A stretch of DNA of 64,000 nt from NCBI GenBank assembly GCA_002011475.1, contig MTNP01000008.1:74980-138979 (forward strand), given 5' to 3'. Shown in pieces: positions 1-64,000 of this stretch (its first letter is position 1; every line of letters starts with the position of its first letter). The DNA comes from Dehalococcoides sp. JdFR-54 (GTDB lineage Bacteria; Chloroflexota; Dehalococcoidia; JdFR-54). Position numbers and translations under genes: made by a program. A model generated the notes under the pieces. That model did not search any database. It worked only from the letters and a program-made list of their open reading frames with translations, and was not told where the DNA came from.

Positions 1-3
1 GAA

Positions 4-567
4 TTGTTGTTGGCTTTGAGAAGCAGCGGGGGCAGAAAGCTGGAGAAGCTCTTTGGGGCAGGGAGGGAGGACGAGACTCACCCTGGTGGAAGACGGCCGG
101 TGGTGCCGACAACGATGTTCCAGCAGATTTGGGATATGGGGCGGCGAATCAAGGAGGAGGTGCATAGTAGGCAGCTTCGCCAGCGAGCCAAGGGCGGCAA
201 GGTCTTGCTGCTATCGACGGATGTGCACGAATATGCCAAGTTAATAATGGGGATGACCTTGAGAGAGGCAGGGGTTGAGGTGATAGACCTGGGCCACAGC
301 GTTGACCCAGGTCGGATCGTAAAAGAGCTCCTGAGAGGCAAAGTGGATGCGATCGGCATAAGCACCCATAACGGAATGGCGCTGACCTATGCGAGGGGCC
401 TCCTTCAGGAAATGAGAGACCACGATCTGGAAATTCCTATCTTCATGGGGGGGAGGTTGAACGAAATGACGGGAGAGGGCTTACCTCGGGATGTGACCGC
501 TGAGCTCGTGGAGTTAAAGGTCATCCCCTGTAGTGATGTCTTCGATATGTTGGAGCGCTTGCCCTAG
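4..567 (+). CDS. cobalamin (B12)-binding domain protein, 5'-partial (mutase/methyltransferase-type C-terminal domain)
   Basis: DVHEYAK variant of the DxHxxG motif, followed by IGISTHNG and IFMGG Rossmann motifs; runs in from the window edge. Confidence 0.75.
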   Translation: MLLALRSSGGRKLEKLFGAGREDETHPGGRRPVVPTTMFQQIWDMGRRIKEEVHSRQLRQRAKGGKVLLLSTDVHEYAKLIMGMTLREAGVEVIDLGHSVDPGRIVKELLRGKVDAIGISTHNGMALTYARGLLQEMRDHDLEIPIFMGGRLNEMTGEGLPRDVTAELVELKVIPCSDVFDMLERLP

Positions 568-592
568 GCGGGCAATCTGAGGGCTCCATCAT

Positions 593-2608
593 TTAGGAAT
601 AGGCTTCTTGGATTAGAACCAGGGGGTGGATTGCCTTCCTATTAGCCCCCTGTTCCAACTGCATCTTGCAGGCACCGCACTCGGTAGCCACCAGTTGGGG
701 GGCGATCTGCTTTATCTCCTCAAATAGCGGGGCGCCGACCTCCATAGAGAGGTCATAGCGATCGGGTTTGAGGCCGAAGGTGCCAGCCAGGCCACAGCAA
801 CCCCTGTCCAGCGCAATGACGGAGAGTCCCGGTATGCAGCGCATCAGCTCTACAGGCTCTCGCTGGATGCCTTGGGCCCTCAAGTGGCATGGATTGTGGT
901 AAGCGACTGAGAGTGGCATTGCCCTCAGGTTGGCATCGAGTTTGCCCCTTTGATGCCAGGCCAGCAGATATTGACTAAGGTCATATGTCCTTTCCGAAAC
1001 TAGCTTGGCCTCCTCGTTATCCAGCAACCAGGGGTACTCGCGCTTCAGGGCCAAACCGCAACTGGGACAGCTTACCAGGATATCACGGCCTTCTTTCGCC
1101 AGAGGCGTGAGCCGACCAATCAGGCTGGCTGCATCCTGGCGAGCTCCATCAAGATGGCCGTGGGCGATCTTGGCCATGCCACAGCATTGCTGCCTGACCA
1201 GGACTACATCGCAGCCATTTCTGTATAAGATCTGAATGGCCGCCCTGCCAACCTGGGTGTCATAGTAGCTGGCAAAGCAGCCCGCGTAGTAGGCTACCTT
1301 GGCGGCGTTTCCCTTCGGCCAGTGGCGAGAGCGGAACCAACTTTCCAGAGTGGCGTAGTGCAGGCTCGGGAGCCTCCGCCTTCTATCGATGCCGATGACC
1401 TTTTCCAGACCCAGCTTACCCCATCTATTATGTAGGACCAGATTGGTTAGCGGAGCGGCTAGTCTCCCCATGCTGACCAAGGATGGAATGTTGGTTAATA
1501 TCTTGCCTCGCTGAGACGGAACCCTGGCGACATAGGTTGCCTTGGCTTTGGATACCAATTTGGGAATATCGATGTTCAGGGGACAGTCGAGGCGACACGA
1601 TTGACAGTGGAGGCACAGCTCCACCGAGGCGTTGCTTCCAGCCAGGAATGACCATAGGTAGTCCTTCGGGTAGCGCCCCAGGTTCTTGCCGAAGAAGCGA
1701 TAGGTGGGACATCGCTTCAAACACCCCCGGCATGATATGCAGTGGAGCAGTTCCCTAAAAGGGCTCTGGGCGATCCGGCTTCTGCCGTTGTCCAAGAGCA
1801 AGAGGTGTATCTCCCTATCCAGGTCCGAGCTCTCCGCAGCGCTGCCCAGCAGGTCTGCCCCCACCCCCGCGGCATCCCCCAATTCCAAGTCCAACAGAAT
1901 GCCCTCCATGCCGAAAACGCCAGCGCACTTAGTCTGGAGCAGAGCGGCATCTCTGTCGGCCACTATTTTCTCTATTCCTATCACCAGGATGAGCTTCCTG
2001 GCCTGGCGCAGCATAGCGGCTATATTGGTCGAGTGTTGCAACAGAAATATGGAGCCATCCTCGGCAGCAGCGGCATTAACCCCCAATAGGGCTACAAAGT
2101 CCTTCACGGGCCCATTTGCCCCCTTAGCCTTGAGCACGGAACGATCGGTACAGTGGAATGAATCCCAGAAGGACTCGCTCGTCACATGGGGCAGTTGCCA
2201 GTGGTGCTCTAACCTGTTCTTGAGCTGGGTCGGCCGCCGGAATTGGGGGAGGTAGGTATCCACCAGAGTATAGCCCATGGCCACCAGGCCCGGCCGCAAC
2301 TCGTTAACCGTGGCCGACTTACTGGTGGCTATCTCCCTGGTCTCCAACAATACGCTGCCCAAGTAATTGAGGGCCTGAGCGGCGTTTTCTGCGAACACAA
2401 CACGGACCCGGGCGTAGCTGCTGGCGCTTTGCTGAAATCTATAAGAGAGGGAGGCCATGCTGTCCACCGAGGACTCGCGGAACTGTTTGAGGCGCAGCCG
2501 GATCTCCTGCCAGCTTATCCCCACACCACCGCCCCCTATGACTTGGGCCAACCGGCGCCCCTTCCCCCTGGGGGCTAGTTCAACCAGTCCAATGGGGAGA
2601 CTTTCCAT
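593..2608 (-). CDS. LUD (LutB-like) domain + 2x[4Fe-4S] + two CCG domains (GlpC/HdrD-like) fusion oxidoreductase
   Basis: GVNAAAAEDGS/LLLLDNGRS LUD motifs; CISCRGCLKRCP and CLHCQSCRLDCP; YYAGC..QQCCG..SCPSC and YHNPCH..GCCG..TECGAC. Confidence 0.8.
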   Translation of the reverse strand: MESLPIGLVELAPRGKGRRLAQVIGGGGVGISWQEIRLRLKQFRESSVDSMASLSYRFQQSASSYARVRVVFAENAAQALNYLGSVLLETREIATSKSATVNELRPGLVAMGYTLVDTYLPQFRRPTQLKNRLEHHWQLPHVTSESFWDSFHCTDRSVLKAKGANGPVKDFVALLGVNAAAAEDGSIFLLQHSTNIAAMLRQARKLILVIGIEKIVADRDAALLQTKCAGVFGMEGILLDLELGDAAGVGADLLGSAAESSDLDREIHLLLLDNGRSRIAQSPFRELLHCISCRGCLKRCPTYRFFGKNLGRYPKDYLWSFLAGSNASVELCLHCQSCRLDCPLNIDIPKLVSKAKATYVARVPSQRGKILTNIPSLVSMGRLAAPLTNLVLHNRWGKLGLEKVIGIDRRRRLPSLHYATLESWFRSRHWPKGNAAKVAYYAGCFASYYDTQVGRAAIQILYRNGCDVVLVRQQCCGMAKIAHGHLDGARQDAASLIGRLTPLAKEGRDILVSCPSCGLALKREYPWLLDNEEAKLVSERTYDLSQYLLAWHQRGKLDANLRAMPLSVAYHNPCHLRAQGIQREPVELMRCIPGLSVIALDRGCCGLAGTFGLKPDRYDLSMEVGAPLFEEIKQIAPQLVATECGACKMQLEQGANRKAIHPLVLIQEAYS

Positions 2609-2622
2609 GGGCTGACGATTGT

Positions 2623-4548
2623 CTAGGCTGGCTCATCAGGTGCCTTGGGCAGCCTGTGGCGCCTTTCCAGGTCGTCGGCCACATCCCGCAGCCCCCTCCG
2701 CTCCAGGGTTTGCCGTGTCGGGATGCCGGTGGCCACATCCCAGTCCCTGAGGGCATAGTATTCGCTTTTGAGCCCTTCCAGCTTGTCCTCTTCCACCAGG
2801 CCACCCTTGCGCGGCCCCTCAGACACCACAGTATTGAGGAATCTCTTGGGGATTCGGTCTTGCTCTCGGGTGAGGCCTTCCCGACAATCGTAGGCCCTTT
2901 CCAGGTCAATCACTCTCTTGATCGCTTCAAGCATCGCCTCCGGACTGGTGGAAAGGCCAGTGCCCGCTGAGTAGAGCTCAGCCCACCACCCCGATGGCAT
3001 GCCCTCAGCGAACTCGGTAGTTAGCCACTTACAGATGCCGAGGCAATCGGCCAAGGCCACGTTGTCCTGGGCCTCGATTAAGGTGGCGGCCCTGCCCTTG
3101 TAAGGGTCGGTGGGGGCTTCTTGAGCCTTCTCCGCAGCGGTGGCAGCTTCCCCGGCGTAGAGGTTTTCCCACCCCGCCACCAGCTCCGGCAAAGGAGACC
3201 CCTTTTGGGTATCGCCTCTGGGGCTTACGGCGGCAGAGAGGGCATAGCCCGCCGAAGAATTGTAGGGGTAGTTGGTCAGAGGCAACCCCTTGACATGCAT
3301 GGCGAACTCCTGGGAACCCCTGCCGATCCTTTGGGCAGCCAACACCGGGCCATCAGCCAGGACATCGCCAAAGCCCTCCCGGTGAACTATCTTGTGGCTC
3401 ATTTCCAGAATTGCTTTCCCGCTTCCCCATTCCATAGGGATACCATCGGTATCCTTTGTGGTGATAATGCCCCTTTGGTAGAGTTCCATAGCCCAGGCTA
3501 GCATATCGCTCAGGGAGACAACATCGATCCCCTGCCTTTGACAGAGGATGGCCGACTCATACCAGATATCCATATCCGTGAGCATGGTGGCCCAAGGCAT
3601 GCCGAAGTAAAGCATACAGGAGACCACCCCTCCCCCTATCCCCGGGAGGTGGTAGACATCCATACACTGGAGGGGGCAGCCAAAGCAACCCGCCTTCCTG
3701 AGCAGGTGCTTCTTCTGGAAGGCATATGGGGAAACATCCTTCTCTCTATCCCAGGCAGACCTCTGAAAATTCGCCACCAAAAGCTGGCCAGCGTGGGTAA
3801 GGGATTCATCTGTTATCCTGGCGGTACCATAATTCTTCCATTCCAGGGCGGTACGATTCTGTAAAAGCTTACTGCGCACCTCCTCTGACTTGGCCAGGAA
3901 CTCACCCGCGTTGGCAAGCTTAAGGCCCTTGGTCCCCCTGATGGCTATGGCCTTGAGCTTCTTGGAGCCCATGACCGCCCCGGTGCCAGTGCGGCCCGCA
4001 CCATGCCCCAGGCCACTTTGCACCGTGGCGTAGCGCACCACGTTTTCGCCAGCAGGGCCGATGCACAGAACCTTAAGCTCTGGGTCACCTAGCTCCTGCC
4101 GCAGGAGTGTCTGGGCCGTGTAGGTGTCCTTTCCCCAAATACTGGAGGCATCCTTTATCTGAACCTCGTCGTTATTGACGGAGATATAGACCGGCTGATC
4201 CGCCTTGCCGGTGATGGCGATATGGTCGTAGCCCGCGAATTTGAGCTCGGCGGCAGCATGTCCGCCTATGCTGGCGAAACCGATGAGACCCGTCATGGGG
4301 GACTTGGCCATGACATCGATGCGGCTTGAGCCCGGGCAGGCGGTGCCACTCAAGGGACCTGTGCCGAAGAGAAGGAGGCTTTGCGGGTCTAGGGCATCCA
4401 CCTCCGGGGGAACACGGTCATAGAGTAGCTTGCCATTGATGCCCCTGCCTCCTAAGAACTGTCTGGAGAAGGAGCTGGTGGGCTCTTTAGAGACCTGTTT
4501 GGTGGAGAGGTCGATGAGCAGGATGGAGCCGGCGTAGAGGTCAGACAT
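2623..4548 (-). CDS. aor: tungsten-dependent aldehyde:ferredoxin oxidoreductase family protein
   Basis: FLGGRG, KSPMTG, CIGPAGEN, AGRTGTGAVMGSKKLKAI, CFGCPLQC, DCLGIC, C-terminal WD..TGIP. Confidence 0.9.
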   Translation of the reverse strand: MSDLYAGSILLIDLSTKQVSKEPTSSFSRQFLGGRGINGKLLYDRVPPEVDALDPQSLLLFGTGPLSGTACPGSSRIDVMAKSPMTGLIGFASIGGHAAAELKFAGYDHIAITGKADQPVYISVNNDEVQIKDASSIWGKDTYTAQTLLRQELGDPELKVLCIGPAGENVVRYATVQSGLGHGAGRTGTGAVMGSKKLKAIAIRGTKGLKLANAGEFLAKSEEVRSKLLQNRTALEWKNYGTARITDESLTHAGQLLVANFQRSAWDREKDVSPYAFQKKHLLRKAGCFGCPLQCMDVYHLPGIGGGVVSCMLYFGMPWATMLTDMDIWYESAILCQRQGIDVVSLSDMLAWAMELYQRGIITTKDTDGIPMEWGSGKAILEMSHKIVHREGFGDVLADGPVLAAQRIGRGSQEFAMHVKGLPLTNYPYNSSAGYALSAAVSPRGDTQKGSPLPELVAGWENLYAGEAATAAEKAQEAPTDPYKGRAATLIEAQDNVALADCLGICKWLTTEFAEGMPSGWWAELYSAGTGLSTSPEAMLEAIKRVIDLERAYDCREGLTREQDRIPKRFLNTVVSEGPRKGGLVEEDKLEGLKSEYYALRDWDVATGIPTRQTLERRGLRDVADDLERRHRLPKAPDEPA

Positions 4549-5056
4549 GACTATACCTGCCCTTTGGCGTGACAGCGGCCATTTTCAGGAACTCGAGGAA
4601 TTTTTCCAGGTGCGCCCTCTTGAGCCTGATGCTAACCTCATCGGCTTTGACGAATTGAAGGCAGCCAGTAGGGCAGAACCTGACACAGATGGGGTCGCCA
4701 TCGCATAGGTCGCAGCGGGGCGCGATGCCTTTGGCCCGGTCAACATAGGTAGCCCCGAAGGGGCAAACATAGACGCAAGCGCCACAGGCAATGCATTTAT
4801 CTGGGTCAGTGAGCCTGGCCCCGGTCCGGGGGCTGGGATAGATGGCATCGGTGGGGCAGATAGCCTGACAAGGGGCGTTCTCACACTGCATACAGGTAAC
4901 AGGGATGGTTATTAGGGTGCCCTCCTCCTCCGAGGCGATGATGCGAATCCTGGATTTCTCGGGATGACACTCGTGTTCGTGGAAGAGGGCACACACACTT
5001 TCGCAGATGCGGCAGCCGTGGCAATTGGTGGGATCAATGGTCAGCACATACTCCAT
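4541..5056 (-). CDS. 4x[4Fe-4S] ferredoxin-like subunit (DmsB/AorA-like)
   Basis: Four Cys clusters CHGCRICESVC, CMQCENAPCQAICP, CIACGACVYVCP, CDLCDGDPICVRFCP; ATG at 5056 chosen; overlaps the aor start. Confidence 0.88.
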   Translation of the reverse strand: MEYVLTIDPTNCHGCRICESVCALFHEHECHPEKSRIRIIASEEEGTLITIPVTCMQCENAPCQAICPTDAIYPSPRTGARLTDPDKCIACGACVYVCPFGATYVDRAKGIAPRCDLCDGDPICVRFCPTGCLQFVKADEVSIRLKRAHLEKFLEFLKMAAVTPKGRYSHV

Positions 5057-5166
5057 GGCCCTAATTCTACACTCTTGCTCCAAACGAAATCAACCGCCGT
5101 CGCTTGACGCCTAACCCTGGCCGCATTATAATGATGGCCAAAGCGAGGACCGGCGGAGGGGGTTTC

Positions 5167-6288
5167 ATGAAGAGATCGGTCTTTGAATATATGGAGCAGT
5201 ATGGACACGAGCAGGTGGTATTCTGCCGTGACCGAGAAGCTGGGCTGCGAGCCATTATCGCCATTCATGATACCACCTTGGGGCCAGCGACTGGGGGTAC
5301 TCGCGTCTGGGCCTATGAGTCCGAGGAAGAGGCCCTCATAGATGCTCTGAGACTGTCCCACGCTATGACCTACAAGTATGCGGCGGCTGGCATAAACCTG
5401 GGTGGCGGCAAGACAACGATAATCATCCAGCCCGGTGAGAAGACGAGCGAGGCATTGTTTAGGGCCCTGGGCCGGTTCATTGATAGCCTGGGCGGGAGAT
5501 ACATAACCGGAGAGGATGTGGGCACCACCGCCGGGGATTTGGAGTATATCAATATGGAGACCGACTTCGTGGTGGGTTTGCCAGCGGAAAGCGGCGGCAG
5601 CGGGGGCCCATCGCCCTATACAGCCATAGGGGTGGTGGAGGGAATGAAGGCCTGTTGCCAAGAGGTATATGGCAGCGAATCCTTGAGAGGCAAGGGGGTC
5701 GCCGTTCAAGGGGTGGGCAATGTGGGCCGCCATCTGGTTAAGATCCTGGTGGAAAACGGTGCCAGCGTGGTAGTTGCCGATATAGATGAGCAGAGGGTGA
5801 AAGGGGTGGTAGATGAGTTCGGGGTGGGCAGGGTGGGCCCCGATGACTTCTATGGGGTAGAATGCGACATCTTCTCACCTTGTGCCCTGGGGGCGGTTCT
5901 CAACGACGAGACGATCCCCAGATTGAGGTGCAAGGTCGTAGCCGGCTCGGCCAATAACCAGCTTGCTGAGGCGCAACACGGGGACATGTTACACGAAAGG
6001 GGCATCCTCTATGCCCCTGATTTCATCATCAATGCTGGAGGCACCATCGCCGATACCGACCAGCTGGAGGGGGGGTTCAATGCGGAACGAGCCAAGAAGA
6101 AGGTAGCCAGGGTCTACGATAACATTGCCAAGGTAATCGAGATATCGAAACGGGATGGCATTCCCACATCCCGGGCGGCTGACAGGCTAGCTGAGGAGAG
6201 GATTGAGAGAATGAGCCATCTTAAGAGGATACGGGTGAAAATGCCCAAAAAGATCGCCAGGGCAGCGGACATATTCCCCAGAAGATGA
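5167..6288 (+). CDS. Glu/Leu/Phe/Val dehydrogenase (leucine dehydrogenase-like)
   Basis: [54 protein letters not shown]; ATG 5167 preceded by GGAGG. Confidence 0.92.
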
Positions 6289-6324
6289 CGGTTGCCAAGG
6301 CTAATAACGCCAGGAGGTCGAAAA

Positions 6325-7506
6325 ATGAGGCAGAATGTGGTTTCCATCGTGAAGGGGCCCCAGGGTCCCGCAGAACAGGAGATAGACAGCATGGTGAGAC
6401 GGGCCATAGAGCTCGTCGGGGGCCTGAGCGGTATAGCCGGCCCCGGCGACACCGTGCTCATCAAGCCCAACCTGATATTGGCCAAATCTCCAGATACCGG
6501 GGCCGTCACCGATCCCAGGGTCTGCAAATCCGTGGCCAACCTGGTCAAAGAGCTAGGGGCCAGGCCGATAATAGCAGAATCTTCCGCCGTCGGCATAGAT
6601 ACCGAGCAGGCCTTCCAGGTGGCCGGCTACGATAGGCTGAGGGGCGAGGGCTATGAGGTGATAGACCTGAAGAAGGAGGAGACGGTAACAGTCCCCCTCC
6701 CCAAGGGGAAGTCGCTAAAAGAGGTGAGCTTCCCCAGGGTGGTAGTAGAGGCCAAGGCGATAATCAGTGTGCCCTCTATGAAAACCCATGACCAGCCCCC
6801 GGTAACCCTGTCCCTGAAAAATATGAAGGGCGTGCTGCCGGATACCTTCAAAAGAAAGTTCCATACCACCTTTGGCATCTTCCAGGGTGTGGCCGACCTG
6901 TGCACGGCGTTCAAGCCAGCCCTGGCCGTGGTGGATGGCATCATAGCTATGGAGGGCTTGGGCCCTATTTTCGGCGAACCGGTGGAGATGGACCTCATCA
7001 TCGCCGGCAGGGACCCGGTGGCCGTGGACGCCGTCACCGCCACCATAATGGGGGTTGAGCCTGGGGAGGACGGGACCATAAGCGCGGCGACGAAGTCACG
7101 AATAGGCATCTCAGACCTGAGCAAGCTCCAACTCGTTGGAGAACCCATTGCCAATGTCCAGCGCCGCTTTAAGCTTGCCGTGGAGGCCATCTATGAGACC
7201 GTGCCCCTCCCCAAGGGCTTCGAGCTGCTCTTGGCTGAGAAGGCGTGCACCGGCTGCCGCAATACCGTTCTCAGCGTCCTGGTGGATCTGAAGGAACAGA
7301 ATCAGTTGGACAGGGCAGCGGGCTGGTGCGTGATAGCAGGGAAGATCGATAAAGTCCCCGAAGTGGAGAGAGATTACCTGTTGCTGGCTGGCAACTGCAC
7401 GGCCAGATTTAAGCGGCGGGGGGTCTTTGTCCCGGGCTGTCCACCAAATAACAGGGATATAGCGGGGGGCATACTAAGGGAGGAGCAGGAGGCCCGCTGG
7501 GCTTGA
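6325..7506 (+). CDS. DUF362 domain Fe-S protein
   Basis: VLIKPNL, TDPRV, MKTH, SLKNMKG, DGIIAMEGLGP, DPVAVD; C-terminal CTGC, GNC and PGCPP. Confidence 0.85.
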   Translation: MRQNVVSIVKGPQGPAEQEIDSMVRRAIELVGGLSGIAGPGDTVLIKPNLILAKSPDTGAVTDPRVCKSVANLVKELGARPIIAESSAVGIDTEQAFQVAGYDRLRGEGYEVIDLKKEETVTVPLPKGKSLKEVSFPRVVVEAKAIISVPSMKTHDQPPVTLSLKNMKGVLPDTFKRKFHTTFGIFQGVADLCTAFKPALAVVDGIIAMEGLGPIFGEPVEMDLIIAGRDPVAVDAVTATIMGVEPGEDGTISAATKSRIGISDLSKLQLVGEPIANVQRRFKLAVEAIYETVPLPKGFELLLAEKACTGCRNTVLSVLVDLKEQNQLDRAAGWCVIAGKIDKVPEVERDYLLLAGNCTARFKRRGVFVPGCPPNNRDIAGGILREEQEARWA

Positions 7507-7559
7507 CGACGAGGTGAGGTGAAGACCAGGCGACTTGAGATTTAGGAGAAGAAGGCCGG

Positions 7560-7874
7560 GTGAGAATAACCAAACATCCTGTCATCCATTTTCCCGAGCG
7601 AAGACGGGTGAAGTTCCTCTTTGATGGCAGGGAAATAGAGGGTTTTGAAGACGAACCCATCGCTGCTGCCCTCATCGCCCAAGGAATAAGGGTGTTTAGC
7701 CGTAGCCCCAGGCACGGGCGTGCTCGGGGCTTTTTTTGTGCCATTGGCAACTGCTCCTCCTGTCTGATGCAGGTTGACGGCATCGCCAATGTCCGCATCT
7801 GCGTCACAAAGCTGGCTCCAGGGATGAGGGTGGAGACTCAAAGGGGAAGGGGGCATTTGGTTGAAAAGGACTGA
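7560..7874 (+). CDS. [2Fe-2S] protein (sarcosine oxidase alpha N-terminal-like / proline dehydrogenase small subunit)
   Basis: PIAAALIAQG, RGFFCAIGNCSSCLMQVDG..NVRIC. Confidence 0.85.
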   Translation: MRITKHPVIHFPERRRVKFLFDGREIEGFEDEPIAAALIAQGIRVFSRSPRHGRARGFFCAIGNCSSCLMQVDGIANVRICVTKLAPGMRVETQRGRGHLVEKD

Positions 7875-8952
7875 CATCGCCGTTTGCGGCAGCGGCCCGG
7901 CGGGACTATCGGCCGCTATCAGCGCCGCCTCCTTGGGGGCCCAGGTCACCCTATTCGAAAGGGAGGATGTTCTTGGGGGACAGCTAGTCAAGCAGATCCA
8001 TAAGTTCTTCGGCTCCGAGAAACAGTATGCCGCCACCAGGGGCATTGAAATCGCCCGAATCCTCGCCCGACAGGTGGAGGTCTCAGAGAACATCCAGGCC
8101 CTGCCGGGCACCACGGTTCTTGGTCGCTACAGGGATGGCAGCCTGATGGTGGAGCGGGGTCAATCCGTGGAGATCTGGCAGCCCCAGAGGCTAATCGTGG
8201 CCACCGGAGCCTCAGAGACTATGCTACCCTTCCCCGGTAATGACCTGCCCGGGGTCTACGGCGCGGGGGCGGTTCAGACCTTGATGAATGTCTACGGCGT
8301 TGCCCCGGGCAGGAGGGTGCTGATGGTAGGTGCCGGCAATATTGGCCTCATCGTGAGCTTTCAGCTATTGCAAGCCGGCATCAATGTGGAGGCGGTGGTG
8401 GAGGCAGCACCCCAGGTCGGCGGCTACCTGGTTCACGCCGCCAAATTGCGCCGCCAGGGGGTACCCATTCTCACCTCCCATACCATCAAGGAGGCTCATG
8501 GGGTCGACGGCGTGGAGGGGGCAACCATCGTCCAGGTCAGTGAGGACTGGCAACCCATAGACGGAACCGAGAGATTCCTCGAGGTTGATACCGTGTGTCT
8601 GGCAGTGGGCCTTTCCCCTCTGGCCGAGCTCCTGTGGCAGGCCGGCTGCCAGATGAGGTATGTCCCGGAACTGGGAGGGCATAGCCCCGTGAGGAACGAG
8701 CACATGGAGACAACGGTCAAGGGGGTTTATGCTGCCGGCGATGTGGCTGGGGTGGAGGAGGCGAGCACCGCCCTGCTCGAGGGGCAGATAGCTGGGCTGG
8801 CCGCCGCTGCCAGCCTGGGATACTCCAGCGAAGACCTGCCCCGGCTCCTGGACGAAGCCATGAGCGAGCTCGTTTCTCTCAGGGCCGGCCCCAGGGGAGA
8901 GAAGGTCCGACGGGGCATAAGCCAAGTGTTAAGACACGGGGAGACAGCTTGA
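7861..8952 (+). CDS. FAD/NAD(P)-dependent oxidoreductase (sarcosine oxidase / dye-linked proline dehydrogenase alpha-like)
   Basis: GSGPAGLSAA, IVATGA, FPGNDLPGVYGAGA, VGAGNIGL, YAAGDVAG. Confidence 0.85.
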   Translation: MKRTDIAVCGSGPAGLSAAISAASLGAQVTLFEREDVLGGQLVKQIHKFFGSEKQYAATRGIEIARILARQVEVSENIQALPGTTVLGRYRDGSLMVERGQSVEIWQPQRLIVATGASETMLPFPGNDLPGVYGAGAVQTLMNVYGVAPGRRVLMVGAGNIGLIVSFQLLQAGINVEAVVEAAPQVGGYLVHAAKLRRQGVPILTSHTIKEAHGVDGVEGATIVQVSEDWQPIDGTERFLEVDTVCLAVGLSPLAELLWQAGCQMRYVPELGGHSPVRNEHMETTVKGVYAAGDVAGVEEASTALLEGQIAGLAAAASLGYSSEDLPRLLDEAMSELVSLRAGPRGEKVRRGISQVLRHGETA

Positions 8953-9233
8953 AAGACACCATAATCGTCTGTCGCTGTGAAGATATAACCCTGGAGGAAT
9001 TGAGGAGGTATATCCTCCAAGAGGGGCTGAAGGACATCAACTCCCTGAGGCGAGTCTCCCGCTGTGGCATGGGCGCTTGCCAGGGGAAGACCTGCCGTCC
9101 CCTGGTGCTGAGGGAGCTAGCTACGGCCACAGGACAAAGGCCAGAGGACCTGCCTGTTAACGCCTTCAGACCCCCCACCAAACCCCTCGCCCTTAAATGC
9201 CTATTGAGGGAGGGAAATGAGAGCCAGGGCTGA
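8949..9233 (+). CDS. BFD-like [2Fe-2S] protein
   Basis: VCRCEDIT, RCGMGACQGKTC, RPP. Confidence 0.85.
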   Translation: MKDTIIVCRCEDITLEELRRYILQEGLKDINSLRRVSRCGMGACQGKTCRPLVLRELATATGQRPEDLPVNAFRPPTKPLALKCLLREGNESQG

Positions 9234-10368
9234 TGTGGTGATCATCGGTGGCGGCGTAGCTGGCTGCGCTATCGCCTACCACCTGGCCCAGAAGGGATGC
9301 AATAACGTTATCCTGTTGGAAAGGCACTACCTGACCAGCGGGGCTACGGGCACCTGTCCCGGCGGCATCAGATTTCAGTTGGCCACCGAGATCAAGGTCC
9401 AATTGGTGAAGGCCAGTGCGGAGATACTCCGACACTTGCGACAGGAGGCCCAATATCACCACGATTTGGAACTCAAATGGGGCGGTTATCTTATCCTGGC
9501 CTATTCTCCGGAGCAGCTTGAGATCCTGAGAAAGAATGTGGCGTTGCAAAGGAGCCTGGGGATTGGGGTGAATCTCATCACCCCAGAGGAGGCCCGGGAG
9601 ATAGTCCCCCAACTCCATACCGAGGGTTTGTGGGGGGCCGCCTTTCACGGCGGGGATGGGCAGGCCAGTCCTTTCCATGTCACCCACGCCTTTGCCCAGG
9701 CAGCTCAGCGCCGGGGCGTGGCCATCTGCACCAATACCGTCGTCACCGATATTCAGACAAGGGGGGACAGGGTTACCGGCGTCATCACCGATAAGGGAGC
9801 GATTGCGACCTCGAAGGTGGTCAATGCCGCTGGCCTCGAAGCTAACCGAATTGGTACGATGGTGGGTGTGGACATCCCCCTTAGCGCGGAGCGTCTCGAG
9901 TGTTGCATCACCGAGCCTGTGGAGCCCTTTATAGAGCCCTTTGTTATCTCCTTTTGGCCCTTCTTCGGCTGCCTGCAAAGGCCCACCGGAAACCTCTTCT
10001 TGATCGGGGCTGCCTCGGGGTTGCCTGAGGGCCTGGATGCCGAGCCGAGCTGCCAGTTCTTGCTCGAAGTAGCTCCCCTCTTGGTCAGGGCTCTTCCTGC
10101 CTTGAGGAATGCTAGCATCATCAGGCAATGGGTGGGGCTCGTCCCCACCAGCCCAGATGAGCACCCTATCTTGGGCCCGGTGCCACAAGTAAGGGGTTTC
10201 TATGTGGTGGCAGGGCTCTCCGGCCAGGGCTTCATGCTCAGCCCCATAATCGGCAAGCTAATGGCCGAGGCCATCCTCGGCGAGGAGCCATCCATCGCCA
10301 TTGACAAGCTGGATCTGGGCAGGTTTGAGAGGGGAGAGCGAATAGAGCCACCTTTCCCCCTGGTATAG
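9217..10368 (+). CDS. FAD-dependent oxidoreductase, DAO family (sarcosine oxidase beta / proline dehydrogenase beta-like)
   Basis: IIGGGVAG, SGATG..GGIR, VVNAAG, SPDEHPILG, GLSGQGFMLSP. Confidence 0.88.
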   Translation: MRARADVVIIGGGVAGCAIAYHLAQKGCNNVILLERHYLTSGATGTCPGGIRFQLATEIKVQLVKASAEILRHLRQEAQYHHDLELKWGGYLILAYSPEQLEILRKNVALQRSLGIGVNLITPEEAREIVPQLHTEGLWGAAFHGGDGQASPFHVTHAFAQAAQRRGVAICTNTVVTDIQTRGDRVTGVITDKGAIATSKVVNAAGLEANRIGTMVGVDIPLSAERLECCITEPVEPFIEPFVISFWPFFGCLQRPTGNLFLIGAASGLPEGLDAEPSCQFLLEVAPLLVRALPALRNASIIRQWVGLVPTSPDEHPILGPVPQVRGFYVVAGLSGQGFMLSPIIGKLMAEAILGEEPSIAIDKLDLGRFERGERIEPPFPLV

Positions 10369-10525
10369 CCTAAGCCTTTAGCCACAAAAGGCACAGGAAT
10401 GAGGATTCTCAGGAAAGACGATGCCCGAGAAGCCATCTTTATGGGCACGGCCATCCACATCGTGGCGGCAGCTAGGCAAGTCCACGGGGAAGCGAGGGGA
10501 TTGGGGACGAAGGCTGAACTATAGC

Positions 10526-11026
10526 CTAGCCCAACCTTTGCATGCCCCTGACTTGGTGAGCCAGCTCTTTGGGCACGGCTAGCTTGATCACGGGGCTGCG
10601 GTCGTATTTGGCGGGATTTAGCACCTGAAGCACAGTGGCCTGGCAGACGACCTGCCCCGCCCGGTCTACGGCGTTTACAATTGCCCCCTTTCGCGGCAGG
10701 GGCAAGAACTCGTGTACAAAGGATACTGCTGCCTCCCTTTCGGAGTAGGTCATATCCACCAAGAAGATAGCCTGGCCAGGGCAAGCGGGGAGGCACAGCC
10801 CACAGCCCCGGCACCTATCAACTACCAGTCGGGGCAGATTGGTAATCGGTTGTCCTACCTCTATGGCTCCAAAGGGACAAGCCGACTCACAAGGATTGCA
10901 GGGGATCTCCTCTATGCATTCAATGACGGCCAGAGGACGCTCCTTTAGCTCTGCCTGGCTAGGAAACCCGGGGGAGGCTTCTAATTGTTCTATGGAAGGG
11001 ACCCATGTCCTGGGTTGGCTCGTCAT
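10526..11026 (-). CDS. 2x[4Fe-4S] ferredoxin-domain protein (proline-dehydrogenase-associated type)
   Basis: IECIEEIPCNPCESACP and CRGCGLCLPACPGQAIF, followed by an EFLPLP domain. Confidence 0.8.
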   Translation of the reverse strand: MTSQPRTWVPSIEQLEASPGFPSQAELKERPLAVIECIEEIPCNPCESACPFGAIEVGQPITNLPRLVVDRCRGCGLCLPACPGQAIFLVDMTYSEREAAVSFVHEFLPLPRKGAIVNAVDRAGQVVCQATVLQVLNPAKYDRSPVIKLAVPKELAHQVRGMQRLG

Positions 11027-11068
11027 AGCATTACCGACCTTTTCAAGAAGGCTCCATTTCTCCCCGAG

Positions 11069-12280
11069 CTAATAGATTACTCCTCTTTCCTGCAGCTCGG
11101 CCATCTTCTCCTTGGAGAGCCCCAATAACTCGCCAAGGACGTACTCATTATGTTCCCCAATTTCCGGGGCATGTTGCAACTCCTCGGCAACCCCATCCAT
11201 CTTGAAGGGCAAGCTGGTTGCCAGCATTTCGCCGGTTTCGGGCTGGCTCATGTGCACGAAAAGGCCACGTTCCCGAATGTGGGGGTCGGCAACCATCTCT
11301 TGGAAATCAAACACAGGTCCTGCCGCCACCCCAGCCCTTTGGAGAAGATGCATTACCTCGTAATGGGTATAGTTGATCGTCCATTGCCCGATCAGCCTGT
11401 CCAATTCGTCGTGGTTCTGCCAGCGCCTGAAGGCGTCGGAGAAGCGCTCGTCTTGAAGCCAATCTTCGTGCTTGCTGGCCCGGCAAAAGGCCTGCCATTC
11501 CTCATCCGTTGCTATGGAAATGGCCACCCACTTATCATCGCCCTGACAGCGGTAGACGCCCTGAGGCGCCATCAGGTTATCGCGGTTTGCCATGCGGGGA
11601 TAGACGTGCCTGTTCATGGTGAAATCCATTACTGCCTGGGGCAGGCAACAGATGCCGGTTTCTGTCATGGCCAGGTCGATATATTGCCCCTGCCCTGTCT
11701 TGGCACGGTGCTCCAGGGCTGCCAGGACGGCCACTACACCGTGCAAGCCAGCTAGGGGGTCTAGAATCACCGTTCCAATCCACTCCGGGGGACCGCCCGG
11801 ATAACCCGTGAAATTGGGGATGCCGGTGAAACCGAGTATGGTGTCGCCAAAGGCAGGGTGGTCCTTATCCGGGCCTGTAGTGCCAAATCCGGTTACGGAG
11901 AGCATTATGATGTCCTCCTTGACGGAGCGAAGGACTGGATAATCGAGACCCAGCTTGGCCAGTACCCCTGGCGTAAAGTTCTGTGTAATTATGTCACTTA
12001 TGCCGACCAGTTGTTTGACCAAGGCAATGGCCTCAGGTCGGCCGAGGTCTAAGGTGACTGACAGCTTGCCTGGGTTAAGCTCGTAAAACATGCAACCCCG
12101 ATTGAGGCCGCGTATCCCGTCCACATGGGGAGGCATACCCCGGGCGCCATCGGGTCTCCTTTTGCTTTCAATCTTTATGACCTCGGCGCCCATAGGCACC
12201 AGGAACCTGCCCACCGAGGGACCAGCCCAGTACTGACATAATTCGATAACTCTTATCCCTTCCAGCGCCAGTTTACCCAT
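11069..12280 (-). CDS. family III CoA transferase (CaiB/BaiF)
   Basis: LEGIRVIEL..WAGP, GAEVIKIE, QNFTPG, LDPLAG catalytic Asp region, GQGQYIDL, APEIGEHN. Confidence 0.9.
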   Translation of the reverse strand: MGKLALEGIRVIELCQYWAGPSVGRFLVPMGAEVIKIESKRRPDGARGMPPHVDGIRGLNRGCMFYELNPGKLSVTLDLGRPEAIALVKQLVGISDIITQNFTPGVLAKLGLDYPVLRSVKEDIIMLSVTGFGTTGPDKDHPAFGDTILGFTGIPNFTGYPGGPPEWIGTVILDPLAGLHGVVAVLAALEHRAKTGQGQYIDLAMTETGICCLPQAVMDFTMNRHVYPRMANRDNLMAPQGVYRCQGDDKWVAISIATDEEWQAFCRASKHEDWLQDERFSDAFRRWQNHDELDRLIGQWTINYTHYEVMHLLQRAGVAAGPVFDFQEMVADPHIRERGLFVHMSQPETGEMLATSLPFKMDGVAEELQHAPEIGEHNEYVLGELLGLSKEKMAELQERGVIY

Positions 12281-12298
12281 AGCCCCGTCTCCTTGCAC

Positions 12299-13519
12299 CT
12301 AGATTACGCCGCCTGCTCGCATTTGGACCAGTTCCTGGTGGCTAAAGCCTAATCGTTTCACGTAAATCTCTTCATTATGCTCGCCCAGGCGAGGCGCCGC
12401 CCGGGTCACCTGCCAAGGGGTCTGGCTGAGTTTGTAAGGGGGGCCCGGATACTTCACCTTGCCGATTTCAGGGTGTTCTATTTCCACGAAGAAATCTCGG
12501 GCGGCGAGGTGGCGGTGGTTCACCACCTCCTCAATGGGATTTAAGGGCTCAAAGGTGAGGTGGTAGTCATGAGATGCCTTCACAAAATCCTCCTTGGTGC
12601 GGCTCATGGCCCAGTCGCTGAGCAGCGGTTTTAAGGCGTCCCAGTATTGGGCCCGCGATACCTCTACCTTAAATAGCTCATTAGTCGCCCAGTCAGCATC
12701 GCTGGCCCACTGGCAAAAGCGTTGCCACTCTGCCTCCCCCGGCTGTATGATCTGAATCCAGACATGGCCGTCTTTGCAGGGGATAAGATGTCTTGGTGCC
12801 ATGCGCGGCGCATCAGTTCTGCGCACTATGTGCCTCTCGGCGTTGTAGTACATGATAGGCCACAGAATAATGTAGGCTATAGCTTCCTGCTGCGAGAGGT
12901 CTATATGTTGACCCGTGCCGCTGAGGCGCCGCTGGGCTACAGCGGCCAATGAGGCACCAGCAGCGATCACGCCGATGAAAAAGTCAGCAAAATGGCCTCC
13001 AGGCTTTAGGGGCGGCTTCTCCGGGTCTTCAGCGTTGAGGGGCGTAATGATTGCCAGACCACCAGTTGAATTGGCAATCAAATCGCTGCCCTTATAGTCC
13101 TTATAAGGCCCGGTCATCCCGAAGGGAGTAATGGAGGTCATTATCAAGCGGGGATTGATCTGGCTGAGCCTCCGGTATTCGATGCCCAGTTCCTCCATCG
13201 TTCCAGATTGATGGGCCGCCACAAATATGTCGGTTTCTTGGATCAATCTCTCCAAGATGTGGCGGCCGGTTTCGGTCTTAAGGTTTAGCGTTATACTCAA
13301 CTTATCGGTGTTGAGATAGGCGAATAGCCCACTTCGTTCTGGGTGGGGCACCCCGTCCAAAAAGGGCGGCGCCGTTCTGGCTTTATCGCCGGTGCCCACC
13401 GCCTCTATCTTGATCACCTCAGCCCCAAGCCCGGCCAGGAGCTTAGTACAGTAGGGCCCGGCCACCATATCGGCCTTTTCCAGCACAGTGAGCCCTGATA
13501 GTGCCCTCTCTGCCGCCAT
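12299..13519 (-). CDS. family III CoA transferase (CaiB/BaiF)
   Basis: AGPYCTKLLAGLGAEVIKIE, SITPFGMTGPY, GQHIDLS, APRLGEHN. Confidence 0.9.
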   Translation of the reverse strand: MAAERALSGLTVLEKADMVAGPYCTKLLAGLGAEVIKIEAVGTGDKARTAPPFLDGVPHPERSGLFAYLNTDKLSITLNLKTETGRHILERLIQETDIFVAAHQSGTMEELGIEYRRLSQINPRLIMTSITPFGMTGPYKDYKGSDLIANSTGGLAIITPLNAEDPEKPPLKPGGHFADFFIGVIAAGASLAAVAQRRLSGTGQHIDLSQQEAIAYIILWPIMYYNAERHIVRRTDAPRMAPRHLIPCKDGHVWIQIIQPGEAEWQRFCQWASDADWATNELFKVEVSRAQYWDALKPLLSDWAMSRTKEDFVKASHDYHLTFEPLNPIEEVVNHRHLAARDFFVEIEHPEIGKVKYPGPPYKLSQTPWQVTRAAPRLGEHNEEIYVKRLGFSHQELVQMRAGGVI

Positions 13520-14257
13520 GTTCAGAACCACTGCCAGCGCACTAATAGAGCAACGAACCCCGAGAGTGGCTCAGGAGCTATTATCAAAATCAAACCAATT
13601 ATTTGCATCACGGCCAGGGACTGATTTGCCGCCGGCATCACGCATATTACACCTCGAGCAACCTCGATGGATAGGGCTATGCCCTAACATTTCGGATACC
13701 TGCCTTGGTTGGCTGTAGATTCTCTCTAAAAGTGGATCCAGTTTCTCTCTTAAAACGAACCCACCGCCGGGCAAAATAAGAGTATCATAGGCGGGTCATT
13801 CCTTCAATCCTCCTTGTTGGTTTTGTCGGCTTGTCCGTGATGCGGCTGCCCTCGGGGTTCCTTTGGAAGTGCAGACTTGGCAGATTACTGGTGGCTGGCC
13901 TTTGGTCATTCTCACATTGTGCAACATCGAAAATTCAATGCAGACCCATATCGCCGAAGTTGAAAGCTGGATTGTTACTACATAGGTTACCCTGATGTCT
14001 TAATCTTTGCAAACCGGAAGAATCACTAGGTACTTGGATTTGAGAGGTAGGCATCGAAAAGTTGGCTTACTCTATCATATCTATGATAAAATCGATACAG
14101 CAGTTGACGTTGCCTTCTTATATTTGTTCACATGCAACGCCGAGTAATGGAGGTGATGCCTATGCTGAACGAGGCCAACCTCTTCGCTGCGGGCGGCTGG
14201 GAGGTTGGTTCGTTCTATTTCAATAGCCCGATAAATCTAAAAAAGAAAGGATAAACC

Positions 14258-14710
14258 ATGGAAGAGGCGGTCAAACGGTTTGCACCTATGATGAAGCTCA
14301 TGCTTGTGATGCAGGGGGCTTTGAGCAAGGCTTTCTACGAAAGATATGGAAAGGAAGCTCTCACGATAATAGCTGAAGTTGCGAGCAGGGGCGGTGTAAA
14401 GCGGGCGGAGATTATGCGGAAAATGATGCCAGTTATAGGCATGAAGGCAATTGGTGAACAGTTCAAGATGATGGGGTCGATGTTGGAGATGGGGATGGAG
14501 ATAATAGAATTGTCAGACGAGGTTTTTCACTTCAAGGTATCACGGTGTCCGCTTGGCATAGAGGGAACAAGTAGAGAGTTGTGTGAAGCCATGATGACCT
14601 CTGACGCGAAGATGCTAGATACCCTTCTGGGACAAGAAGTGGAGACGAAGATACTTCAATCCGTAGCAGCGGGAGACGAGAGATGTGAGGTTATCTTTTC
14701 TAAGAAGTAA
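14258..14710 (+). CDS. small ligand-binding-type protein (V4R / ATC-hydrolase-like fold)
   Basis: 150 aa, Met-rich, with spaced Cys RCP...ELC...GDERCE typical of V4R-like domains; SD-like AAAGGA upstream. Confidence 0.55.
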   Translation: MEEAVKRFAPMMKLMLVMQGALSKAFYERYGKEALTIIAEVASRGGVKRAEIMRKMMPVIGMKAIGEQFKMMGSMLEMGMEIIELSDEVFHFKVSRCPLGIEGTSRELCEAMMTSDAKMLDTLLGQEVETKILQSVAAGDERCEVIFSKK

Positions 14711-14851
14711 AGAAAAACAAGTTTGACACTCATATGCCGAAGTGAGACGCCATCCAGAGAGTAACGTGGGCGAATTCCCCAGGCTAATGCGATAAAGGCA
14801 GGTCTAAGATGGCCAATCCTAACGAGGCGGAGAGCGGCCGATCCATAGACA

Positions 14852-15002
14852 GGCGTGCAGGTAGTCTCCATCACGGAGCCTTTCGAGGACATCCCCTTGG
14901 GAAAGCTCCTCGAGGCCATCATCGAGAGTCTAGACGAGTTCTACTCGGGGATCTGTCCAAGAGAAGGCAGCGGTTCTTGATACCGTGCGCTAGGGTGGGC
15001 CA
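14852..15002 (+). pseudogene. internally deleted large serine recombinase remnant
   Basis: Manual translation from 14852 gives GVQVVSITEPFEDIPLGKLLEAIIESLDEFYS (resolvase catalytic-domain end and helix E), joined in another frame to EKAAVLDTVR*GGP, which runs into the att core. Confidence 0.7.
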
Positions 15003-15020
15003 ATATTAACTTTTCCACAC
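14994..15020. repeat. att-like site: 9-bp copy of the tRNA-Ile 3' end (GGTGGGCCA) plus inverted arm
   Basis: GGTGGGCCA at 14994-15002 equals 28411-28419; 15000-15020 matches the reverse complement of 28392-28412 at 19/21. Confidence 0.75.
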
Positions 15021-15084
15021 CAAAAAGTCGAGACCTTCTTCGAGGTCGCCATAGCTCACACCCCCCAAGGCGGGAGGTGGAGCT

Positions 15085-16056
15085 ATGGTCAAAGACCGTG
15101 AGGAGCCCTTCGGCCTTAGCGGGCTTATCGAGTTCATCGAGACGATCCTCTCGTCCATGGCCCTAGAAGGCCATGACCCCCTTTCGGCCATAATCGCCGG
15201 GCTGCCCGACACCGGCAAGACGGAAGCCCTGCTCCAGTATGACGCCACTGATGGAATATGTGTTGCCACGGACCTGACTGGGTATGGGCTATCTCGATTC
15301 CTTCGGGATATTCAAATTGGACGCATCCGCTACTTCATCATCCCCGACTTCTCCAAGCTCCTTAGGGGCAGGGGCAAAGCAGGTGACACTGTAGTCTCTG
15401 CCCTTATCTCGCTTTGTGAAGAGGGCATTTACAACCTGTCCACTTTCCACCAAGAGTTTTATTCTCAGACGCCTGTGAAATGTGGCTTTCTGGCTGCGCT
15501 CACCATAGATAGCTACCAAACGTGGCGCAAGGAGTGGCGTAGCTTGGGCTTCATGTCCCGGCTAATACCTTTCCTTTTAGGCTACAACCAAGAGGACATA
15601 GATGGCGGCTTGAAGACTATTCGAGCTGGGCGTAATCCCTTCAGCAAGAAGGCTCTCAGTCTTGCCAACAAGGTCACCATAGGGATAACCGACTCCCAGC
15701 TTGACCAGGTAGAGCGCATTGCCAAGTTTACTGCCACTCTCAACCGTGATTTTACCGCCTTCCGCTCCTTCAAGAACATGATCGGGTTCGTAAAGTCTCA
15801 TGCCATCGTTAGGGGTGACGATAAGGTGACAGCCGAAGACATAGCCTTCCTGCGGGCTTGTGTCCCCTTCTGGTGCGACCCCGCTGGAGATGATGCCCAG
15901 TTCTTCATTATTCGCCATCTCCCAGCCACAGTTAATGATTTGGTTAGCAAGCTCTCCTACTCGCAGTCTCTGGTCTACAACAAGCTCAGAGAATTGACGA
16001 GCAGGAGGCTGGTGAACAAGGACAAGATAACCGGACTCTACCATATCACGTACTGA
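15085..16056 (+). CDS. AAA+ P-loop ATPase (MCM-like) with C-terminal winged helix
   Basis: Walker A GLPDTGKT, Walker B-like YFIIPD, GFMSRL Arg-finger-like motif, C-terminal HTH/wing (YSQSLVYNKLRELTSRRLV..GLY); SD GGAGGTGG. Confidence 0.6.
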   Translation: MVKDREEPFGLSGLIEFIETILSSMALEGHDPLSAIIAGLPDTGKTEALLQYDATDGICVATDLTGYGLSRFLRDIQIGRIRYFIIPDFSKLLRGRGKAGDTVVSALISLCEEGIYNLSTFHQEFYSQTPVKCGFLAALTIDSYQTWRKEWRSLGFMSRLIPFLLGYNQEDIDGGLKTIRAGRNPFSKKALSLANKVTIGITDSQLDQVERIAKFTATLNRDFTAFRSFKNMIGFVKSHAIVRGDDKVTAEDIAFLRACVPFWCDPAGDDAQFFIIRHLPATVNDLVSKLSYSQSLVYNKLRELTSRRLVNKDKITGLYHITY

Positions 16057-16299
16057 GGTTATTTTTTACAAGAATAAGAAATATATAGTATTCGCACCGT
16101 TTTTGGAATTTATAGCTGGGTCAAATGTGAGGGCGTATGTAGCAGTTGTTCGGGGGCAAAGTGCCCCAATACCATCGGGGGACGGCGGTTCGATGGCGTT
16201 CCGGTAAGACAGTGCGGTGAACGAGCTATGAGCTGCATCGGCTGGGACAAAAGCCTTGATCCTGAATTTCACGACCTCGGTGCCAAAAAGCTGCTGGAG

Positions 16300-16473
16300 C
16301 CGAGTGGGCTCGTTGTCTAGCTTACCCCGCACGTATTGTCTTTTCCAGTGGTAAAGCACGCTCGACCAGATGTTATACCTGCGGCATATCTGGGCGGGCT
16401 GACTTTCCCCACTTAAGAGTTCCTCAACTACCTGGCGCTTAAACCGTAAGCTGAAACTCCCCTGACTTCACAT
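16300..16473 (-). pseudogene. IS3-family transposase OrfA remnant
   Basis: ATG at 16473 followed by TGA, then SQGSFSLRFKRQVVEELLSGESQPAQICRRYNIWSSVLYHWKRQY (HTH_Tnp_1 pattern); no OrfB follows. Confidence 0.75.
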
Positions 16474-16540
16474 GGCAAGGTCTTTTCTCCTGTTGATTAT
16501 ACTCCGACCCTGCCAAACCCTCCTAATCTTCCTAACCCAA

Positions 16541-16567
16541 TGTGTCCAGTCTCAGGGGTTCACTCCG
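16541..16567 (-). repeat. IS3-family left terminal inverted repeat
   Basis: Minus strand CGGAGTGAACCCCTGAGACTGGACACA about 70 bp upstream of the OrfA remnant; resembles IS3-type ends. Confidence 0.6.
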
Positions 16568-17850
16568 CTTCTAAGCGAAGGAATCCTCCCTCGCACCTCT
16601 AGAGAAGGGACAGTTCCGATGACTGCTTTTTCTTCAAGACGAGCAATTTCCTCGGGAGAAAGTCCTAACAGTTCGCCAAAGACGTAAGAGTTATGCTCAC
16701 CCAAGCAAGGAGCTGGGGAGCGCGTCCCCACAGGACTCTTAGAGAAATAGAATCCCCTTCCCTTAAAGGCGTGCGGGCCAAAACGAGGATGGCTGACAGT
16801 TTCCCAAAATCCACGAGATGCCAAGTGGGGATCGTTTACCACGTCCCGAGCAGTTTGCACCACACCTGCGGCGATGCCCTCTCGCTGCAAACGGCCCATC
16901 AACTCATGTGGAGGGTAGCTCCTAGACAGCGAAGCGATGATGGAATCAAGGTCGTCCTGATGGTGCCAGCGCGCTACGCCATCTGCAAAACGCGGATCGC
17001 TAGCAAGTTCAGGGACGCCTAGGACTTGACAAAACCTCAGCCACTCTTCGTTGTTGCGGATAGCCAGTGTAATCCAAGAATCCTCATCCTTGCAAGGATA
17101 ACATCCATGTGGCGCCATATAAGGATGTCGATTGCCGCTAGGACCTGCAATTCTCTGATTCATAAAATAGTCCATAATGAATTCGCCAATAATGTTGGTT
17201 ACCAACTCTCGCTGGGACAGCACTATATTGAGGCCTTTTCCGGTGTGCTTCCGATAGCGTAAGCCTGCCATGACCAGACCTGCTGCCAAAGTTCCCGCCA
17301 AAGGATCCGGTGTGGTAATATCAACAAACAGGCTTGCTTCATCTGTATATCCTGTTATAGATAGCAATCCGCCAAGGCAAGCAACTATGGGTGCATTACT
17401 GCCATATTCTCGCTCCGGGCCTGTGTTTCCCGAGCTGGAGACCGATACCATGATTATCTGGGAGTTCTCCCGCTGGAGAGCGGAATACCCCAGCCCCCAT
17501 CGCTCCATGACTCCTAATCTGAAGTTTTCCACTACTACATCGGAGATACGCACTAACTTAATAAAGAGGTCCCTTCCCTCAGGGGTGGTGAGATCCAACG
17601 TGCATCCTAGCTTATTGCGGTGCCTTCTCAAAGCGACCAGCCCTCGATTCCATGGGTCTTGCCCCGGGTCGTTATTCACATAGGCAAGGCCTTGAGGTGT
17701 AATTCGGTCTGGGTCAGGATGACGGCATGCTTCAATCTTAATCACTTCCATTCCAGCATCGGCCAGCAGGGAAGTGCATGTTGGTCCTGCCCAGAACATA
17801 CCCAGATCTAGGACCCTGACTCCTTCCCCAATTGGTTTCGTCTGTGCCAT
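16552..17850 (-). CDS. family III CoA transferase (CaiB/BaiF), catalytic-type subunit
   Basis: VRVLDLGMFWAGP, VVENFRLG, PDPLAG, APCLGEHN. Confidence 0.9.
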   Translation of the reverse strand: MAQTKPIGEGVRVLDLGMFWAGPTCTSLLADAGMEVIKIEACRHPDPDRITPQGLAYVNNDPGQDPWNRGLVALRRHRNKLGCTLDLTTPEGRDLFIKLVRISDVVVENFRLGVMERWGLGYSALQRENSQIIMVSVSSSGNTGPEREYGSNAPIVACLGGLLSITGYTDEASLFVDITTPDPLAGTLAAGLVMAGLRYRKHTGKGLNIVLSQRELVTNIIGEFIMDYFMNQRIAGPSGNRHPYMAPHGCYPCKDEDSWITLAIRNNEEWLRFCQVLGVPELASDPRFADGVARWHHQDDLDSIIASLSRSYPPHELMGRLQREGIAAGVVQTARDVVNDPHLASRGFWETVSHPRFGPHAFKGRGFYFSKSPVGTRSPAPCLGEHNSYVFGELLGLSPEEIARLEEKAVIGTVPSLEVRGRIPSLRSGVNP

Positions 17851-17852
17851 CT

Positions 17853-19025
17853 CTAGATCACCCTTGTTTGTCTCAGGCGTACCAAGTCCTCCCGCGTATA
17901 CCTTAAGAGCCCCCCGAAGATTTGCGCATTATGTTCGCCGAGGAGCGGCGCTCTGCTGTGTCGCCATGGAATATCCCCCATCTCTACCGGGGTTCCCGGG
18001 TAAGCCAGATTTCCTGCTATGGGGTGGTCAATACTAACAAAGTATCTACGGCTACGGTATTGTTGAGATTCGACCACGTCCTGAACGTTAGCGACGTACC
18101 CAGCGGTTACCTTGGCAGCCTGAGCCCAGTGGTAAGTCTCTTCCTTACTACGCTCACGAACATGAGGTAAAACGAGAGCCTCCAATTCCTGAGCATGAAG
18201 TCGCCGTTGCTCCATAGTCACGAACCGTTCGTCTTGTTCGATGTCAAAACCTAATAGTTTCTCGAAACGCGGCCACTCGTGAGGAAATACCCGAAAGTAC
18301 ACCCATCCATCCTTGCATGGAAGCATTAAGACAGCCTTTTGCCGAGTGGTTATTACTTTCCGAGCCATGTACAGTTCAACAGAAAAGAAATCATCGTGCA
18401 CTGAGACCTCCATGGAGGAAACTTCTACAAATTGCCCTTCTCCAGTGTTCTCAGCGTGATGAAGCGCCATGAGCGTAGCGGCAAACGCAGAAGCCCCCAC
18501 TCTGTAGTGACTTATGCTGCCTCCCGATTTTACAGGTTCTCGCTCCGGATTGCCTTGCTGATACATGGCACCGCTCATAGCTTGTATGGTAATATCCTCA
18601 GCTTGGTAATCCCGGTAAGGACCAGTCTGTCCCCAGGGTGAAATCGAAGTCATTACCAATTGCGGGTTTATTCTCTCAAGATGTGGGTAGCTCAGTCCTA
18701 AACCATCAAAGACCCCTGCACCCAAGTTCTCGACAATTATATCTGCTTTCCTCAGCAAATCTAGGAAAATCTTCTTCCCCTCCCTTGCTTCAAGATTGAG
18801 CGTGATGCTTTTCTTACCCGTGTTTAAGTACAAAAAGAGTCCGCTCTTTTCAGGGTGAGGTTCATCGTTAGGAAAGGGACCTTCTCTTCGAGCAGAATCC
18901 CCTTGGCCTGGCCTCTCTACCTTGATAACTTCGGCTCCTAACCCTGCGAGAAACTTGGTGCAGAATGGAGCGGAAATGTGCTCTCCGACCTCCAAGACGC
19001 GAACTCCCGACAGTGCATAGAACAT
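17853..19025 (-). CDS. family III CoA transferase (CaiB/BaiF), probably non-catalytic partner subunit
   Basis: LSGVRVLE, GAEVIKVE, SISPWGQTGPY, APLLGEHN; SISHYRVG at the position of the catalytic Asp. Confidence 0.88.
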   Translation of the reverse strand: MFYALSGVRVLEVGEHISAPFCTKFLAGLGAEVIKVERPGQGDSARREGPFPNDEPHPEKSGLFLYLNTGKKSITLNLEAREGKKIFLDLLRKADIIVENLGAGVFDGLGLSYPHLERINPQLVMTSISPWGQTGPYRDYQAEDITIQAMSGAMYQQGNPEREPVKSGGSISHYRVGASAFAATLMALHHAENTGEGQFVEVSSMEVSVHDDFFSVELYMARKVITTRQKAVLMLPCKDGWVYFRVFPHEWPRFEKLLGFDIEQDERFVTMEQRRLHAQELEALVLPHVRERSKEETYHWAQAAKVTAGYVANVQDVVESQQYRSRRYFVSIDHPIAGNLAYPGTPVEMGDIPWRHSRAPLLGEHNAQIFGGLLRYTREDLVRLRQTRVI

Positions 19026-19094
19026 TTCTTTACCCCCTATGCCAATGGTGCAAAAAGAGGTATGACATACTTGTTGAGTGATCGTGTTGCCTTT

Positions 19095-19949
19095 TCACAG
19101 CAGAGAAGGGAGAAAATCACTAAGTTCCTTAACATCCCACATTCCTTCCTTGTATAGAGTCCGCACCGGTTCTAGGTAATAGTGAACAGAGATTTCGCCC
19201 CCTCCTATATAAAAGACCTTTCCACTAATGTCAGTAGCCGAATAACTTGCTAAGTAGGCAATCAGAGGTGCCACAGCTTCGGGGGGACGCTCCTTGACAA
19301 ATCGTCTTTGCAGATATTTGGGAGTTTCATAGCCTGGAGGCACAGCAGTACCAGGCGAAGAGGACATTCTCGTAGATGCACTGGGACACACACAATTCAC
19401 TCGCACTCTGTACGGCTGTAGTTCTATTGCCATTGCCAGGGTAAACCCGATTATTCCCGCCTTAGCAGCTACATAACTCGCTACACCAGGGCGTCCATGT
19501 ATTCCAGCGCGGGAAGAGATATTGATAATACAACCACTTTGCTGTTCCCTCATAATACGAGCTGCAGCTCGACTACAGACAAAAGCACCCCTCAGATTTA
19601 CGCGAATAACCTCGTCCCACTCCTCTTCAGTCATGTTCCAAAGAAGATTCCGCCTTATCACACCAGCATTATTCACCAGAATATCGAGTTTGCCGAAGTG
19701 GTCCATTGCCTCTCGGATTACCCGCTCGCCTCCTTCCACCGAGGAGACGTCGGCAAAAACAGGAATTGCCTCGCCGTGGAACGCCCGTATTTCGTCTGCT
19801 ACTTTCGCAGCTGAACCGCCCGGGGAATCCGGGCAGCGATTATTCACGACTACGCGAGCGCCTTCACTAGCCAAACGCAGAGCGATAGCTCGACCAATTC
19901 CTTGGCCAGATCCTGTGACTACAGCTACCTTGTTCTCTAAAAGTTGCAT
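19095..19949 (-). CDS. short-chain dehydrogenase/reductase (3-hydroxyacyl-CoA dehydrogenase-like)
   Basis: TGSGQGIG, NNAG, catalytic YVAAK. Confidence 0.9.
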   Translation of the reverse strand: MQLLENKVAVVTGSGQGIGRAIALRLASEGARVVVNNRCPDSPGGSAAKVADEIRAFHGEAIPVFADVSSVEGGERVIREAMDHFGKLDILVNNAGVIRRNLLWNMTEEEWDEVIRVNLRGAFVCSRAAARIMREQQSGCIINISSRAGIHGRPGVASYVAAKAGIIGFTLAMAIELQPYRVRVNCVCPSASTRMSSSPGTAVPPGYETPKYLQRRFVKERPPEAVAPLIAYLASYSATDISGKVFYIGGGEISVHYYLEPVRTLYKEGMWDVKELSDFLPSLL

Positions 19950-20051
19950 GTCCCTTCTCCCTATTCCTCATTTGGGTACACTGGCTTACGTCCCACGCCT
20001 CAAACCTGTCTGAACTTATCTTCAAAAAGAACCCACTTCTTTACTACCTTA

Positions 20052-21084
20052 CTACCTTGAAATCTCTCGAGCTATTTGTTCTCTGATGTTGTAAACTTGT
20101 GCCTCAGTTTGCCCCTTCTTATACAAATGACAAGCTACTTTGCGCCCAGGCAAGACCTCCTCCAGCATAGGGGGGACCTGTTTACAGAACTCCGTAGCAA
20201 GAGGACAGCGTGGGTGAAAACGGCACCCTGGTGGCGGATTAATGGGAGACCCGACTTCTCCCCGTAGGATCGCCTTAATTCCTTGCCCAGGCCTAGCAAT
20301 AATGCCCGCGGCCAGGAGCCCCTGTGTATAAGGGTGAAGTGACCTAGAGCACACCTCTGCAGCGCTTGCCTTCTCGACAATTTGCCCTATGTACATTGTC
20401 GCAACCTCGTGGCTCAGATAACGAATGGTGCTAAAATCGTGCGCGACGAGCACGTAGCTTATCCCATATCGTCTTGAAAGATCCTTCAACAAATTCATAA
20501 TCCCTGACCGCATAGACACATCGATAGAGGACACAGGTTCGTCTAGAACTATGATGTTAGGGTTGAGGATCAAGGCGCGAGCTATAGCTATCCGCTGACG
20601 TTGACCACCACTAAACTCATGAGTACAGGTTTGCATCCTCCGGCTGTAGCCCCACCTTGAAAAGCAACTCGGCGACGCGTTCCTCAACCTCTGTTTTCGA
20701 TATTCTTTCATTGACCACCAAAGGCTCACAGACAATATCTTTTACCCGCATACGTGGATTTAGGGAGCTCGTTGGGTCCTGGAATACAGCTTGTACCGTC
20801 TTTCGATATGCCTTGCGACCAGCATAATCTAGCTGCCAAATGTCGCGTCCTTGCCAAAGGATTTGACCAGCTGTTGGCTCTTCCAACAGTAGCAACGCTT
20901 TGGCCGTGGTGGTCTTTCCACATCCTGACTCGCCTGCCAAAGCGACTGTTTGTCCTTCGTGGATTTCAAACGAGATATTATCAACAGCCTTAACCCATCC
21001 TACAGCTCGCCGAAATACCCCCGCCGTGATGGGGAAGTACTTCTTTAGATTGCAAACCTTAATAAGAGGCCCGTTATCCTTCAT
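20052..21084 (-). pseudogene. oppF: oligopeptide ABC transporter ATP-binding protein (OppF-like), frameshifted near 20620
   Basis: Walker A GESGCGKT in ORF 20617-21084; HEFSGGQRQR, LDEP and CRFHPRC in ORF 20052-20735; junction TAC-T-CAT-GAG instead of Y-P-H-E. Confidence 0.8.
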
Positions 21085-21091
21085 AGCCCAA

Positions 21092-22057
21092 CTAACTATA
21101 CCTCCAGCAAGTCACAGAATGCCCTTGCCTTACTTCCACTTCTGGGGGAAATGCTTTTCGACAATCCTCCACAACATAAGGGCAACGAGGAGCAAAGTAG
21201 CAGCCTTCGGGTAACTCGTGTAGTTTGGGTGGCTGTCCAGGAAGGGACGGGAGACGCTCCACATCTCGATCCACTGGGGGGATAGAAGTGATCAGAGCTT
21301 CGGTATAGGGGTGCAACGCTCGCTCAAAAATATCGCTAACAGTTCCTGTCTCAGCTATCTTACCAGCATACATTACAGCAACCCGGTCGCAGATTTGAGA
21401 TATAACGGCGAGATCATGACTTACATAAAGCAGTGCCGCGTTGCACTGGCCTTGCAGCTCCTTAAGCAGATGAAGGTACTGACCCTGGATAGTCAGATCC
21501 AACGCTGTAGTTGGCTCGTCAGCTAGGAACAACTCAGGACTACAGCAAATAGCGATGCCGCCTACCACCCGCTGACGCATGCCGCCGCTCATTTGGTGAG
21601 GATAGTTTTGCAAGCGAACCTCAGGCTCCGGAATTCGAACCATTTTGAGGAGTTCCTTGGCTCGATTCCATAGTTCCTTTTTCTGTTGTACACCCAAATG
21701 GATTTGCATGGGTTCCATACATTGGTTCCCAACGGTGAAGACTGGGTTTAGTGAGGTATAGGGATCTTGGGGTATCATAGCAATGCGCTTTCCTCGGATT
21801 GCCTGCATCTCCTTCTGACTTTTCTGAAGCAAATCCTCACCGTCAAACAGTATTCGGCCATCCACAATCCTACCTGCCGGCCAAGGTAGCAGTCTCAGGA
21901 TTGAAAGCAAAGTCATGCTTTTGCCACATCCGGATTCCCCTACGAGCCCCAAGGTCTCGCCGCGCTCCAGTCTGAGGTTAGTGCCGTCAACAGCCCTCAC
22001 TACTCCCCACCGGGTATAAAGATATGTACGTAGGTTTTCTATTTCCAAAAGAGCCAT
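21092..22057 (-). CDS. oppD: oligopeptide ABC transporter ATP-binding protein (OppD-like)
   Basis: GESGCGKS, YPHQMSGGMRQR, ADEPTTALD, CYFAPRC; ATG at 22057. Confidence 0.9.
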   Translation of the reverse strand: MALLEIENLRTYLYTRWGVVRAVDGTNLRLERGETLGLVGESGCGKSMTLLSILRLLPWPAGRIVDGRILFDGEDLLQKSQKEMQAIRGKRIAMIPQDPYTSLNPVFTVGNQCMEPMQIHLGVQQKKELWNRAKELLKMVRIPEPEVRLQNYPHQMSGGMRQRVVGGIAICCSPELFLADEPTTALDLTIQGQYLHLLKELQGQCNAALLYVSHDLAVISQICDRVAVMYAGKIAETGTVSDIFERALHPYTEALITSIPPVDRDVERLPSLPGQPPKLHELPEGCYFAPRCPYVVEDCRKAFPPEVEVRQGHSVTCWRYS

Positions 22058-22059
22058 AG

Positions 22060-22944
22060 CTAGACCTGCCTTAATTTCGGATCTAGGCGATCTCGAAGCC
22101 AGTCGCCAAACATGTTGAATGCTAGTACTACCAGCACAATGGCTATCCCTGGCATGGTGGAAAGCCACCATGCTGTAGCTACATAGTCCCGGCCGTCGGA
22201 GCACATTCGTCCCCAAGAGGGTGTTGGGGGTGGAATTCCTGCCCCTAGGAAACTTAGAGCCGATTCTACCAGTATGGCCCAACCCACCATCAAGGTGAGT
22301 AGAACCATAAGGGAATTGGCAATATTCGGTAAGATATGTCGCACTATAATGCGCATCGGCGAACACCCTGCTACCTTGGCCAGGCTAACAAAATCCCGTT
22401 GTACGAGGCTAAGTGCCTCACCACGGAGACTGCGACAATAGCGGGCCCATACGATAAAGGCCATGGCAAACACTAAGCCAAAGAAGGAAGGGCCAAAAAC
22501 AATGGCTAATATCATGCCAATAAAGATGACCGGCAAGGGCTGAAGAGACTCAACTATACGCATGATTAGGGCGTCTACCCAGCCACGAAAATAGGCCGCA
22601 ACCATAGCTGCAGAAGCTCCGACGAAGGCCCCAATGGCTAGTGCCAGGAAAGCAACTGACAGCGATATCCTACTTCCTACGATCATACGGCTTAGAATAT
22701 CGCGCCCCAGCGAATCTGTCCCTAAAGGGTAAGCCCAGTCACCCCCTTGTATCCAGGCCGGGGGTGCTAAGCGGTTAGCCAAATCCATGTCGGTAGGATC
22801 ATAAGGTGCAATGTAGTCGCCGAAAACGGCACACACCACTGCCAGCAAGATAATTAGTGAAGGTACCGGTGGAGGCCACCTAGGAACACTCAGGCCCTTA
22901 CCTCCCCGTACTAGGTAAGAAAAGATCGCAATAAGCCTTCTCAT
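22060..22944 (-). CDS. oppC: peptide ABC transporter permease (OppC-like)
   Basis: LGTDSLGRDILSR, HILPN, ESALSFLG, GDWLRDRLDP; ATG at 22944. Confidence 0.85.
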   Translation of the reverse strand: MRRLIAIFSYLVRGGKGLSVPRWPPPVPSLIILLAVVCAVFGDYIAPYDPTDMDLANRLAPPAWIQGGDWAYPLGTDSLGRDILSRMIVGSRISLSVAFLALAIGAFVGASAAMVAAYFRGWVDALIMRIVESLQPLPVIFIGMILAIVFGPSFFGLVFAMAFIVWARYCRSLRGEALSLVQRDFVSLAKVAGCSPMRIIVRHILPNIANSLMVLLTLMVGWAILVESALSFLGAGIPPPTPSWGRMCSDGRDYVATAWWLSTMPGIAIVLVVLAFNMFGDWLRDRLDPKLRQV

Positions 22945-22957
22945 TAAAGAACCATCC

Positions 22958-23874
22958 TTACGCAAGGCGAATTCGCGGGTCAAGATATGAGTACATGACG
23001 TCAACCACCAAATTGATAAAAATAGCAAGAATACGAACAAGGTTACACACCCCTGAAGCACAGGAAAGTCGCGCTCCATGAGAGCTACATACATAAGCCG
23101 CCCTACCCCAGGCCAGGCAAAAACGGTCTCCGTAACTACTGAGCCTGCAAGGAACAAGGCAATCTGGACCCCGGCAAAGCCGAGGACAGGAAGCAGAGCA
23201 TTGCGCAGTGTATGCTTCCAGATGACCATTCGTTCTTGGACGCCCTTTATCCGGGCAAACCTCACAAAATCGCTATCAAGGGTATCTATCATCGTGGAGC
23301 GTAATAGCCGTACTAGGCCGGCCAGCAGTAGCACAGACAGTGTAAAACCCGGAAGAACATAGCTAGTTGGTCCATGCATACCACCAGCAGGAAGCCACCC
23401 CAGATGTACTGCTATCGCTTCTATAAGAATAATACCCAACCAAAAGTGCGGCACAGACATGCCAAACACTGCAAATAGACGTATGGCACTTTCAATGATG
23501 GTAAAGCGCTTTATGGCTGCGGTAACTCCTAGGGGAATTGCCATCAGCACGCCAATGATTACTGCTGCGATAGCCAGCTTTAGTGTATTCAGTGAGTGCT
23601 CCACAAGAAGCTCTCGCACCGGGCGCAGTGTCTTAATCGATTGTCCCAGGCTCCCAGTGCCTACGTCCTTCAGGTAGATTGCGTACTGAACATAAAGGGG
23701 ACGGTCGAGACCCATACCTATGGCGATGCGTTCTATATCTTCGGGGGTGGCATCCAGTGGAGCGAAAGCATCCGCGGGATTCCCTGTCGCCCTCACGAGA
23801 AAAAACATAACTGTCAGGAATACGAACAGTGTTATTGCTGCCTGCAACAATCTGCGGAGAATATAAGGCTTCAA
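22958..23874 (-). pseudogene. oppB: peptide ABC transporter permease (OppB-like), frameshifted near 23030
   Basis: YILRRLL, GLDRPLYVQY, ARIKG, ETVFAWPGVG; the canonical C-terminus INLVVDVMYSYLDPRIRLA* lies in a shifted frame ending at 22958. Confidence 0.78.
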
Positions 23875-24287
23875 ACCTTTACCTGCCTACACCTCTTACC
23901 GTGTATTTAGCACACCATATACTTCGGTCACGCACTTTTAGACTTACCCTTTTGTGCAGTAGTCAAGCTTCATACGTACCAAACTTTGGAAGGACGTTGA
24001 CCGTCTTTCAGTCGGGCTACACCTCCCAAGCATTGAGAAAGAGCTCGGCCTAGCTCCCTATAGGCAACCCGCACTGAAAAAAATAAACCTGTGGCCAGAG
24101 GAACATAGCCTTAATAGGCCTTCGTCATGACCACCGGCATGTAGTATCCCTCTGTCATCTCATCTTGCCATGGCCGCCGGCCCCAGCTAGACAGGCCCGC
24201 CGCTTCGTCCCTACGTAGTCAACTCTCCTTGCCCAGCGCCACAGTTATTCGAATGCGCGTGTTCAGAACTCTCGATGGACGATACAG

Positions 24288-26129
24288 CTACCTCGCTCCT
24301 TCATACTCTGCCGGATGGTAGGCACTAGCTTCATACTCCGGCGGATAAACCACTAACTCGCTAAGGTTTATGGGGACGTTGTAGCCCAAGTTCACCTCCC
24401 ATTCAGGGAGAACCCCGGGGCGAACAGCAAAGATGCGAGGAGTAAACAAGAAGCCCGAACCTGGAGCAATCTGTTCGATACACCGGTCCATAATATCAGA
24501 GTAGGCTTGCCAGTACTCATCCCAGTTCTTGGCGGGGACTAATCGGCCCAAGATTAGGTCATCCATGCAGCGGAGGCTTTCGAGGTCCTCCTGTGGGATA
24601 TCCGGATTCACCTCCACCTTGGGAGGACTCTGAATGACGTGATGCCTGCCTTTATTCTCCGGCGAACAAGCATATATGGTGGGGTAGTACACCAAGTACT
24701 TACGGCCATTCTTAAGGTAGATACCGGGGCCAATCTTTCCGTCCATCCATCTTGGCCGGAAGGTCTTGTAGTCAAGTATCTGCAGTTCTACGTTGAAACC
24801 AGCCCGCTCTAACATACCAGCAATTGCTTCGATGTGTTCTGTTTTTACCGGACCCCTGACCACACCAATGAACTGCAACTTATAACCCTCCGGCACTTCC
24901 GCAGCGATGATCCGTTTCGCCTCATCCAGATTATAGGGAATGGGATCGCGGGTTACCATGCCCCTGGGATCGGCGACCTGAGCGACATTACCCCCATCAT
25001 TTATGTATTCACCAGCCCCAAAGAAGAAGGCATTATTGAATGCCTCTTTGTCGATAGCCATCATTATGGCCTTACGCACTTCCTTCTTAGCCAATATAGG
25101 ATCTTTATACGGCTCCGTGAACAGAATGGTCCACAATACCCCGGTAGGCTTCCTGATGATCTCAAAACCTGCTTTCTCCAGTTCAGGCAGCCGCTCAAAG
25201 GAGAATTCGCCTATATCGATCTCGCCCTTCTTTAGCATCGCGAGGCGGGTAGACTCTTCCGGCACTGCCATATAGTAAAGCTCGTCGTATACTGGCTGTT
25301 GGAAGGGATGTTCCGGCCACGCCTTAAAGCGTATTAACGATCCAGCGACATGCTCCGCTATCTTATAGGGGCCTGCGCCCATGGCTCCAGTAGCCAGCGC
25401 CCCTTCCCCGTGCTTCTCAGCCCAGTGTTTGGGGACGATTCGACTGAACTCATCAGCAGCACTTACCAAGTCAGCGAAGCGGAAGTTGGCTGCCGCAAGG
25501 TGGAAACGAATGGTATAGTCATCTATAATCTCGATCCGCCACCCTACTTCCTCATCTGCATTATCTCCTCCAAGCAGCTTCTTTAACACCGCAGGTCGGC
25601 CAACACGTGAACCAGGCTGCCAATGCCGCGGTATGCTAAACTTTACGTCATGGGCAGTGATCGGCGTACCATCCCACCATCTGGCATCTTTACGCAAATA
25701 GAAGGTCCAAGTTGTGTTATCTGCACTCGCCTCCCATTTATAGGCCAATCCCGTCCTTTGGTCTGCTGTAGCAAAGTGCAGATCCCCTCCCACTAGGTTA
25801 GGATAGACAAGATACTGGTAGGCAGCTACGGACGAATGTAGAATAGGGTCAAACACTTCTGCATCAAAAGCAGGGACAGCAAACCTCAGGATTTTCCGAG
25901 GTGGCGCAGTGGGTGTCGCCGTAACTGTCTGAACCACAGTAGTGGGCGGAGCAGTTATCGTCTGAACCACAGTAGTGGGCGGAGCAGTTGTCGTCTGAAC
26001 CACGGTAGTCGGTGGTGCAGTCTCCACTACTGTAGTCGTTGCAACCTTGCACCCTCCCAACACTAGGCTGAGCAGAACAATTAATAGCAAGGTTATTAAG
26101 GCTAAATCCCTAATTACAGAGCACTTCAT
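24288..26129 (-). CDS. ABC transporter substrate-binding lipoprotein, family 5
   Basis: Lipobox LGGC, GLAYKWE, WTFYLRKDARWWDGTPITAHDVKFS, GAGPYK, VRKAIMMAIDK. Confidence 0.88.
   Translation of the reverse strand: MKCSVIRDLALITLLLIVLLSLVLGGCKVATTTVVETAPPTTVVQTTTAPPTTVVQTITAPPTTVVQTVTATPTAPPRKILRFAVPAFDAEVFDPILHSSVAAYQYLVYPNLVGGDLHFATADQRTGLAYKWEASADNTTWTFYLRKDARWWDGTPITAHDVKFSIPRHWQPGSRVGRPAVLKKLLGGDNADEEVGWRIEIIDDYTIRFHLAAANFRFADLVSAADEFSRIVPKHWAEKHGEGALATGAMGAGPYKIAEHVAGSLIRFKAWPEHPFQQPVYDELYYMAVPEESTRLAMLKKGEIDIGEFSFERLPELEKAGFEIIRKPTGVLWTILFTEPYKDPILAKKEVRKAIMMAIDKEAFNNAFFFGAGEYINDGGNVAQVADPRGMVTRDPIPYNLDEAKRIIAAEVPEGYKLQFIGVVRGPVKTEHIEAIAGMLERAGFNVELQILDYKTFRPRWMDGKIGPGIYLKNGRKYLVYYPTIYACSPENKGRHHVIQSPPKVEVNPDIPQEDLESLRCMDDLILGRLVPAKNWDEYWQAYSDIMDRCIEQIAPGSGFLFTPRIFAVRPGVLPEWEVNLGYNVPINLSELVVYPPEYEASAYHPAEYEGAR
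25927..26022. repeat. about three copies of a 33-bp tandem repeat encoding a TAPPTTVVQT(T/I) linker
   Basis: GTCTGAACCACAGTAGTGGGCGGAGCAGTT.. units start at 25927, 25960 and 25993. Confidence 0.9.
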
Positions 26130-26178
26130 TTTACCCCCCTTCCTAGCTTTTGAGCCGTAGCCGTTTTCAGCTTATTCC

Positions 26179-27444
26179 TTATTCCCTATTAAGGAGCGTT
26201 TCCACAAATGTTTCAAGGCGGTCCTCCACTTGTGCCTTTGAGTAGCGGTCAGGGTCAGTATGGTCTGCCTCAATGACAACTCCCGGAATACCTAACTCCT
26301 GCTTTGCGTCCTCTAAGATCATCCAAGCGTTTGCTCCCATAGAGCGACAAGTTAGAGGTGCGTGAAAGATTATGCCTTCCACATTATAGGCTTGAGCATA
26401 ATGTTTAAGATTTCTCACCCTCCATCGGACGCCCACAGGGTGGCGCGTAGCATGTTCTTCCGCGACGGCCCTTAGTGGACGATCAGGATTATAATAGAAG
26501 TCCCCATGATTCCAGGAATGCTCGCAAAACCCAAAGGTATAGTTACTCGACACAATGGCACTATTGTGCCGTGCCAAGTACTCTGTGATTTCGCGCGTTT
26601 TGTACCAGATGGTGATGTTATGCCAATACAAACGATGCTTCTCAGTAGGAATACTGCCCACACCCTCAGCTACACGTCTCTTAACCTCTTCACGGACCTC
26701 CCCAAGATATTCCTTCATCCATGGTTGCCCTCTCAGTATGTTCGCCAGCGCAATAATAGAAAGCCAATCGCCAAAAGTAATCGGTGTTGGATGAGCTTTA
26801 GCCGCCATCTCCCGAATCTCTCGACGAATGTGGATCTCCTCTTGAATGTTCTTCAAGAGTTCGCGTAGACGGTCCCAGTCGAACGGCCTCCCCGTTAGTT
26901 TCTGCAAAAAAGAGATGAATTCATGCAATTGACGCTCCACGTAGTCCATAGCCCACTCATATTCCCAACGGTTACCGGCATCAAAATGATAAGGGCAATC
27001 AATAATGAAAGCAGGAACGTCCAGTATATCACGCATGGCTTCAATAGTCCGTGCGAAGGCAGGGCATCCATTAAACGAGAAAAGAAAAGCAGGCTTGGGC
27101 ACTTGTAACTCTATAGGGAGCTCCTTTATCTTCCCCGTTCTTACCAGTAGAGCAAGCCCTATCATTATGCGGCAGTAGGAACAAATGCTGCTTGAAAAGC
27201 CGGCTGCCTCTGCTTCCTCGAGGAAAGGCTTCTGCATATGCCAGGCTGCCGATCGAGCGGGGAAATTCCCCGAGTGTATGAAAGGAATATCAGCTGCCAA
27301 CCAGAGTTCGGTAGGGCAAGGTCCTTCAACCCAAACAGTAGGTTTACCCTCCTCCCCATACTGGCGCACCCATTCATAGTGTTTGTCTACGTATCCTCTG
27401 ACCTTTCCAATGGTTTCTAATCGGTTGAATAGTCTGGTTGCCAT
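26179..27444 (-). CDS. 2-hydroxyacyl-CoA dehydratase / benzoyl-CoA reductase family subunit (HgdA/BcrB-like)
   Basis: AEAAGFSSSICSYC, FNGC, EGIIFHAPLTCR, IEADHTD..RLETFVE. Confidence 0.85.
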   Translation of the reverse strand: MATRLFNRLETIGKVRGYVDKHYEWVRQYGEEGKPTVWVEGPCPTELWLAADIPFIHSGNFPARSAAWHMQKPFLEEAEAAGFSSSICSYCRIMIGLALLVRTGKIKELPIELQVPKPAFLFSFNGCPAFARTIEAMRDILDVPAFIIDCPYHFDAGNRWEYEWAMDYVERQLHEFISFLQKLTGRPFDWDRLRELLKNIQEEIHIRREIREMAAKAHPTPITFGDWLSIIALANILRGQPWMKEYLGEVREEVKRRVAEGVGSIPTEKHRLYWHNITIWYKTREITEYLARHNSAIVSSNYTFGFCEHSWNHGDFYYNPDRPLRAVAEEHATRHPVGVRWRVRNLKHYAQAYNVEGIIFHAPLTCRSMGANAWMILEDAKQELGIPGVVIEADHTDPDRYSKAQVEDRLETFVETLLNRE

Positions 27445-27461
27445 GGGTCATTTTCCTTTTG

Positions 27462-28300
27462 TCAGCTTTGAAGCATCTCCACAAAAGCTTGAACTCTGGT
27501 TCGCAATTGACCAACCGCTTTCATGCCAGGTTCTTCTTCCCAAACCAATTCAGGTATCCCTTCCTCCCTCAAGCATTGCTGGATTTTCGGCAGCGAAAAG
27601 TAATGAGGTTCACACTCTCTACATACTATATTGATGACTCCCTGCCCTTGACTTTGTTTAACTATTCTCACTAAGTAATCCCCCCAATCCTTTTCATGAT
27701 CGATCTTGGTGGGACAAGGGGGAAGACCCGTCAAATAGGCATTGACTAGGGCTTCAAAAGGATCGCCTTCGAGGGAAATAGCCAACGCGAATGCACGAGA
27801 CCCGACATATAGGTCGTCATCGACTACCACAGCCCCGCTCTCCTCTATAGTGTCCAGCATAATGTCCCGCACTGGCTCACAAAGATTTCCAGCAAGAACC
27901 AAGCGAACGTGTCCATTGGTTGCCGGCTGACGAGAAGGTAGGGTTTGTAGCAGAGTTTCCAGCAAAGAAACGTGCTCCTGTTTAGGCATAAGCATGCTGC
28001 TCATCACAACTGCGTAGAACTCCCGCGCTCGCATTATACGAGAGTTTTCGCGTCGCAAGTCATACAACTTGCGTACCAAGGTTCGCTGTCGCTCATATAG
28101 GCTCAGGCTTTGTCGAAGCCTATGTGGGTCAATGTCATCGGCTGCAAAATGTTCGAAAGCGAATCGAAATGTCTGCATGGCCTCGGTAGTGAAAGCCTTG
28201 GCCCATTGGGTACGCACTGTAGCTGGAATAAACAAACCGTGGAACCAGACGTGTTTTGATACGCTTCGTGGAAGCAAATCACTCAACTGACGAATGGATA
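27462..28300 (-). pseudogene. 2-hydroxyacyl-CoA dehydratase family subunit (HgdB/BcrC-like), 5'-truncated
   Basis: GAVVVDDDLYVGSR, PCP, CRECEPH, QLRTRVQAFVEML; the ORF's first ~45 codons derive from tRNA/att DNA and no N-terminal domain or start is recognisable; 5' boundary approximate. Confidence 0.7.
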
Positions 28301-28409
28301 AACCTTGACCAGGTGCAACCGCAGAACGATAGTGGAATGGATCACTGAGCGAACCACGAAAAGCCAGTGGGGAGCGTGAATCGGTAGCTGAGTGTGGGAA
28401 AGTTAAGAT

Positions 28410-28486
28410 TGGTGGGCCATTGTGGACTCGAACCACAGACCTCAGTCTTATCAGGACTGCGCTCTAACCAGCTGAGCTAATGGCCC
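28410..28486 (-). tRNA. tRNA-Ile (GAT)
   Basis: GGGCCATTAGCTCAGCTGGTTAGAGCGCAGTCCT-GAT-AAGACTGAGGTCTGTGGTTCGAGTCCACAATGGCCCACCA, 77-nt cloverleaf with CCA. Confidence 0.97.
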
Positions 28487-28600
28487 CTCTCGAGCTGAGC
28501 CCTGGTTGTCAAAAAAACCTTAACCCCTGGATAGTGGAAGGAAGGCTTAACGGTGGCTTATGCCACCGACCGACCTAGGAGTGGTAGTTCCAACTCCCTA

Positions 28601-30105
<1,505 letters not shown>

Positions 30106-30176
30106 AAATCTTTAACTCGTCTAGGGCCTTCCTTCCACTATCCAATTGTTAAGGTGCTCTTTGCAAACCATGCATT

Positions 30177-30205
30177 ATCATATCATAGACCTGGGGTCTT
30201 GTCAA
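30177..30205 (-). promoter_or_regulatory. sigma70 promoter of the 16S-tRNA-Ile unit
   Basis: TTGACA-17-TATGAT; downstream boxA-like GCACCTTAACAA; 19-bp processing stem GCCTTCCTTCCACTATCCA (~30126) pairs with ~28528. Confidence 0.8.
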
Positions 30206-30218
30206 GACCGCTTCGGCC

Positions 30219-31217
30219 TCACTTGCCCACCAGCTCCCGCACCTTGGCGATGAAGGCGGGCAGGACCTGCCTGAAGTCGCCCACCACCCCATAGCTGGCC
30301 TCGTTGAAGATATTGGCCTCGGGGTTCTTGTTTATGGCCACGATGTTTCTGGCGCCGGAGCAGCCGGCCATATGCTGGCTGGCCCCGGAGATGCCGATGG
30401 CGATATATAGCTCCGGGGTGACGACCTTGCCGGTCAGCCCGATCTGGAGGGAGGCTGGCACCCAGTTGGAATCGCAGGGGGGACGGCTTGCCCCCACCGC
30501 ACCGCCCAGGATGCGGGCCAGCTCCTCCAGCTGTTTGAAGGCCTCCGGGCCACCCACGCCCCGACCGCCGCCAACGATGACCTGGGCATCCTCCAGCTTT
30601 ATGCCCTCCACCTCCTCCTTGACCCTATGCACCACCTTGGCCCGTATCATGGAGGGGCTGAGCCCGGCGGCCACAGCCACTACCTCCCCCTGGCGGGAGG
30701 CATCCCTCTCCAGGGGGGTCATGGCCTTGGCCCGGACGGTGGCCATCTGGGGCCTGGATTCGGAGACGAAGGTGGCCCGGGCATTGCCCCCGTAGACGGG
30801 TCGGGTCTGGAGTAGAAGCCGGGTCTCGGGGTCGATGCTGAGCTCCACGCAGTCCATGGATAGGCCTGTCTGCCGCCGAAAGGCCAGGCGGGGGGCGAGG
30901 TCTCTGCCTATGGAGGTCTGCCCCAGGAGCACGATCTGAGGGCTGGCCTCGGTGATTATCTTGTCCATAGCTGCCAGATAGAGGTCGCTCTGGTAATCCT
31001 GGAGCAAGGGGTCGTCCACCACGTAAACCCTATCGGCCCCGTAGGCGATGGCCTCCTGGGCCAGGGCTGTGACCCCGTTGCCCAGCAAGGCTGCGGAGCA
31101 TTGCTCGCCCAGTTGCTGGGCCAGTCCGTGGCCAGCGCCCAAAAGCTCCAGGGCGATGGGGGCCAGCTTGCCTTGGGCGACCTCGGCCAGAACCAGAACA
31201 CCCTTGTAATCACTCAT
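30219..31217 (-). CDS. etfA: electron transfer flavoprotein alpha subunit
   Basis: GRDLAPRLA, RPVYGG, VGGGRG, GASRP, QIGLTGKVVTPELYIAIGISGASQH. Confidence 0.95.
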   Translation of the reverse strand: MSDYKGVLVLAEVAQGKLAPIALELLGAGHGLAQQLGEQCSAALLGNGVTALAQEAIAYGADRVYVVDDPLLQDYQSDLYLAAMDKIITEASPQIVLLGQTSIGRDLAPRLAFRRQTGLSMDCVELSIDPETRLLLQTRPVYGGNARATFVSESRPQMATVRAKAMTPLERDASRQGEVVAVAAGLSPSMIRAKVVHRVKEEVEGIKLEDAQVIVGGGRGVGGPEAFKQLEELARILGGAVGASRPPCDSNWVPASLQIGLTGKVVTPELYIAIGISGASQHMAGCSGARNIVAINKNPEANIFNEASYGVVGDFRQVLPAFIAKVRELVGK

Positions 31218-31229
31218 GGCGGTTCCCTC

Positions 31230-32030
31230 CTAAAGCAGCTTGGCCTCTCGGAGCTTGAGGGCCAGCTTCTCGCCGGCCTCGGCGGGGCTGTCGGCCTGGA
31301 TGAGCTGGCACCTGCCCTCTTTGACCGGCTTGAACAGCTTAAGGAGCCGGGTGCGCCGGCCGGCCACCCCGCATTGGGAGGCCTCCACCCCCAAATCGGC
31401 GGCCGTCCACACTATGGGCTCTATCTTCTTGGTGGCCATGATGCCCCTCAGGGTGGGGTAGCGGGGCTCGCCCAGCTCGTTGCTCACCGTGATCAGGGCG
31501 GGCAGGCTCACCTCCACCACCTCGTAGCCATCGGGCACCACCCGCTCCACCACTGCCTTGCCATCGGAGACCTCTACCTTTCTGGCCAGGGTAACGCTGG
31601 GTACGCCCAGGAGCTCGGCGATGCCCGAGCCCACCTGCCCGGCATCCCAGTCAGCGGCCTGGCGGCCGCAGAAGATGAGGTCGTATTGTCCTATCTTCTT
31701 TATGGCATGGGCCAGGGCGAAGGCCGTGGACCAGCTATCTCCCCCCTCGAGGGCATCGTCCTGGAGGAGGATGAGCTCGTCGGCGCCCATGGCCAGGGGC
31801 TTCTTGATGACATGGGGGACGGCATCCTTGCCCAGGGAGAGCACTGTTATCTTGCCCCCGTGGGCATCCTTGAGGCGCAAGGCTGCCTCCACCGCCTGCT
31901 CGTCGAAGGGGCTGATCACCGGGTTGACGCTGGGGGCGATGACCATCCTGCCCGAGGCGGCATCCACCTGGAAGCTGGCGGGTGGCGCCTCGGGGTCGGG
32001 CACCTGCTTGACGCAGACGATCATATTCAT
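31230..32030 (-). CDS. etfB: electron transfer flavoprotein beta subunit
   Basis: IVCVKQVPD, PFDEQAVEAAL, LAMGAD, CGRQAADWDAGQV, EPRYP. Confidence 0.95.
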   Translation of the reverse strand: MNMIVCVKQVPDPEAPPASFQVDAASGRMVIAPSVNPVISPFDEQAVEAALRLKDAHGGKITVLSLGKDAVPHVIKKPLAMGADELILLQDDALEGGDSWSTAFALAHAIKKIGQYDLIFCGRQAADWDAGQVGSGIAELLGVPSVTLARKVEVSDGKAVVERVVPDGYEVVEVSLPALITVSNELGEPRYPTLRGIMATKKIEPIVWTAADLGVEASQCGVAGRRTRLLKLFKPVKEGRCQLIQADSPAEAGEKLALKLREAKLL

Positions 32031-32097
32031 AGGGCTTCCCCTTTCCGTGGCAAATCGGTGTAAAATCTATCACTGGGGTATGGGGATTGTCAAGGAC

Positions 32098-32138
32098 GCC
32101 AAAAGGGCCTTCGGCTAGAAGCCGAAGGCCCTTTTGGC
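32098..32138. terminator. intrinsic terminator after 5S rRNA
   Basis: Perfect hairpin GCCAAAAGGGCCTTCGGC-TAGAA-GCCGAAGGCCCTTTTGGC. Confidence 0.85.
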
Positions 32139-32257
32139 CTCTGGCAGCGACCTATTTTCCCAAAGGGTTGCCCCCTCAGTATCGTCGGCGCTGGGGCGTT
32201 TCACTGCCGTGTTCGGGATGGGAACGGGTGGGGCCACCCCGCTAAAGCCACCAGAGG
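32138..32257 (-). rRNA. rrf: 5S rRNA
   Basis: About 120 nt; complementary ends CCTCTGG/CCAGAGG; CCGTTCCCATCCCGAACACGG and AGTGAAA motifs. Confidence 0.95.
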
Positions 32258-32418
32258 CTTTTTCGACCTTTTTCGACCTGGTTGTGTGCTCCGGTGGTAT
32301 GTCGGATGTGGACTAAGTATTCCTTAATATTATCTGATGCTCGACCGGGAAAGGCGACAGCTTTCTTCCTGGTTCCAGGCCCAGGTCGAAAAAGGGATTA
32401 GGGGGTGAGCCTGATGTA

Positions 32419-35450
<3,032 letters not shown>

Positions 35451-35607
35451 TACATCAGGCTCAACCCCTAATCATTATTCACTTGTTAAAGTGCGCACAC
35501 GAAGGCGGCTGGAGCTTCTTACCCCAGCCGCCTGAGGTACTCAGCTCCCAGCTCTCCTTATGTGGTCTCTCGCCTCAAATCGATCCTCTTCCCTTGTGCC
35601 GATATAT

Positions 35608-35636
35608 AGTATAACCCTTCTGGCGGGGCTTGTCAA
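35608..35636 (-). promoter_or_regulatory. sigma70 promoter of the 23S-5S unit
   Basis: TTGACA-17-TATACT; boxA-like GCACTTTAACAA at ~35484-35495. Confidence 0.8.
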
Positions 35637-35705
35637 CACCCGTCGGGGACTATTTTGCCCAATTCCCCCAATTAAAGTATAATAGTGATGCCCAGAGGGA
35701 CTGAG

Positions 35706-36782
35706 ATGACGCTCATCGATAGGCTGGAATCCATAGAGGCCCGATACCGGGAGCTGGACGACCTCATCGCCCGCCCCGAGGTGGCCACCGACCCGGAACG
35801 GCTCCAGCGCCTGGCCCGGGAGCGGGCGGGGCTGGAGGAGCTAGTATCCCTGTACCGGGGGTATAAGGCCACCACCCGGAGCCTGGAGGAGACCCAGGCC
35901 ATGCTGAACGAGGGCCTTGACCCGGAGATGGCGGCCCTGGCCAAGGAGGAGGCCGATACGCTGAGGCGGCGCCAGGAGAGCCTGCTCCAGGAGCTTAAGC
36001 TGGCCCTGCTCCCCAAGGATGCCAAGGATGATAAGGACGTCATCGTGGAGATTCGGGCGGGGACTGGGGGGGAGGAGGCAGCATTATTTGCCGCCGACCT
36101 CTTCCGCATGTACACCCGCTACGCCCAGTCCCAGGGCTGGCAGGTGGAGGTCATTGACGCCAACCGCAGCGAGCGGGACGGCTTCAAGGAGGTCATCTTC
36201 GAGGTAAAGGGGCGGGGTGCCTTCAGCCGCCTTAAGTTCGAGCGGGGGGTGCACCGGGTGCAGCGGGTGCCCATCACCGAGGCCTCGGGCCGCATCCACA
36301 CCTCCACCGCCACGGTGGCCGTCCTCCCCGAGGCCGAGGAGGTGGAGGTGGATATCAACCCCGACGACCTCAAGGTGGAGTTCTATCATAGTCGCGGCGC
36401 CGGCGGCCAGAACGTGAACAAGGTGGCTACGGCGGTGCGCCTCACCCACCTCCCCACCGGCATAGTGACCACCTGTCAGGACGAGCGCTCTCAGCTCCGC
36501 AACCGGCAAAAGGCCATGGCGGTGCTCCGGGCTCGACTTCTGGATAGGGAGCAACGCAAGCAGTTCGAGGCGGTGACCCGGGAGCGCCGCGCCCAGGTGG
36601 GCAGCGGGGAAAGGGCGGAGAAGGTGCGCACCTACAACTTCCCCCAGGATCGGGTCACCGACCACCGCATCAACCTCAGCCTGCACAACCTGTCCCGCAT
36701 TCTGGAGGGGGAGTTGGACGAGCTTATCGATGCCCTGGCCACCAGCCAGCAGGCCAAGCAACTCCAGGAGCTGGCGGGGTGA
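35706..36782 (+). CDS. prfA: peptide chain release factor 1
   Basis: EIRAGTGGEEAALF, HRVQRVPITE (PxT motif), GAGGQNVNK, RTYNFPQDR. Confidence 0.97.
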   Translation: MTLIDRLESIEARYRELDDLIARPEVATDPERLQRLARERAGLEELVSLYRGYKATTRSLEETQAMLNEGLDPEMAALAKEEADTLRRRQESLLQELKLALLPKDAKDDKDVIVEIRAGTGGEEAALFAADLFRMYTRYAQSQGWQVEVIDANRSERDGFKEVIFEVKGRGAFSRLKFERGVHRVQRVPITEASGRIHTSTATVAVLPEAEEVEVDINPDDLKVEFYHSRGAGGQNVNKVATAVRLTHLPTGIVTTCQDERSQLRNRQKAMAVLRARLLDREQRKQFEAVTRERRAQVGSGERAEKVRTYNFPQDRVTDHRINLSLHNLSRILEGELDELIDALATSQQAKQLQELAG

Positions 36783-37618
36783 GGGTAAAGGAGGCCCTGA
36801 AGCGGGCCAGCCAACTCCTGGCCACCCACTGCGAAGAAGCCCCCCTCCAAGCCGAGATCCTGATGCGCCATGCCCTGGGCCTGGACAGGGCCGGGCTTTT
36901 CGGGCAACTGGAACGGGAACTCACCGCCGAGGAAGAGGCAGCCTTCTGGAGCCTTCACCAACGTCGCCTTCACGGGGAGCCCATCCCTTATATTACGGGC
37001 CACCAGGAATTCTTCGGGCTCGATTTTTATGTCGATAGGCGGGTGCTCATCCCCCGGCCGGAGACCGAGCTTCTGGTGGAGAAGGCCCTGGAGCTTCTCA
37101 AGGACCATCCCGGGCCCGTGATAGCCGATGTGGGTACCGGCAGCGGCGCCATCGCCATTGCCCTAGCCCAGAACTTGCCATCAGCCAGGCTCTACGCCAT
37201 AGATATCTCGAGCGAAGCCTTAGAAGTGGCTGCCCTCAATTGCCAGCGGTATGAGGTGAGCAGCCGGGTGCAATTGCTACAGGGGGATTTGCTAGAGCCG
37301 CTCCCCGAGGCGGTGGACCTCATCGTGGCCAACCTCCCCTATGTGGGCGCGGCCGAACTCAAAGCGTTAGACCCTCAAGTGGAAAGGGAGCCAAGGCTGG
37401 CCCTGGCCGGGGGTGGGGATGGCCTGGATATGATACGAAGGCTGCTGGCCCAGGCTGCCGGCAAGCTGAGGCGGGGTGGTGGCCTGCTGCTGGAGATGGG
37501 TCTGGGGCAGAGGGAGGCCCTGATCCGGTTTGTTCGTGGCCTGTTTCCCGAGGCCCAGGTCGAGATATTTCGCGACCTGGGGCAGATAGAACGGGCGGCC
37601 TTGATCGGCCTCCCCTGA
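36779..37618 (+). CDS. prmC: release factor glutamine methyltransferase
   Basis: VLIPRPETE, DVGTGSGAI, ANLPY; follows prfA. Confidence 0.95.
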   Translation: MRVKEALKRASQLLATHCEEAPLQAEILMRHALGLDRAGLFGQLERELTAEEEAAFWSLHQRRLHGEPIPYITGHQEFFGLDFYVDRRVLIPRPETELLVEKALELLKDHPGPVIADVGTGSGAIAIALAQNLPSARLYAIDISSEALEVAALNCQRYEVSSRVQLLQGDLLEPLPEAVDLIVANLPYVGAAELKALDPQVEREPRLALAGGGDGLDMIRRLLAQAAGKLRRGGGLLLEMGLGQREALIRFVRGLFPEAQVEIFRDLGQIERAALIGLP

Positions 37619-37691
37619 CAAAGCTTTGTCAGGGGGGTCTTGGTGTGACCGGGCAATTGCCCGACTCAAATAAATAATTGGAGGGCGCAGA

Positions 37692-38948
37692 GTGAGCAGG
37701 AGACCTGCCCTTTTTTATGGCTGGGTCATCGTGGCTGTTACCGTGATCGGCATGCTGATAATCTATGGGGTCAGGCACTCCTTTTCCGTCTTCTTCGTGG
37801 ACATCCTGGACGAGTTCGGCTGGAGCCGGGGCAATACCGCCATCATGTTCTCCCTGAATGTCCTCATCTATGGGCTGCTGGCGCCCGTAGCCGGCAGCCT
37901 GGGGGATAGGTGGAAGCCGAGGAGGATAATGCCCTTAGGCGCTGCCCTCCTGGGCCTGGCCACCGCCGGCTGCGGCCTGGCCAACGAGCTATGGCATTTC
38001 TACGTCCTCTTCGGCATCCTCATGCCTGTGGGCACTGTCTTTACCGGGTGGCCCCTGTTCGCCCCGGCCATATCCAACTGGTTCGTCAGGAGACGAGCTA
38101 CGGGGCTGGGGATTGGGCTGATAGGTGGCGGCCTCAGTTTTACCATGGGCATTTTCGCCGAATATCTGATATGGCTGCTGGAATGGCGCTGGGCCTATGT
38201 GGTCCTGGCGGGGATGGTCATCGGGATCGTCATCCCCGTCGTCCTCCTCTTCTTCCACTACCGACCTGCGGATATAGGGCGTCATGCCGACGGTTTTGAA
38301 AGGTCGGTGGGCGAAGACCCCAAGCCAGCCCCAGGGGGTGGGGCTTTCCGGGACTGGACCCTGTCTCAGGCGGTGAGGACTTACCAGCTTTGGCTGCTGG
38401 TGCTGGCGTTTATGCTCTATTTTGGGGTGGGCAATTATCTGGTCCTGGCCCATCAGGTAGCCTTCGCCGAGGACATAGGTTATAGCGGCATGATTGCCGC
38501 CTCGGTATTTGGCCTCTACGGAATCTTCTTGGCCGTAGGGCAGGTCTCCGGTTTTATAGCCGACAGGATTGGACGGGAAAAGACCTTCACCCTGGCCACC
38601 CTCCTCTCGGTGGCGGGCTTGCTCCTCCTCATCTCGGTGAGGGATGCCTCCCAGCCCTGGATGCTATACGCTTATGCCATCTGCTTTGGCTACGGTGCTG
38701 GGCTGATGGTGCCCGCCCTTATTGCCGGGGCCGCCGACCTCTTTCATGGCAGGCACTTCGGCGCTATAAATGGCCTGCTTCTAACGGGTATGGGGGTGGG
38801 TGGTGCCATTGGGCCCTGGCTGGGTGGCTTCATCTTTGACATCTGGGGCAGCTATATTTGTGCTTTTATCATATGTATAATTGCCATCTGCCTCGCCTGC
38901 CTCGGCTTTTGGGTGGCTGCCCCCCGCCGCGCCAGGAGGCACCGCTGA
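37692..38948 (+). CDS. MFS transporter
   Basis: About 12 hydrophobic segments; FYGWVIV, GSLGDRW, ADRIGR, GPWLGGFIFD. Confidence 0.9.
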   Translation: MSRRPALFYGWVIVAVTVIGMLIIYGVRHSFSVFFVDILDEFGWSRGNTAIMFSLNVLIYGLLAPVAGSLGDRWKPRRIMPLGAALLGLATAGCGLANELWHFYVLFGILMPVGTVFTGWPLFAPAISNWFVRRRATGLGIGLIGGGLSFTMGIFAEYLIWLLEWRWAYVVLAGMVIGIVIPVVLLFFHYRPADIGRHADGFERSVGEDPKPAPGGGAFRDWTLSQAVRTYQLWLLVLAFMLYFGVGNYLVLAHQVAFAEDIGYSGMIAASVFGLYGIFLAVGQVSGFIADRIGREKTFTLATLLSVAGLLLLISVRDASQPWMLYAYAICFGYGAGLMVPALIAGAADLFHGRHFGAINGLLLTGMGVGGAIGPWLGGFIFDIWGSYICAFIICIIAICLACLGFWVAAPRRARRHR

Positions 38949-38972
38949 CGGTCGCCCAGGGGCGGGATGGCG

Positions 38973-39815
38973 TTAATTGCCCCCACCCAGCATCATATTG
39001 TCGATGAGACGGGTGGTGCCGATCCTCACCGCCAGGGAGGCCAGGGCTGGCCCCTCTATTCTATCCAGCTCCTCCAGGGTATCGGGGTCGGCGAGGCTCA
39101 CATAATCGATCTTGGCCCCCGGCTCCTTTTCGATGAGCTGGATCATGCGGCGGCGAATCGTTTCAGCGTCGCGTTCCCCCTGGGCATAAAGCCCCTGGGC
39201 CAGGGTCAGCGATTTATAGAGCGCCAGGGCTGACTGGCGCTCCTGGGGATTGAGGTAGGCATTGCGGCTGCTCATGGCCAGGCCATCGGCTTCCCGCACC
39301 GTGGGCACGGGCACGATCTCCAGGTTCATATTGAGGTCGGCCACCATCTTCTGGATGACCCGGAGTTGCTGGGCATCCTTCTCCCCGAAGTAGGCCCTGT
39401 GGGGCTCCACGATGTTGAATAGCTTGGCCACCACTGTGGCCACCCCCCGGAAATGGCCTGGGCGGAAGACCCCCTCCAGTCGGTCGGTGATTCCCTCCAC
39501 GTCCACCCAACTGCTGAAGCCCTGGGGGTACATCTCCGAGGCAAGGGGCATAAAGACGATATCTGTCCCCTCCCTCTCCAGTAGGGCCAGGTCGCGTTGG
39601 GGGTCTCGGGGGTACCTGTCGAAGTCCTCGTTGGGGCCGAACTGGGTGGGGTTGACGAAGATGCTCACCACCACCACCTCCGTCTGCCGGCGGGCCCACC
39701 TCACCAGGGTGAGGTGCCCCTCGTGGAGATAGCCCATGGTGGGCACCAGCCCCACCGTGCCCTTGGCTTGGCGCCGGGCATCTCGCATCGCTGCCACTGT
39801 GTCGACGACTTTCAT
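38973..39815 (-). CDS. panC: pantoate--beta-alanine ligase
   Basis: VPTMGYLHEGH, SIFVNPTQF, RPGHFRGV, FGEKDAQQ, GLAMSSRN, RLIDN. Confidence 0.97.
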   Translation of the reverse strand: MKVVDTVAAMRDARRQAKGTVGLVPTMGYLHEGHLTLVRWARRQTEVVVVSIFVNPTQFGPNEDFDRYPRDPQRDLALLEREGTDIVFMPLASEMYPQGFSSWVDVEGITDRLEGVFRPGHFRGVATVVAKLFNIVEPHRAYFGEKDAQQLRVIQKMVADLNMNLEIVPVPTVREADGLAMSSRNAYLNPQERQSALALYKSLTLAQGLYAQGERDAETIRRRMIQLIEKEPGAKIDYVSLADPDTLEELDRIEGPALASLAVRIGTTRLIDNMMLGGGN

Positions 39816-40663
39816 TTTCGGGAGACACGCTTAGGGCCACCGAGGTGGGCCCCGCCCAGAAAGCGGTAGACCTCCTCCGCTTGCTCTGGGCCAATGCCGC
39901 CCTTGGCCAGGGCGATGGGGACAGTGTGGCGAGCCAGTTCCCGATATAGGGGCAGTAGCCCTGGAGCCCTTTCCCTGATGGCCTTCATATGTTTGCGCAC
40001 CGTGCCCACATCGCCGCGGGCGATGGGGCCGGTGAGGCAGTGGGGCAGCCCCACATTTTCCAGGCTGCTGAGGGTGCCCCTGATCAGGGGCATCAGGGCC
40101 TTAACCGCCTGGTTGGGGGCGACGCCAAATTCCTGCCACAGGTCGGTGGCCAGCTTGATGAGGGTGATGTAATAGTTGCAGGCCATAACCGCCCCAGCAT
40201 GATAAAGAACCTTATCGTTGGCCCCCAGCTTTATCCAGGAACCCCCCAGGGCTTGGGCCATGCCCTGGAGCACGGAGAGGAGGGGCTCCTCCGCCTCCAC
40301 GCTGGCGAAGGTTTGCAAGGGGTGGAAGCCCCCCACATGGGCTCCAGCCCTTCTGGCCGGCTCCAGGATATCTGAGGAGGCGGCGCCGCTACAGAATACT
40401 ACGGATTGCCCAGGGTGCCACCGGAGCCCGGCCACCACCGGGGCAATGGCATCGTCGGGGGTGGTGACGAAGACGAGTTGGGCCGTGTCGGCCACCCCCT
40501 GGGGCTCCGGATAGACCTTACAATCGGGCACCATCCCGGCCAGCCTCTCAGCAAACTCCAGGCTGGCCACGGCCACCACGGGGTAGCCCCTTTGGGACAG
40601 ATGTACGGCCAGCGCCGTGCCCACCGTCCCCGCCCCGATGAACCCGATCCTGGTTTTCTCCAC
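39812..40663 (-). CDS. Rossmann-like/DUF2520 protein (PanG-type ketopantoate reductase)
   Basis: IGAGTVG, TTPDD, CSGA, FHPLQTF, YHAGAV, LTGPIARGD; adjacent to panC. Confidence 0.85.
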   Translation of the reverse strand: MEKTRIGFIGAGTVGTALAVHLSQRGYPVVAVASLEFAERLAGMVPDCKVYPEPQGVADTAQLVFVTTPDDAIAPVVAGLRWHPGQSVVFCSGAASSDILEPARRAGAHVGGFHPLQTFASVEAEEPLLSVLQGMAQALGGSWIKLGANDKVLYHAGAVMACNYYITLIKLATDLWQEFGVAPNQAVKALMPLIRGTLSSLENVGLPHCLTGPIARGDVGTVRKHMKAIRERAPGLLPLYRELARHTVPIALAKGGIGPEQAEEVYRFLGGAHLGGPKRVSRK

Positions 40664-40666
40664 CGA

Positions 40667-41626
40667 CTAGGTCACCTCCCTGGCGGCCGGAATTCCACCC
40701 AGCCCCTCGGCCCTGAGCACTGCCCTCACCACCGCCATGGACACCGCCTCGGCGGCGGCCACCCCTACGGTGCTGACATCGCCAGGCTTGTCCCCCAAGG
40801 ACAGGGCGAAACAGATATCGCCATCGACCATGGTATGGCAGGGCACAATGGCCCGGGCCATGCCGTCGTGGGCCATCTGGGCCACCTTGGTAGCCTGGGC
40901 CTTGTCCAGTCGGGCGTTGGTGGCCACCACTGCCAGGGTGGTATTCTGGGGCAGGGGGCTCTGCCACGGGACGCCGCTCTTCATTATCTCGGCGGTGCTG
41001 AGGAAGCCAGGGCCATCGCTGCGGCGGGGACCGGCCAGGGTCTGACCCGTCTCGGGGTCGACCACATTGCCAAAGGCATTGACCACCGCCAGGGCGCCCA
41101 CGATTATATCGGCGCCTATCTTGAGGCTGGAGGTGCCCACCCCGCCCTTGGTGGCCCGCCCCATGCCCAGGATTTTGCCCACGGTGGCCCCGGTGCCCGC
41201 CCCCACGCTCCCCTCGGCCACCTCGCCTGAGGCAGCCGCCAGGCAGGCCTGGTGGCCCGCCTCGGGTCCGGGCCTCACCGCCGGGCTACCTATGCCCAGG
41301 TCGAAAAGGATAGCCGCCGGGACAATGGGCACTCTGGCTACCCTGGCCCAGTAGCCATAGCCATGCTCCTCCAGGTAGCGCACCACCCCTCCGGCTGCGT
41401 CCAGCCCGAAGGCGCTGCCGCCGCTGAAGACAACGGCGTGGGCGTGGGGCACCAGGTTCAAGGGGTTTAAAAGGTCGGTCTCCCGAGTTCCCGGCGCCGA
41501 GCCCCGCACCTCCACCCCGGCCACTGCCCCCGCCTCGCAGAGGACGACGGTGCAGCCGGTGACCGCCTCGCGGTCGGTGTAGTGTCCCACCTTTATTCCG
41601 GGCACATCGCAGATGGTGTCGAACAT
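40667..41626 (-). CDS. P1/S58 family peptidase (DmpA/BapA-like)
   Basis: VPGIKVGH, RGSAPGTRETDLL, GGSAFGL, GSVGAGTGA, QNTTLAVVATNA, HTMVDGD. Confidence 0.88.
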   Translation of the reverse strand: MFDTICDVPGIKVGHYTDREAVTGCTVVLCEAGAVAGVEVRGSAPGTRETDLLNPLNLVPHAHAVVFSGGSAFGLDAAGGVVRYLEEHGYGYWARVARVPIVPAAILFDLGIGSPAVRPGPEAGHQACLAAASGEVAEGSVGAGTGATVGKILGMGRATKGGVGTSSLKIGADIIVGALAVVNAFGNVVDPETGQTLAGPRRSDGPGFLSTAEIMKSGVPWQSPLPQNTTLAVVATNARLDKAQATKVAQMAHDGMARAIVPCHTMVDGDICFALSLGDKPGDVSTVGVAAAEAVSMAVVRAVLRAEGLGGIPAAREVT

Positions 41627-41640
41627 CCTGCCCACCAAAT

Positions 41641-41676
41641 TAAATGCCCTCCCGGGCACAGCCGAGAGGGCATTTA
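41641..41676 (-). terminator. leader attenuator/terminator hairpin upstream of the pan operon
   Basis: TAAATGCCCTC...GAGGGCATTTA inverted repeat followed by ATTT on the minus strand, about 15 nt before the first ATG. Confidence 0.65.
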
Positions 41677-41691
41677 GCATCCTTTCCCTTG

Positions 41692-41765
41692 TAGCCGTCT
41701 CGGTCGTGGCCGATCCAAGCGGTCAATTCTTAATAAAAGACGGTTAAAAGCTCACCGCTGGCCAG
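41692..41765 (-). ncRNA. pan RNA motif-like cis-regulatory leader
   Basis: CCGCTTGGATC-GGCCAC-GACCGAGACGG stem with bulged As upstream of pantothenate genes; promoter TTGACA-17-TATCCT at 41782-41810. Confidence 0.6.
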
Positions 41766-41828
41766 GGTCGATGGCAACTATAGGATAACACCCCTGGCTC
41801 ATATTGTCAAGAACTCGGGGTTGGCCCC

Positions 41829-41880
41829 TTGACAAGACCCGGTTTTATGCTTATAATTCCTAGTAAATCACTAGGAATTA
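41829..41880 (+). promoter_or_regulatory. consensus sigma70 promoter with overlapping palindromic Rrf2/IscR-type operator
   Basis: TTGACA(41829)-17-TATAAT(41852); perfect inverted repeat TAATTCCTAGT-AAATC-ACTAGGAATTA at 41854-41880. Confidence 0.85.
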
Positions 41881-41883
41881 GCC

Positions 41884-42333
41884 ATGATAGAATTCTCCAG
41901 CAAAGGGCGCTATGGCCTACGCTTGATGATCGAGCTGGCCCATGCCTATGGACGGGGGGTGTTGTCCCTGGCTGAGGTGGCTCACAAGCAGGGCCTGCCC
42001 TTGGGCTACCTGGAACAGTTGATGGCCCGTCTGCGGCAGGCCGGCCTGGTGGCGTCAGAACGAGGCATTAAAGGGGGTTATCGCCTCAGCGCCTCCCCGG
42101 AGTCCATAACCATAGGTGAGGTGTTGCGGGCGCTGGAGGGGCCTATCGCCCCCGCCCGCTGTGCCACCCCCCAGGGTTGCCGCCGAGAGCCCGTCTGCCC
42201 CTCCACCCTTGTGTGGCACAAGATAAGGGACACCGTGGCCCAGGTATTAAACTCCACAACCCTGGCTGATATATGCTGCTACCCGGTGACCGCGACCCCT
42301 GCTGCCGTGCTCCAGGGGGATGAGTGCCGATGA
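41884..42333 (+). CDS. Rrf2 family transcriptional regulator (IscR/CymR-like)
   Basis: [27 protein letters not shown]; three Cys in [13 protein letters not shown]. Confidence 0.92.
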
Positions 42334-43529
42334 AACGGGTGATCTATCTGGACCACGCCGCCACCACCCCCACCCACCCCCAGGTGCTGGAGGCGATGAT
42401 GCCCTACTTTTCGGAGAGGTTCGGCAATCCCTCCAGCATCTACACGCCGGCCCAGGAAGCCCGTAACGCTGTCGAGGATGCCCGCCGCACCGCCGCCGAA
42501 TTTCTAGGTGCCCAGCCCGAGGAGATCATCTTCACCGCCGGGGGCACGGAGGCGGATAATGCTGCCCTCAAGGGGGTGGCCTTCGCCCTGCGCCATAAGG
42601 GTAACCATATCATCACCTCGGCCATCGAGCACCACGCTGTCCTGGAGAGCTGTCATTTTCTGGAAAAGCTGGGCTTTGAGGTCACCTACTTGCCCGTGGA
42701 TGGCTATGGGATGGTCTCTGTGGCCGAGGCGGAGAAGGCTATCACCGACAGGACTATCCTGGTGAGCATCATGCTGGCCAACAACGAGGTGGGCACCATC
42801 CAGCCCATCGCCGAGCTGGGCCAGATGATCAAAGACAGGGCCCGCCACCTGGGGCGACCTATATATTTCCATACTGATGCCGTGCAGGGGGCCGGTGCCC
42901 TAGACCTGAATGTGGATAAGCTGGGGGTCGACCTCCTCAGCCTGGCCGCCCACAAGTTCTATGGCCCCAAGGGGGTGGGGCTCCTCTTCTTGAGAAAGGG
43001 CACACCCTTCGTCCCCCATATGAGTGGCGGTGGCCAGGAGAATAGCCGCCGGGCGAGCACCCATAATGTGCCCGGCATCGTGGGCATGGGGGCTGCCCTG
43101 AGACTGGCTGCCCAGAATCGCGCCCACTATAACCGGCACTGCGGCGAACTGCGCGACCGACTCATCCGGGGGATTCAGAGCCGTATCCAGGGGGCCCACC
43201 TCACTGGCCACCCCACCCAGCGCCTGTCCAACAATGCCAGCTTTTGCTTCGACTATGTGGAGGGCGAATCCGTATTGCTCAGTCTGGACCTGGCCGGGGT
43301 GTGCGCCTCCAGTGGCTCGGCGTGCACCTCGGGGTCGCTGGAGCCCTCCCACGTGCTCCTGGCCATGGGCATCCCCGCCGAGTTAGCCCATGGCAGCCTT
43401 CGCTTGACCCTGGGCCTGGGCAACACCGAGGAGGAGATAGAGTTTGTGCTCTCCATCCTCCCCGACATAATCCAGAGGCTTCGGGAGATATCCCCTCTGG
43501 TCACCCCCAAGGGGGAAAAATCTGCCTAG
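42330..43529 (+). CDS. iscS: cysteine desulfurase (IscS/NifS)
   Basis: [42 protein letters not shown]. Confidence 0.95.
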
Positions 43530-44428
43530 GGCTGGGCCAGGGCATAGATTCGGCCGGCCAGATCCAGCAATTCCTCCTTAGCATAAAGGGGCTCTAGCCA
43601 TCTATGGGGCACGCCCCCCAGCCCGAAATAGGCGCCAGCTAGGGCCCCGCATACTGCCCCGGTGGTATCGGTGTCGCCGCCCAGGTTCACGGCGCTGACC
43701 ACCGCCGCCTCGAAGCTGGGAGCCTGAAGGAAGCACCCCAGGGCAGCCTTCAGGGTATCCAGGACATAGGCCGAGGGCACCAGCCGTTCCCTGGCCCCCG
43801 CGGATGCCTCCAGCAGCACCCTGCTGACCTCCTCGTTGTCCATCAGTCCGGCCACCTCCTCGAGGAGGCCTTCTTTCCTGCCCTGCACCAGCCCGGCAAT
43901 AAGCAGATTCAGCGCCACCGCCGCCCAGCCTGCCCGGGGGTCCCAGTGAGTGATGAGGGCACTCTCCAGGCTGGCCTCGATGAGCCTATCCGGGCGGCGA
44001 TAGTAGAAGAGTCCAATAGGGGCACAGCGCATTATGCTGCCGTTGCCCGCCGAGAGCCCACCCAGCCTGTGATGGGCGAGGAGGCTTGCCTCCTGCCAGG
44101 AGGCCCCCCGCCCCAGCTCGGAGAGGGCGATCAAGGTAGTGCGGCCGATGCCCTTGGCCCCGGCTTGGAACCAGTCCAGAAACCTGGCAGCCACATCCTC
44201 GGGCTCGAATTCCCCCCGCTCCACCAGGCTGCGGGCCAGGCACAGGGTCATGGCAGTATCATCGGTATGTTCGCCCCGGCCCCAACCCCGCCCTGCCATC
44301 ATCTCGGTGACTTGGCCCCATCGGCTTCGGATGTGCTCAGGGCTCATCCCCTCCACCGGAGCCCCCAGGGCATCACCCACCGCCACCCCGACAAGACAGC
44401 CCTGAAAATGGGACAGCAACTCCTTCAT
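43526..44428 (-). CDS. ADP-ribosylglycohydrolase (DraG-like)
   Basis: [31 protein letters not shown]. Confidence 0.9.
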
Positions 44429-44827
44429 GGCCCAGGCATTGTATCATCCCAGCGGTTCTGCTCGCTTGGGTTGCCGCTAATCAAAGATAATTTTTCATCT
44501 AAAACTCCGCCTTCTGCTCCAGGGTAAGGCCTACTTCGAGACATCCCCTCCTCACTTAAATACGCAGCCCCCATTATAACTCTAGTATCCCTTATTTTTG
44601 CTAGAAAGACCAGACCTGCTCAACAACCTGCTTAGCTTCGGGATTCGAATTCTCTTGGGGCATTCGAGTAGCAGGAAATCCGACCGGTTGACAACCCCAT
44701 ATGGATGGGGGATAATGTCAACATTGGAATGTAGGACATTGTATTCCCTTCTTTGACCGCTTAGAGGTCCACAGTGTCACCACAACAGGCATCGCCTCCG
44801 AAGTCTTGAGCGGGGAAGCACGGGGTC

Positions 44828-45478
44828 ATGTTAGTTAGGGATATCATGACAAAGAATGTGATCGCGGTGCCGGCTAACACCATCCTCACCCATGCCAGGG
44901 ATATTATGAAGGCGCACAATATCCATCACCTGCCTGTAGTGGATGATAATAGGAAATTGCTGGGCATGGTTAACTGGGATAGGCTCGAGGAGTTCTTCTA
45001 CACCAGGTTCAACCCCTTTGCTTCCATCCGCTGGCAGTTGCTCTGGCTTGTAGTCAAGACCAGGCTGAAGGATATCATGAAAAGGGATGTGCCCACTGTG
45101 GGACCCGATGACACGGCCGAGCGAGCGCTTGCCCTGCTTGAGAGCCGACAACTAAGGGCCTTACCGGTGGTTGAACACGGCAAGCTGGTTGGTATCGTCA
45201 CTACCAGCGACTTGTTCAACAACATTGTCAGCCAGGTATTCACCCTGGATAAGTCAGGCCAGGGAATCGTTGTCTACGAAGCGGGCGATGGCAGGTCTGC
45301 TGAGAAGGTCATTTCCTGTATTAACGAGCTGGGCATCGAGATAAAGAGGCTGGCAACGATAGCCCCGCCCGGGGCAAAGAGGGGCGATATCTTGATCCAG
45401 CTCGGCGTTGAGGATGCTACTCAGGTGGTGGAAAGATTGCGAGCTCTCGGCTTTCGGGCAGGTTTGAGGCCTCGCTAG
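44828..45478 (+). CDS. CBS-pair + ACT-like domain protein (AcuB-like)
   Basis: VRDIMT, HHLPVVD, LPVVEHGKLVGIVT. Confidence 0.82.
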   Translation: MLVRDIMTKNVIAVPANTILTHARDIMKAHNIHHLPVVDDNRKLLGMVNWDRLEEFFYTRFNPFASIRWQLLWLVVKTRLKDIMKRDVPTVGPDDTAERALALLESRQLRALPVVEHGKLVGIVTTSDLFNNIVSQVFTLDKSGQGIVVYEAGDGRSAEKVISCINELGIEIKRLATIAPPGAKRGDILIQLGVEDATQVVERLRALGFRAGLRPR

Positions 45479-45524
45479 GCAGAGCGCTTTCGGCCACCTT
45501 GGCGGAAAACGATTATCTCCACCC

Positions 45525-45977
45525 CTATAGTGAATGGCCCCAAAGCAAGGTGGTCAGGGCACCAAGGGAAAGGAAGGGGCCGAACGGGATACCCCCTTTG
45601 CGCCCCCTTAGTCGCAGCCCAAGCAGGACGCTTGCTGCCAGTCCCGCGGCGATGAGCAGGGCAATGAAGACCAACGGGAAACCGGTCATCAATCCGATCA
45701 GTGTCGCCATCTTCACATCCCCCCAGCCCATTCCCCCTTTCGAGACAAGGGCTGGCAGGAGCAGCAACCCAAGTGCCATACAACCACCGATGATTGAATC
45801 TGTGATGCCCATCCCGGGCCAGCAAAGGGCGATACCGATGGCGAGGAGCATGGCGGGATACACCAACCTATTCGGTATAATCCCATATTTGAAGTCGATG
45901 ACCCCGAGAAGGACGAGCACAGAGCTGTAGAAGCCCAGGATACCCAGCTCAACAGCCATCTCACGCCGCCAGAGCAC
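45525..45977 (-). CDS. A24-family prepilin peptidase (short, peptidase domain only)
   Basis: Catalytic Asp motifs VIDFKYGIIPN and GMGWGDVKM, plus IPFGPFL; start codon uncertain. Confidence 0.8.
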   Translation of the reverse strand: MLWRREMAVELGILGFYSSVLVLLGVIDFKYGIIPNRLVYPAMLLAIGIALCWPGMGITDSIIGGCMALGLLLLPALVSKGGMGWGDVKMATLIGLMTGFPLVFIALLIAAGLAASVLLGLRLRGRKGGIPFGPFLSLGALTTLLWGHSL

Positions 45978-46024
45978 AAATCCCGAAAGGAGCCTCGCTC
46001 CCAGGGCACGTCATCGGTACCCCC

Positions 46025-46330
46025 TCAAGAGAGAAGTGCCTTTGCGTTGTTAAAAACGATATAGCCAAAGAAAACGATCAAGAGAGATTCGCAGGCTATG
46101 ACCGCCTTGAGCGCCCTTTCCCTTCCAGCAAGATGCCAGAAGCCGAGGCATATGCCCACCGTAACAGCCGCCTTTGCCCCATATCCTACCAGGGGGGCCT
46201 GGTTGAGAAGCACCTGGGCGAAGAGGTTTATTTCTATGGCCCCCTTGTGGAGGCAGGCGTAGGTCAATACCATATCACCCACGGAAAGCGTGGCCCAGAA
46301 AATTGCCAAGGCTTTTGCAAGACATCTCAT
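46025..46330 (-). CDS. small membrane protein (DUF5658-like)
   Basis: Three hydrophobic segments; D..LT....GAIEIN.F, K and NN pattern. Confidence 0.55.
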   Translation of the reverse strand: MRCLAKALAIFWATLSVGDMVLTYACLHKGAIEINLFAQVLLNQAPLVGYGAKAAVTVGICLGFWHLAGRERALKAVIACESLLIVFFGYIVFNNAKALLS

Positions 46331-46352
46331 CGTCTGTAAGGCCGCATCCCCT

Positions 46353-46835
46353 TTAGGATGCTGGCTGAGAGGGCTGTGACCTCCTCCTGAGCCAGCTTGC
46401 TATGCTCCTGCACTCCTTGAGCAGCTCACGAGCATCTATATCCTCCAAGCTCTCGGTGAGCGCCCGGAGGCTCAGGTCCTCCACCTCCTCGGTCCTGAAG
46501 AGGCTCAACAAGTTGTCCTCCTCTACCTCCTTCCCCCCTGACTCCTCCCCTCCCTCTCCATCGGCGTCCCCAGCCTGTCCAACCACCCCTTGGGCTGGCT
46601 GGTCTTCAATCCCCCCTTTTGCCACCAGGTCTTCTTGGGGTTCCACTCCCTCAATGGAGACTTCCCCAAGTTCCCACCCCACGTCGGCAGGGCGCGTGGG
46701 TGCTCCCTGAACATCTGCCTTCAAGTCTTCCCCAAGAGGTCTTTCCCCCCGTGACCTCTTCCTCAGGATAAAGACTGCGGCAGCAGCGATGGCAAAAACC
46801 GCCAGGGCAAAGAGGGCTGCGTCAAAGATACTCAT
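46353..46835 (-). CDS. membrane-anchored acidic hypothetical protein in the archaellum cluster
   Basis: N-terminal TM segment followed by RKRSR, acidic linker and helical tail DNLLSLF..LEDIDARELL; SD AAAGGA. Confidence 0.65.
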   Translation of the reverse strand: MSIFDAALFALAVFAIAAAAVFILRKRSRGERPLGEDLKADVQGAPTRPADVGWELGEVSIEGVEPQEDLVAKGGIEDQPAQGVVGQAGDADGEGGEESGGKEVEEDNLLSLFRTEEVEDLSLRALTESLEDIDARELLKECRSIASWLRRRSQPSQPAS

Positions 46836-46868
46836 GGTGTCTTTCCTTTCCCCGATCCATTTCGTGTC

Positions 46869-48368
46869 TCACATAGCTGGTACGGTGGTGAATATCATGG
46901 TTGCCAGCCGCGGGATAAAGATCAAGCATCCACCCGATATTGCCAGCATGATACTCAGGTAGTAAAAAAGCTTATAGGGGTGCCCCCCGTCGGCCGCCTT
47001 GGCGGCAAAGGCATTGGCCCCGGTAAGCACCACCAGCACCAGTATCACCAGCCAGTTGAGCAACTGCAAATCCTCCAAATGGAAGGTGAAGAGCCGGGTC
47101 GCCGGCAGCCCGGAGAACGCCCCCGGACTCCCTGTGGGCATCATCCCCTGCACCGTCCTCCCGAAGATGCCCATGACCTCCACGATAAACACCAGGAGCC
47201 CGCCAATGGCTCCGTGCATGGGGATGGAAAGCCAGCCGAAGGTGGAGGACACGAGCCTCCGTTTGGCCCGCAGCAGCGCGATCTTCATGGCGTAAAGGGA
47301 GGCACGATTGCCCACTTGCTCGGGCTCGCCCCCCAGGCTTATGCCGTCCCAGAAGACGCGCACCGTCCGGTCCACCTGCTCGCTCCCGGTTTCGGCCACG
47401 AACCGCTGCCAGCAGAGCTCGGGCTTGATGCCGGAGCTGAGTCTTACGCGGAGCCTGTTGACCTCGGGGGCCAGGGAGCCGGTGGCGCGCAGGTCCATTC
47501 TGCCCAAGGCCTCGGTTATCGTGGTCCCAATTGCCCCGGTGACGCCGCCCAGGGTGCGGAGGAAGGCAGCGATGTCGCCATCTCTTCTGTCTATCCTCCG
47601 GTCGTCCCTCAGGCTCACAAGCCCCACCGGGAGCAGCAAGATGCCTCCTAAGGCCAGTATCCACCCTATGTTTACCTTCAATAGGGCGAGGAGGGGGCAG
47701 CCGACCACGGCCAGGGGGAGGCAGATTTTGAATAGGTTGCGGGCCAGCCGCTGCTCCCTGGAGCGCTGGGGGAGGGAATGGGTCTTCTTCTCCTTGGGGG
47801 CGGTGCGGTAGATGAGCCAGGAGCCGGCAAGGGTTATCAGGATCATCAGCCCGGCCACCCCTAGGATGAAGGTGGTTCCCACCTGGTAGATCATCATCGA
47901 GATTACGGCGACGATGATGATGAGGGCCGCCGAGACGATGAGGGCCACGTAGCCGTCCGTCCACTTCTTCAGGGATTCTAATCTTCGCTCGTACTCATTG
48001 CCATAGGTCTCCCCCATGGCCTGCGCCTCCCGGGCCAAGAAGTCCCTCTCGGGCTCGCCCGAGGAAAGGGAGCCGGAGAGGCGCAGAAAGAGGTTTCTCA
48101 CCTCCTCTTCCTCGGCGGCCTCCCCCACCATGCGGCAGGCCTCGGCGTAATCGTAATTGAGCTTTTGGGACAGAAGGTGAATATCCCTCAAATACCGGGA
48201 GGAGACATAGGGGAGCCGGGAGGCATACTCGAAAACCTGGCTCCGCAACACGCCGGCTGTGGCCACAGCGGACATGTACGAGAGCTGCGAGAAAAGGTCG
48301 ATGCCCAGGAGCTCCCTGTCAAAAGAGCCCTTCCCGCTGCGCCTTTGCCAGAACCTGCAGAAGTTCAT
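46869..48368 (-). CDS. flaJ: archaellum membrane platform protein ArlJ (FlaJ)
   Basis: Two T2SS-F-like cytoplasmic domains with multiple TMs; LSYMSAVA, SSGEPERDFL, YERRLESLKKWTDGY, FLRTLG; downstream of flaI. Confidence 0.9.
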   Translation of the reverse strand: MNFCRFWQRRSGKGSFDRELLGIDLFSQLSYMSAVATAGVLRSQVFEYASRLPYVSSRYLRDIHLLSQKLNYDYAEACRMVGEAAEEEEVRNLFLRLSGSLSSGEPERDFLAREAQAMGETYGNEYERRLESLKKWTDGYVALIVSAALIIIVAVISMMIYQVGTTFILGVAGLMILITLAGSWLIYRTAPKEKKTHSLPQRSREQRLARNLFKICLPLAVVGCPLLALLKVNIGWILALGGILLLPVGLVSLRDDRRIDRRDGDIAAFLRTLGGVTGAIGTTITEALGRMDLRATGSLAPEVNRLRVRLSSGIKPELCWQRFVAETGSEQVDRTVRVFWDGISLGGEPEQVGNRASLYAMKIALLRAKRRLVSSTFGWLSIPMHGAIGGLLVFIVEVMGIFGRTVQGMMPTGSPGAFSGLPATRLFTFHLEDLQLLNWLVILVLVVLTGANAFAAKAADGGHPYKLFYYLSIMLAISGGCLIFIPRLATMIFTTVPAM

Positions 48369-50052
48369 AGAAACCAACGACCTTCTGTTCCTTGTGCAGT
48401 TTCTCCAGGATCTTGGCCCGCCTCTCCAGCTCGCCGTAGATCTGCCGCTTCTTGTGCTTGGGTATACCCCGCTTCAAGGCGATCTTCTGCTCCAGGAGGT
48501 AGCTGTTCATATTGCCCACGAACTCGAAGGTATCATCCACCGGGTTCCAGCGGAACATCTCGATAAAGGAGAAGGAGTCGGAGGGCGGGTCGTAGCCCAC
48601 GATCTCGTTGATGCTCAGGGCGCGCCGCCCGATCTTGCCATCGGGGAGCCGCACCGCACTCTGAATGATCACCACGTTGAGGTTATCTATATAGGTCTTG
48701 GGCACGTTGATGGGAGAGCCGGTGATGCGCTGGATGAGCTTCTCCACCGAGGCGGCGTGGAAGGTGGCCATCACCGCATGGCCGGTCTGCATCGCCTGGA
48801 AGGCGATGGCCCCCTCGATGCCCCTGATCTCCCCCACTATGATCTCATTGGGCCGCTGCCTCAAGGCCGCCTTGAGGAGGTCAAACATGGTCACCCCGGC
48901 GCCTTCCCCCCCGGTCTTTGCCTGGGTGACCACCTCCCTGATCCAGTTCCGGTGAGGCACCTGGAGCTCCGGGGTGTCCTCTATGGTCACGATCTTGGCG
49001 TTGGGGGGGATAAAGGTGGTAAGGGCATTTAAGAGCGTGGTCTTGCCCGATGCCGCCTCCCCCGAGACGAAGACGTTCATGCCCTCGCTGATAATCATGG
49101 AGAGGTAGGCAGCCATCATGTAATCCAGGCTGCCGAACTCGATGAGCTCCAGGATGCTCAGGGGGGTCTCGCTGAACTTGCGGATGGTGAAGTTGCTGCC
49201 CCGCTTGGAGACATCCTTGCCATAGACGATGTTTATCCGGGAGCCATCGGGAAGGACGGCGTCCACAATCGGGTCCCGGTAGGTAACCGGCTTCTTGATC
49301 CTCTCCGCCAGTCTCAACACGAATTCGTCCAGCTCCTCGAAGCTGGAGAAGGTTACAGCGGTCTTGAGGCCCCTGAAGATCTTGTGCTCCACGAAGATGC
49401 AGCCCAGCCCGCTACAGCTTATATCTTCGATGTAGCGGTCGCGTATCATCGGCTCCAGGATGCCCAGACCTATCTTGTCCCGGATGAGAAGGTATTTGAT
49501 GGCTTCCATCTCCTGGGGAGACACCCCGATCTTGGACCCGTTGCCCTTGTTGCCCAAGAGCCCGAAGAGCCCCCTCCCCGGGTTGCCATTCCCGTCGGTG
49601 GTGCAGATCCTGTCCACACAGCTCAGGAGCACCTGTTTTCTCTGCTCCTCCGTTTTGGCCTGGGCCAGTTCATCGGTGAACTCCAGGAGCCTCATCTCCA
49701 CCTCCGGCATCAGGCTGTCCAGGTTCCTGGTGAGGATCGGCTCTACCGAGATATAGCAGTCCCTTCCATCCTGGGGGTCGGGGTAGATGTGGGTGAAGAT
49801 GCCCTCGGCCACGGGGTAGATGAGGTTGGGGTGCTTCAGGTCTCGCAGCTTCGGAGTGAGCTTGGCGTAGTATTGGGGGATGCCCACTTGCTCGATGGGG
49901 ACCATATGCAGGTATTCCAGGAGGTGGATGTTCCCCGCCACCGCCTCCTGTATGGGCTTGGGGAGCATCCGGTAGAGGCCACACTGGAGGAGGCCGTCTC
50001 CGTGGCTGTCGGCCTTGCTCTCCCCGGTAAAAGGCAGCTTTACCTGCGGCAC
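48319..50052 (-). CDS. flaI: archaellum motor ATPase ArlI (FlaI)
   Basis: HLLEYL, NLIYPV..IFTHI, IEDISCSG, PDGSRINIVYG..VSKRGSNFTIRKF, GEAASGKTT, LRQRPNEIIVGEIRG, QTGH. Confidence 0.93.
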   Translation of the reverse strand: MPQVKLPFTGESKADSHGDGLLQCGLYRMLPKPIQEAVAGNIHLLEYLHMVPIEQVGIPQYYAKLTPKLRDLKHPNLIYPVAEGIFTHIYPDPQDGRDCYISVEPILTRNLDSLMPEVEMRLLEFTDELAQAKTEEQRKQVLLSCVDRICTTDGNGNPGRGLFGLLGNKGNGSKIGVSPQEMEAIKYLLIRDKIGLGILEPMIRDRYIEDISCSGLGCIFVEHKIFRGLKTAVTFSSFEELDEFVLRLAERIKKPVTYRDPIVDAVLPDGSRINIVYGKDVSKRGSNFTIRKFSETPLSILELIEFGSLDYMMAAYLSMIISEGMNVFVSGEAASGKTTLLNALTTFIPPNAKIVTIEDTPELQVPHRNWIREVVTQAKTGGEGAGVTMFDLLKAALRQRPNEIIVGEIRGIEGAIAFQAMQTGHAVMATFHAASVEKLIQRITGSPINVPKTYIDNLNVVIIQSAVRLPDGKIGRRALSINEIVGYDPPSDSFSFIEMFRWNPVDDTFEFVGNMNSYLLEQKIALKRGIPKHKKRQIYGELERRAKILEKLHKEQKVVGFYELLQVLAKAQREGLF

Positions 50053-50062
50053 TTGGGCCCCC

Positions 50063-50788
50063 TTATGCCTTGGCTTTAGATACTGGGATGATCCTCATCC
50101 CGATCCCGGGCTCGACGTCAAAGCTGATGATGTTCCCCGTGCTCTTATCCGCCCCCCTCACCTTGGCCACCTCCAGGACCTTGACCAGCTGATCCCCCAC
50201 CTCCTCTATGCGAAGCCTGAGGTGGGCATCGCACAAAGAACGAATGCGGATGAGGGTGCTCTCCTGGAAGGCATAGGAGTGGGCAGTGGCGATGATGGTC
50301 TTGCCCTGATTGCACAGGTTCTTGCACTCCTCGAAGAAGGAGATGGTCTCCTCCACCGAGGTATGGGTGACGAAGGTGGTGAGGGAATCTATGACCACAA
50401 GTTTGAAGGGCTCATGCCTCTGGATGCTGCGCAGGAGGATGCGGAACACCTCAGAGGCCGTCAGCCTCGCCCTCGTCGCCTGGATAGGATATATCCTGAG
50501 CCAATCCAAGAGGAGTTGGTCCGAGATGTCCAAGCTCAGGCTTTCCATCTGCTTGATGAGGCTCCTCACCGTATTCTCGGTGGTATAGAACAGGGTCCTG
50601 AATTTGTCATTCAGGGAACCCCACACCATCTGCTGCGAGAGGACCGACTTTCCGGCACCTGACTGGCCCTCGATGATGGTGAGAGACCCCAGCGGGATGC
50701 CACCCCCCATCTTCTTGTCGATCTCCGAGTTCCCTGTGGAGATGACCGCCCCCTCGCCATGGCTATCCTTTGCCAGCACATTCGCCAT
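50063..50788 (-). CDS. flaH: archaellum KaiC/RecA-like ATPase ArlH (FlaH)
   Basis: EIDKKMGGGIPLGSL, GQSGAGKS, YTTE, VVIDSL, FDVEPGIGMRIIP. Confidence 0.92.
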   Translation of the reverse strand: MANVLAKDSHGEGAVISTGNSEIDKKMGGGIPLGSLTIIEGQSGAGKSVLSQQMVWGSLNDKFRTLFYTTENTVRSLIKQMESLSLDISDQLLLDWLRIYPIQATRARLTASEVFRILLRSIQRHEPFKLVVIDSLTTFVTHTSVEETISFFEECKNLCNQGKTIIATAHSYAFQESTLIRIRSLCDAHLRLRIEEVGDQLVKVLEVAKVRGADKSTGNIISFDVEPGIGMRIIPVSKAKA

Positions 50789-50798
50789 TCAGGACCTC

Positions 50799-51332
50799 CT
50801 ATCCATTGAAAGCGACCGAAGTGACAACCCCATTGGGAGTGACTATGATCGCCCAGTTTGTGGAATCGACTTCCACCCCCGGGGTGAGCCCTATCTGGAT
50901 CACCACCTCCTCCTGGGGATTGAGGATGCCTGGCTCGAAAACCTCGGGGGTACCCCCTTGGGCATCCAGATATATCCCGCTTACCGCCCATTCGTTATTT
51001 TCGGGGTCGGGAGCGCCCTCGGTGTAGGGAAGCCATTTTATGTAGTAGTTGCCATCGGCCCCATAGTACTGGACGACCACATCCCAGCGCGGAAAGTCGC
51101 CCAGGGCCGCTTCCCCCTCATTCCTGAGGGTTATCTCCACGATTTGCCCCTCGGTGTGAACGGATGCGACCACGGGGGCGAGGTCCGTCCTCCTTATCTC
51201 CCCCACCCACTCCCCGGCCTGCTTCCATGACCCCGAAATGGCCTCCACCGCGGAGAAGGAGCCCTGGCTCATCGCCAGCGTCCCGAACAATATAATAGCG
51301 ATGGAGATCAAGGAGACGATGGCGCTTGACAA
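50799..51332 (-). CDS. flaF: archaellum stator protein ArlF (FlaF), copy 2
   Basis: N-terminal TM segment, ITLRNEG, WDVVVQY, EPGILNPQE, IVTPNGV; TTG start. Confidence 0.75.
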   Translation of the reverse strand: MSSAIVSLISIAIILFGTLAMSQGSFSAVEAISGSWKQAGEWVGEIRRTDLAPVVASVHTEGQIVEITLRNEGEAALGDFPRWDVVVQYYGADGNYYIKWLPYTEGAPDPENNEWAVSGIYLDAQGGTPEVFEPGILNPQEEVVIQIGLTPGVEVDSTNWAIIVTPNGVVTSVAFNG

Positions 51333-51355
51333 ATCGTTTACACCCCCTACCTATT

Positions 51356-51886
51356 CTATCTGGTGAAGATGACCGGGGCTGCCACCCCGTTCGAGGTAGC
51401 TACGAGCAACCGGTTTGTGGTGTTTGTCCAGACCTTGGGACTCAGCCTGAGCTGGATCACTATTTCTTCCCCCGGGTTGAGGATGCCCGGCTCAAAAACC
51501 TCCGGCTCGCCGGTTTGGGCATCCAGATATATCCCATGGACCGTCCATTCGTTATCCCCGGGAACACCCTCGCTGTAAGGAAGCCACTTTATGCAATAGA
51601 CCCTTTGGTTCCCCCCATAGTACTCGACGACGACGTCCCATCGCGGGAAATCGCCCAGGGCCATCCGGCCCGTGTTGGTGAGGATTATTTCCACGTTTAT
51701 TCCCTGGACCCCCACTTCTCGACCTGCAAAGCTGATCCTGGTCCTGGCCATCTCCCTCGTCTGCTCCGCCATTTGCCCCCACGACCCCGAAACGAGATCC
51801 ACCGAGGAGCAAGAGCTCGAGGCCACCGCGAGCACCCCGGTCACCATGACGGCGACGGAAATCAAAGAAACGATCGCGTGAGCCAA
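51356..51886 (-). CDS. flaF: archaellum stator protein ArlF (FlaF), copy 1
   Basis: Paralog of 50799-51332 (LGDFPRWDVVV.YYG, KWLPY, EVFEPGILNP); TTG start. Confidence 0.75.
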   Translation of the reverse strand: MAHAIVSLISVAVMVTGVLAVASSSCSSVDLVSGSWGQMAEQTREMARTRISFAGREVGVQGINVEIILTNTGRMALGDFPRWDVVVEYYGGNQRVYCIKWLPYSEGVPGDNEWTVHGIYLDAQTGEPEVFEPGILNPGEEIVIQLRLSPKVWTNTTNRLLVATSNGVAAPVIFTR

Positions 51887-51892
51887 TCTCCC

Positions 51893-52405
51893 CTACATGC
51901 TGAAGAAATGCTCATCCGAGACCCCGTTGGAGGCGATCACCTTCACGAAGTAGGTATCCGAGCCCAAGGCGGAGGAAAAGTGGATGGTGAGCTTGAGCGT
52001 TGCCGTGGGCTTCCACTCGGTATCGTTCTCCAGTTGCCAGCTCCAGCGGGGGAAACTGCCCCCGGCATCAACCTCGCAGGGGATGCGCACGAAATCCGCC
52101 TCCTTACCGAAAAAGACATCGCTCTCCTCGATGGCCACAAGGCGCGAGGCGCCCACGTTCTTGACCCAGAGGAATACGTCGAAATCCCCATCCCCATCGG
52201 TGTCCTGCCAGTTCCCATACCCGTCCAGTTCCCCGGTGGCATGGACGATTCGGATCTGGCTCTTGATGCGGTCGTCCACCTTCCCCGCCACGCTCACGAT
52301 AGCCCCGCTGGAGCGGCTGACCGCCGGATAGACGGCGTTGAAGACGAACATGGCGCATACCACCCCGGCTATAGCGAGCAAAACCGTGGTTATGGCCTTG
52401 TCGAT
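51893..52405 (-). CDS. flaG: archaellum stator protein ArlG (FlaG)
   Basis: (I)DKAITTVLLAIAGVV N-terminus, IKSQIRIVH, WVKNVG, DVFFG, W.P..TL, ASNGV; start inferred at ATC 52405 behind GGAGG. Confidence 0.78.
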   Translation of the reverse strand: MDKAITTVLLAIAGVVCAMFVFNAVYPAVSRSSGAIVSVAGKVDDRIKSQIRIVHATGELDGYGNWQDTDGDGDFDVFLWVKNVGASRLVAIEESDVFFGKEADFVRIPCEVDAGGSFPRWSWQLENDTEWKPTATLKLTIHFSSALGSDTYFVKVIASNGVSDEHFFSM

Positions 52406-53058
52406 GGCAGACCCTCCTTCTCATCAAACAGGATAGAAAGCAGCGCTGCCTCGGACCTGCTGCCCTTCCCCAGGAGCGCATCCAGCTGGACCAGCACCGC
52501 TATGCACTCCCTGGTGGTCACCTGCCCCTCGGGCTTTTCCTCCTCGGCCAGGTGAAGAAGCCTGAGCAATACCTCCTTTAGTTCAGGGGAGAGGCGCCCT
52601 GTGAGCTGGTAGACCTCCACAATGGCCTCCACCTTCCCCCGGCCTATCCTTTTCACGGCATTGCCCGCCCACTGCGTCAACCCCACGAGGTTGCCCAGTT
52701 CCATGGCGCCGTTGCGATGCTGCTCCACCCTGGGCCTGACGGGACGAAGGATGGGAGATGAGGGGACTTCCTCCACGTCAGTGCTGGCTTCCCCCTGCCC
52801 CGAGCCGCTAGCCCCTTGGCCCTCCTCCACTGCCCCCGCCTCCTCCGCCCTGGCAGCAGGCTCTTCCCCCGGGACTTTGTCCCGGGCCCTCACCCTCTCC
52901 TCGTCCAGAGGGAGTGGCTCAGGGGATTGCTCGAAGCCGCTGAAGGGGTTCTGACCATTCAGGATATACTCCCGGATGTCGACTAGGGTCTCCTTCACCT
53001 CGTTCTTCAGCAGCTTTATCTGGTCTTCCAGTTCCCTTATCTTCTGGTTCAGTTCCAT
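52390..53058 (-). CDS. ArlC/D/E-like archaellum accessory protein
   Basis: N-terminal coiled coil ending NPF (ArlC-like), acidic/Pro linker, C-terminal W....V..IG......VEVY..TG.LS domain (ArlD/E-like); lies between arlB and arlG; ATG 53058 with GGAGG. Confidence 0.6.
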   Translation of the reverse strand: MELNQKIRELEDQIKLLKNEVKETLVDIREYILNGQNPFSGFEQSPEPLPLDEERVRARDKVPGEEPAARAEEAGAVEEGQGASGSGQGEASTDVEEVPSSPILRPVRPRVEQHRNGAMELGNLVGLTQWAGNAVKRIGRGKVEAIVEVYQLTGRLSPELKEVLLRLLHLAEEEKPEGQVTTRECIAVLVQLDALLGKGSRSEAALLSILFDEKEGLPSTRP

Positions 53059-53081
53059 GGTCTGACCACCTCCCCTGCTCA

Positions 53082-53120
53082 TAGGTGCTCCCGGGGGGCG
53101 CGAAGCCCCCCGGAGCACCT
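53082..53120 (-). terminator. GC-rich stem-loop between the archaellin genes and the machinery genes
   Basis: AGGTGCTCCCGGGGGGC-GCGAA-GCCCCCCGGAGCACCT; no clear U tract. Confidence 0.6.
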
Positions 53121-53146
53121 CTGTCCTAAAACACCCCAGGCGCTCT

Positions 53147-53869
53147 CTAGAAGAGGTTCATCACCGCATCCAGGCGGGCCGGCGTCGTCCTCTGGATGGT
53201 GAGCACAGCCCCCTTGGGAGCCTTCACCTCCACGGTGAACTGCTCGTTCTTGCCGAGGAGTTTGGTGGCATCGTCCATAAAGGGGTCGGTGGCACCGGTG
53301 CCCAGCTTGTATAGGGTGCCGTCATAATTGACCAGCCACACCGTTATCTCGGCCTTCTCCCCGGCCTCCAGCAGGTAGTCACCGCTGGTCTTGCCCACAA
53401 ACTCCACCGTCCATGCCATGTCATTCAGAAATTGCACCTGGTCGCTGTAGGAGAGCACCGTGACATAGTCCAGCCCGCTGGCGGATATGCCTGTTCCAGC
53501 GCTATAGGTGTAAGGGGGTGTCAGGTCCACCGGTTCCCCGGCCACGGCGTTGGAGACCACGAAGGATATCTTGGTCACAGCCGTGCCCGCTGAGGCGACC
53601 ACAGTGGTGCCGCCGGAGTCATACACATCCACATTGTCATATGCCAGGGTGCTGCCCCGGGGCTCCATGGAGCTCCTGGCCTCCTGGAGGCCAGCATATA
53701 CCGCTTCCTTGCCCCGCTCCGCGGAGAAGATACCGGCAGACAGGACGGTGTAGGCGAACACCGAGGCCACCACCACGAAAGCGATGAGGATGATGGCCGT
53801 CTCCAGGCCGGTAATACCCCTCTCGTCCCTGCAAATCTTGCCCAGGCCTCTTTTCAATGTCTTGATCAT
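53147..53869 (-). CDS. flaB: archaellin ArlB2 (FlaB)
   Basis: Class III signal peptide ..RDERG|ITGLETAIILIAFVVVASVFAY; DYLLEAGEKAEI, FTVEVKAPKGAVLTIQRTTP. Confidence 0.93.
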   Translation of the reverse strand: MIKTLKRGLGKICRDERGITGLETAIILIAFVVVASVFAYTVLSAGIFSAERGKEAVYAGLQEARSSMEPRGSTLAYDNVDVYDSGGTTVVASAGTAVTKISFVVSNAVAGEPVDLTPPYTYSAGTGISASGLDYVTVLSYSDQVQFLNDMAWTVEFVGKTSGDYLLEAGEKAEITVWLVNYDGTLYKLGTGATDPFMDDATKLLGKNEQFTVEVKAPKGAVLTIQRTTPARLDAVMNLF

Positions 53870-53902
53870 TTTTCTCCTCCTTTCTTTGAAGTTTCGTCCC
53901 CA

Positions 53903-55024
53903 TCACTGAAGGTTCATGATGGTATCGATCTGGGGGGGCGTAGTCCTCTGTAGGGAGAGGCTGCTGCCATGGGGCGGCTTCACCTCCAGGGTAAACTGTT
54001 TATCGATCCTGAGCAGGGTGGTGAGGGCCTTCAAGGGCACGGTGATCTGCATCTTTTCCCCGGTCTCCAGCAGGTTGTCGCCATCCCCGGTGCCTATTTC
54101 CGCCTTTGACCAGGCTATATCGCTGATCTGCTGATCCTTGTCGCTATAGGAGATCACCGTGACATGGGTGCTGCCGGAGTCAGCTAGGCCGTCGCCATCG
54201 GCATCCGTAGGCGCTGTCAGGTCTATGGCCAGCCCGCCCACCGCATTGGCCACGGTGAAAATCAGCTCATGGACCTCGCCACCCGTGGGAGGGTCGCCCT
54301 CGATGCTATCCAGGTTGACCACTATGGTCGTGCTTGCTGGCAGACCGCCACCGGTGTTCAGGCCAATGGAGAGGATGGCACTATCCTGGGAGGGATTGGC
54401 CAAGGTGAGGCTGACCCTGGTCCAGGTACCGGCGGTCAGGGTGCCGATGTCGATGGTCTCCAGGGGGCTGGCACAGGCAGCGGTATCGTCAAGCACTAGC
54501 TGGAGCTGGTTGGCGACGGTCAGGTCGGTGTCCGACTTGACCCAGAGCTTGACCTCGGTCTGGCTGCTCAAATCCATAGCCGAGGCCAGGTCATGATAAG
54601 CGAGTAGGCCGCTACCTGGAGCCACGCCGGTGACAATGGTCAGCTCGACGCTGGCAGTGCCCTCCTTCCTATCATCGGTATCCCTCGCCGGAGTGACGCT
54701 GATTATATCGGTGGGGAGTGTGGCAGCCGCCTCCCAGGCCACCGGGTCGTCATCGGCATCGTCGATCATTTTGATCCCGGTAGCGATAACGCTCCCCTTT
54801 GGCTCCAGGGTGCCCCTGGCCTCCTTGAGGCCGGCATACACCGCCTCCTTGCCCCGCTCCGAGGAGAAGATACCAGCGGACAGGACGGTGTAAGCGAACA
54901 CCGAGGCCACCACCACGAAGGCGATGAGGATGATGGCCGTCTCCAGGCCGGTAATGCCCATCTCGTCCCTCACTATCCTGGCCGCCAGCCTCTTGATCTT
55001 CGATAACGCTCGCAGCTTACTCAT
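53903..55024 (-). CDS. flaB: archaellin ArlB1 (FlaB) with large inserted domain
   Basis: ..RDEMG|ITGLETAIILIAFVVVASVFAY; DNLLETGEK, FTLEVKPPHG..LQRTTP; ~150 bp nearly identical to arlB2 (54818-54970 vs 53678-53830). Confidence 0.93.
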   Translation of the reverse strand: MSKLRALSKIKRLAARIVRDEMGITGLETAIILIAFVVVASVFAYTVLSAGIFSSERGKEAVYAGLKEARGTLEPKGSVIATGIKMIDDADDDPVAWEAAATLPTDIISVTPARDTDDRKEGTASVELTIVTGVAPGSGLLAYHDLASAMDLSSQTEVKLWVKSDTDLTVANQLQLVLDDTAACASPLETIDIGTLTAGTWTRVSLTLANPSQDSAILSIGLNTGGGLPASTTIVVNLDSIEGDPPTGGEVHELIFTVANAVGGLAIDLTAPTDADGDGLADSGSTHVTVISYSDKDQQISDIAWSKAEIGTGDGDNLLETGEKMQITVPLKALTTLLRIDKQFTLEVKPPHGSSLSLQRTTPPQIDTIMNLQ

Positions 55025-55279
55025 CTGTCCTCCTTTCCAGGCACACTTCGCGCGCCTTCCTGACTATGACCTTCGTCGGGTGCTTTCAACCATCACATCC
55101 CTCACCTCCTCGGGCACTTAGCCACCTGGCACTCCCACCGCTCGCATTGTGAGATATATGCCCTTGCCAACTTTGGTTCCAACCCAATTGTAAGCTAGGG
55201 GCGTTTCTTGCTGTCTATGGTACCTTCGTAACAAGTGGGGCAGACCTTTGTCCCATGGGGGCGATTGTGCCAGGCATAA

Positions 55280-55312
55280 AGATAGGCGGGCATTTGTTAT
55301 GCCCGCCTATCT
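55280..55312. terminator. hairpin downstream of the ABC transporter operon
   Basis: AGATAGGCGGGCAT-TTGTT-ATGCCCGCCTATCT, followed by TTAT on the minus strand. Confidence 0.75.
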
Positions 55313-55334
55313 CGGGGGTCTTACTGGGACACCC

Positions 55335-56306
55335 TTAGCAGTAGAGATGGCATGCGGCGTAATGGCTCTCCATCACCTCTATCAGGGGGGGTTCTATAAC
55401 GTCACACTTACCCCGGATGAAGAGGGGACAGCGGGGATGCAGGCGGCAACCGGGGGGCACCCTGGTCGGGCTAGCTGGCTCTCCCGGGATAACCCGTCGT
55501 TCTCTGAACCTGTTAGCGGGGTCGGGGGAGGGGACAGCCTCGATCAAGGCCATGGTGTAAGGGTGACGGGGCTTCTCGATCAGCTCCTTGGTAGGGGCTG
55601 TCTCCACAATTCTCCCCAGATACATCACCGCTATCCTGTGGGAGAAATGCCGGGCGGTAGCGATGTCATGAGTGATATAGAGGAAGCTCATCCCGTGCCT
55701 GTCCTGGAGTTCCCTGAGCAGGTAAAGGATTTCGGCCCGGCTGGAGGCATCGATCATGGAAACAGGCTCATCGGCCACCACATAATCGGGGCGAAGGATC
55801 AAAGCCCGGGCGATGCCCACCCGCTGTCTTTGTCCCCCCGATAGCCTATCCGGATACTTCGGGGCAAACTCCTGGGGCGGGGTGAGCTTGACCTCTTCCA
55901 AGGCCTCATATATCAGCCGTCTCCTCTCGCGGCTGTTGCCTAGCCCGTGGATAAACAGGGGCTCTTCCAATATCTGGTAAATATTCATAAAGGGGTCGAT
56001 GCTGGAAAAGGGGTCTTGGAATATGCCCTGGGCCCTCTTCCGGAACCGTTTCAGTTCGGCATCATTGGCTGCGGTGATGTCTTCCCCGTCAAAGATAACG
56101 CGACCAGCGGAAGGCCTTATCAGCCTCAGGGATACCCTTCCTAAGGTGCTCTTTCCACTCCCCGACTCCCCCACCACAGCCAGGGTCTCCGCCCGCTTCA
56201 CCTCGAGGGAGACACCGTCCACAGCTTTTACCGCCAGCGAGCCAAAGAACCTGCTTCTGACCTGGAAATACATCTTCACCCCCTCCAGCATCAGCAGGTG
56301 GTTCAT
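55335..56306 (-). CDS. oppF: oligopeptide ABC transporter ATP-binding protein (OppF-like)
   Basis: GESGSGKS, LSGGQRQR, ADEPVSMID, CRLHPRCP. Confidence 0.92.
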   Translation of the reverse strand: MNHLLMLEGVKMYFQVRSRFFGSLAVKAVDGVSLEVKRAETLAVVGESGSGKSTLGRVSLRLIRPSAGRVIFDGEDITAANDAELKRFRKRAQGIFQDPFSSIDPFMNIYQILEEPLFIHGLGNSRERRRLIYEALEEVKLTPPQEFAPKYPDRLSGGQRQRVGIARALILRPDYVVADEPVSMIDASSRAEILYLLRELQDRHGMSFLYITHDIATARHFSHRIAVMYLGRIVETAPTKELIEKPRHPYTMALIEAVPSPDPANRFRERRVIPGEPASPTRVPPGCRLHPRCPLFIRGKCDVIEPPLIEVMESHYAACHLYC

Positions 56307-57265
56307 GGCCGCCCCCTCCAAAGCCAACAACGAACCTGGTGCCTCGGGTTCGGCCTGAAGGGAAGGGGGCGCTCCCGGCGGCAGCGCTCAAAGGCATGAG
56401 GACACCGGGGGTGGAAACGACACCCCTGGGGGAGGTGGGTCATATCGGGGGGTGCCCCTGGGATAAACTCGGGTATAGCCTCCGACTTCAGCCTGGGGAC
56501 GGTGGCCAGGAGTTTTTGAGTATAAGGGTGTCCCGGCTCGGTGAGCACCTCCTCAACGCCGCCCTGCTCTATAATCTCCCCGGCATACATGACAGCGATG
56601 GCGTCGCAGAGGTCGCTGGCCAGGGCGAGGTCATGGGTGATGAACAGGATGGATAACCCCAGCTCCCCCTTAAGCCTCTTCAATACATTCATTATCTGGG
56701 CCTGAATGATCACATCCAAGGCAGAGGTGGGCTCATCCAGGATGACCAGCTTGGGGCTGAGGATTAGCGCCATAGCTATCATTATCCTCTGCCTCATCCC
56801 CCCGCTGAGCTCGTGGGGGTAACGCTGGAAAACCTCTGGCGGCAAGAGCAATAGCTCCAGCTGGCGTTGGACGGCGGCATAGGCTTGCTCACGGCTCACC
56901 CCGGGCTGGAGGAGTAACGGCTCAGCCACCTGATGCCCCACCCTCATCACCGGGTTGAGGGAATCCATGGCTCCCTGGAAAACCATGGCAATCCTTTGCC
57001 ACCTGATTCGCTTTCTGAACTCCTCATCGCTGAGCTTCGAGCAATCGACCCCTTCAAACTCTATAATCCCATCATAGAGGGCGATATTCCGGGGCAGGGT
57101 GCGCATCAGGGCGAGGGCAAGGCTGCTCTTGCCCGCCCCTGACTCCCCCACCACCCCCAGCGCTTCCCCCCCTTCCATAATCAAAGATACCTCGTCCACC
57201 GCGGGCAGTACTCCGCCCACGGTGGCATAGTAAAGGCGCAGGTCGCTGACCCGGAGCAGAGCCAT
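56303..57265 (-). CDS. oppD: oligopeptide ABC transporter ATP-binding protein (OppD-like)
   Basis: GESGAGKS, YPHELSGGMRQR, LDEPTSALD, CRFHPRCP. Confidence 0.92.
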   Translation of the reverse strand: MALLRVSDLRLYYATVGGVLPAVDEVSLIMEGGEALGVVGESGAGKSSLALALMRTLPRNIALYDGIIEFEGVDCSKLSDEEFRKRIRWQRIAMVFQGAMDSLNPVMRVGHQVAEPLLLQPGVSREQAYAAVQRQLELLLLPPEVFQRYPHELSGGMRQRIMIAMALILSPKLVILDEPTSALDVIIQAQIMNVLKRLKGELGLSILFITHDLALASDLCDAIAVMYAGEIIEQGGVEEVLTEPGHPYTQKLLATVPRLKSEAIPEFIPGAPPDMTHLPQGCRFHPRCPHAFERCRRERPLPFRPNPRHQVRCWLWRGRP

Positions 57266-57269
57266 TATT

Positions 57270-58694
57270 TCATGACCTCAGTCGGGGATTAACCACGGGC
57301 TCCATCCCCAGGGTTAGAAGCACGAAGGTCATGGCTGTAAGCACGATCAGCAATCCTGGGGGCAGCACCCACCACCAGTACCCGGCATAAACGGCGCCGG
57401 TCCTGAAGCCAAACTCCAGGATTTGTCCCCAGGTGGGGATAGAGGGGTCCCCCAGGCCCAAGAAGCTCAGGCCAGCTTCGGCCAGGATGGCCGCCGGGGT
57501 GAAGAAGATCATCTGGGCCAGGACGAAGGGGGCTATTTGGAAAAATATGTGCCGGAGCATGATGCGCCACGGGGAGGCCCCCAGGGCTCTGGTGGCTTCC
57601 ACCAATTGACCGGAGCGCAGTTGCAACACCATAGACCGGATCAGAATGGTCAGACCGGGCCAGCCAAAAGCGGCCAAGATCAGAATCACCAACATCAGCT
57701 TCTGCCCCAGGACGAATATCAGGAAGATCAGAATGGGCAGCAAAGGGATATTGCCCAGCACATCGCAGAAACGCTGGATGAAGATGTCCGTCTTGCCCCC
57801 CTGGTAGCCACTGAGGATGCCCATGAGCGTCCCCATGGTGGTGGCCAGGAGCGCCGTAACCAGCCCGATAAACAGGGCTATGGGGAACCCGAAGAGCAGA
57901 CCCACAGCCAGATCCCGCCCCAGGGTATCGGTGCCCATCAGCCCATAGACCGAGCCCCCCAGCACAAACACGACCTCGCTTATGGAATCCTGGGGATGAT
58001 ACACCTTGACCGCGACCGTTATGGTATAATCCCCGGGAAGCACCCTGAAGCCCTGCCCGTCCCCCCCTGGAATGCCGAAAGCGATCTCGTCCACCATGCC
58101 CCGGAGCTGAGAGAGGGGCAGCTCCATTTCAAACTCCCGGCCTAGGAAGTCGGCAATGTTCCAGAGCACCGTGTCGTCGCCACTGAGGTAGACCCGCAGC
58201 GGGGCTTCCACATACCTGGATACGGGCGGGCTTTCGCCCGGGTCCGGACCGCGCACCGCGTGCCGATAGAGGAGCATTTCCCTGCCATCGGGCCTGGCCA
58301 GGGAAAGGGTGATCAGGGGCGGCCTGGAATAATAGGTGAGATGGCGCAGGCTGAAAGAGGTAAAGGCCGGGGATTCCTCAAACCTGTAGTCCAGGTCGAA
58401 GGTGTAAAGCCGGGTCTCCACCCCGGCCCCGGGGATGACCGCCGCTGGCTCGGTGGCCCTGAAGGTGGTGTGTTCCACCCTTCTCAGATGGGTGAAGGTG
58501 TTTGACCAGGCCGGGGGGGCGTTCCTGGGGTTGTCTGCCCATATCGCCGGGTTATTCCAGAAACGGAGGCCGAAGTCCAGGGGGTAAGCCACGATAGCAT
58601 ATAGGGAAACCGCCGCCAGGGCCAGGAAAAAGATGATGCCGGCTTTCCCTGGGCCGCTGGAGAGCAACACCCTTATGGCCTCTTGGGGTCTCAT
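57270..58694 (-). CDS. peptide ABC transporter permease (OppC-like) with large extracellular insert
   Basis: W.DNPRNAPPAW, GLMGTDTLGRDL, EAGLSFLGLGDP..PTWG, WWWVLPPG. Confidence 0.88.
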   Translation of the reverse strand: MRPQEAIRVLLSSGPGKAGIIFFLALAAVSLYAIVAYPLDFGLRFWNNPAIWADNPRNAPPAWSNTFTHLRRVEHTTFRATEPAAVIPGAGVETRLYTFDLDYRFEESPAFTSFSLRHLTYYSRPPLITLSLARPDGREMLLYRHAVRGPDPGESPPVSRYVEAPLRVYLSGDDTVLWNIADFLGREFEMELPLSQLRGMVDEIAFGIPGGDGQGFRVLPGDYTITVAVKVYHPQDSISEVVFVLGGSVYGLMGTDTLGRDLAVGLLFGFPIALFIGLVTALLATTMGTLMGILSGYQGGKTDIFIQRFCDVLGNIPLLPILIFLIFVLGQKLMLVILILAAFGWPGLTILIRSMVLQLRSGQLVEATRALGASPWRIMLRHIFFQIAPFVLAQMIFFTPAAILAEAGLSFLGLGDPSIPTWGQILEFGFRTGAVYAGYWWWVLPPGLLIVLTAMTFVLLTLGMEPVVNPRLRS

Positions 58695-58697
58695 TTC

Positions 58698-59747
58698 CTA
58701 CACATACCTTATTCTGGGGTCGAGGATTATATATGACACCTCCAGGATAAACCGGGCGATGATATAGACCAGGGTGAAGATAAAGGTGAGGGCGATGATT
58801 ATGGATTCATCCGCCGCCATAATGGCATCGTAATATAGCCGCCCCATTCCCGGCCAATTGAATACCGTCTCGGTCAGAATAGCCCCACCAATAGACCCGG
58901 CTAAGCCCAGGGTCAGGTTAGTCAGGATGGGTGGGGCAGCTACCCGGAGGATGTAGCGACGCCTCACCAGGGGTTCAGGGAGGCCTTTGGCCCGGGCTAC
59001 GGAGACAAAGGGCTCCTGGGCAGTGTTAAGCACCATGGTGCGCACCACGTAAGTCCAAACCCCGAAGGAGACCAAGACCAGAGTGATGATGGGCAGGGCG
59101 GCGTGCCGTAACAGGTCTAAGAGCCTGGCCATCCCCTCCTGGGGTGGGGGGAGACTATACATCCCGCCCGAGGGGAACAGGGCGAATTTGAAGGAGAAGA
59201 TCAAGATCAGGAATATGCCCACCCACCAGGCGGGGAGGGCGTAGGAACTGGCCAAGAAAAAGGAAACCACCCGGTCCGCCCTGCTCCCGGCTCGAGTAGC
59301 CAGCCTGACCCCGGCAAGCAGCCCTATGACGGCGGTTATGAGCATAGCCGTGGTGACCAGCAGGATGGTGTTGGGCAGCCGCTCCATGACGATGTCGGCC
59401 ACCCTGCTGCTCCCCTTAAAGCTGCGCATTGTCCTGGCTTCCCCCAGATCCAGGGTGAGCACCTGGGATACCGTATTGGGCAGCCTGAAATACCACGGCT
59501 TGTCCAGATGGTAATAGTCGATGAGTTGCTGGTGGCGGGAGTGGAGGACCTGCTCCAGCTGGTCAGGGTCGCGGATGGTCTGGGCCAGGGATTGTCTCAG
59601 GCCCCGCATTTCCTCGCTTATAGTGGCCTGGAGCATCCGATCGGAAAAGCCGGTGGCACCCAGCGTAATTACCACCAGCAGCAGCACGACCAGGAGGACA
59701 CAAAAGAGGGTGAATCCCCTCAGGGCCAGTGTAGTAGCGAGCGACAT
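58698..59747 (-). CDS. peptide ABC transporter permease (OppB-like)
   Basis: ERLPNTILL, ARAKGL, ETVFNWPGMG, LDPRIRY. Confidence 0.9.
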   Translation of the reverse strand: MSLATTLALRGFTLFCVLLVVLLLVVITLGATGFSDRMLQATISEEMRGLRQSLAQTIRDPDQLEQVLHSRHQQLIDYYHLDKPWYFRLPNTVSQVLTLDLGEARTMRSFKGSSRVADIVMERLPNTILLVTTAMLITAVIGLLAGVRLATRAGSRADRVVSFFLASSYALPAWWVGIFLILIFSFKFALFPSGGMYSLPPPQEGMARLLDLLRHAALPIITLVLVSFGVWTYVVRTMVLNTAQEPFVSVARAKGLPEPLVRRRYILRVAAPPILTNLTLGLAGSIGGAILTETVFNWPGMGRLYYDAIMAADESIIIALTFIFTLVYIIARFILEVSYIILDPRIRYV

Positions 59748-59772
59748 CCCTTGCCTACAATCGGGGCGGCGT

Positions 59773-62325
59773 CTAAACCGCTTTTCTGCCCCTTATTCTG
59801 CGCAAGACTAGGAGGCCTATGCTTACTGCCGCCAACACCAAGACCGGGATGAGGATAAAAGGCCAGCGCAGGCCCCCCTCAGGCGCCTCGGGGGTGGGCG
59901 AGGGCGCCGCCGGCGTCGTGGGCGTCGCTTCCGGAAGAAGCGCCCGGACCTCGATATCCGCCCTTCGCTCGGCCAGGGAAGACACCTCATCGCTATGGGC
60001 CACCAGGAACAGGTGATATATTCCCGGCTCGAGCACGGAGGTCTCCTCAGGGGAGAGGGCCACCGAAAAGCGAGTGGCCGACACCGGCTCGGCTTCCCCG
60101 CTCCTCAGCACCTCGCCCTTGACCGGGTCGAAGAGCACATACTTGGCCCCGAGCCTGCCCGGTCCCCGAAGCTCGGCTTCTATCTGGGCGTCCTCCCCCT
60201 TATATATCGGCTCGGCAGCGACCTTGGCGATCTCCACCGCGGCCACCTCCCCAAAGAACCACTGACCTGGTCGGAAGGGATAGGTGGGGTCCCTAAAGGC
60301 TTCCAGCTCGGCGAACTGAGCGGGGGGGTCGAAGCGCACCAGCTGGAAGGGGCCATTGCTGATGACCATTAAGCCATGCCTGTCAAACCAGGAAATGGCT
60401 GCTCGGTATCTCCTGAGCGCCTCCTCCCGGCTTGTCAGCGGCGTCCCATTCAGCGTGAAAGGCGACTCCGGCAAGTAGCCCCTTTCGATGAACTCGGCCA
60501 AGGCCTTCTTCACCAGCCTGGCATCTCGGTCTATGACCAGGCTGAGCCAAGGTACTCGGAACCGTTCCGCCGTAGTATCGGAATAGGCTGCCTGCCGCTT
60601 GACAAACACGAGCTCGTCCATGGCGGCCAGGATCTCCCAGGGCATAGAAAGCGATGCCGGGCTGGCATAGCCCGCTATATAGTCGGGCACAAAATGCCAG
60701 AAGTCCACATACACCTCCAGCCTGGCGTCATCGACCAATCTGAACCCCCGAAACGCCTCCAGAAAGGGCTTGCTGGTGGTGGCCAGGGCGAACTCGATCT
60801 TGGCCTTATCCTCGTTATAAGCCAGGTCGAAGGCTTGATAGATGGAGTAAAGGACATCGGCCATGGTTATGGGTTCGCCGTGGTGCCACCGGGACCCGAA
60901 GTAATCGGAGTAGTCAAAGACGACCCTGCTGGTGGCTTTGGTGCCAGGTTTTACGGGGAGGAACCTGCCCGCATCGGCATCCCAGAGGAAGGCATCGGCC
61001 GGGACATCCAGCTTGCCTTCGGGACCGGCAGTGTCCACCTGGTACTTGACCCGGAAGGGGATGGGGATGCCGGTGAAGGGGTGCCGCCACAGGGGAGGGT
61101 CATGAACATTCTTCCATATATCATTGCTATAGACATCGCCGAAGCCCCCCACCGGGTTCCAGGCGCTCCTCTCGGTCCACACCCACAGGTTTCCGATGGT
61201 CAGTTCTTGTCTTCCGGGGACATGGGCTTCGCGCAAGGTCCATAGCCCTTTGGGTCCGGCGGTGATATCCTCGGTCACCCCTTGGAGTTCCGCCGTGCCC
61301 GGGAAATTATTTATTACAGTGGCAATCCATAGGCGCACTGCCTCTTCCAGGCCCAGCCTCGTGGCTTCCAGGTAGAGCTGGCTCCTTTCCTCCAGGCTTT
61401 GGAAATCGCCCTTGAACAGGCGCTGGCCCAGCTCGTCCAGCTCGGGGTGCTGATACTGCCAGTAACCCACCTCTTGCCAGCCGGGCATATTGCCCAGCCA
61501 GGGGGCGTACATCTGGTTGATCGTGGCAAAGTCATACCGGTCTGGGGCAGCCCTCCCCCACCCCTCGGTATAGAGGTGCCATTGAAAGAGCTGGGGATCG
61601 GTACCATATACGGTGAAAATGGCTGGGGCAAACATGTGATAGATTGGGATGACCAGGAATCCCAATTTTTCCAGCTCCACCCTGATGAGGTCGCCTATCT
61701 CCCTCCTTTCATCCTCCACCCGGATGATAAACCTGAGCTCGACCGGCTTTCCCCCGTAGTGCCAATAACCGTCTTTGAGCACTGCCCCGGCCTGGGTCAT
61801 GGCTTCCTTTACCATTCGCTTGGCCAGTTCGGGTTGGTAAGAGATATTGCATTCCCGCACCAGGGGGTAGATGGTGAGATAGTCGTAGTCAAAGGGGCTC
61901 AGGTGAGCGATCATGGGCACAGCCATGCCCTTGAATATCTCCTGGGCCACGAATTCCCGGTTCAGCACGTAGTTGAGGGCAAACCTGACCTCCCTGATAG
62001 AGAGGGGATTTAGCTGCCCCTCCGGGGCAGGGCTGGGGTTGAGCACCAGGGAGAGGCTGGTGGCGGGGGCCTGATACATATGCACCCCGGGGACGTCCTC
62101 CAGCTCCTTGGCCATAACCGTCTTGAGGCTGTATACGTAGAGGTCCATTTCGCCCTTCTTTAGGGCGGCAGGGGCTATATCTACATGGAAGGCCTTGAAA
62201 TAGATCCTATCTACGGTCGGTCCCGGCCTGGAGTGGGGCGGCTCATACTGGGCTAAGGCCGGGCCCGAGCCAGCCAGGATCGCCCCCAGCACCAGCAAGA
62301 TTAGATATCGGCGGACACCCCTCAT
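59773..62325 (-). CDS. large family-5 ABC substrate-binding protein with C-terminal Pro/Thr linker and membrane anchor
   Basis: Signal peptide ..PALA|Q, NPLSIREVRFALN, WHHGEPITMADV, ISNGPF; PTTPAAPSPTP + TM + RRIRGRK tail. Confidence 0.85.
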   Translation of the reverse strand: MRGVRRYLILLVLGAILAGSGPALAQYEPPHSRPGPTVDRIYFKAFHVDIAPAALKKGEMDLYVYSLKTVMAKELEDVPGVHMYQAPATSLSLVLNPSPAPEGQLNPLSIREVRFALNYVLNREFVAQEIFKGMAVPMIAHLSPFDYDYLTIYPLVRECNISYQPELAKRMVKEAMTQAGAVLKDGYWHYGGKPVELRFIIRVEDERREIGDLIRVELEKLGFLVIPIYHMFAPAIFTVYGTDPQLFQWHLYTEGWGRAAPDRYDFATINQMYAPWLGNMPGWQEVGYWQYQHPELDELGQRLFKGDFQSLEERSQLYLEATRLGLEEAVRLWIATVINNFPGTAELQGVTEDITAGPKGLWTLREAHVPGRQELTIGNLWVWTERSAWNPVGGFGDVYSNDIWKNVHDPPLWRHPFTGIPIPFRVKYQVDTAGPEGKLDVPADAFLWDADAGRFLPVKPGTKATSRVVFDYSDYFGSRWHHGEPITMADVLYSIYQAFDLAYNEDKAKIEFALATTSKPFLEAFRGFRLVDDARLEVYVDFWHFVPDYIAGYASPASLSMPWEILAAMDELVFVKRQAAYSDTTAERFRVPWLSLVIDRDARLVKKALAEFIERGYLPESPFTLNGTPLTSREEALRRYRAAISWFDRHGLMVISNGPFQLVRFDPPAQFAELEAFRDPTYPFRPGQWFFGEVAAVEIAKVAAEPIYKGEDAQIEAELRGPGRLGAKYVLFDPVKGEVLRSGEAEPVSATRFSVALSPEETSVLEPGIYHLFLVAHSDEVSSLAERRADIEVRALLPEATPTTPAAPSPTPEAPEGGLRWPFILIPVLVLAAVSIGLLVLRRIRGRKAV

Positions 62326-62371
62326 AGAAAATCTTCTCCCCTGGGTTCCGTTCGATCCTGCTTGATTAGCC

Positions 62372-62644
62372 TCATAGATCTATACTCGAGTTTCTTTTTC
62401 CCTTCTTCTTTCCAGCTCTGCTTTTTATCCCGATCCTTGGTGAGTATAAGATAACGAGCGTAAAATCTATAACAAACAGACATGTTGCTATCAACAGGGA
62501 AATAAAGGCACTAACCCAAAGAGCAATAGCGGCCTCAGACAATTTGTGATAAAATGCCGTTAAACCCCCTAGAACTAGAGTGCCTGCAACATACAGGAAC
62601 GCTGGTCCCCAATGTCCTAAGAATGTCGCCATTCCATATCTCAT
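62372..62644 (-). CDS. small hypothetical membrane protein (AT-rich)
   Basis: 90 aa, two hydrophobic segments and a basic tail; lower GC than its neighbours. Confidence 0.4.
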   Translation of the reverse strand: MRYGMATFLGHWGPAFLYVAGTLVLGGLTAFYHKLSEAAIALWVSAFISLLIATCLFVIDFTLVILYSPRIGIKSRAGKKKGKRNSSIDL

Positions 62645-62739
62645 GCGCCTAACACCAAAATGTCCTAACCAGGCAGGAACTTAACCCCCCAGCCGGGACT
62701 GACTCCCAAGGCTAAGGGAAAATATAAACCGCTTTGGCC

Positions 62740-63990
62740 TTACCGGCCTTTGGCATAGAGCCGGAAGAGGACCACGGCCAGGCCCGCAAGGGCGAGGGCC
62801 AAGGCACCAGCCAGGGCCACCGCCAGCCACAGGAAACTCTGGCTGGGTGGTGTCTCCAGGGCTGGCGCTGCGGTGGGGGTTGGTGATTCGGTGGGGGGTG
62901 GCACGCCCCCTTCGCCGAGCTCGGCGAGCTGGCTTTCCAGGCGGGTTATGGCCTCTTGAAAACTATCAAAGCCGAACTCGGTGAAGAAGGATACTGTGGC
63001 CACATTGCCCGAGATATCCTTTACCTGCACCGTTTGGGCCCCCTCCCCGGTGATGGGAACGAAGAGCCTGATGGAGAAGGTGCCATCCTCCTGGGTGCGC
63101 CCCGTGGCGGCAATAACCCCCCCTATCTCCACAAAGACCTCGGTCTCCGGCTGGAAATGGTGCCCTTGAATCACGATGTCCCGACTGGCGGGGCCCGAGG
63201 GCGGGGAGATGAAGATGGAGGGGATGGGCATAAGCCGCTTTCGGGCAAAGCCGATCTTCTGATTATATCCCCCCAGCTCGCCCAGGCGGCTGTCCGCCCA
63301 GGTTATGTAAACATCCTCCGCCGTTGCCGCAATGGAGAAGTAATCCCCAATGTAACGGCCCCGGGGGAAGGCGAAGTTGGGGTTCGACGGGAAATCGCTG
63401 ACCCGACTGTTGAGTTCCCAGGTCTGCCCCCGATCCTTGGAACAGGAATAATAGATATGATAGGAAAGCTCAGTGGGGTCATCCCTGGTATCCCCCCATA
63501 TCATGTGGATGGTGCCTTCGGGGTCCACAGCCAGGGCGGGGAAAAACTGGATACGCTGGCTCATATCGTCGCTCACCCTTACCCGACGCCCCCAGGTCCT
63601 GCCCCCATCCAGGGAACGGACCAGGAAGACATCCCCACCATCCTCAGGGTTATCCGTGGGGTGGGCGGTGTAGGCGATATAAACCTCCCCTTCAGAGCCC
63701 AGGGCCATCTGGGGCAAGCCGGTGCCCCAGAGGCGGAAGGAGGCAGACCGGGGCCTGAAGCCAACCTCCAGAAACCTGGCTGCCAAGCGGGGTCGGGAGA
63801 AGGTGCGCCCCCCATCCTCGGAGGCAGCAACCCATATGTCTGCCGTCCCTTTCCAGACACCGTCTTCCCCGCTATCGAACCAGGCGACGTAGAGGGTGCC
63901 GTCCCGGCCCACCAGGGGCTGAGACCCCTGAACCACGCGGCGGGCGATCTCCCCACCCCCCCAAATCTGTACCCGGGGGCTCACTTCCAC
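62740..63990 (-). CDS. BNR/Asp-box (sialidase-like) surface protein with Ig-like domain and C-terminal anchor, 5'-partial
   Basis: Asp boxes SEDGGRTF, SLDGGRTW, SKDRGQTW; YIGDY; ISPPSGP Ig-like start; PPPTESPTPT + TM; frame continues past the window end. Confidence 0.8.
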   Translation of the reverse strand: MEVSPRVQIWGGGEIARRVVQGSQPLVGRDGTLYVAWFDSGEDGVWKGTADIWVAASEDGGRTFSRPRLAARFLEVGFRPRSASFRLWGTGLPQMALGSEGEVYIAYTAHPTDNPEDGGDVFLVRSLDGGRTWGRRVRVSDDMSQRIQFFPALAVDPEGTIHMIWGDTRDDPTELSYHIYYSCSKDRGQTWELNSRVSDFPSNPNFAFPRGRYIGDYFSIAATAEDVYITWADSRLGELGGYNQKIGFARKRLMPIPSIFISPPSGPASRDIVIQGHHFQPETEVFVEIGGVIAATGRTQEDGTFSIRLFVPITGEGAQTVQVKDISGNVATVSFFTEFGFDSFQEAITRLESQLAELGEGGVPPPTESPTPTAAPALETPPSQSFLWLAVALAGALALALAGLAVVLFRLYAKGR

Positions 63991-64000
63991 CGGCCGGCTC

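Follow-up and report, generated by a model that had tools for sequence, protein, structure and literature searches.

The window, the whole stretch of 64,000 nucleotides of Dehalococcoides sp. JdFR-54 that was analysed, carries on its minus strand, at 45525-55024, twelve co-directional genes that profile searches against Pfam and NCBIfam identify as an archaellum cluster. Neighbouring genes of the cluster lie no more than 47 bp apart, and each of the twelve reading frames is open and spans the full profile length. The initial annotation, made from the sequence alone, had described a complete archaellum cluster in a bacterial chromosome with its main reading frames intact, and the family matches and the bacterial contig bear this description out; the gene order and shared orientation are exactly as it gave them. 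In the profile searches it proposed, Arch_flagellin, ArlH and ArlI scored above model cut-offs, and ArlJ, ArlG and FlaF_Ig-like fell below theirs.

Archaellins, stator and motor genes

The archaellin gene arlB-long (53903..55024, 373 aa) matches Pfam Arch_flagellin in two stretches (69.1 bits, cut-off 29.5; E 7.2e-19) and also the NCBIfam archaellin/pilin N-terminal domain. Its product begins with a class III signal-peptide-like segment and has an insertion of about 160 residues in its middle; full-length relatives were found in loci L019, L057 and L096 and in the archaeal locus L026. The second archaellin gene, arlB (53147..53869, 240 aa), matches Arch_flagellin over profile positions 1-162 of 162 (74.2 bits, cut-off 29.5; E 2e-20), and a 193-nt direct repeat with 88% identity is shared by the two genes over the part encoding the N-terminus. 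The top PDB match of ArlB is 9i5h_C (E 4.2e-35), identical in sequence to 9sie and 9sii, the archaellum of Litorilinea aerophila (PMC12488501, here and below cited from parts of its text).

An ArlCDE-like gene of the AF_1053 family (52390..53118), assigned by family profile and position, lies between arlB and arlG, as in most loci compared. It encodes a 242-aa protein that begins with a coiled coil and ends in a conserved domain of about 100 residues, the two being joined by a variable acidic linker. The protein itself has no Pfam or NCBIfam match, and Pfam Arch_fla_DE is matched in two of 24 family members; the family profile reaches proteins of Archaeoglobus, among them AF_1053 of A. fulgidus (E 3.8e-37), a type that a few sources call FlaD/E or FlaC. 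The true start of the gene is likely the ATG at 53058, giving the 222-aa form carried by database record P0391.

Both stator components are weak in single-sequence searches and were assigned by comparing family profiles, built from 25 ArlG and 23 ArlF sequences, with the PDB. ArlG (51893..52381, 162 aa) matches NCBIfam ArlG under the cut-off (E 2.9e-7), and its family profile has the soluble domain of FlaG as top PDB match (5tug/6pbk, E 5.6e-14). ArlF1 (51356..51886, 176 aa) reaches 27.3 bits against the Pfam FlaF_Ig-like cut-off of 28.4 (E 5.3e-6), with FlaF 4p94 as the top match of the family profile (E 2.9e-13). Its tandem paralogue arlF2 (50799..51332, 177 aa) is 55% identical to it, and neither copy exceeds 47% identity, at full length, to arlF of 82 other loci. 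Two arlF-like regions occur in only one of these 82 (L096); the tandem is a local peculiarity of the JdFR-54 locus.

The KaiC-like ATP-binding protein ArlH (50063..50788, 241 aa) exceeds the NCBIfam cut-offs for FlaH PRK06067 (295.4 bits, cut-off 194) and ArlH (222.2, cut-off 215), and its top PDB match is FlaH 4yds (E 3e-35). The motor and assembly ATPase ArlI (48319..50052, 577 aa) scores 684.7 bits against the NCBIfam archaellum motor ATPase (cut-off 550), followed by BasE at 184.7 and TadA at 162.8, and in the PDB matches FlaI 4ii7 at E 5e-137 as against 5.5e-47 for CpaF. In a tree of 91 rows, a branch of length 5 with an SH-aLRT of 100 separates 83 archaellum ArlI proteins from eight Tad-like ATPases of class relatives, and JdFR-54 ArlI is placed among the Dehalococcoidia rows. 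By sequence, ArlI is thus an archaellum-type ATPase and not a Tad-like one. The polytopic membrane platform ArlJ (46869..48377, 502 aa from the first TTG) matches NCBIfam ArlJ/FlaJ over positions 33-522 of 525 (E 4.5e-136) with 454 bits, below the model cut-off of 570, and Pfam T2SSF with 35.8 bits (cut-off 25.2). ArlJ/FlaJ is by far its top family, and no match to TadB/C families appears at E <= 0.01. The start of arlJ is uncertain; the first-TTG form overlaps the end of arlI by 59 nt.

Genes downstream of arlJ

The two membrane genes and prepilin peptidase that had been proposed after arlJ were recovered as a protein with a membrane helix, a DUF5658 protein and a Peptidase_A24 protein. The first (46353..46835, 160 aa), detected by a motif HMM and positional linkage, carries a membrane helix at its N-terminus and a conserved motif of about 50 residues at its C-terminus, with an acidic low-complexity linker between them. 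Two isolated weak matches apart, none of the 23 members scanned belongs to a Pfam family, and the main texts of PMC12488501 and PMC13747009 (the latter also cited in part) hold no description of the gene in the parts available; this unannotated post-ArlJ acidic family is a new lead. In Chloroflexota it is tightly linked to arlI/arlJ. The same linkage probably extends to Methanotecta-type archaeal loci: in all 13 archaeal loci inspected, arlJ is followed by a gene for an acidic protein whose C-terminal motif is similar. The bacterial HMM alone detected none of these 13 proteins; compared profile to profile, the two families match with a probability of 84% (E 7.3e-6), and a conserved Phe of the bacterial motif has Leu at the equivalent archaeal site. 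In one bacterial family (L099) the protein forms a fusion with wall-binding domains of the LysM and M23 types. Two genomes of one genus (G061 and G173) retain stop-interrupted remnants of the motif and have no ArlI, so loss occurs within the class. Most likely, the post-ArlJ protein serves the motor as an additional accessory facing the cytoplasm; some Chloroflexota would have attached it to the membrane, and one family also to peptidoglycan.

The small DUF5658 membrane protein (46025..46330, 101 aa) matches Pfam PF18902 (E 1e-8; 36.2 bits, cut-off 25.2) and is encoded in single copy in the genome. DUF5658 genes are enriched among ArlI-bearing genomes of the class and lie close to arlI, and one archaeal locus (L075) has such a gene 1.3 kb after arlJ; the Results and Discussion of PMC12488501, in the parts seen, do not discuss it. 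The cluster ends with a single-domain A24 prepilin/prearchaellin peptidase (45525..45977, 150 aa; Peptidase_A24, E 3.5e-17, 63.2 bits, cut-off 26.5), the sole A24 match of the genome. Its sequence has an Asp in conserved block one and also a G-x-G-D block, the putative catalytic residues. A co-directional A24 gene follows arlJ at 0.7-5.2 kb in 22 of 80 comparison loci with an arlJ match, and in only one of 32 titled Dehalococcoidia loci.

Host genome and reading of the locus

The host of the cluster is a bacterium, a Dehalococcoidia-type member of the Chloroflexota. The window also carries 23S, 5S and 16S rRNA, tRNA-Ile, prfA and prmC, all bacterial, among them the rRNA and prfA/prmC genes named in the initial annotation. 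The host had been called Dehalococcoidia-like, and RF1 from the window is indeed 72-74% identical to its closest named relatives, Dehalococcoidia or Chloroflexi MAG proteins (5 of 120 listed matches carry such names; one more reads 'subsurface metagenome'). Assembled from a metagenome, the draft genome comprises 1.69 Mb in 67 contigs and is 93.85% complete with 2.95% contamination. As proposed, the GC content of the cluster resembles that of the rest of the genome (0.598 and 0.597), and the composition looks ameliorated: ranked among 266 equally long stretches of the genome, the cluster falls at the 60th percentile in tetranucleotide distance. Near the cluster, the window at 14-28 kb is of odd composition. 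The sigma-70 promoters that had also been claimed were not confirmed by a consensus scan of 45000-55600: it returned 3 sites against 2.8 +/- 1.8 in shuffled sequence, and on the minus strand no promoter-like site precedes arlB.

Profile searches of the whole genome found one T2SSE ATPase, that of the archaellum locus, and no second one. No CheW or MCPsignal match, CheF-type coupling, flagellin or COX1 was found in this genome, and no pilN/pilO-LysM genes adjoin the cluster; at 93.85% completeness and in 67 contigs, such absences are not proof that the genes are missing. The anaerobic life that the initial annotation had suggested is putative, the absence of a COX1 match being the one observation that bears on it.

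We consider it highly probable that the locus represents a genuine archaellum operon of the arl2 type, carried on the chromosome of a Chloroflexota bacterium with a small genome and inherited via an old archaea-to-Chloroflexota transfer, whose direction and age are taken from PMC12488501, our own ArlI tree being unrooted for both. By analogy with archaeal and L. aerophila systems we infer its expression, assembly, rotation and accessory-gene roles as follows. The A24 peptidase of the locus would cleave the short class III leader from both archaellins; ArlI hexamers on the ArlJ platform, driven by ATP and modulated by ArlH, would assemble the archaellin filament and then rotate it; ArlG and both ArlF paralogues would form the external stator, and the AF_1053-type ArlCDE-like protein a cytoplasmic scaffold. 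The sequencing runs listed for this analysis included none of RNA.

An artefact of assembly or binning that brought archaeal DNA together with a bacterial contig is extremely improbable, even for a draft metagenome assembly with some contamination and an oddly composed neighbouring stretch. Mis-binning does occur for arlI, as a 3-kb arlI contig from an Acidobacteriota MAG bin (L073) nests among Dehalococcoidia sequences; in JdFR-54, however, ArlI and RF1 share a 153,631-bp contig with bacterial genes on both sides of the cluster, an identical ArlI lies on a 233,099-bp contig (P0003), base composition is typical of the genome, and ArlI recurs in the class. A chimeric junction, named at the outset as what would overturn the finding, is unlikely. 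Run X1, a possible source of the assembly, yields an 11,034-bp contig that covers 42777-53810 at a depth of 26.6, the flanks having depths of 26.8 and 27.5, and a second contig that runs from 54926 past 60000 at the same depth of 26.6-27.5; the only unitig breaks (53786-53810 and 54921-54955) both fall in the arlB/arlB-long repeat. A separate study (X2) supplies a contig at 45131-46270 that connects the CBS gene with the peptidase and DUF5658 without a difference. The peptidase-side junction is thus bridged in two studies and the arlB side only in X1. It is also very improbable that another type IV filament (a Tad-like pilus, an archaeal adhesion or UV pilus, or a bindosome) has been mislabelled. 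ArlI, ArlJ and the peptidase do belong to pilus superfamilies (Pfam T2SSE, T2SSF and A24), and an archaeal pilus-type locus entered two Anaerolineales genomes by a second, separate transfer (PMC12488501). Against this, ArlI lies above an archaellum-specific equivalog cut-off, with BasE and TadA far behind; ArlH, ArlF and ArlG, which the literature treats as archaellum components, are present; and the Arch_flagellin match runs from one end of the archaellins to the other, with the L. aerophila filament as their best solved relative. The ArlI phylogeny, proposed as a test against Tad systems, sets the Tad-like ATPases of class relatives apart as a distant outgroup.

An intact locus that does not serve swimming, being silent, in early decay or used for a non-rotating adhesive filament, is unlikely. 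The lack of CheW and MCPsignal matches, of a promoter-like site upstream of arlB and of a large genome would fit, as would the locus losses within the class. Cultivated SAR202 strains carry archaellum genes without observed surface filaments (PMC12488501), so the genes do not guarantee the organelle. On the other side, a cluster of about 9.5 kb is retained in a reduced genome with every frame open, and the arlF duplicate is still intact at 55% identity. Also present are arlF and arlG of the stator, together with arlH, genes linked to rotation rather than adhesion pili. The Main section of PMC12488501, as far as available, agrees with this link. Most archaellum-bearing Chloroflexota, moreover, lack a chemosensory system, which only 82 of 226 possess (PMC13747009). 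In the archaellum operon we favour, swimming would be unsteered or otherwise controlled, as CheW, MCP and flagellin genes were not found; with CheF-type coupling also not found, directed motility is doubtful.

Relation to known systems

Archaella in Chloroflexota are already known, published since 2025. The statement that such clusters had been reported in this phylum stands; their description as rare and confined to a few members does not, with archaellum genes in 243 of 3,780 Chloroflexota genomes (PMC12488501) and ArlI in 79 of 401 sampled genomes of the window's own class. The order arlB-(AF_1053-like)-arlG-arlF-arlH-arlI-arlJ recurs in two class relatives and most of 80 named loci. L. aerophila expresses and assembles a functional archaellum of solved structure and swims by means of it (PMC12488501). 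Like JdFR-54, the Chloroflexota archaella of that paper combine arlB copies, an arlCDE homologue, arlH, arlI and arlJ in one locus, place arlG before arlF (the arl2 order), are of archaeal ancestry and occur without flagellar genes in the same genome; arlF duplication is also reported for some members. The L. aerophila archaellin is the best solved relative of JdFR-54 ArlB. The signal peptidase, by contrast, lies outside the archaellum locus according to PMC12488501 and is the last gene of the locus in JdFR-54, and the 1.69-Mb host differs as a class-level relative from L. aerophila, a filamentous member of the Caldilineales.

The SAR202 bacterium 'Candidatus Lucifugimonas marina' is likewise a marine member of the Dehalococcoidia class with an archaellum locus (PMC10444878, cited in part), but its genome measures 3.1 Mb and encodes a complete F1 chemosensory system (PMC13747009), unlike that of JdFR-54, where CheW and MCP were not found. 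SAR202 members are described in the paper as having an archaeal-like PibD; the peptidase of JdFR-54 is a short one. Bacterial Tad (Flp) pili resemble the JdFR-54 system in that they too belong to the type IV filament superfamily and descend from archaeal systems; their A24 peptidase is short and has a single domain, and their CpaF/TadA ATPase is a relative of ArlI, but they are without equivalents of ArlH, ArlF, ArlG or archaellins. The Methanotecta-type Euryarchaeota compared (Archaeoglobus, Methanophagales/ANME-1 and Methanosarcinales) carry arl2-type clusters whose ArlI is 55-60% identical to that of JdFR-54, with identical gene order and an AF_1053-type gene between arlB and arlG; they differ in host domain and cell envelope, and the JdFR-54 cluster has the composition of its bacterial genome.

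Gene content and identity of the archaellum cluster

The archaellum cluster at 45525-55024 comprises twelve open reading frames, every one of them on the minus strand, with at most 47 bp between neighbours. The first two genes in transcription order encode archaellins of 373 aa and 240 aa that match Pfam Arch_flagellin with 69.1 and 74.2 bits, respectively (cut-off 29.5), and both match the NCBIfam archaellin/pilin N-terminal domain, which predicts a type IV pilin-like (class III) N-terminus. The best solved relative of the 240-aa archaellin is the chain common to 9i5h, 9sie and 9sii; 9SIE and 9SII are reported as the archaellum of Litorilinea aerophila (PMC12488501). The fourth gene encodes ArlG (162 aa) and is followed by genes for two ArlF proteins (176 aa and 177 aa), the coordinates giving the order arlG-arlF-arlF, in which arlG precedes arlF as sought for the stator. 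As single sequences, ArlG and the two ArlF proteins produce weak matches below the cut-offs (to FlaF_Ig-like/ArlF in the case of ArlF). With profiles drawn from the comparison loci, the best PDB match of ArlG (25 sequences) is the FlaG soluble domain 5tug (E 5.6e-14) and that of ArlF (23 sequences) is FlaF 4p94 (E 2.9e-13), with FlaG second, and once these family profiles are used both assignments are firm. The two arlF copies are 55% identical to each other, above the identity of either to arlF elsewhere, and two arlF-like regions occur in just one of 82 other loci; judged from these comparisons, the pair is a lineage-specific tandem duplication.

The KaiC-like ArlH passes both relevant NCBIfam models (FlaH, 295.4 bits against 194; ArlH, 222.2 against 215) and has FlaH 4yds as its best PDB match, while ArlI matches the archaellum motor ATPase equivalog with 684.7 bits (cut-off 550). 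For the membrane platform ArlJ, the top families are three ArlJ/FlaJ models (E 4.5e-136, covering profile positions 33-522 of 525); its 454 bits are under the curated cut-off of 570 of the NCBIfam model, and its separate match to Pfam T2SSF passes. Downstream of arlJ follow a 160-aa protein that has a single membrane helix at its N-terminus and an acidic tail (46353-46835), the 101-aa DUF5658 protein as the eleventh gene and, as the last gene, a single-domain A24 peptidase of 150 aa (Pfam Peptidase_A24, 63.2 bits against 26.5). No NCBIfam match and no PDB relative at E <= 1 were found for the peptidase, which is predicted to act as a class III signal peptidase of the PibD/ArlK/PilD type. On the family scores, profile matches and PDB relatives of the core components, the gene list and gene order of the initial annotation are correct.

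The third gene encodes a 242-aa coiled-coil protein without a family match of its own in Pfam or NCBIfam; its true start is probably codon 21, giving 222 aa, the form on record. Homologues occupy the equivalent position in most bacterial and archaeal loci. Their common plan is a coiled coil at the N-terminus and a C-terminal domain of ~100 residues, in which one tryptophan is invariant, with a variable acidic linker in between. Nothing usable for this protein was obtained from Pfam at E <= 10, from NCBIfam or from a PDB profile search, and among 24 relatives just two match Pfam Arch_fla_DE (best E 3e-4). The family profile matches proteins of Archaeoglobus, A. fulgidus AF_1053 among them (E 3.8e-37), and for 3 of the 43 AF_1053-type matches listed a source names FlaD/E or FlaC. 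The scaffold to be expected of an archaellum would be ArlCDE (Euryarchaeota) or ArlX (Thermoproteota), and we call the protein ArlCDE-like, a candidate cytoplasmic scaffold.

[quoted passage not shown] Such families do appear among the runner-up matches of ArlI (BasE 184.7, TadA 162.8 and PilB 65 bits), far behind the archaellum model, and in the PDB FlaI 4ii7 (E 5e-137) ranks well ahead of CpaF (5.5e-47). We placed the ATPase in a tree of 91 rows holding the window ArlI, 82 comparison ArlI sequences (80 named loci, 13 of them archaeal, and two class relatives) and an outgroup of 8 Tad-like ATPases from class relatives. The archaellum ArlI sequences stand apart from the Tad-like ATPases across a branch of length 5 with SH-aLRT 100, and the window ArlI groups with Dehalococcoidia rows; both this separation and the far best score of the archaellum model speak against the affinity with Tad systems that the initial annotation had wanted checked. 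A bacterial flagellum is likewise unsupported, with no match to Flagellin_N in the genome (93.85% complete), a search whose control was positive in 4 of 14 known genomes. CheW domain and MCPsignal searches of the same genome also gave 0 matches each, so that an F1 chemosensory system (CheW/CheA plus MCP) was not found, and COX1 had no match; since the genome is a 94%-complete draft, these four absences are not proof. The L. aerophila filament has been solved and its swimming shown (PMC12488501), and by analogy the cluster may assemble a rotating filament and enable swimming.

In the same tree the archaeal ArlI sequences, 13 rows from Methanophagales, Methanosarcinales, Archaeoglobaceae and others, group as a single clade near the bacterial rows (SH-aLRT 99), a position consistent with the published sister relation of Chloroflexota archaella to Methanotecta arl2 clusters (PMC12488501). 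When the tree includes the Tad-like outgroup, these rows nest among bacterial rows. We draw no direction of transfer from this, because the root lies on the very long outgroup branch and because the archaeal rows are those most similar to a Chloroflexota query. Two further observations concern ArlI in other genomes. Locus L073 lies on a contig of 3,022 bp that was binned as Terracidiphilus sp. (Acidobacteriota). Its ArlI falls inside a Dehalococcoidia ArlI clade, most likely because a Chloroflexota contig was mis-binned and not because an Acidobacteriota genome has an archaellum. Four genomes of the class (G102, G154, G317 and G381) carry two adjoining tandem arlI-like matches, each above the curated cut-off, a sign that ArlI genes may have been duplicated or fused in some lineages.

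Bacterial host and contiguity of the locus

The initial annotation had remarked that the cluster shares the window with bacterial rRNA and prfA/prmC, and rRNA, tRNA and Pfam searches bear this out: bacterial 23S, 5S and 16S rRNA and tRNA-Ile are present, as is a bacterial-type RF1 (PCRF and RF-1) followed by PrmC. Ordinary bacterial genes flank the cluster at both ends: those for a CBS protein, an ADP-ribosylglycohydrolase and a class V aminotransferase at the peptidase end, and those for Opp-type ABC transporters at the arlB end. Among the 120 RF1 relatives listed, four titled 'Dehalococcoidia bacterium' and one titled 'Chloroflexi bacterium' share 72-74% identity, and one other is titled 'subsurface metagenome'; the host taxonomy rests on the names of such close RF1 and ArlI relatives. 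The cluster has a GC content of 0.598 against 0.597 for the genome, and its tetranucleotide distance lies at the 60th percentile of 266 equal-sized genome windows, in line with the compositional match estimated by eye in the initial annotation. The sigma70 promoters of that annotation are not supported in the region scanned (45000-55600), which holds 3 sites against 2.8 +/- 1.8 in shuffles; the promoter and terminator scan is at chance level, and the sigma-70 consensus scan found no promoter-like site upstream of arlB. No RNA run was among the public runs listed.

Two other parts of the window are unusual in themselves. On the minus strand at 28410-35450 the order is 23S (35450-32417), 5S (32255-32139), the electron-transfer-flavoprotein genes etfB-like (32030-31230) and etfA (31217-30219; Pfam ETF and ETF_alpha), 16S (30105-28602) and tRNA-Ile(GAT), so that the 16S gene lies downstream of 23S-5S with protein genes between them. 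The stretch at 14000-28000, with genes for a family III CoA-transferase and for Opp-type ABC transporters, has a GC content of 0.504 (2nd percentile of 266 genome windows) and a tetranucleotide distance at the 98th percentile, and may be an acquired island.

An archaellum cluster beside bacterial genes could also arise from a chimeric assembly, and public contigs were therefore aligned to 41000-60000 as a check of contiguity. The contig that contains the window measures 153,631 bp, and the genome 1.69 Mb in 67 contigs. In X1, a run that is possibly the source of the assembly, one contig corresponds to 42777-53810 and another to 54926 to past 60000, at depths of 26.6-27.5. Breaks occur at just two places, 53786-53810 and 54921-54955; both fall within a 193-nt direct repeat of 88% identity (53651-53843 and 54791-54983), the common N-terminal coding part of the archaellin genes, which accounts for them. 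A contig of X2, a run from a separate study, covers 45131-46270 across the CBS gene, the peptidase gene and the DUF5658 gene with zero differences, and an identical ArlI is also found on a 233,099-bp contig. With the contigs of X1 and X2, the repeat at the breaks and the second contig with this ArlI taken together, a chimera is very unlikely. The junction check proposed in the initial annotation is thus answered by two runs on the peptidase side and by X1 alone on the arlB side. The repeat is in addition a likely recombination site between its two copies.

A conserved acidic protein encoded after arlJ

Pfam holds no family for the 160-aa protein encoded directly after arlJ, nor for 23 relatives scanned, two isolated weak matches aside. 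Its C-terminal ~50 residues form a motif common to genes after arlJ in other Chloroflexota loci. We searched an iterated HMM of this motif against all 40,936 six-frame ORFs of 82 loci and against the whole genome of the window. The HMM matches the ORF directly after arlJ in 50 of the 61 bacterial loci with at least 700 bp after that gene (E <= 0.01), with three further matches in shifted contexts, including L057, a locus in which the matching gene follows arlI; in the own genome the window protein alone matches below E 0.079. In a class sample of 401 genomes the motif is found in 75, ArlI in 79 and both in 67, that is, the motif occurs in 67 of 79 ArlI-bearing and 8 of 322 ArlI-lacking genomes (~4 of the latter expected by chance at the threshold), counts that overstate independence because the genomes of a class are kin. 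In 62 genomes the motif and arlI share a strand, with the motif 227-3049 bp further downstream (median 1837 bp). Two of the eight ArlI-lacking genomes, from the same genus, carry stop-interrupted remnants of the motif (G061:C34:14604-14732 and G173:C24:75755-75889) with no ArlI match, which may be traces of a lost archaellum locus. Among 1.84 billion representative proteins the motif is found in 787 cluster representatives at E <= 0.001, and in all 150 matches listed it ends within ~20 residues of the C-terminus.

What precedes the motif varies. Short soluble forms have a basic N-terminus, the window protein is a single-pass form, Anaerolineae-type forms have two membrane helices, and in one family, represented by the loci L099 and L100, a membrane helix comes next after the motif, with LysM and Peptidase_M23 domains beyond it. 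The wall domains are confirmed by Pfam in L099 (G109:C3, 8081-9943), and the motif-helix-wall arrangement was read by eye in L100 (G290:C16, 248-2314). Fusions to ArlJ were rejected: the 648-codon ORF of locus L038 is an out-of-frame open frame running over arlJ and then a 126-aa protein, and the large ORFs of family f58 are real motif, membrane helix, LysM and M23 proteins encoded after arlJ.

The bacterial HMM matches none of the 13 archaeal loci. In all 13, an acidic protein with a visibly similar C-terminal motif is encoded after arlJ; its gene is the next ORF in 10 of them and the one after that in 3. A profile-profile alignment keeps the bacterial and archaeal motifs in register across 56 columns (probability 84%, E 7.3e-6). 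The family is apparently common to Chloroflexota and Methanotecta-type archaeal clusters. Four archaeal loci of Methanophagales type (L028, L037, L075 and L078) also encode a conserved small membrane protein of ~70 aa shortly after the acidic gene. We found no description of the post-ArlJ gene in PMC12488501, PMC13747009 or a 2026 envelope paper, though their supplements may list accessory genes, nor in phrase searches; the one phrase match, to arnR1 of Sulfolobus, concerns a different protein. A predicted complex of ArlI, ArlH and the ArlCDE-like C-terminal domain with the motif gave no evidence either way (score 0.00, mark 0.32), and an atlas search with the 160-aa protein was uninformative (best feature score 0.83, all TM <0.3).

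A possible, if not quite probable, reading of these findings is that the protein is a real, undescribed and conserved cytoplasm-facing accessory of the arl2-type motor in both domains, tied to membrane and wall in some Chloroflexota. The C-terminal motif would dock on the motor, and the N-terminal half would have been rebuilt in Chloroflexota as a membrane anchor and, within one family, as a peptidoglycan module of LysM and M23; the protein could in this way help an archaeal motor to fit a bacterial wall. The family thereby offers a concrete candidate for how such a motor is held in, or passed through, the bacterial cell wall, and this comparative by-product may outweigh the locus itself in importance.

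The DUF5658 gene shows a similar, looser pattern. Control genomes positive for DUF5658 were archaeal only (Haloferax and Sulfolobus; the first run also had Methanosarcina). Of the class sample, 35 of 79 ArlI-bearing genomes carry it, against 27 of 322 ArlI-lacking ones, and 25 genomes have it on the same contig as arlI, at one of three preferred distances. Pfam places it 1.3 kb after arlJ in the archaeal locus L075, while jackhmmer across the loci recovers the 4 known copies only, and we found no mention of DUF5658 in the literature searched. These data hint at a second travelling accessory, one less tightly associated than the post-ArlJ motif.

Relation to known Chloroflexota archaella

The observation of an archaellum cluster in a bacterial host is confirmed and its interpretation supported. 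Sivabalasarma et al. (Nat Microbiol 2025, PMC12488501) reported archaellum machinery in 243 of 3,780 Chloroflexota genomes and noted that arlG precedes arlF and that arlF is occasionally duplicated. An ArlI above the curated cut-off is present in 3 of the 41 nearest relatives, all of them merely of the same class, and in 76 of the 401 genomes of the class sample (79 at E <= 1e-100), so an archaellum in this class is neither new nor very rare. The initial annotation had called the phenomenon rare rather than unprecedented; the precedent stands, and 'rare' understates its frequency. As archaeal motility machinery has been established in a bacterium since 2025, the present locus is a further member and not a discovery.

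Its most useful products include, besides the candidate accessory family after arlJ, a compact peptidase-containing operon: the whole machine and the sole prepilin peptidase lie in a 9.5-kb operon-like block of a very small Dehalococcoidia-type genome, whose single A24 peptidase and single T2SSE ATPase are both encoded within the archaellum locus. Given the small genome, the all-in-one block and the chemosensory genes not found, the locus can serve as a compact reference for the minimal archaellum gene set. Chemosensory systems are reported in only 82 of 226 archaellum-bearing Chloroflexota genomes (Mahanta et al., ISME Commun 2026, PMC13747009). A co-directional A24 gene 0.7-5.2 kb after arlJ is found in 22 of the 80 comparison loci with an arlJ match, almost all in the Anaerolineae-type ArlI clade and only 1 of 32 among those titled Dehalococcoidia; in one complete Dehalococcoidia chromosome with a cluster, the sole A24 gene is >1.2 Mb distant. 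In the Chloroflexota archaella as they are described in PMC12488501, the signal peptidase lies outside the locus, whereas in the window it lies inside.
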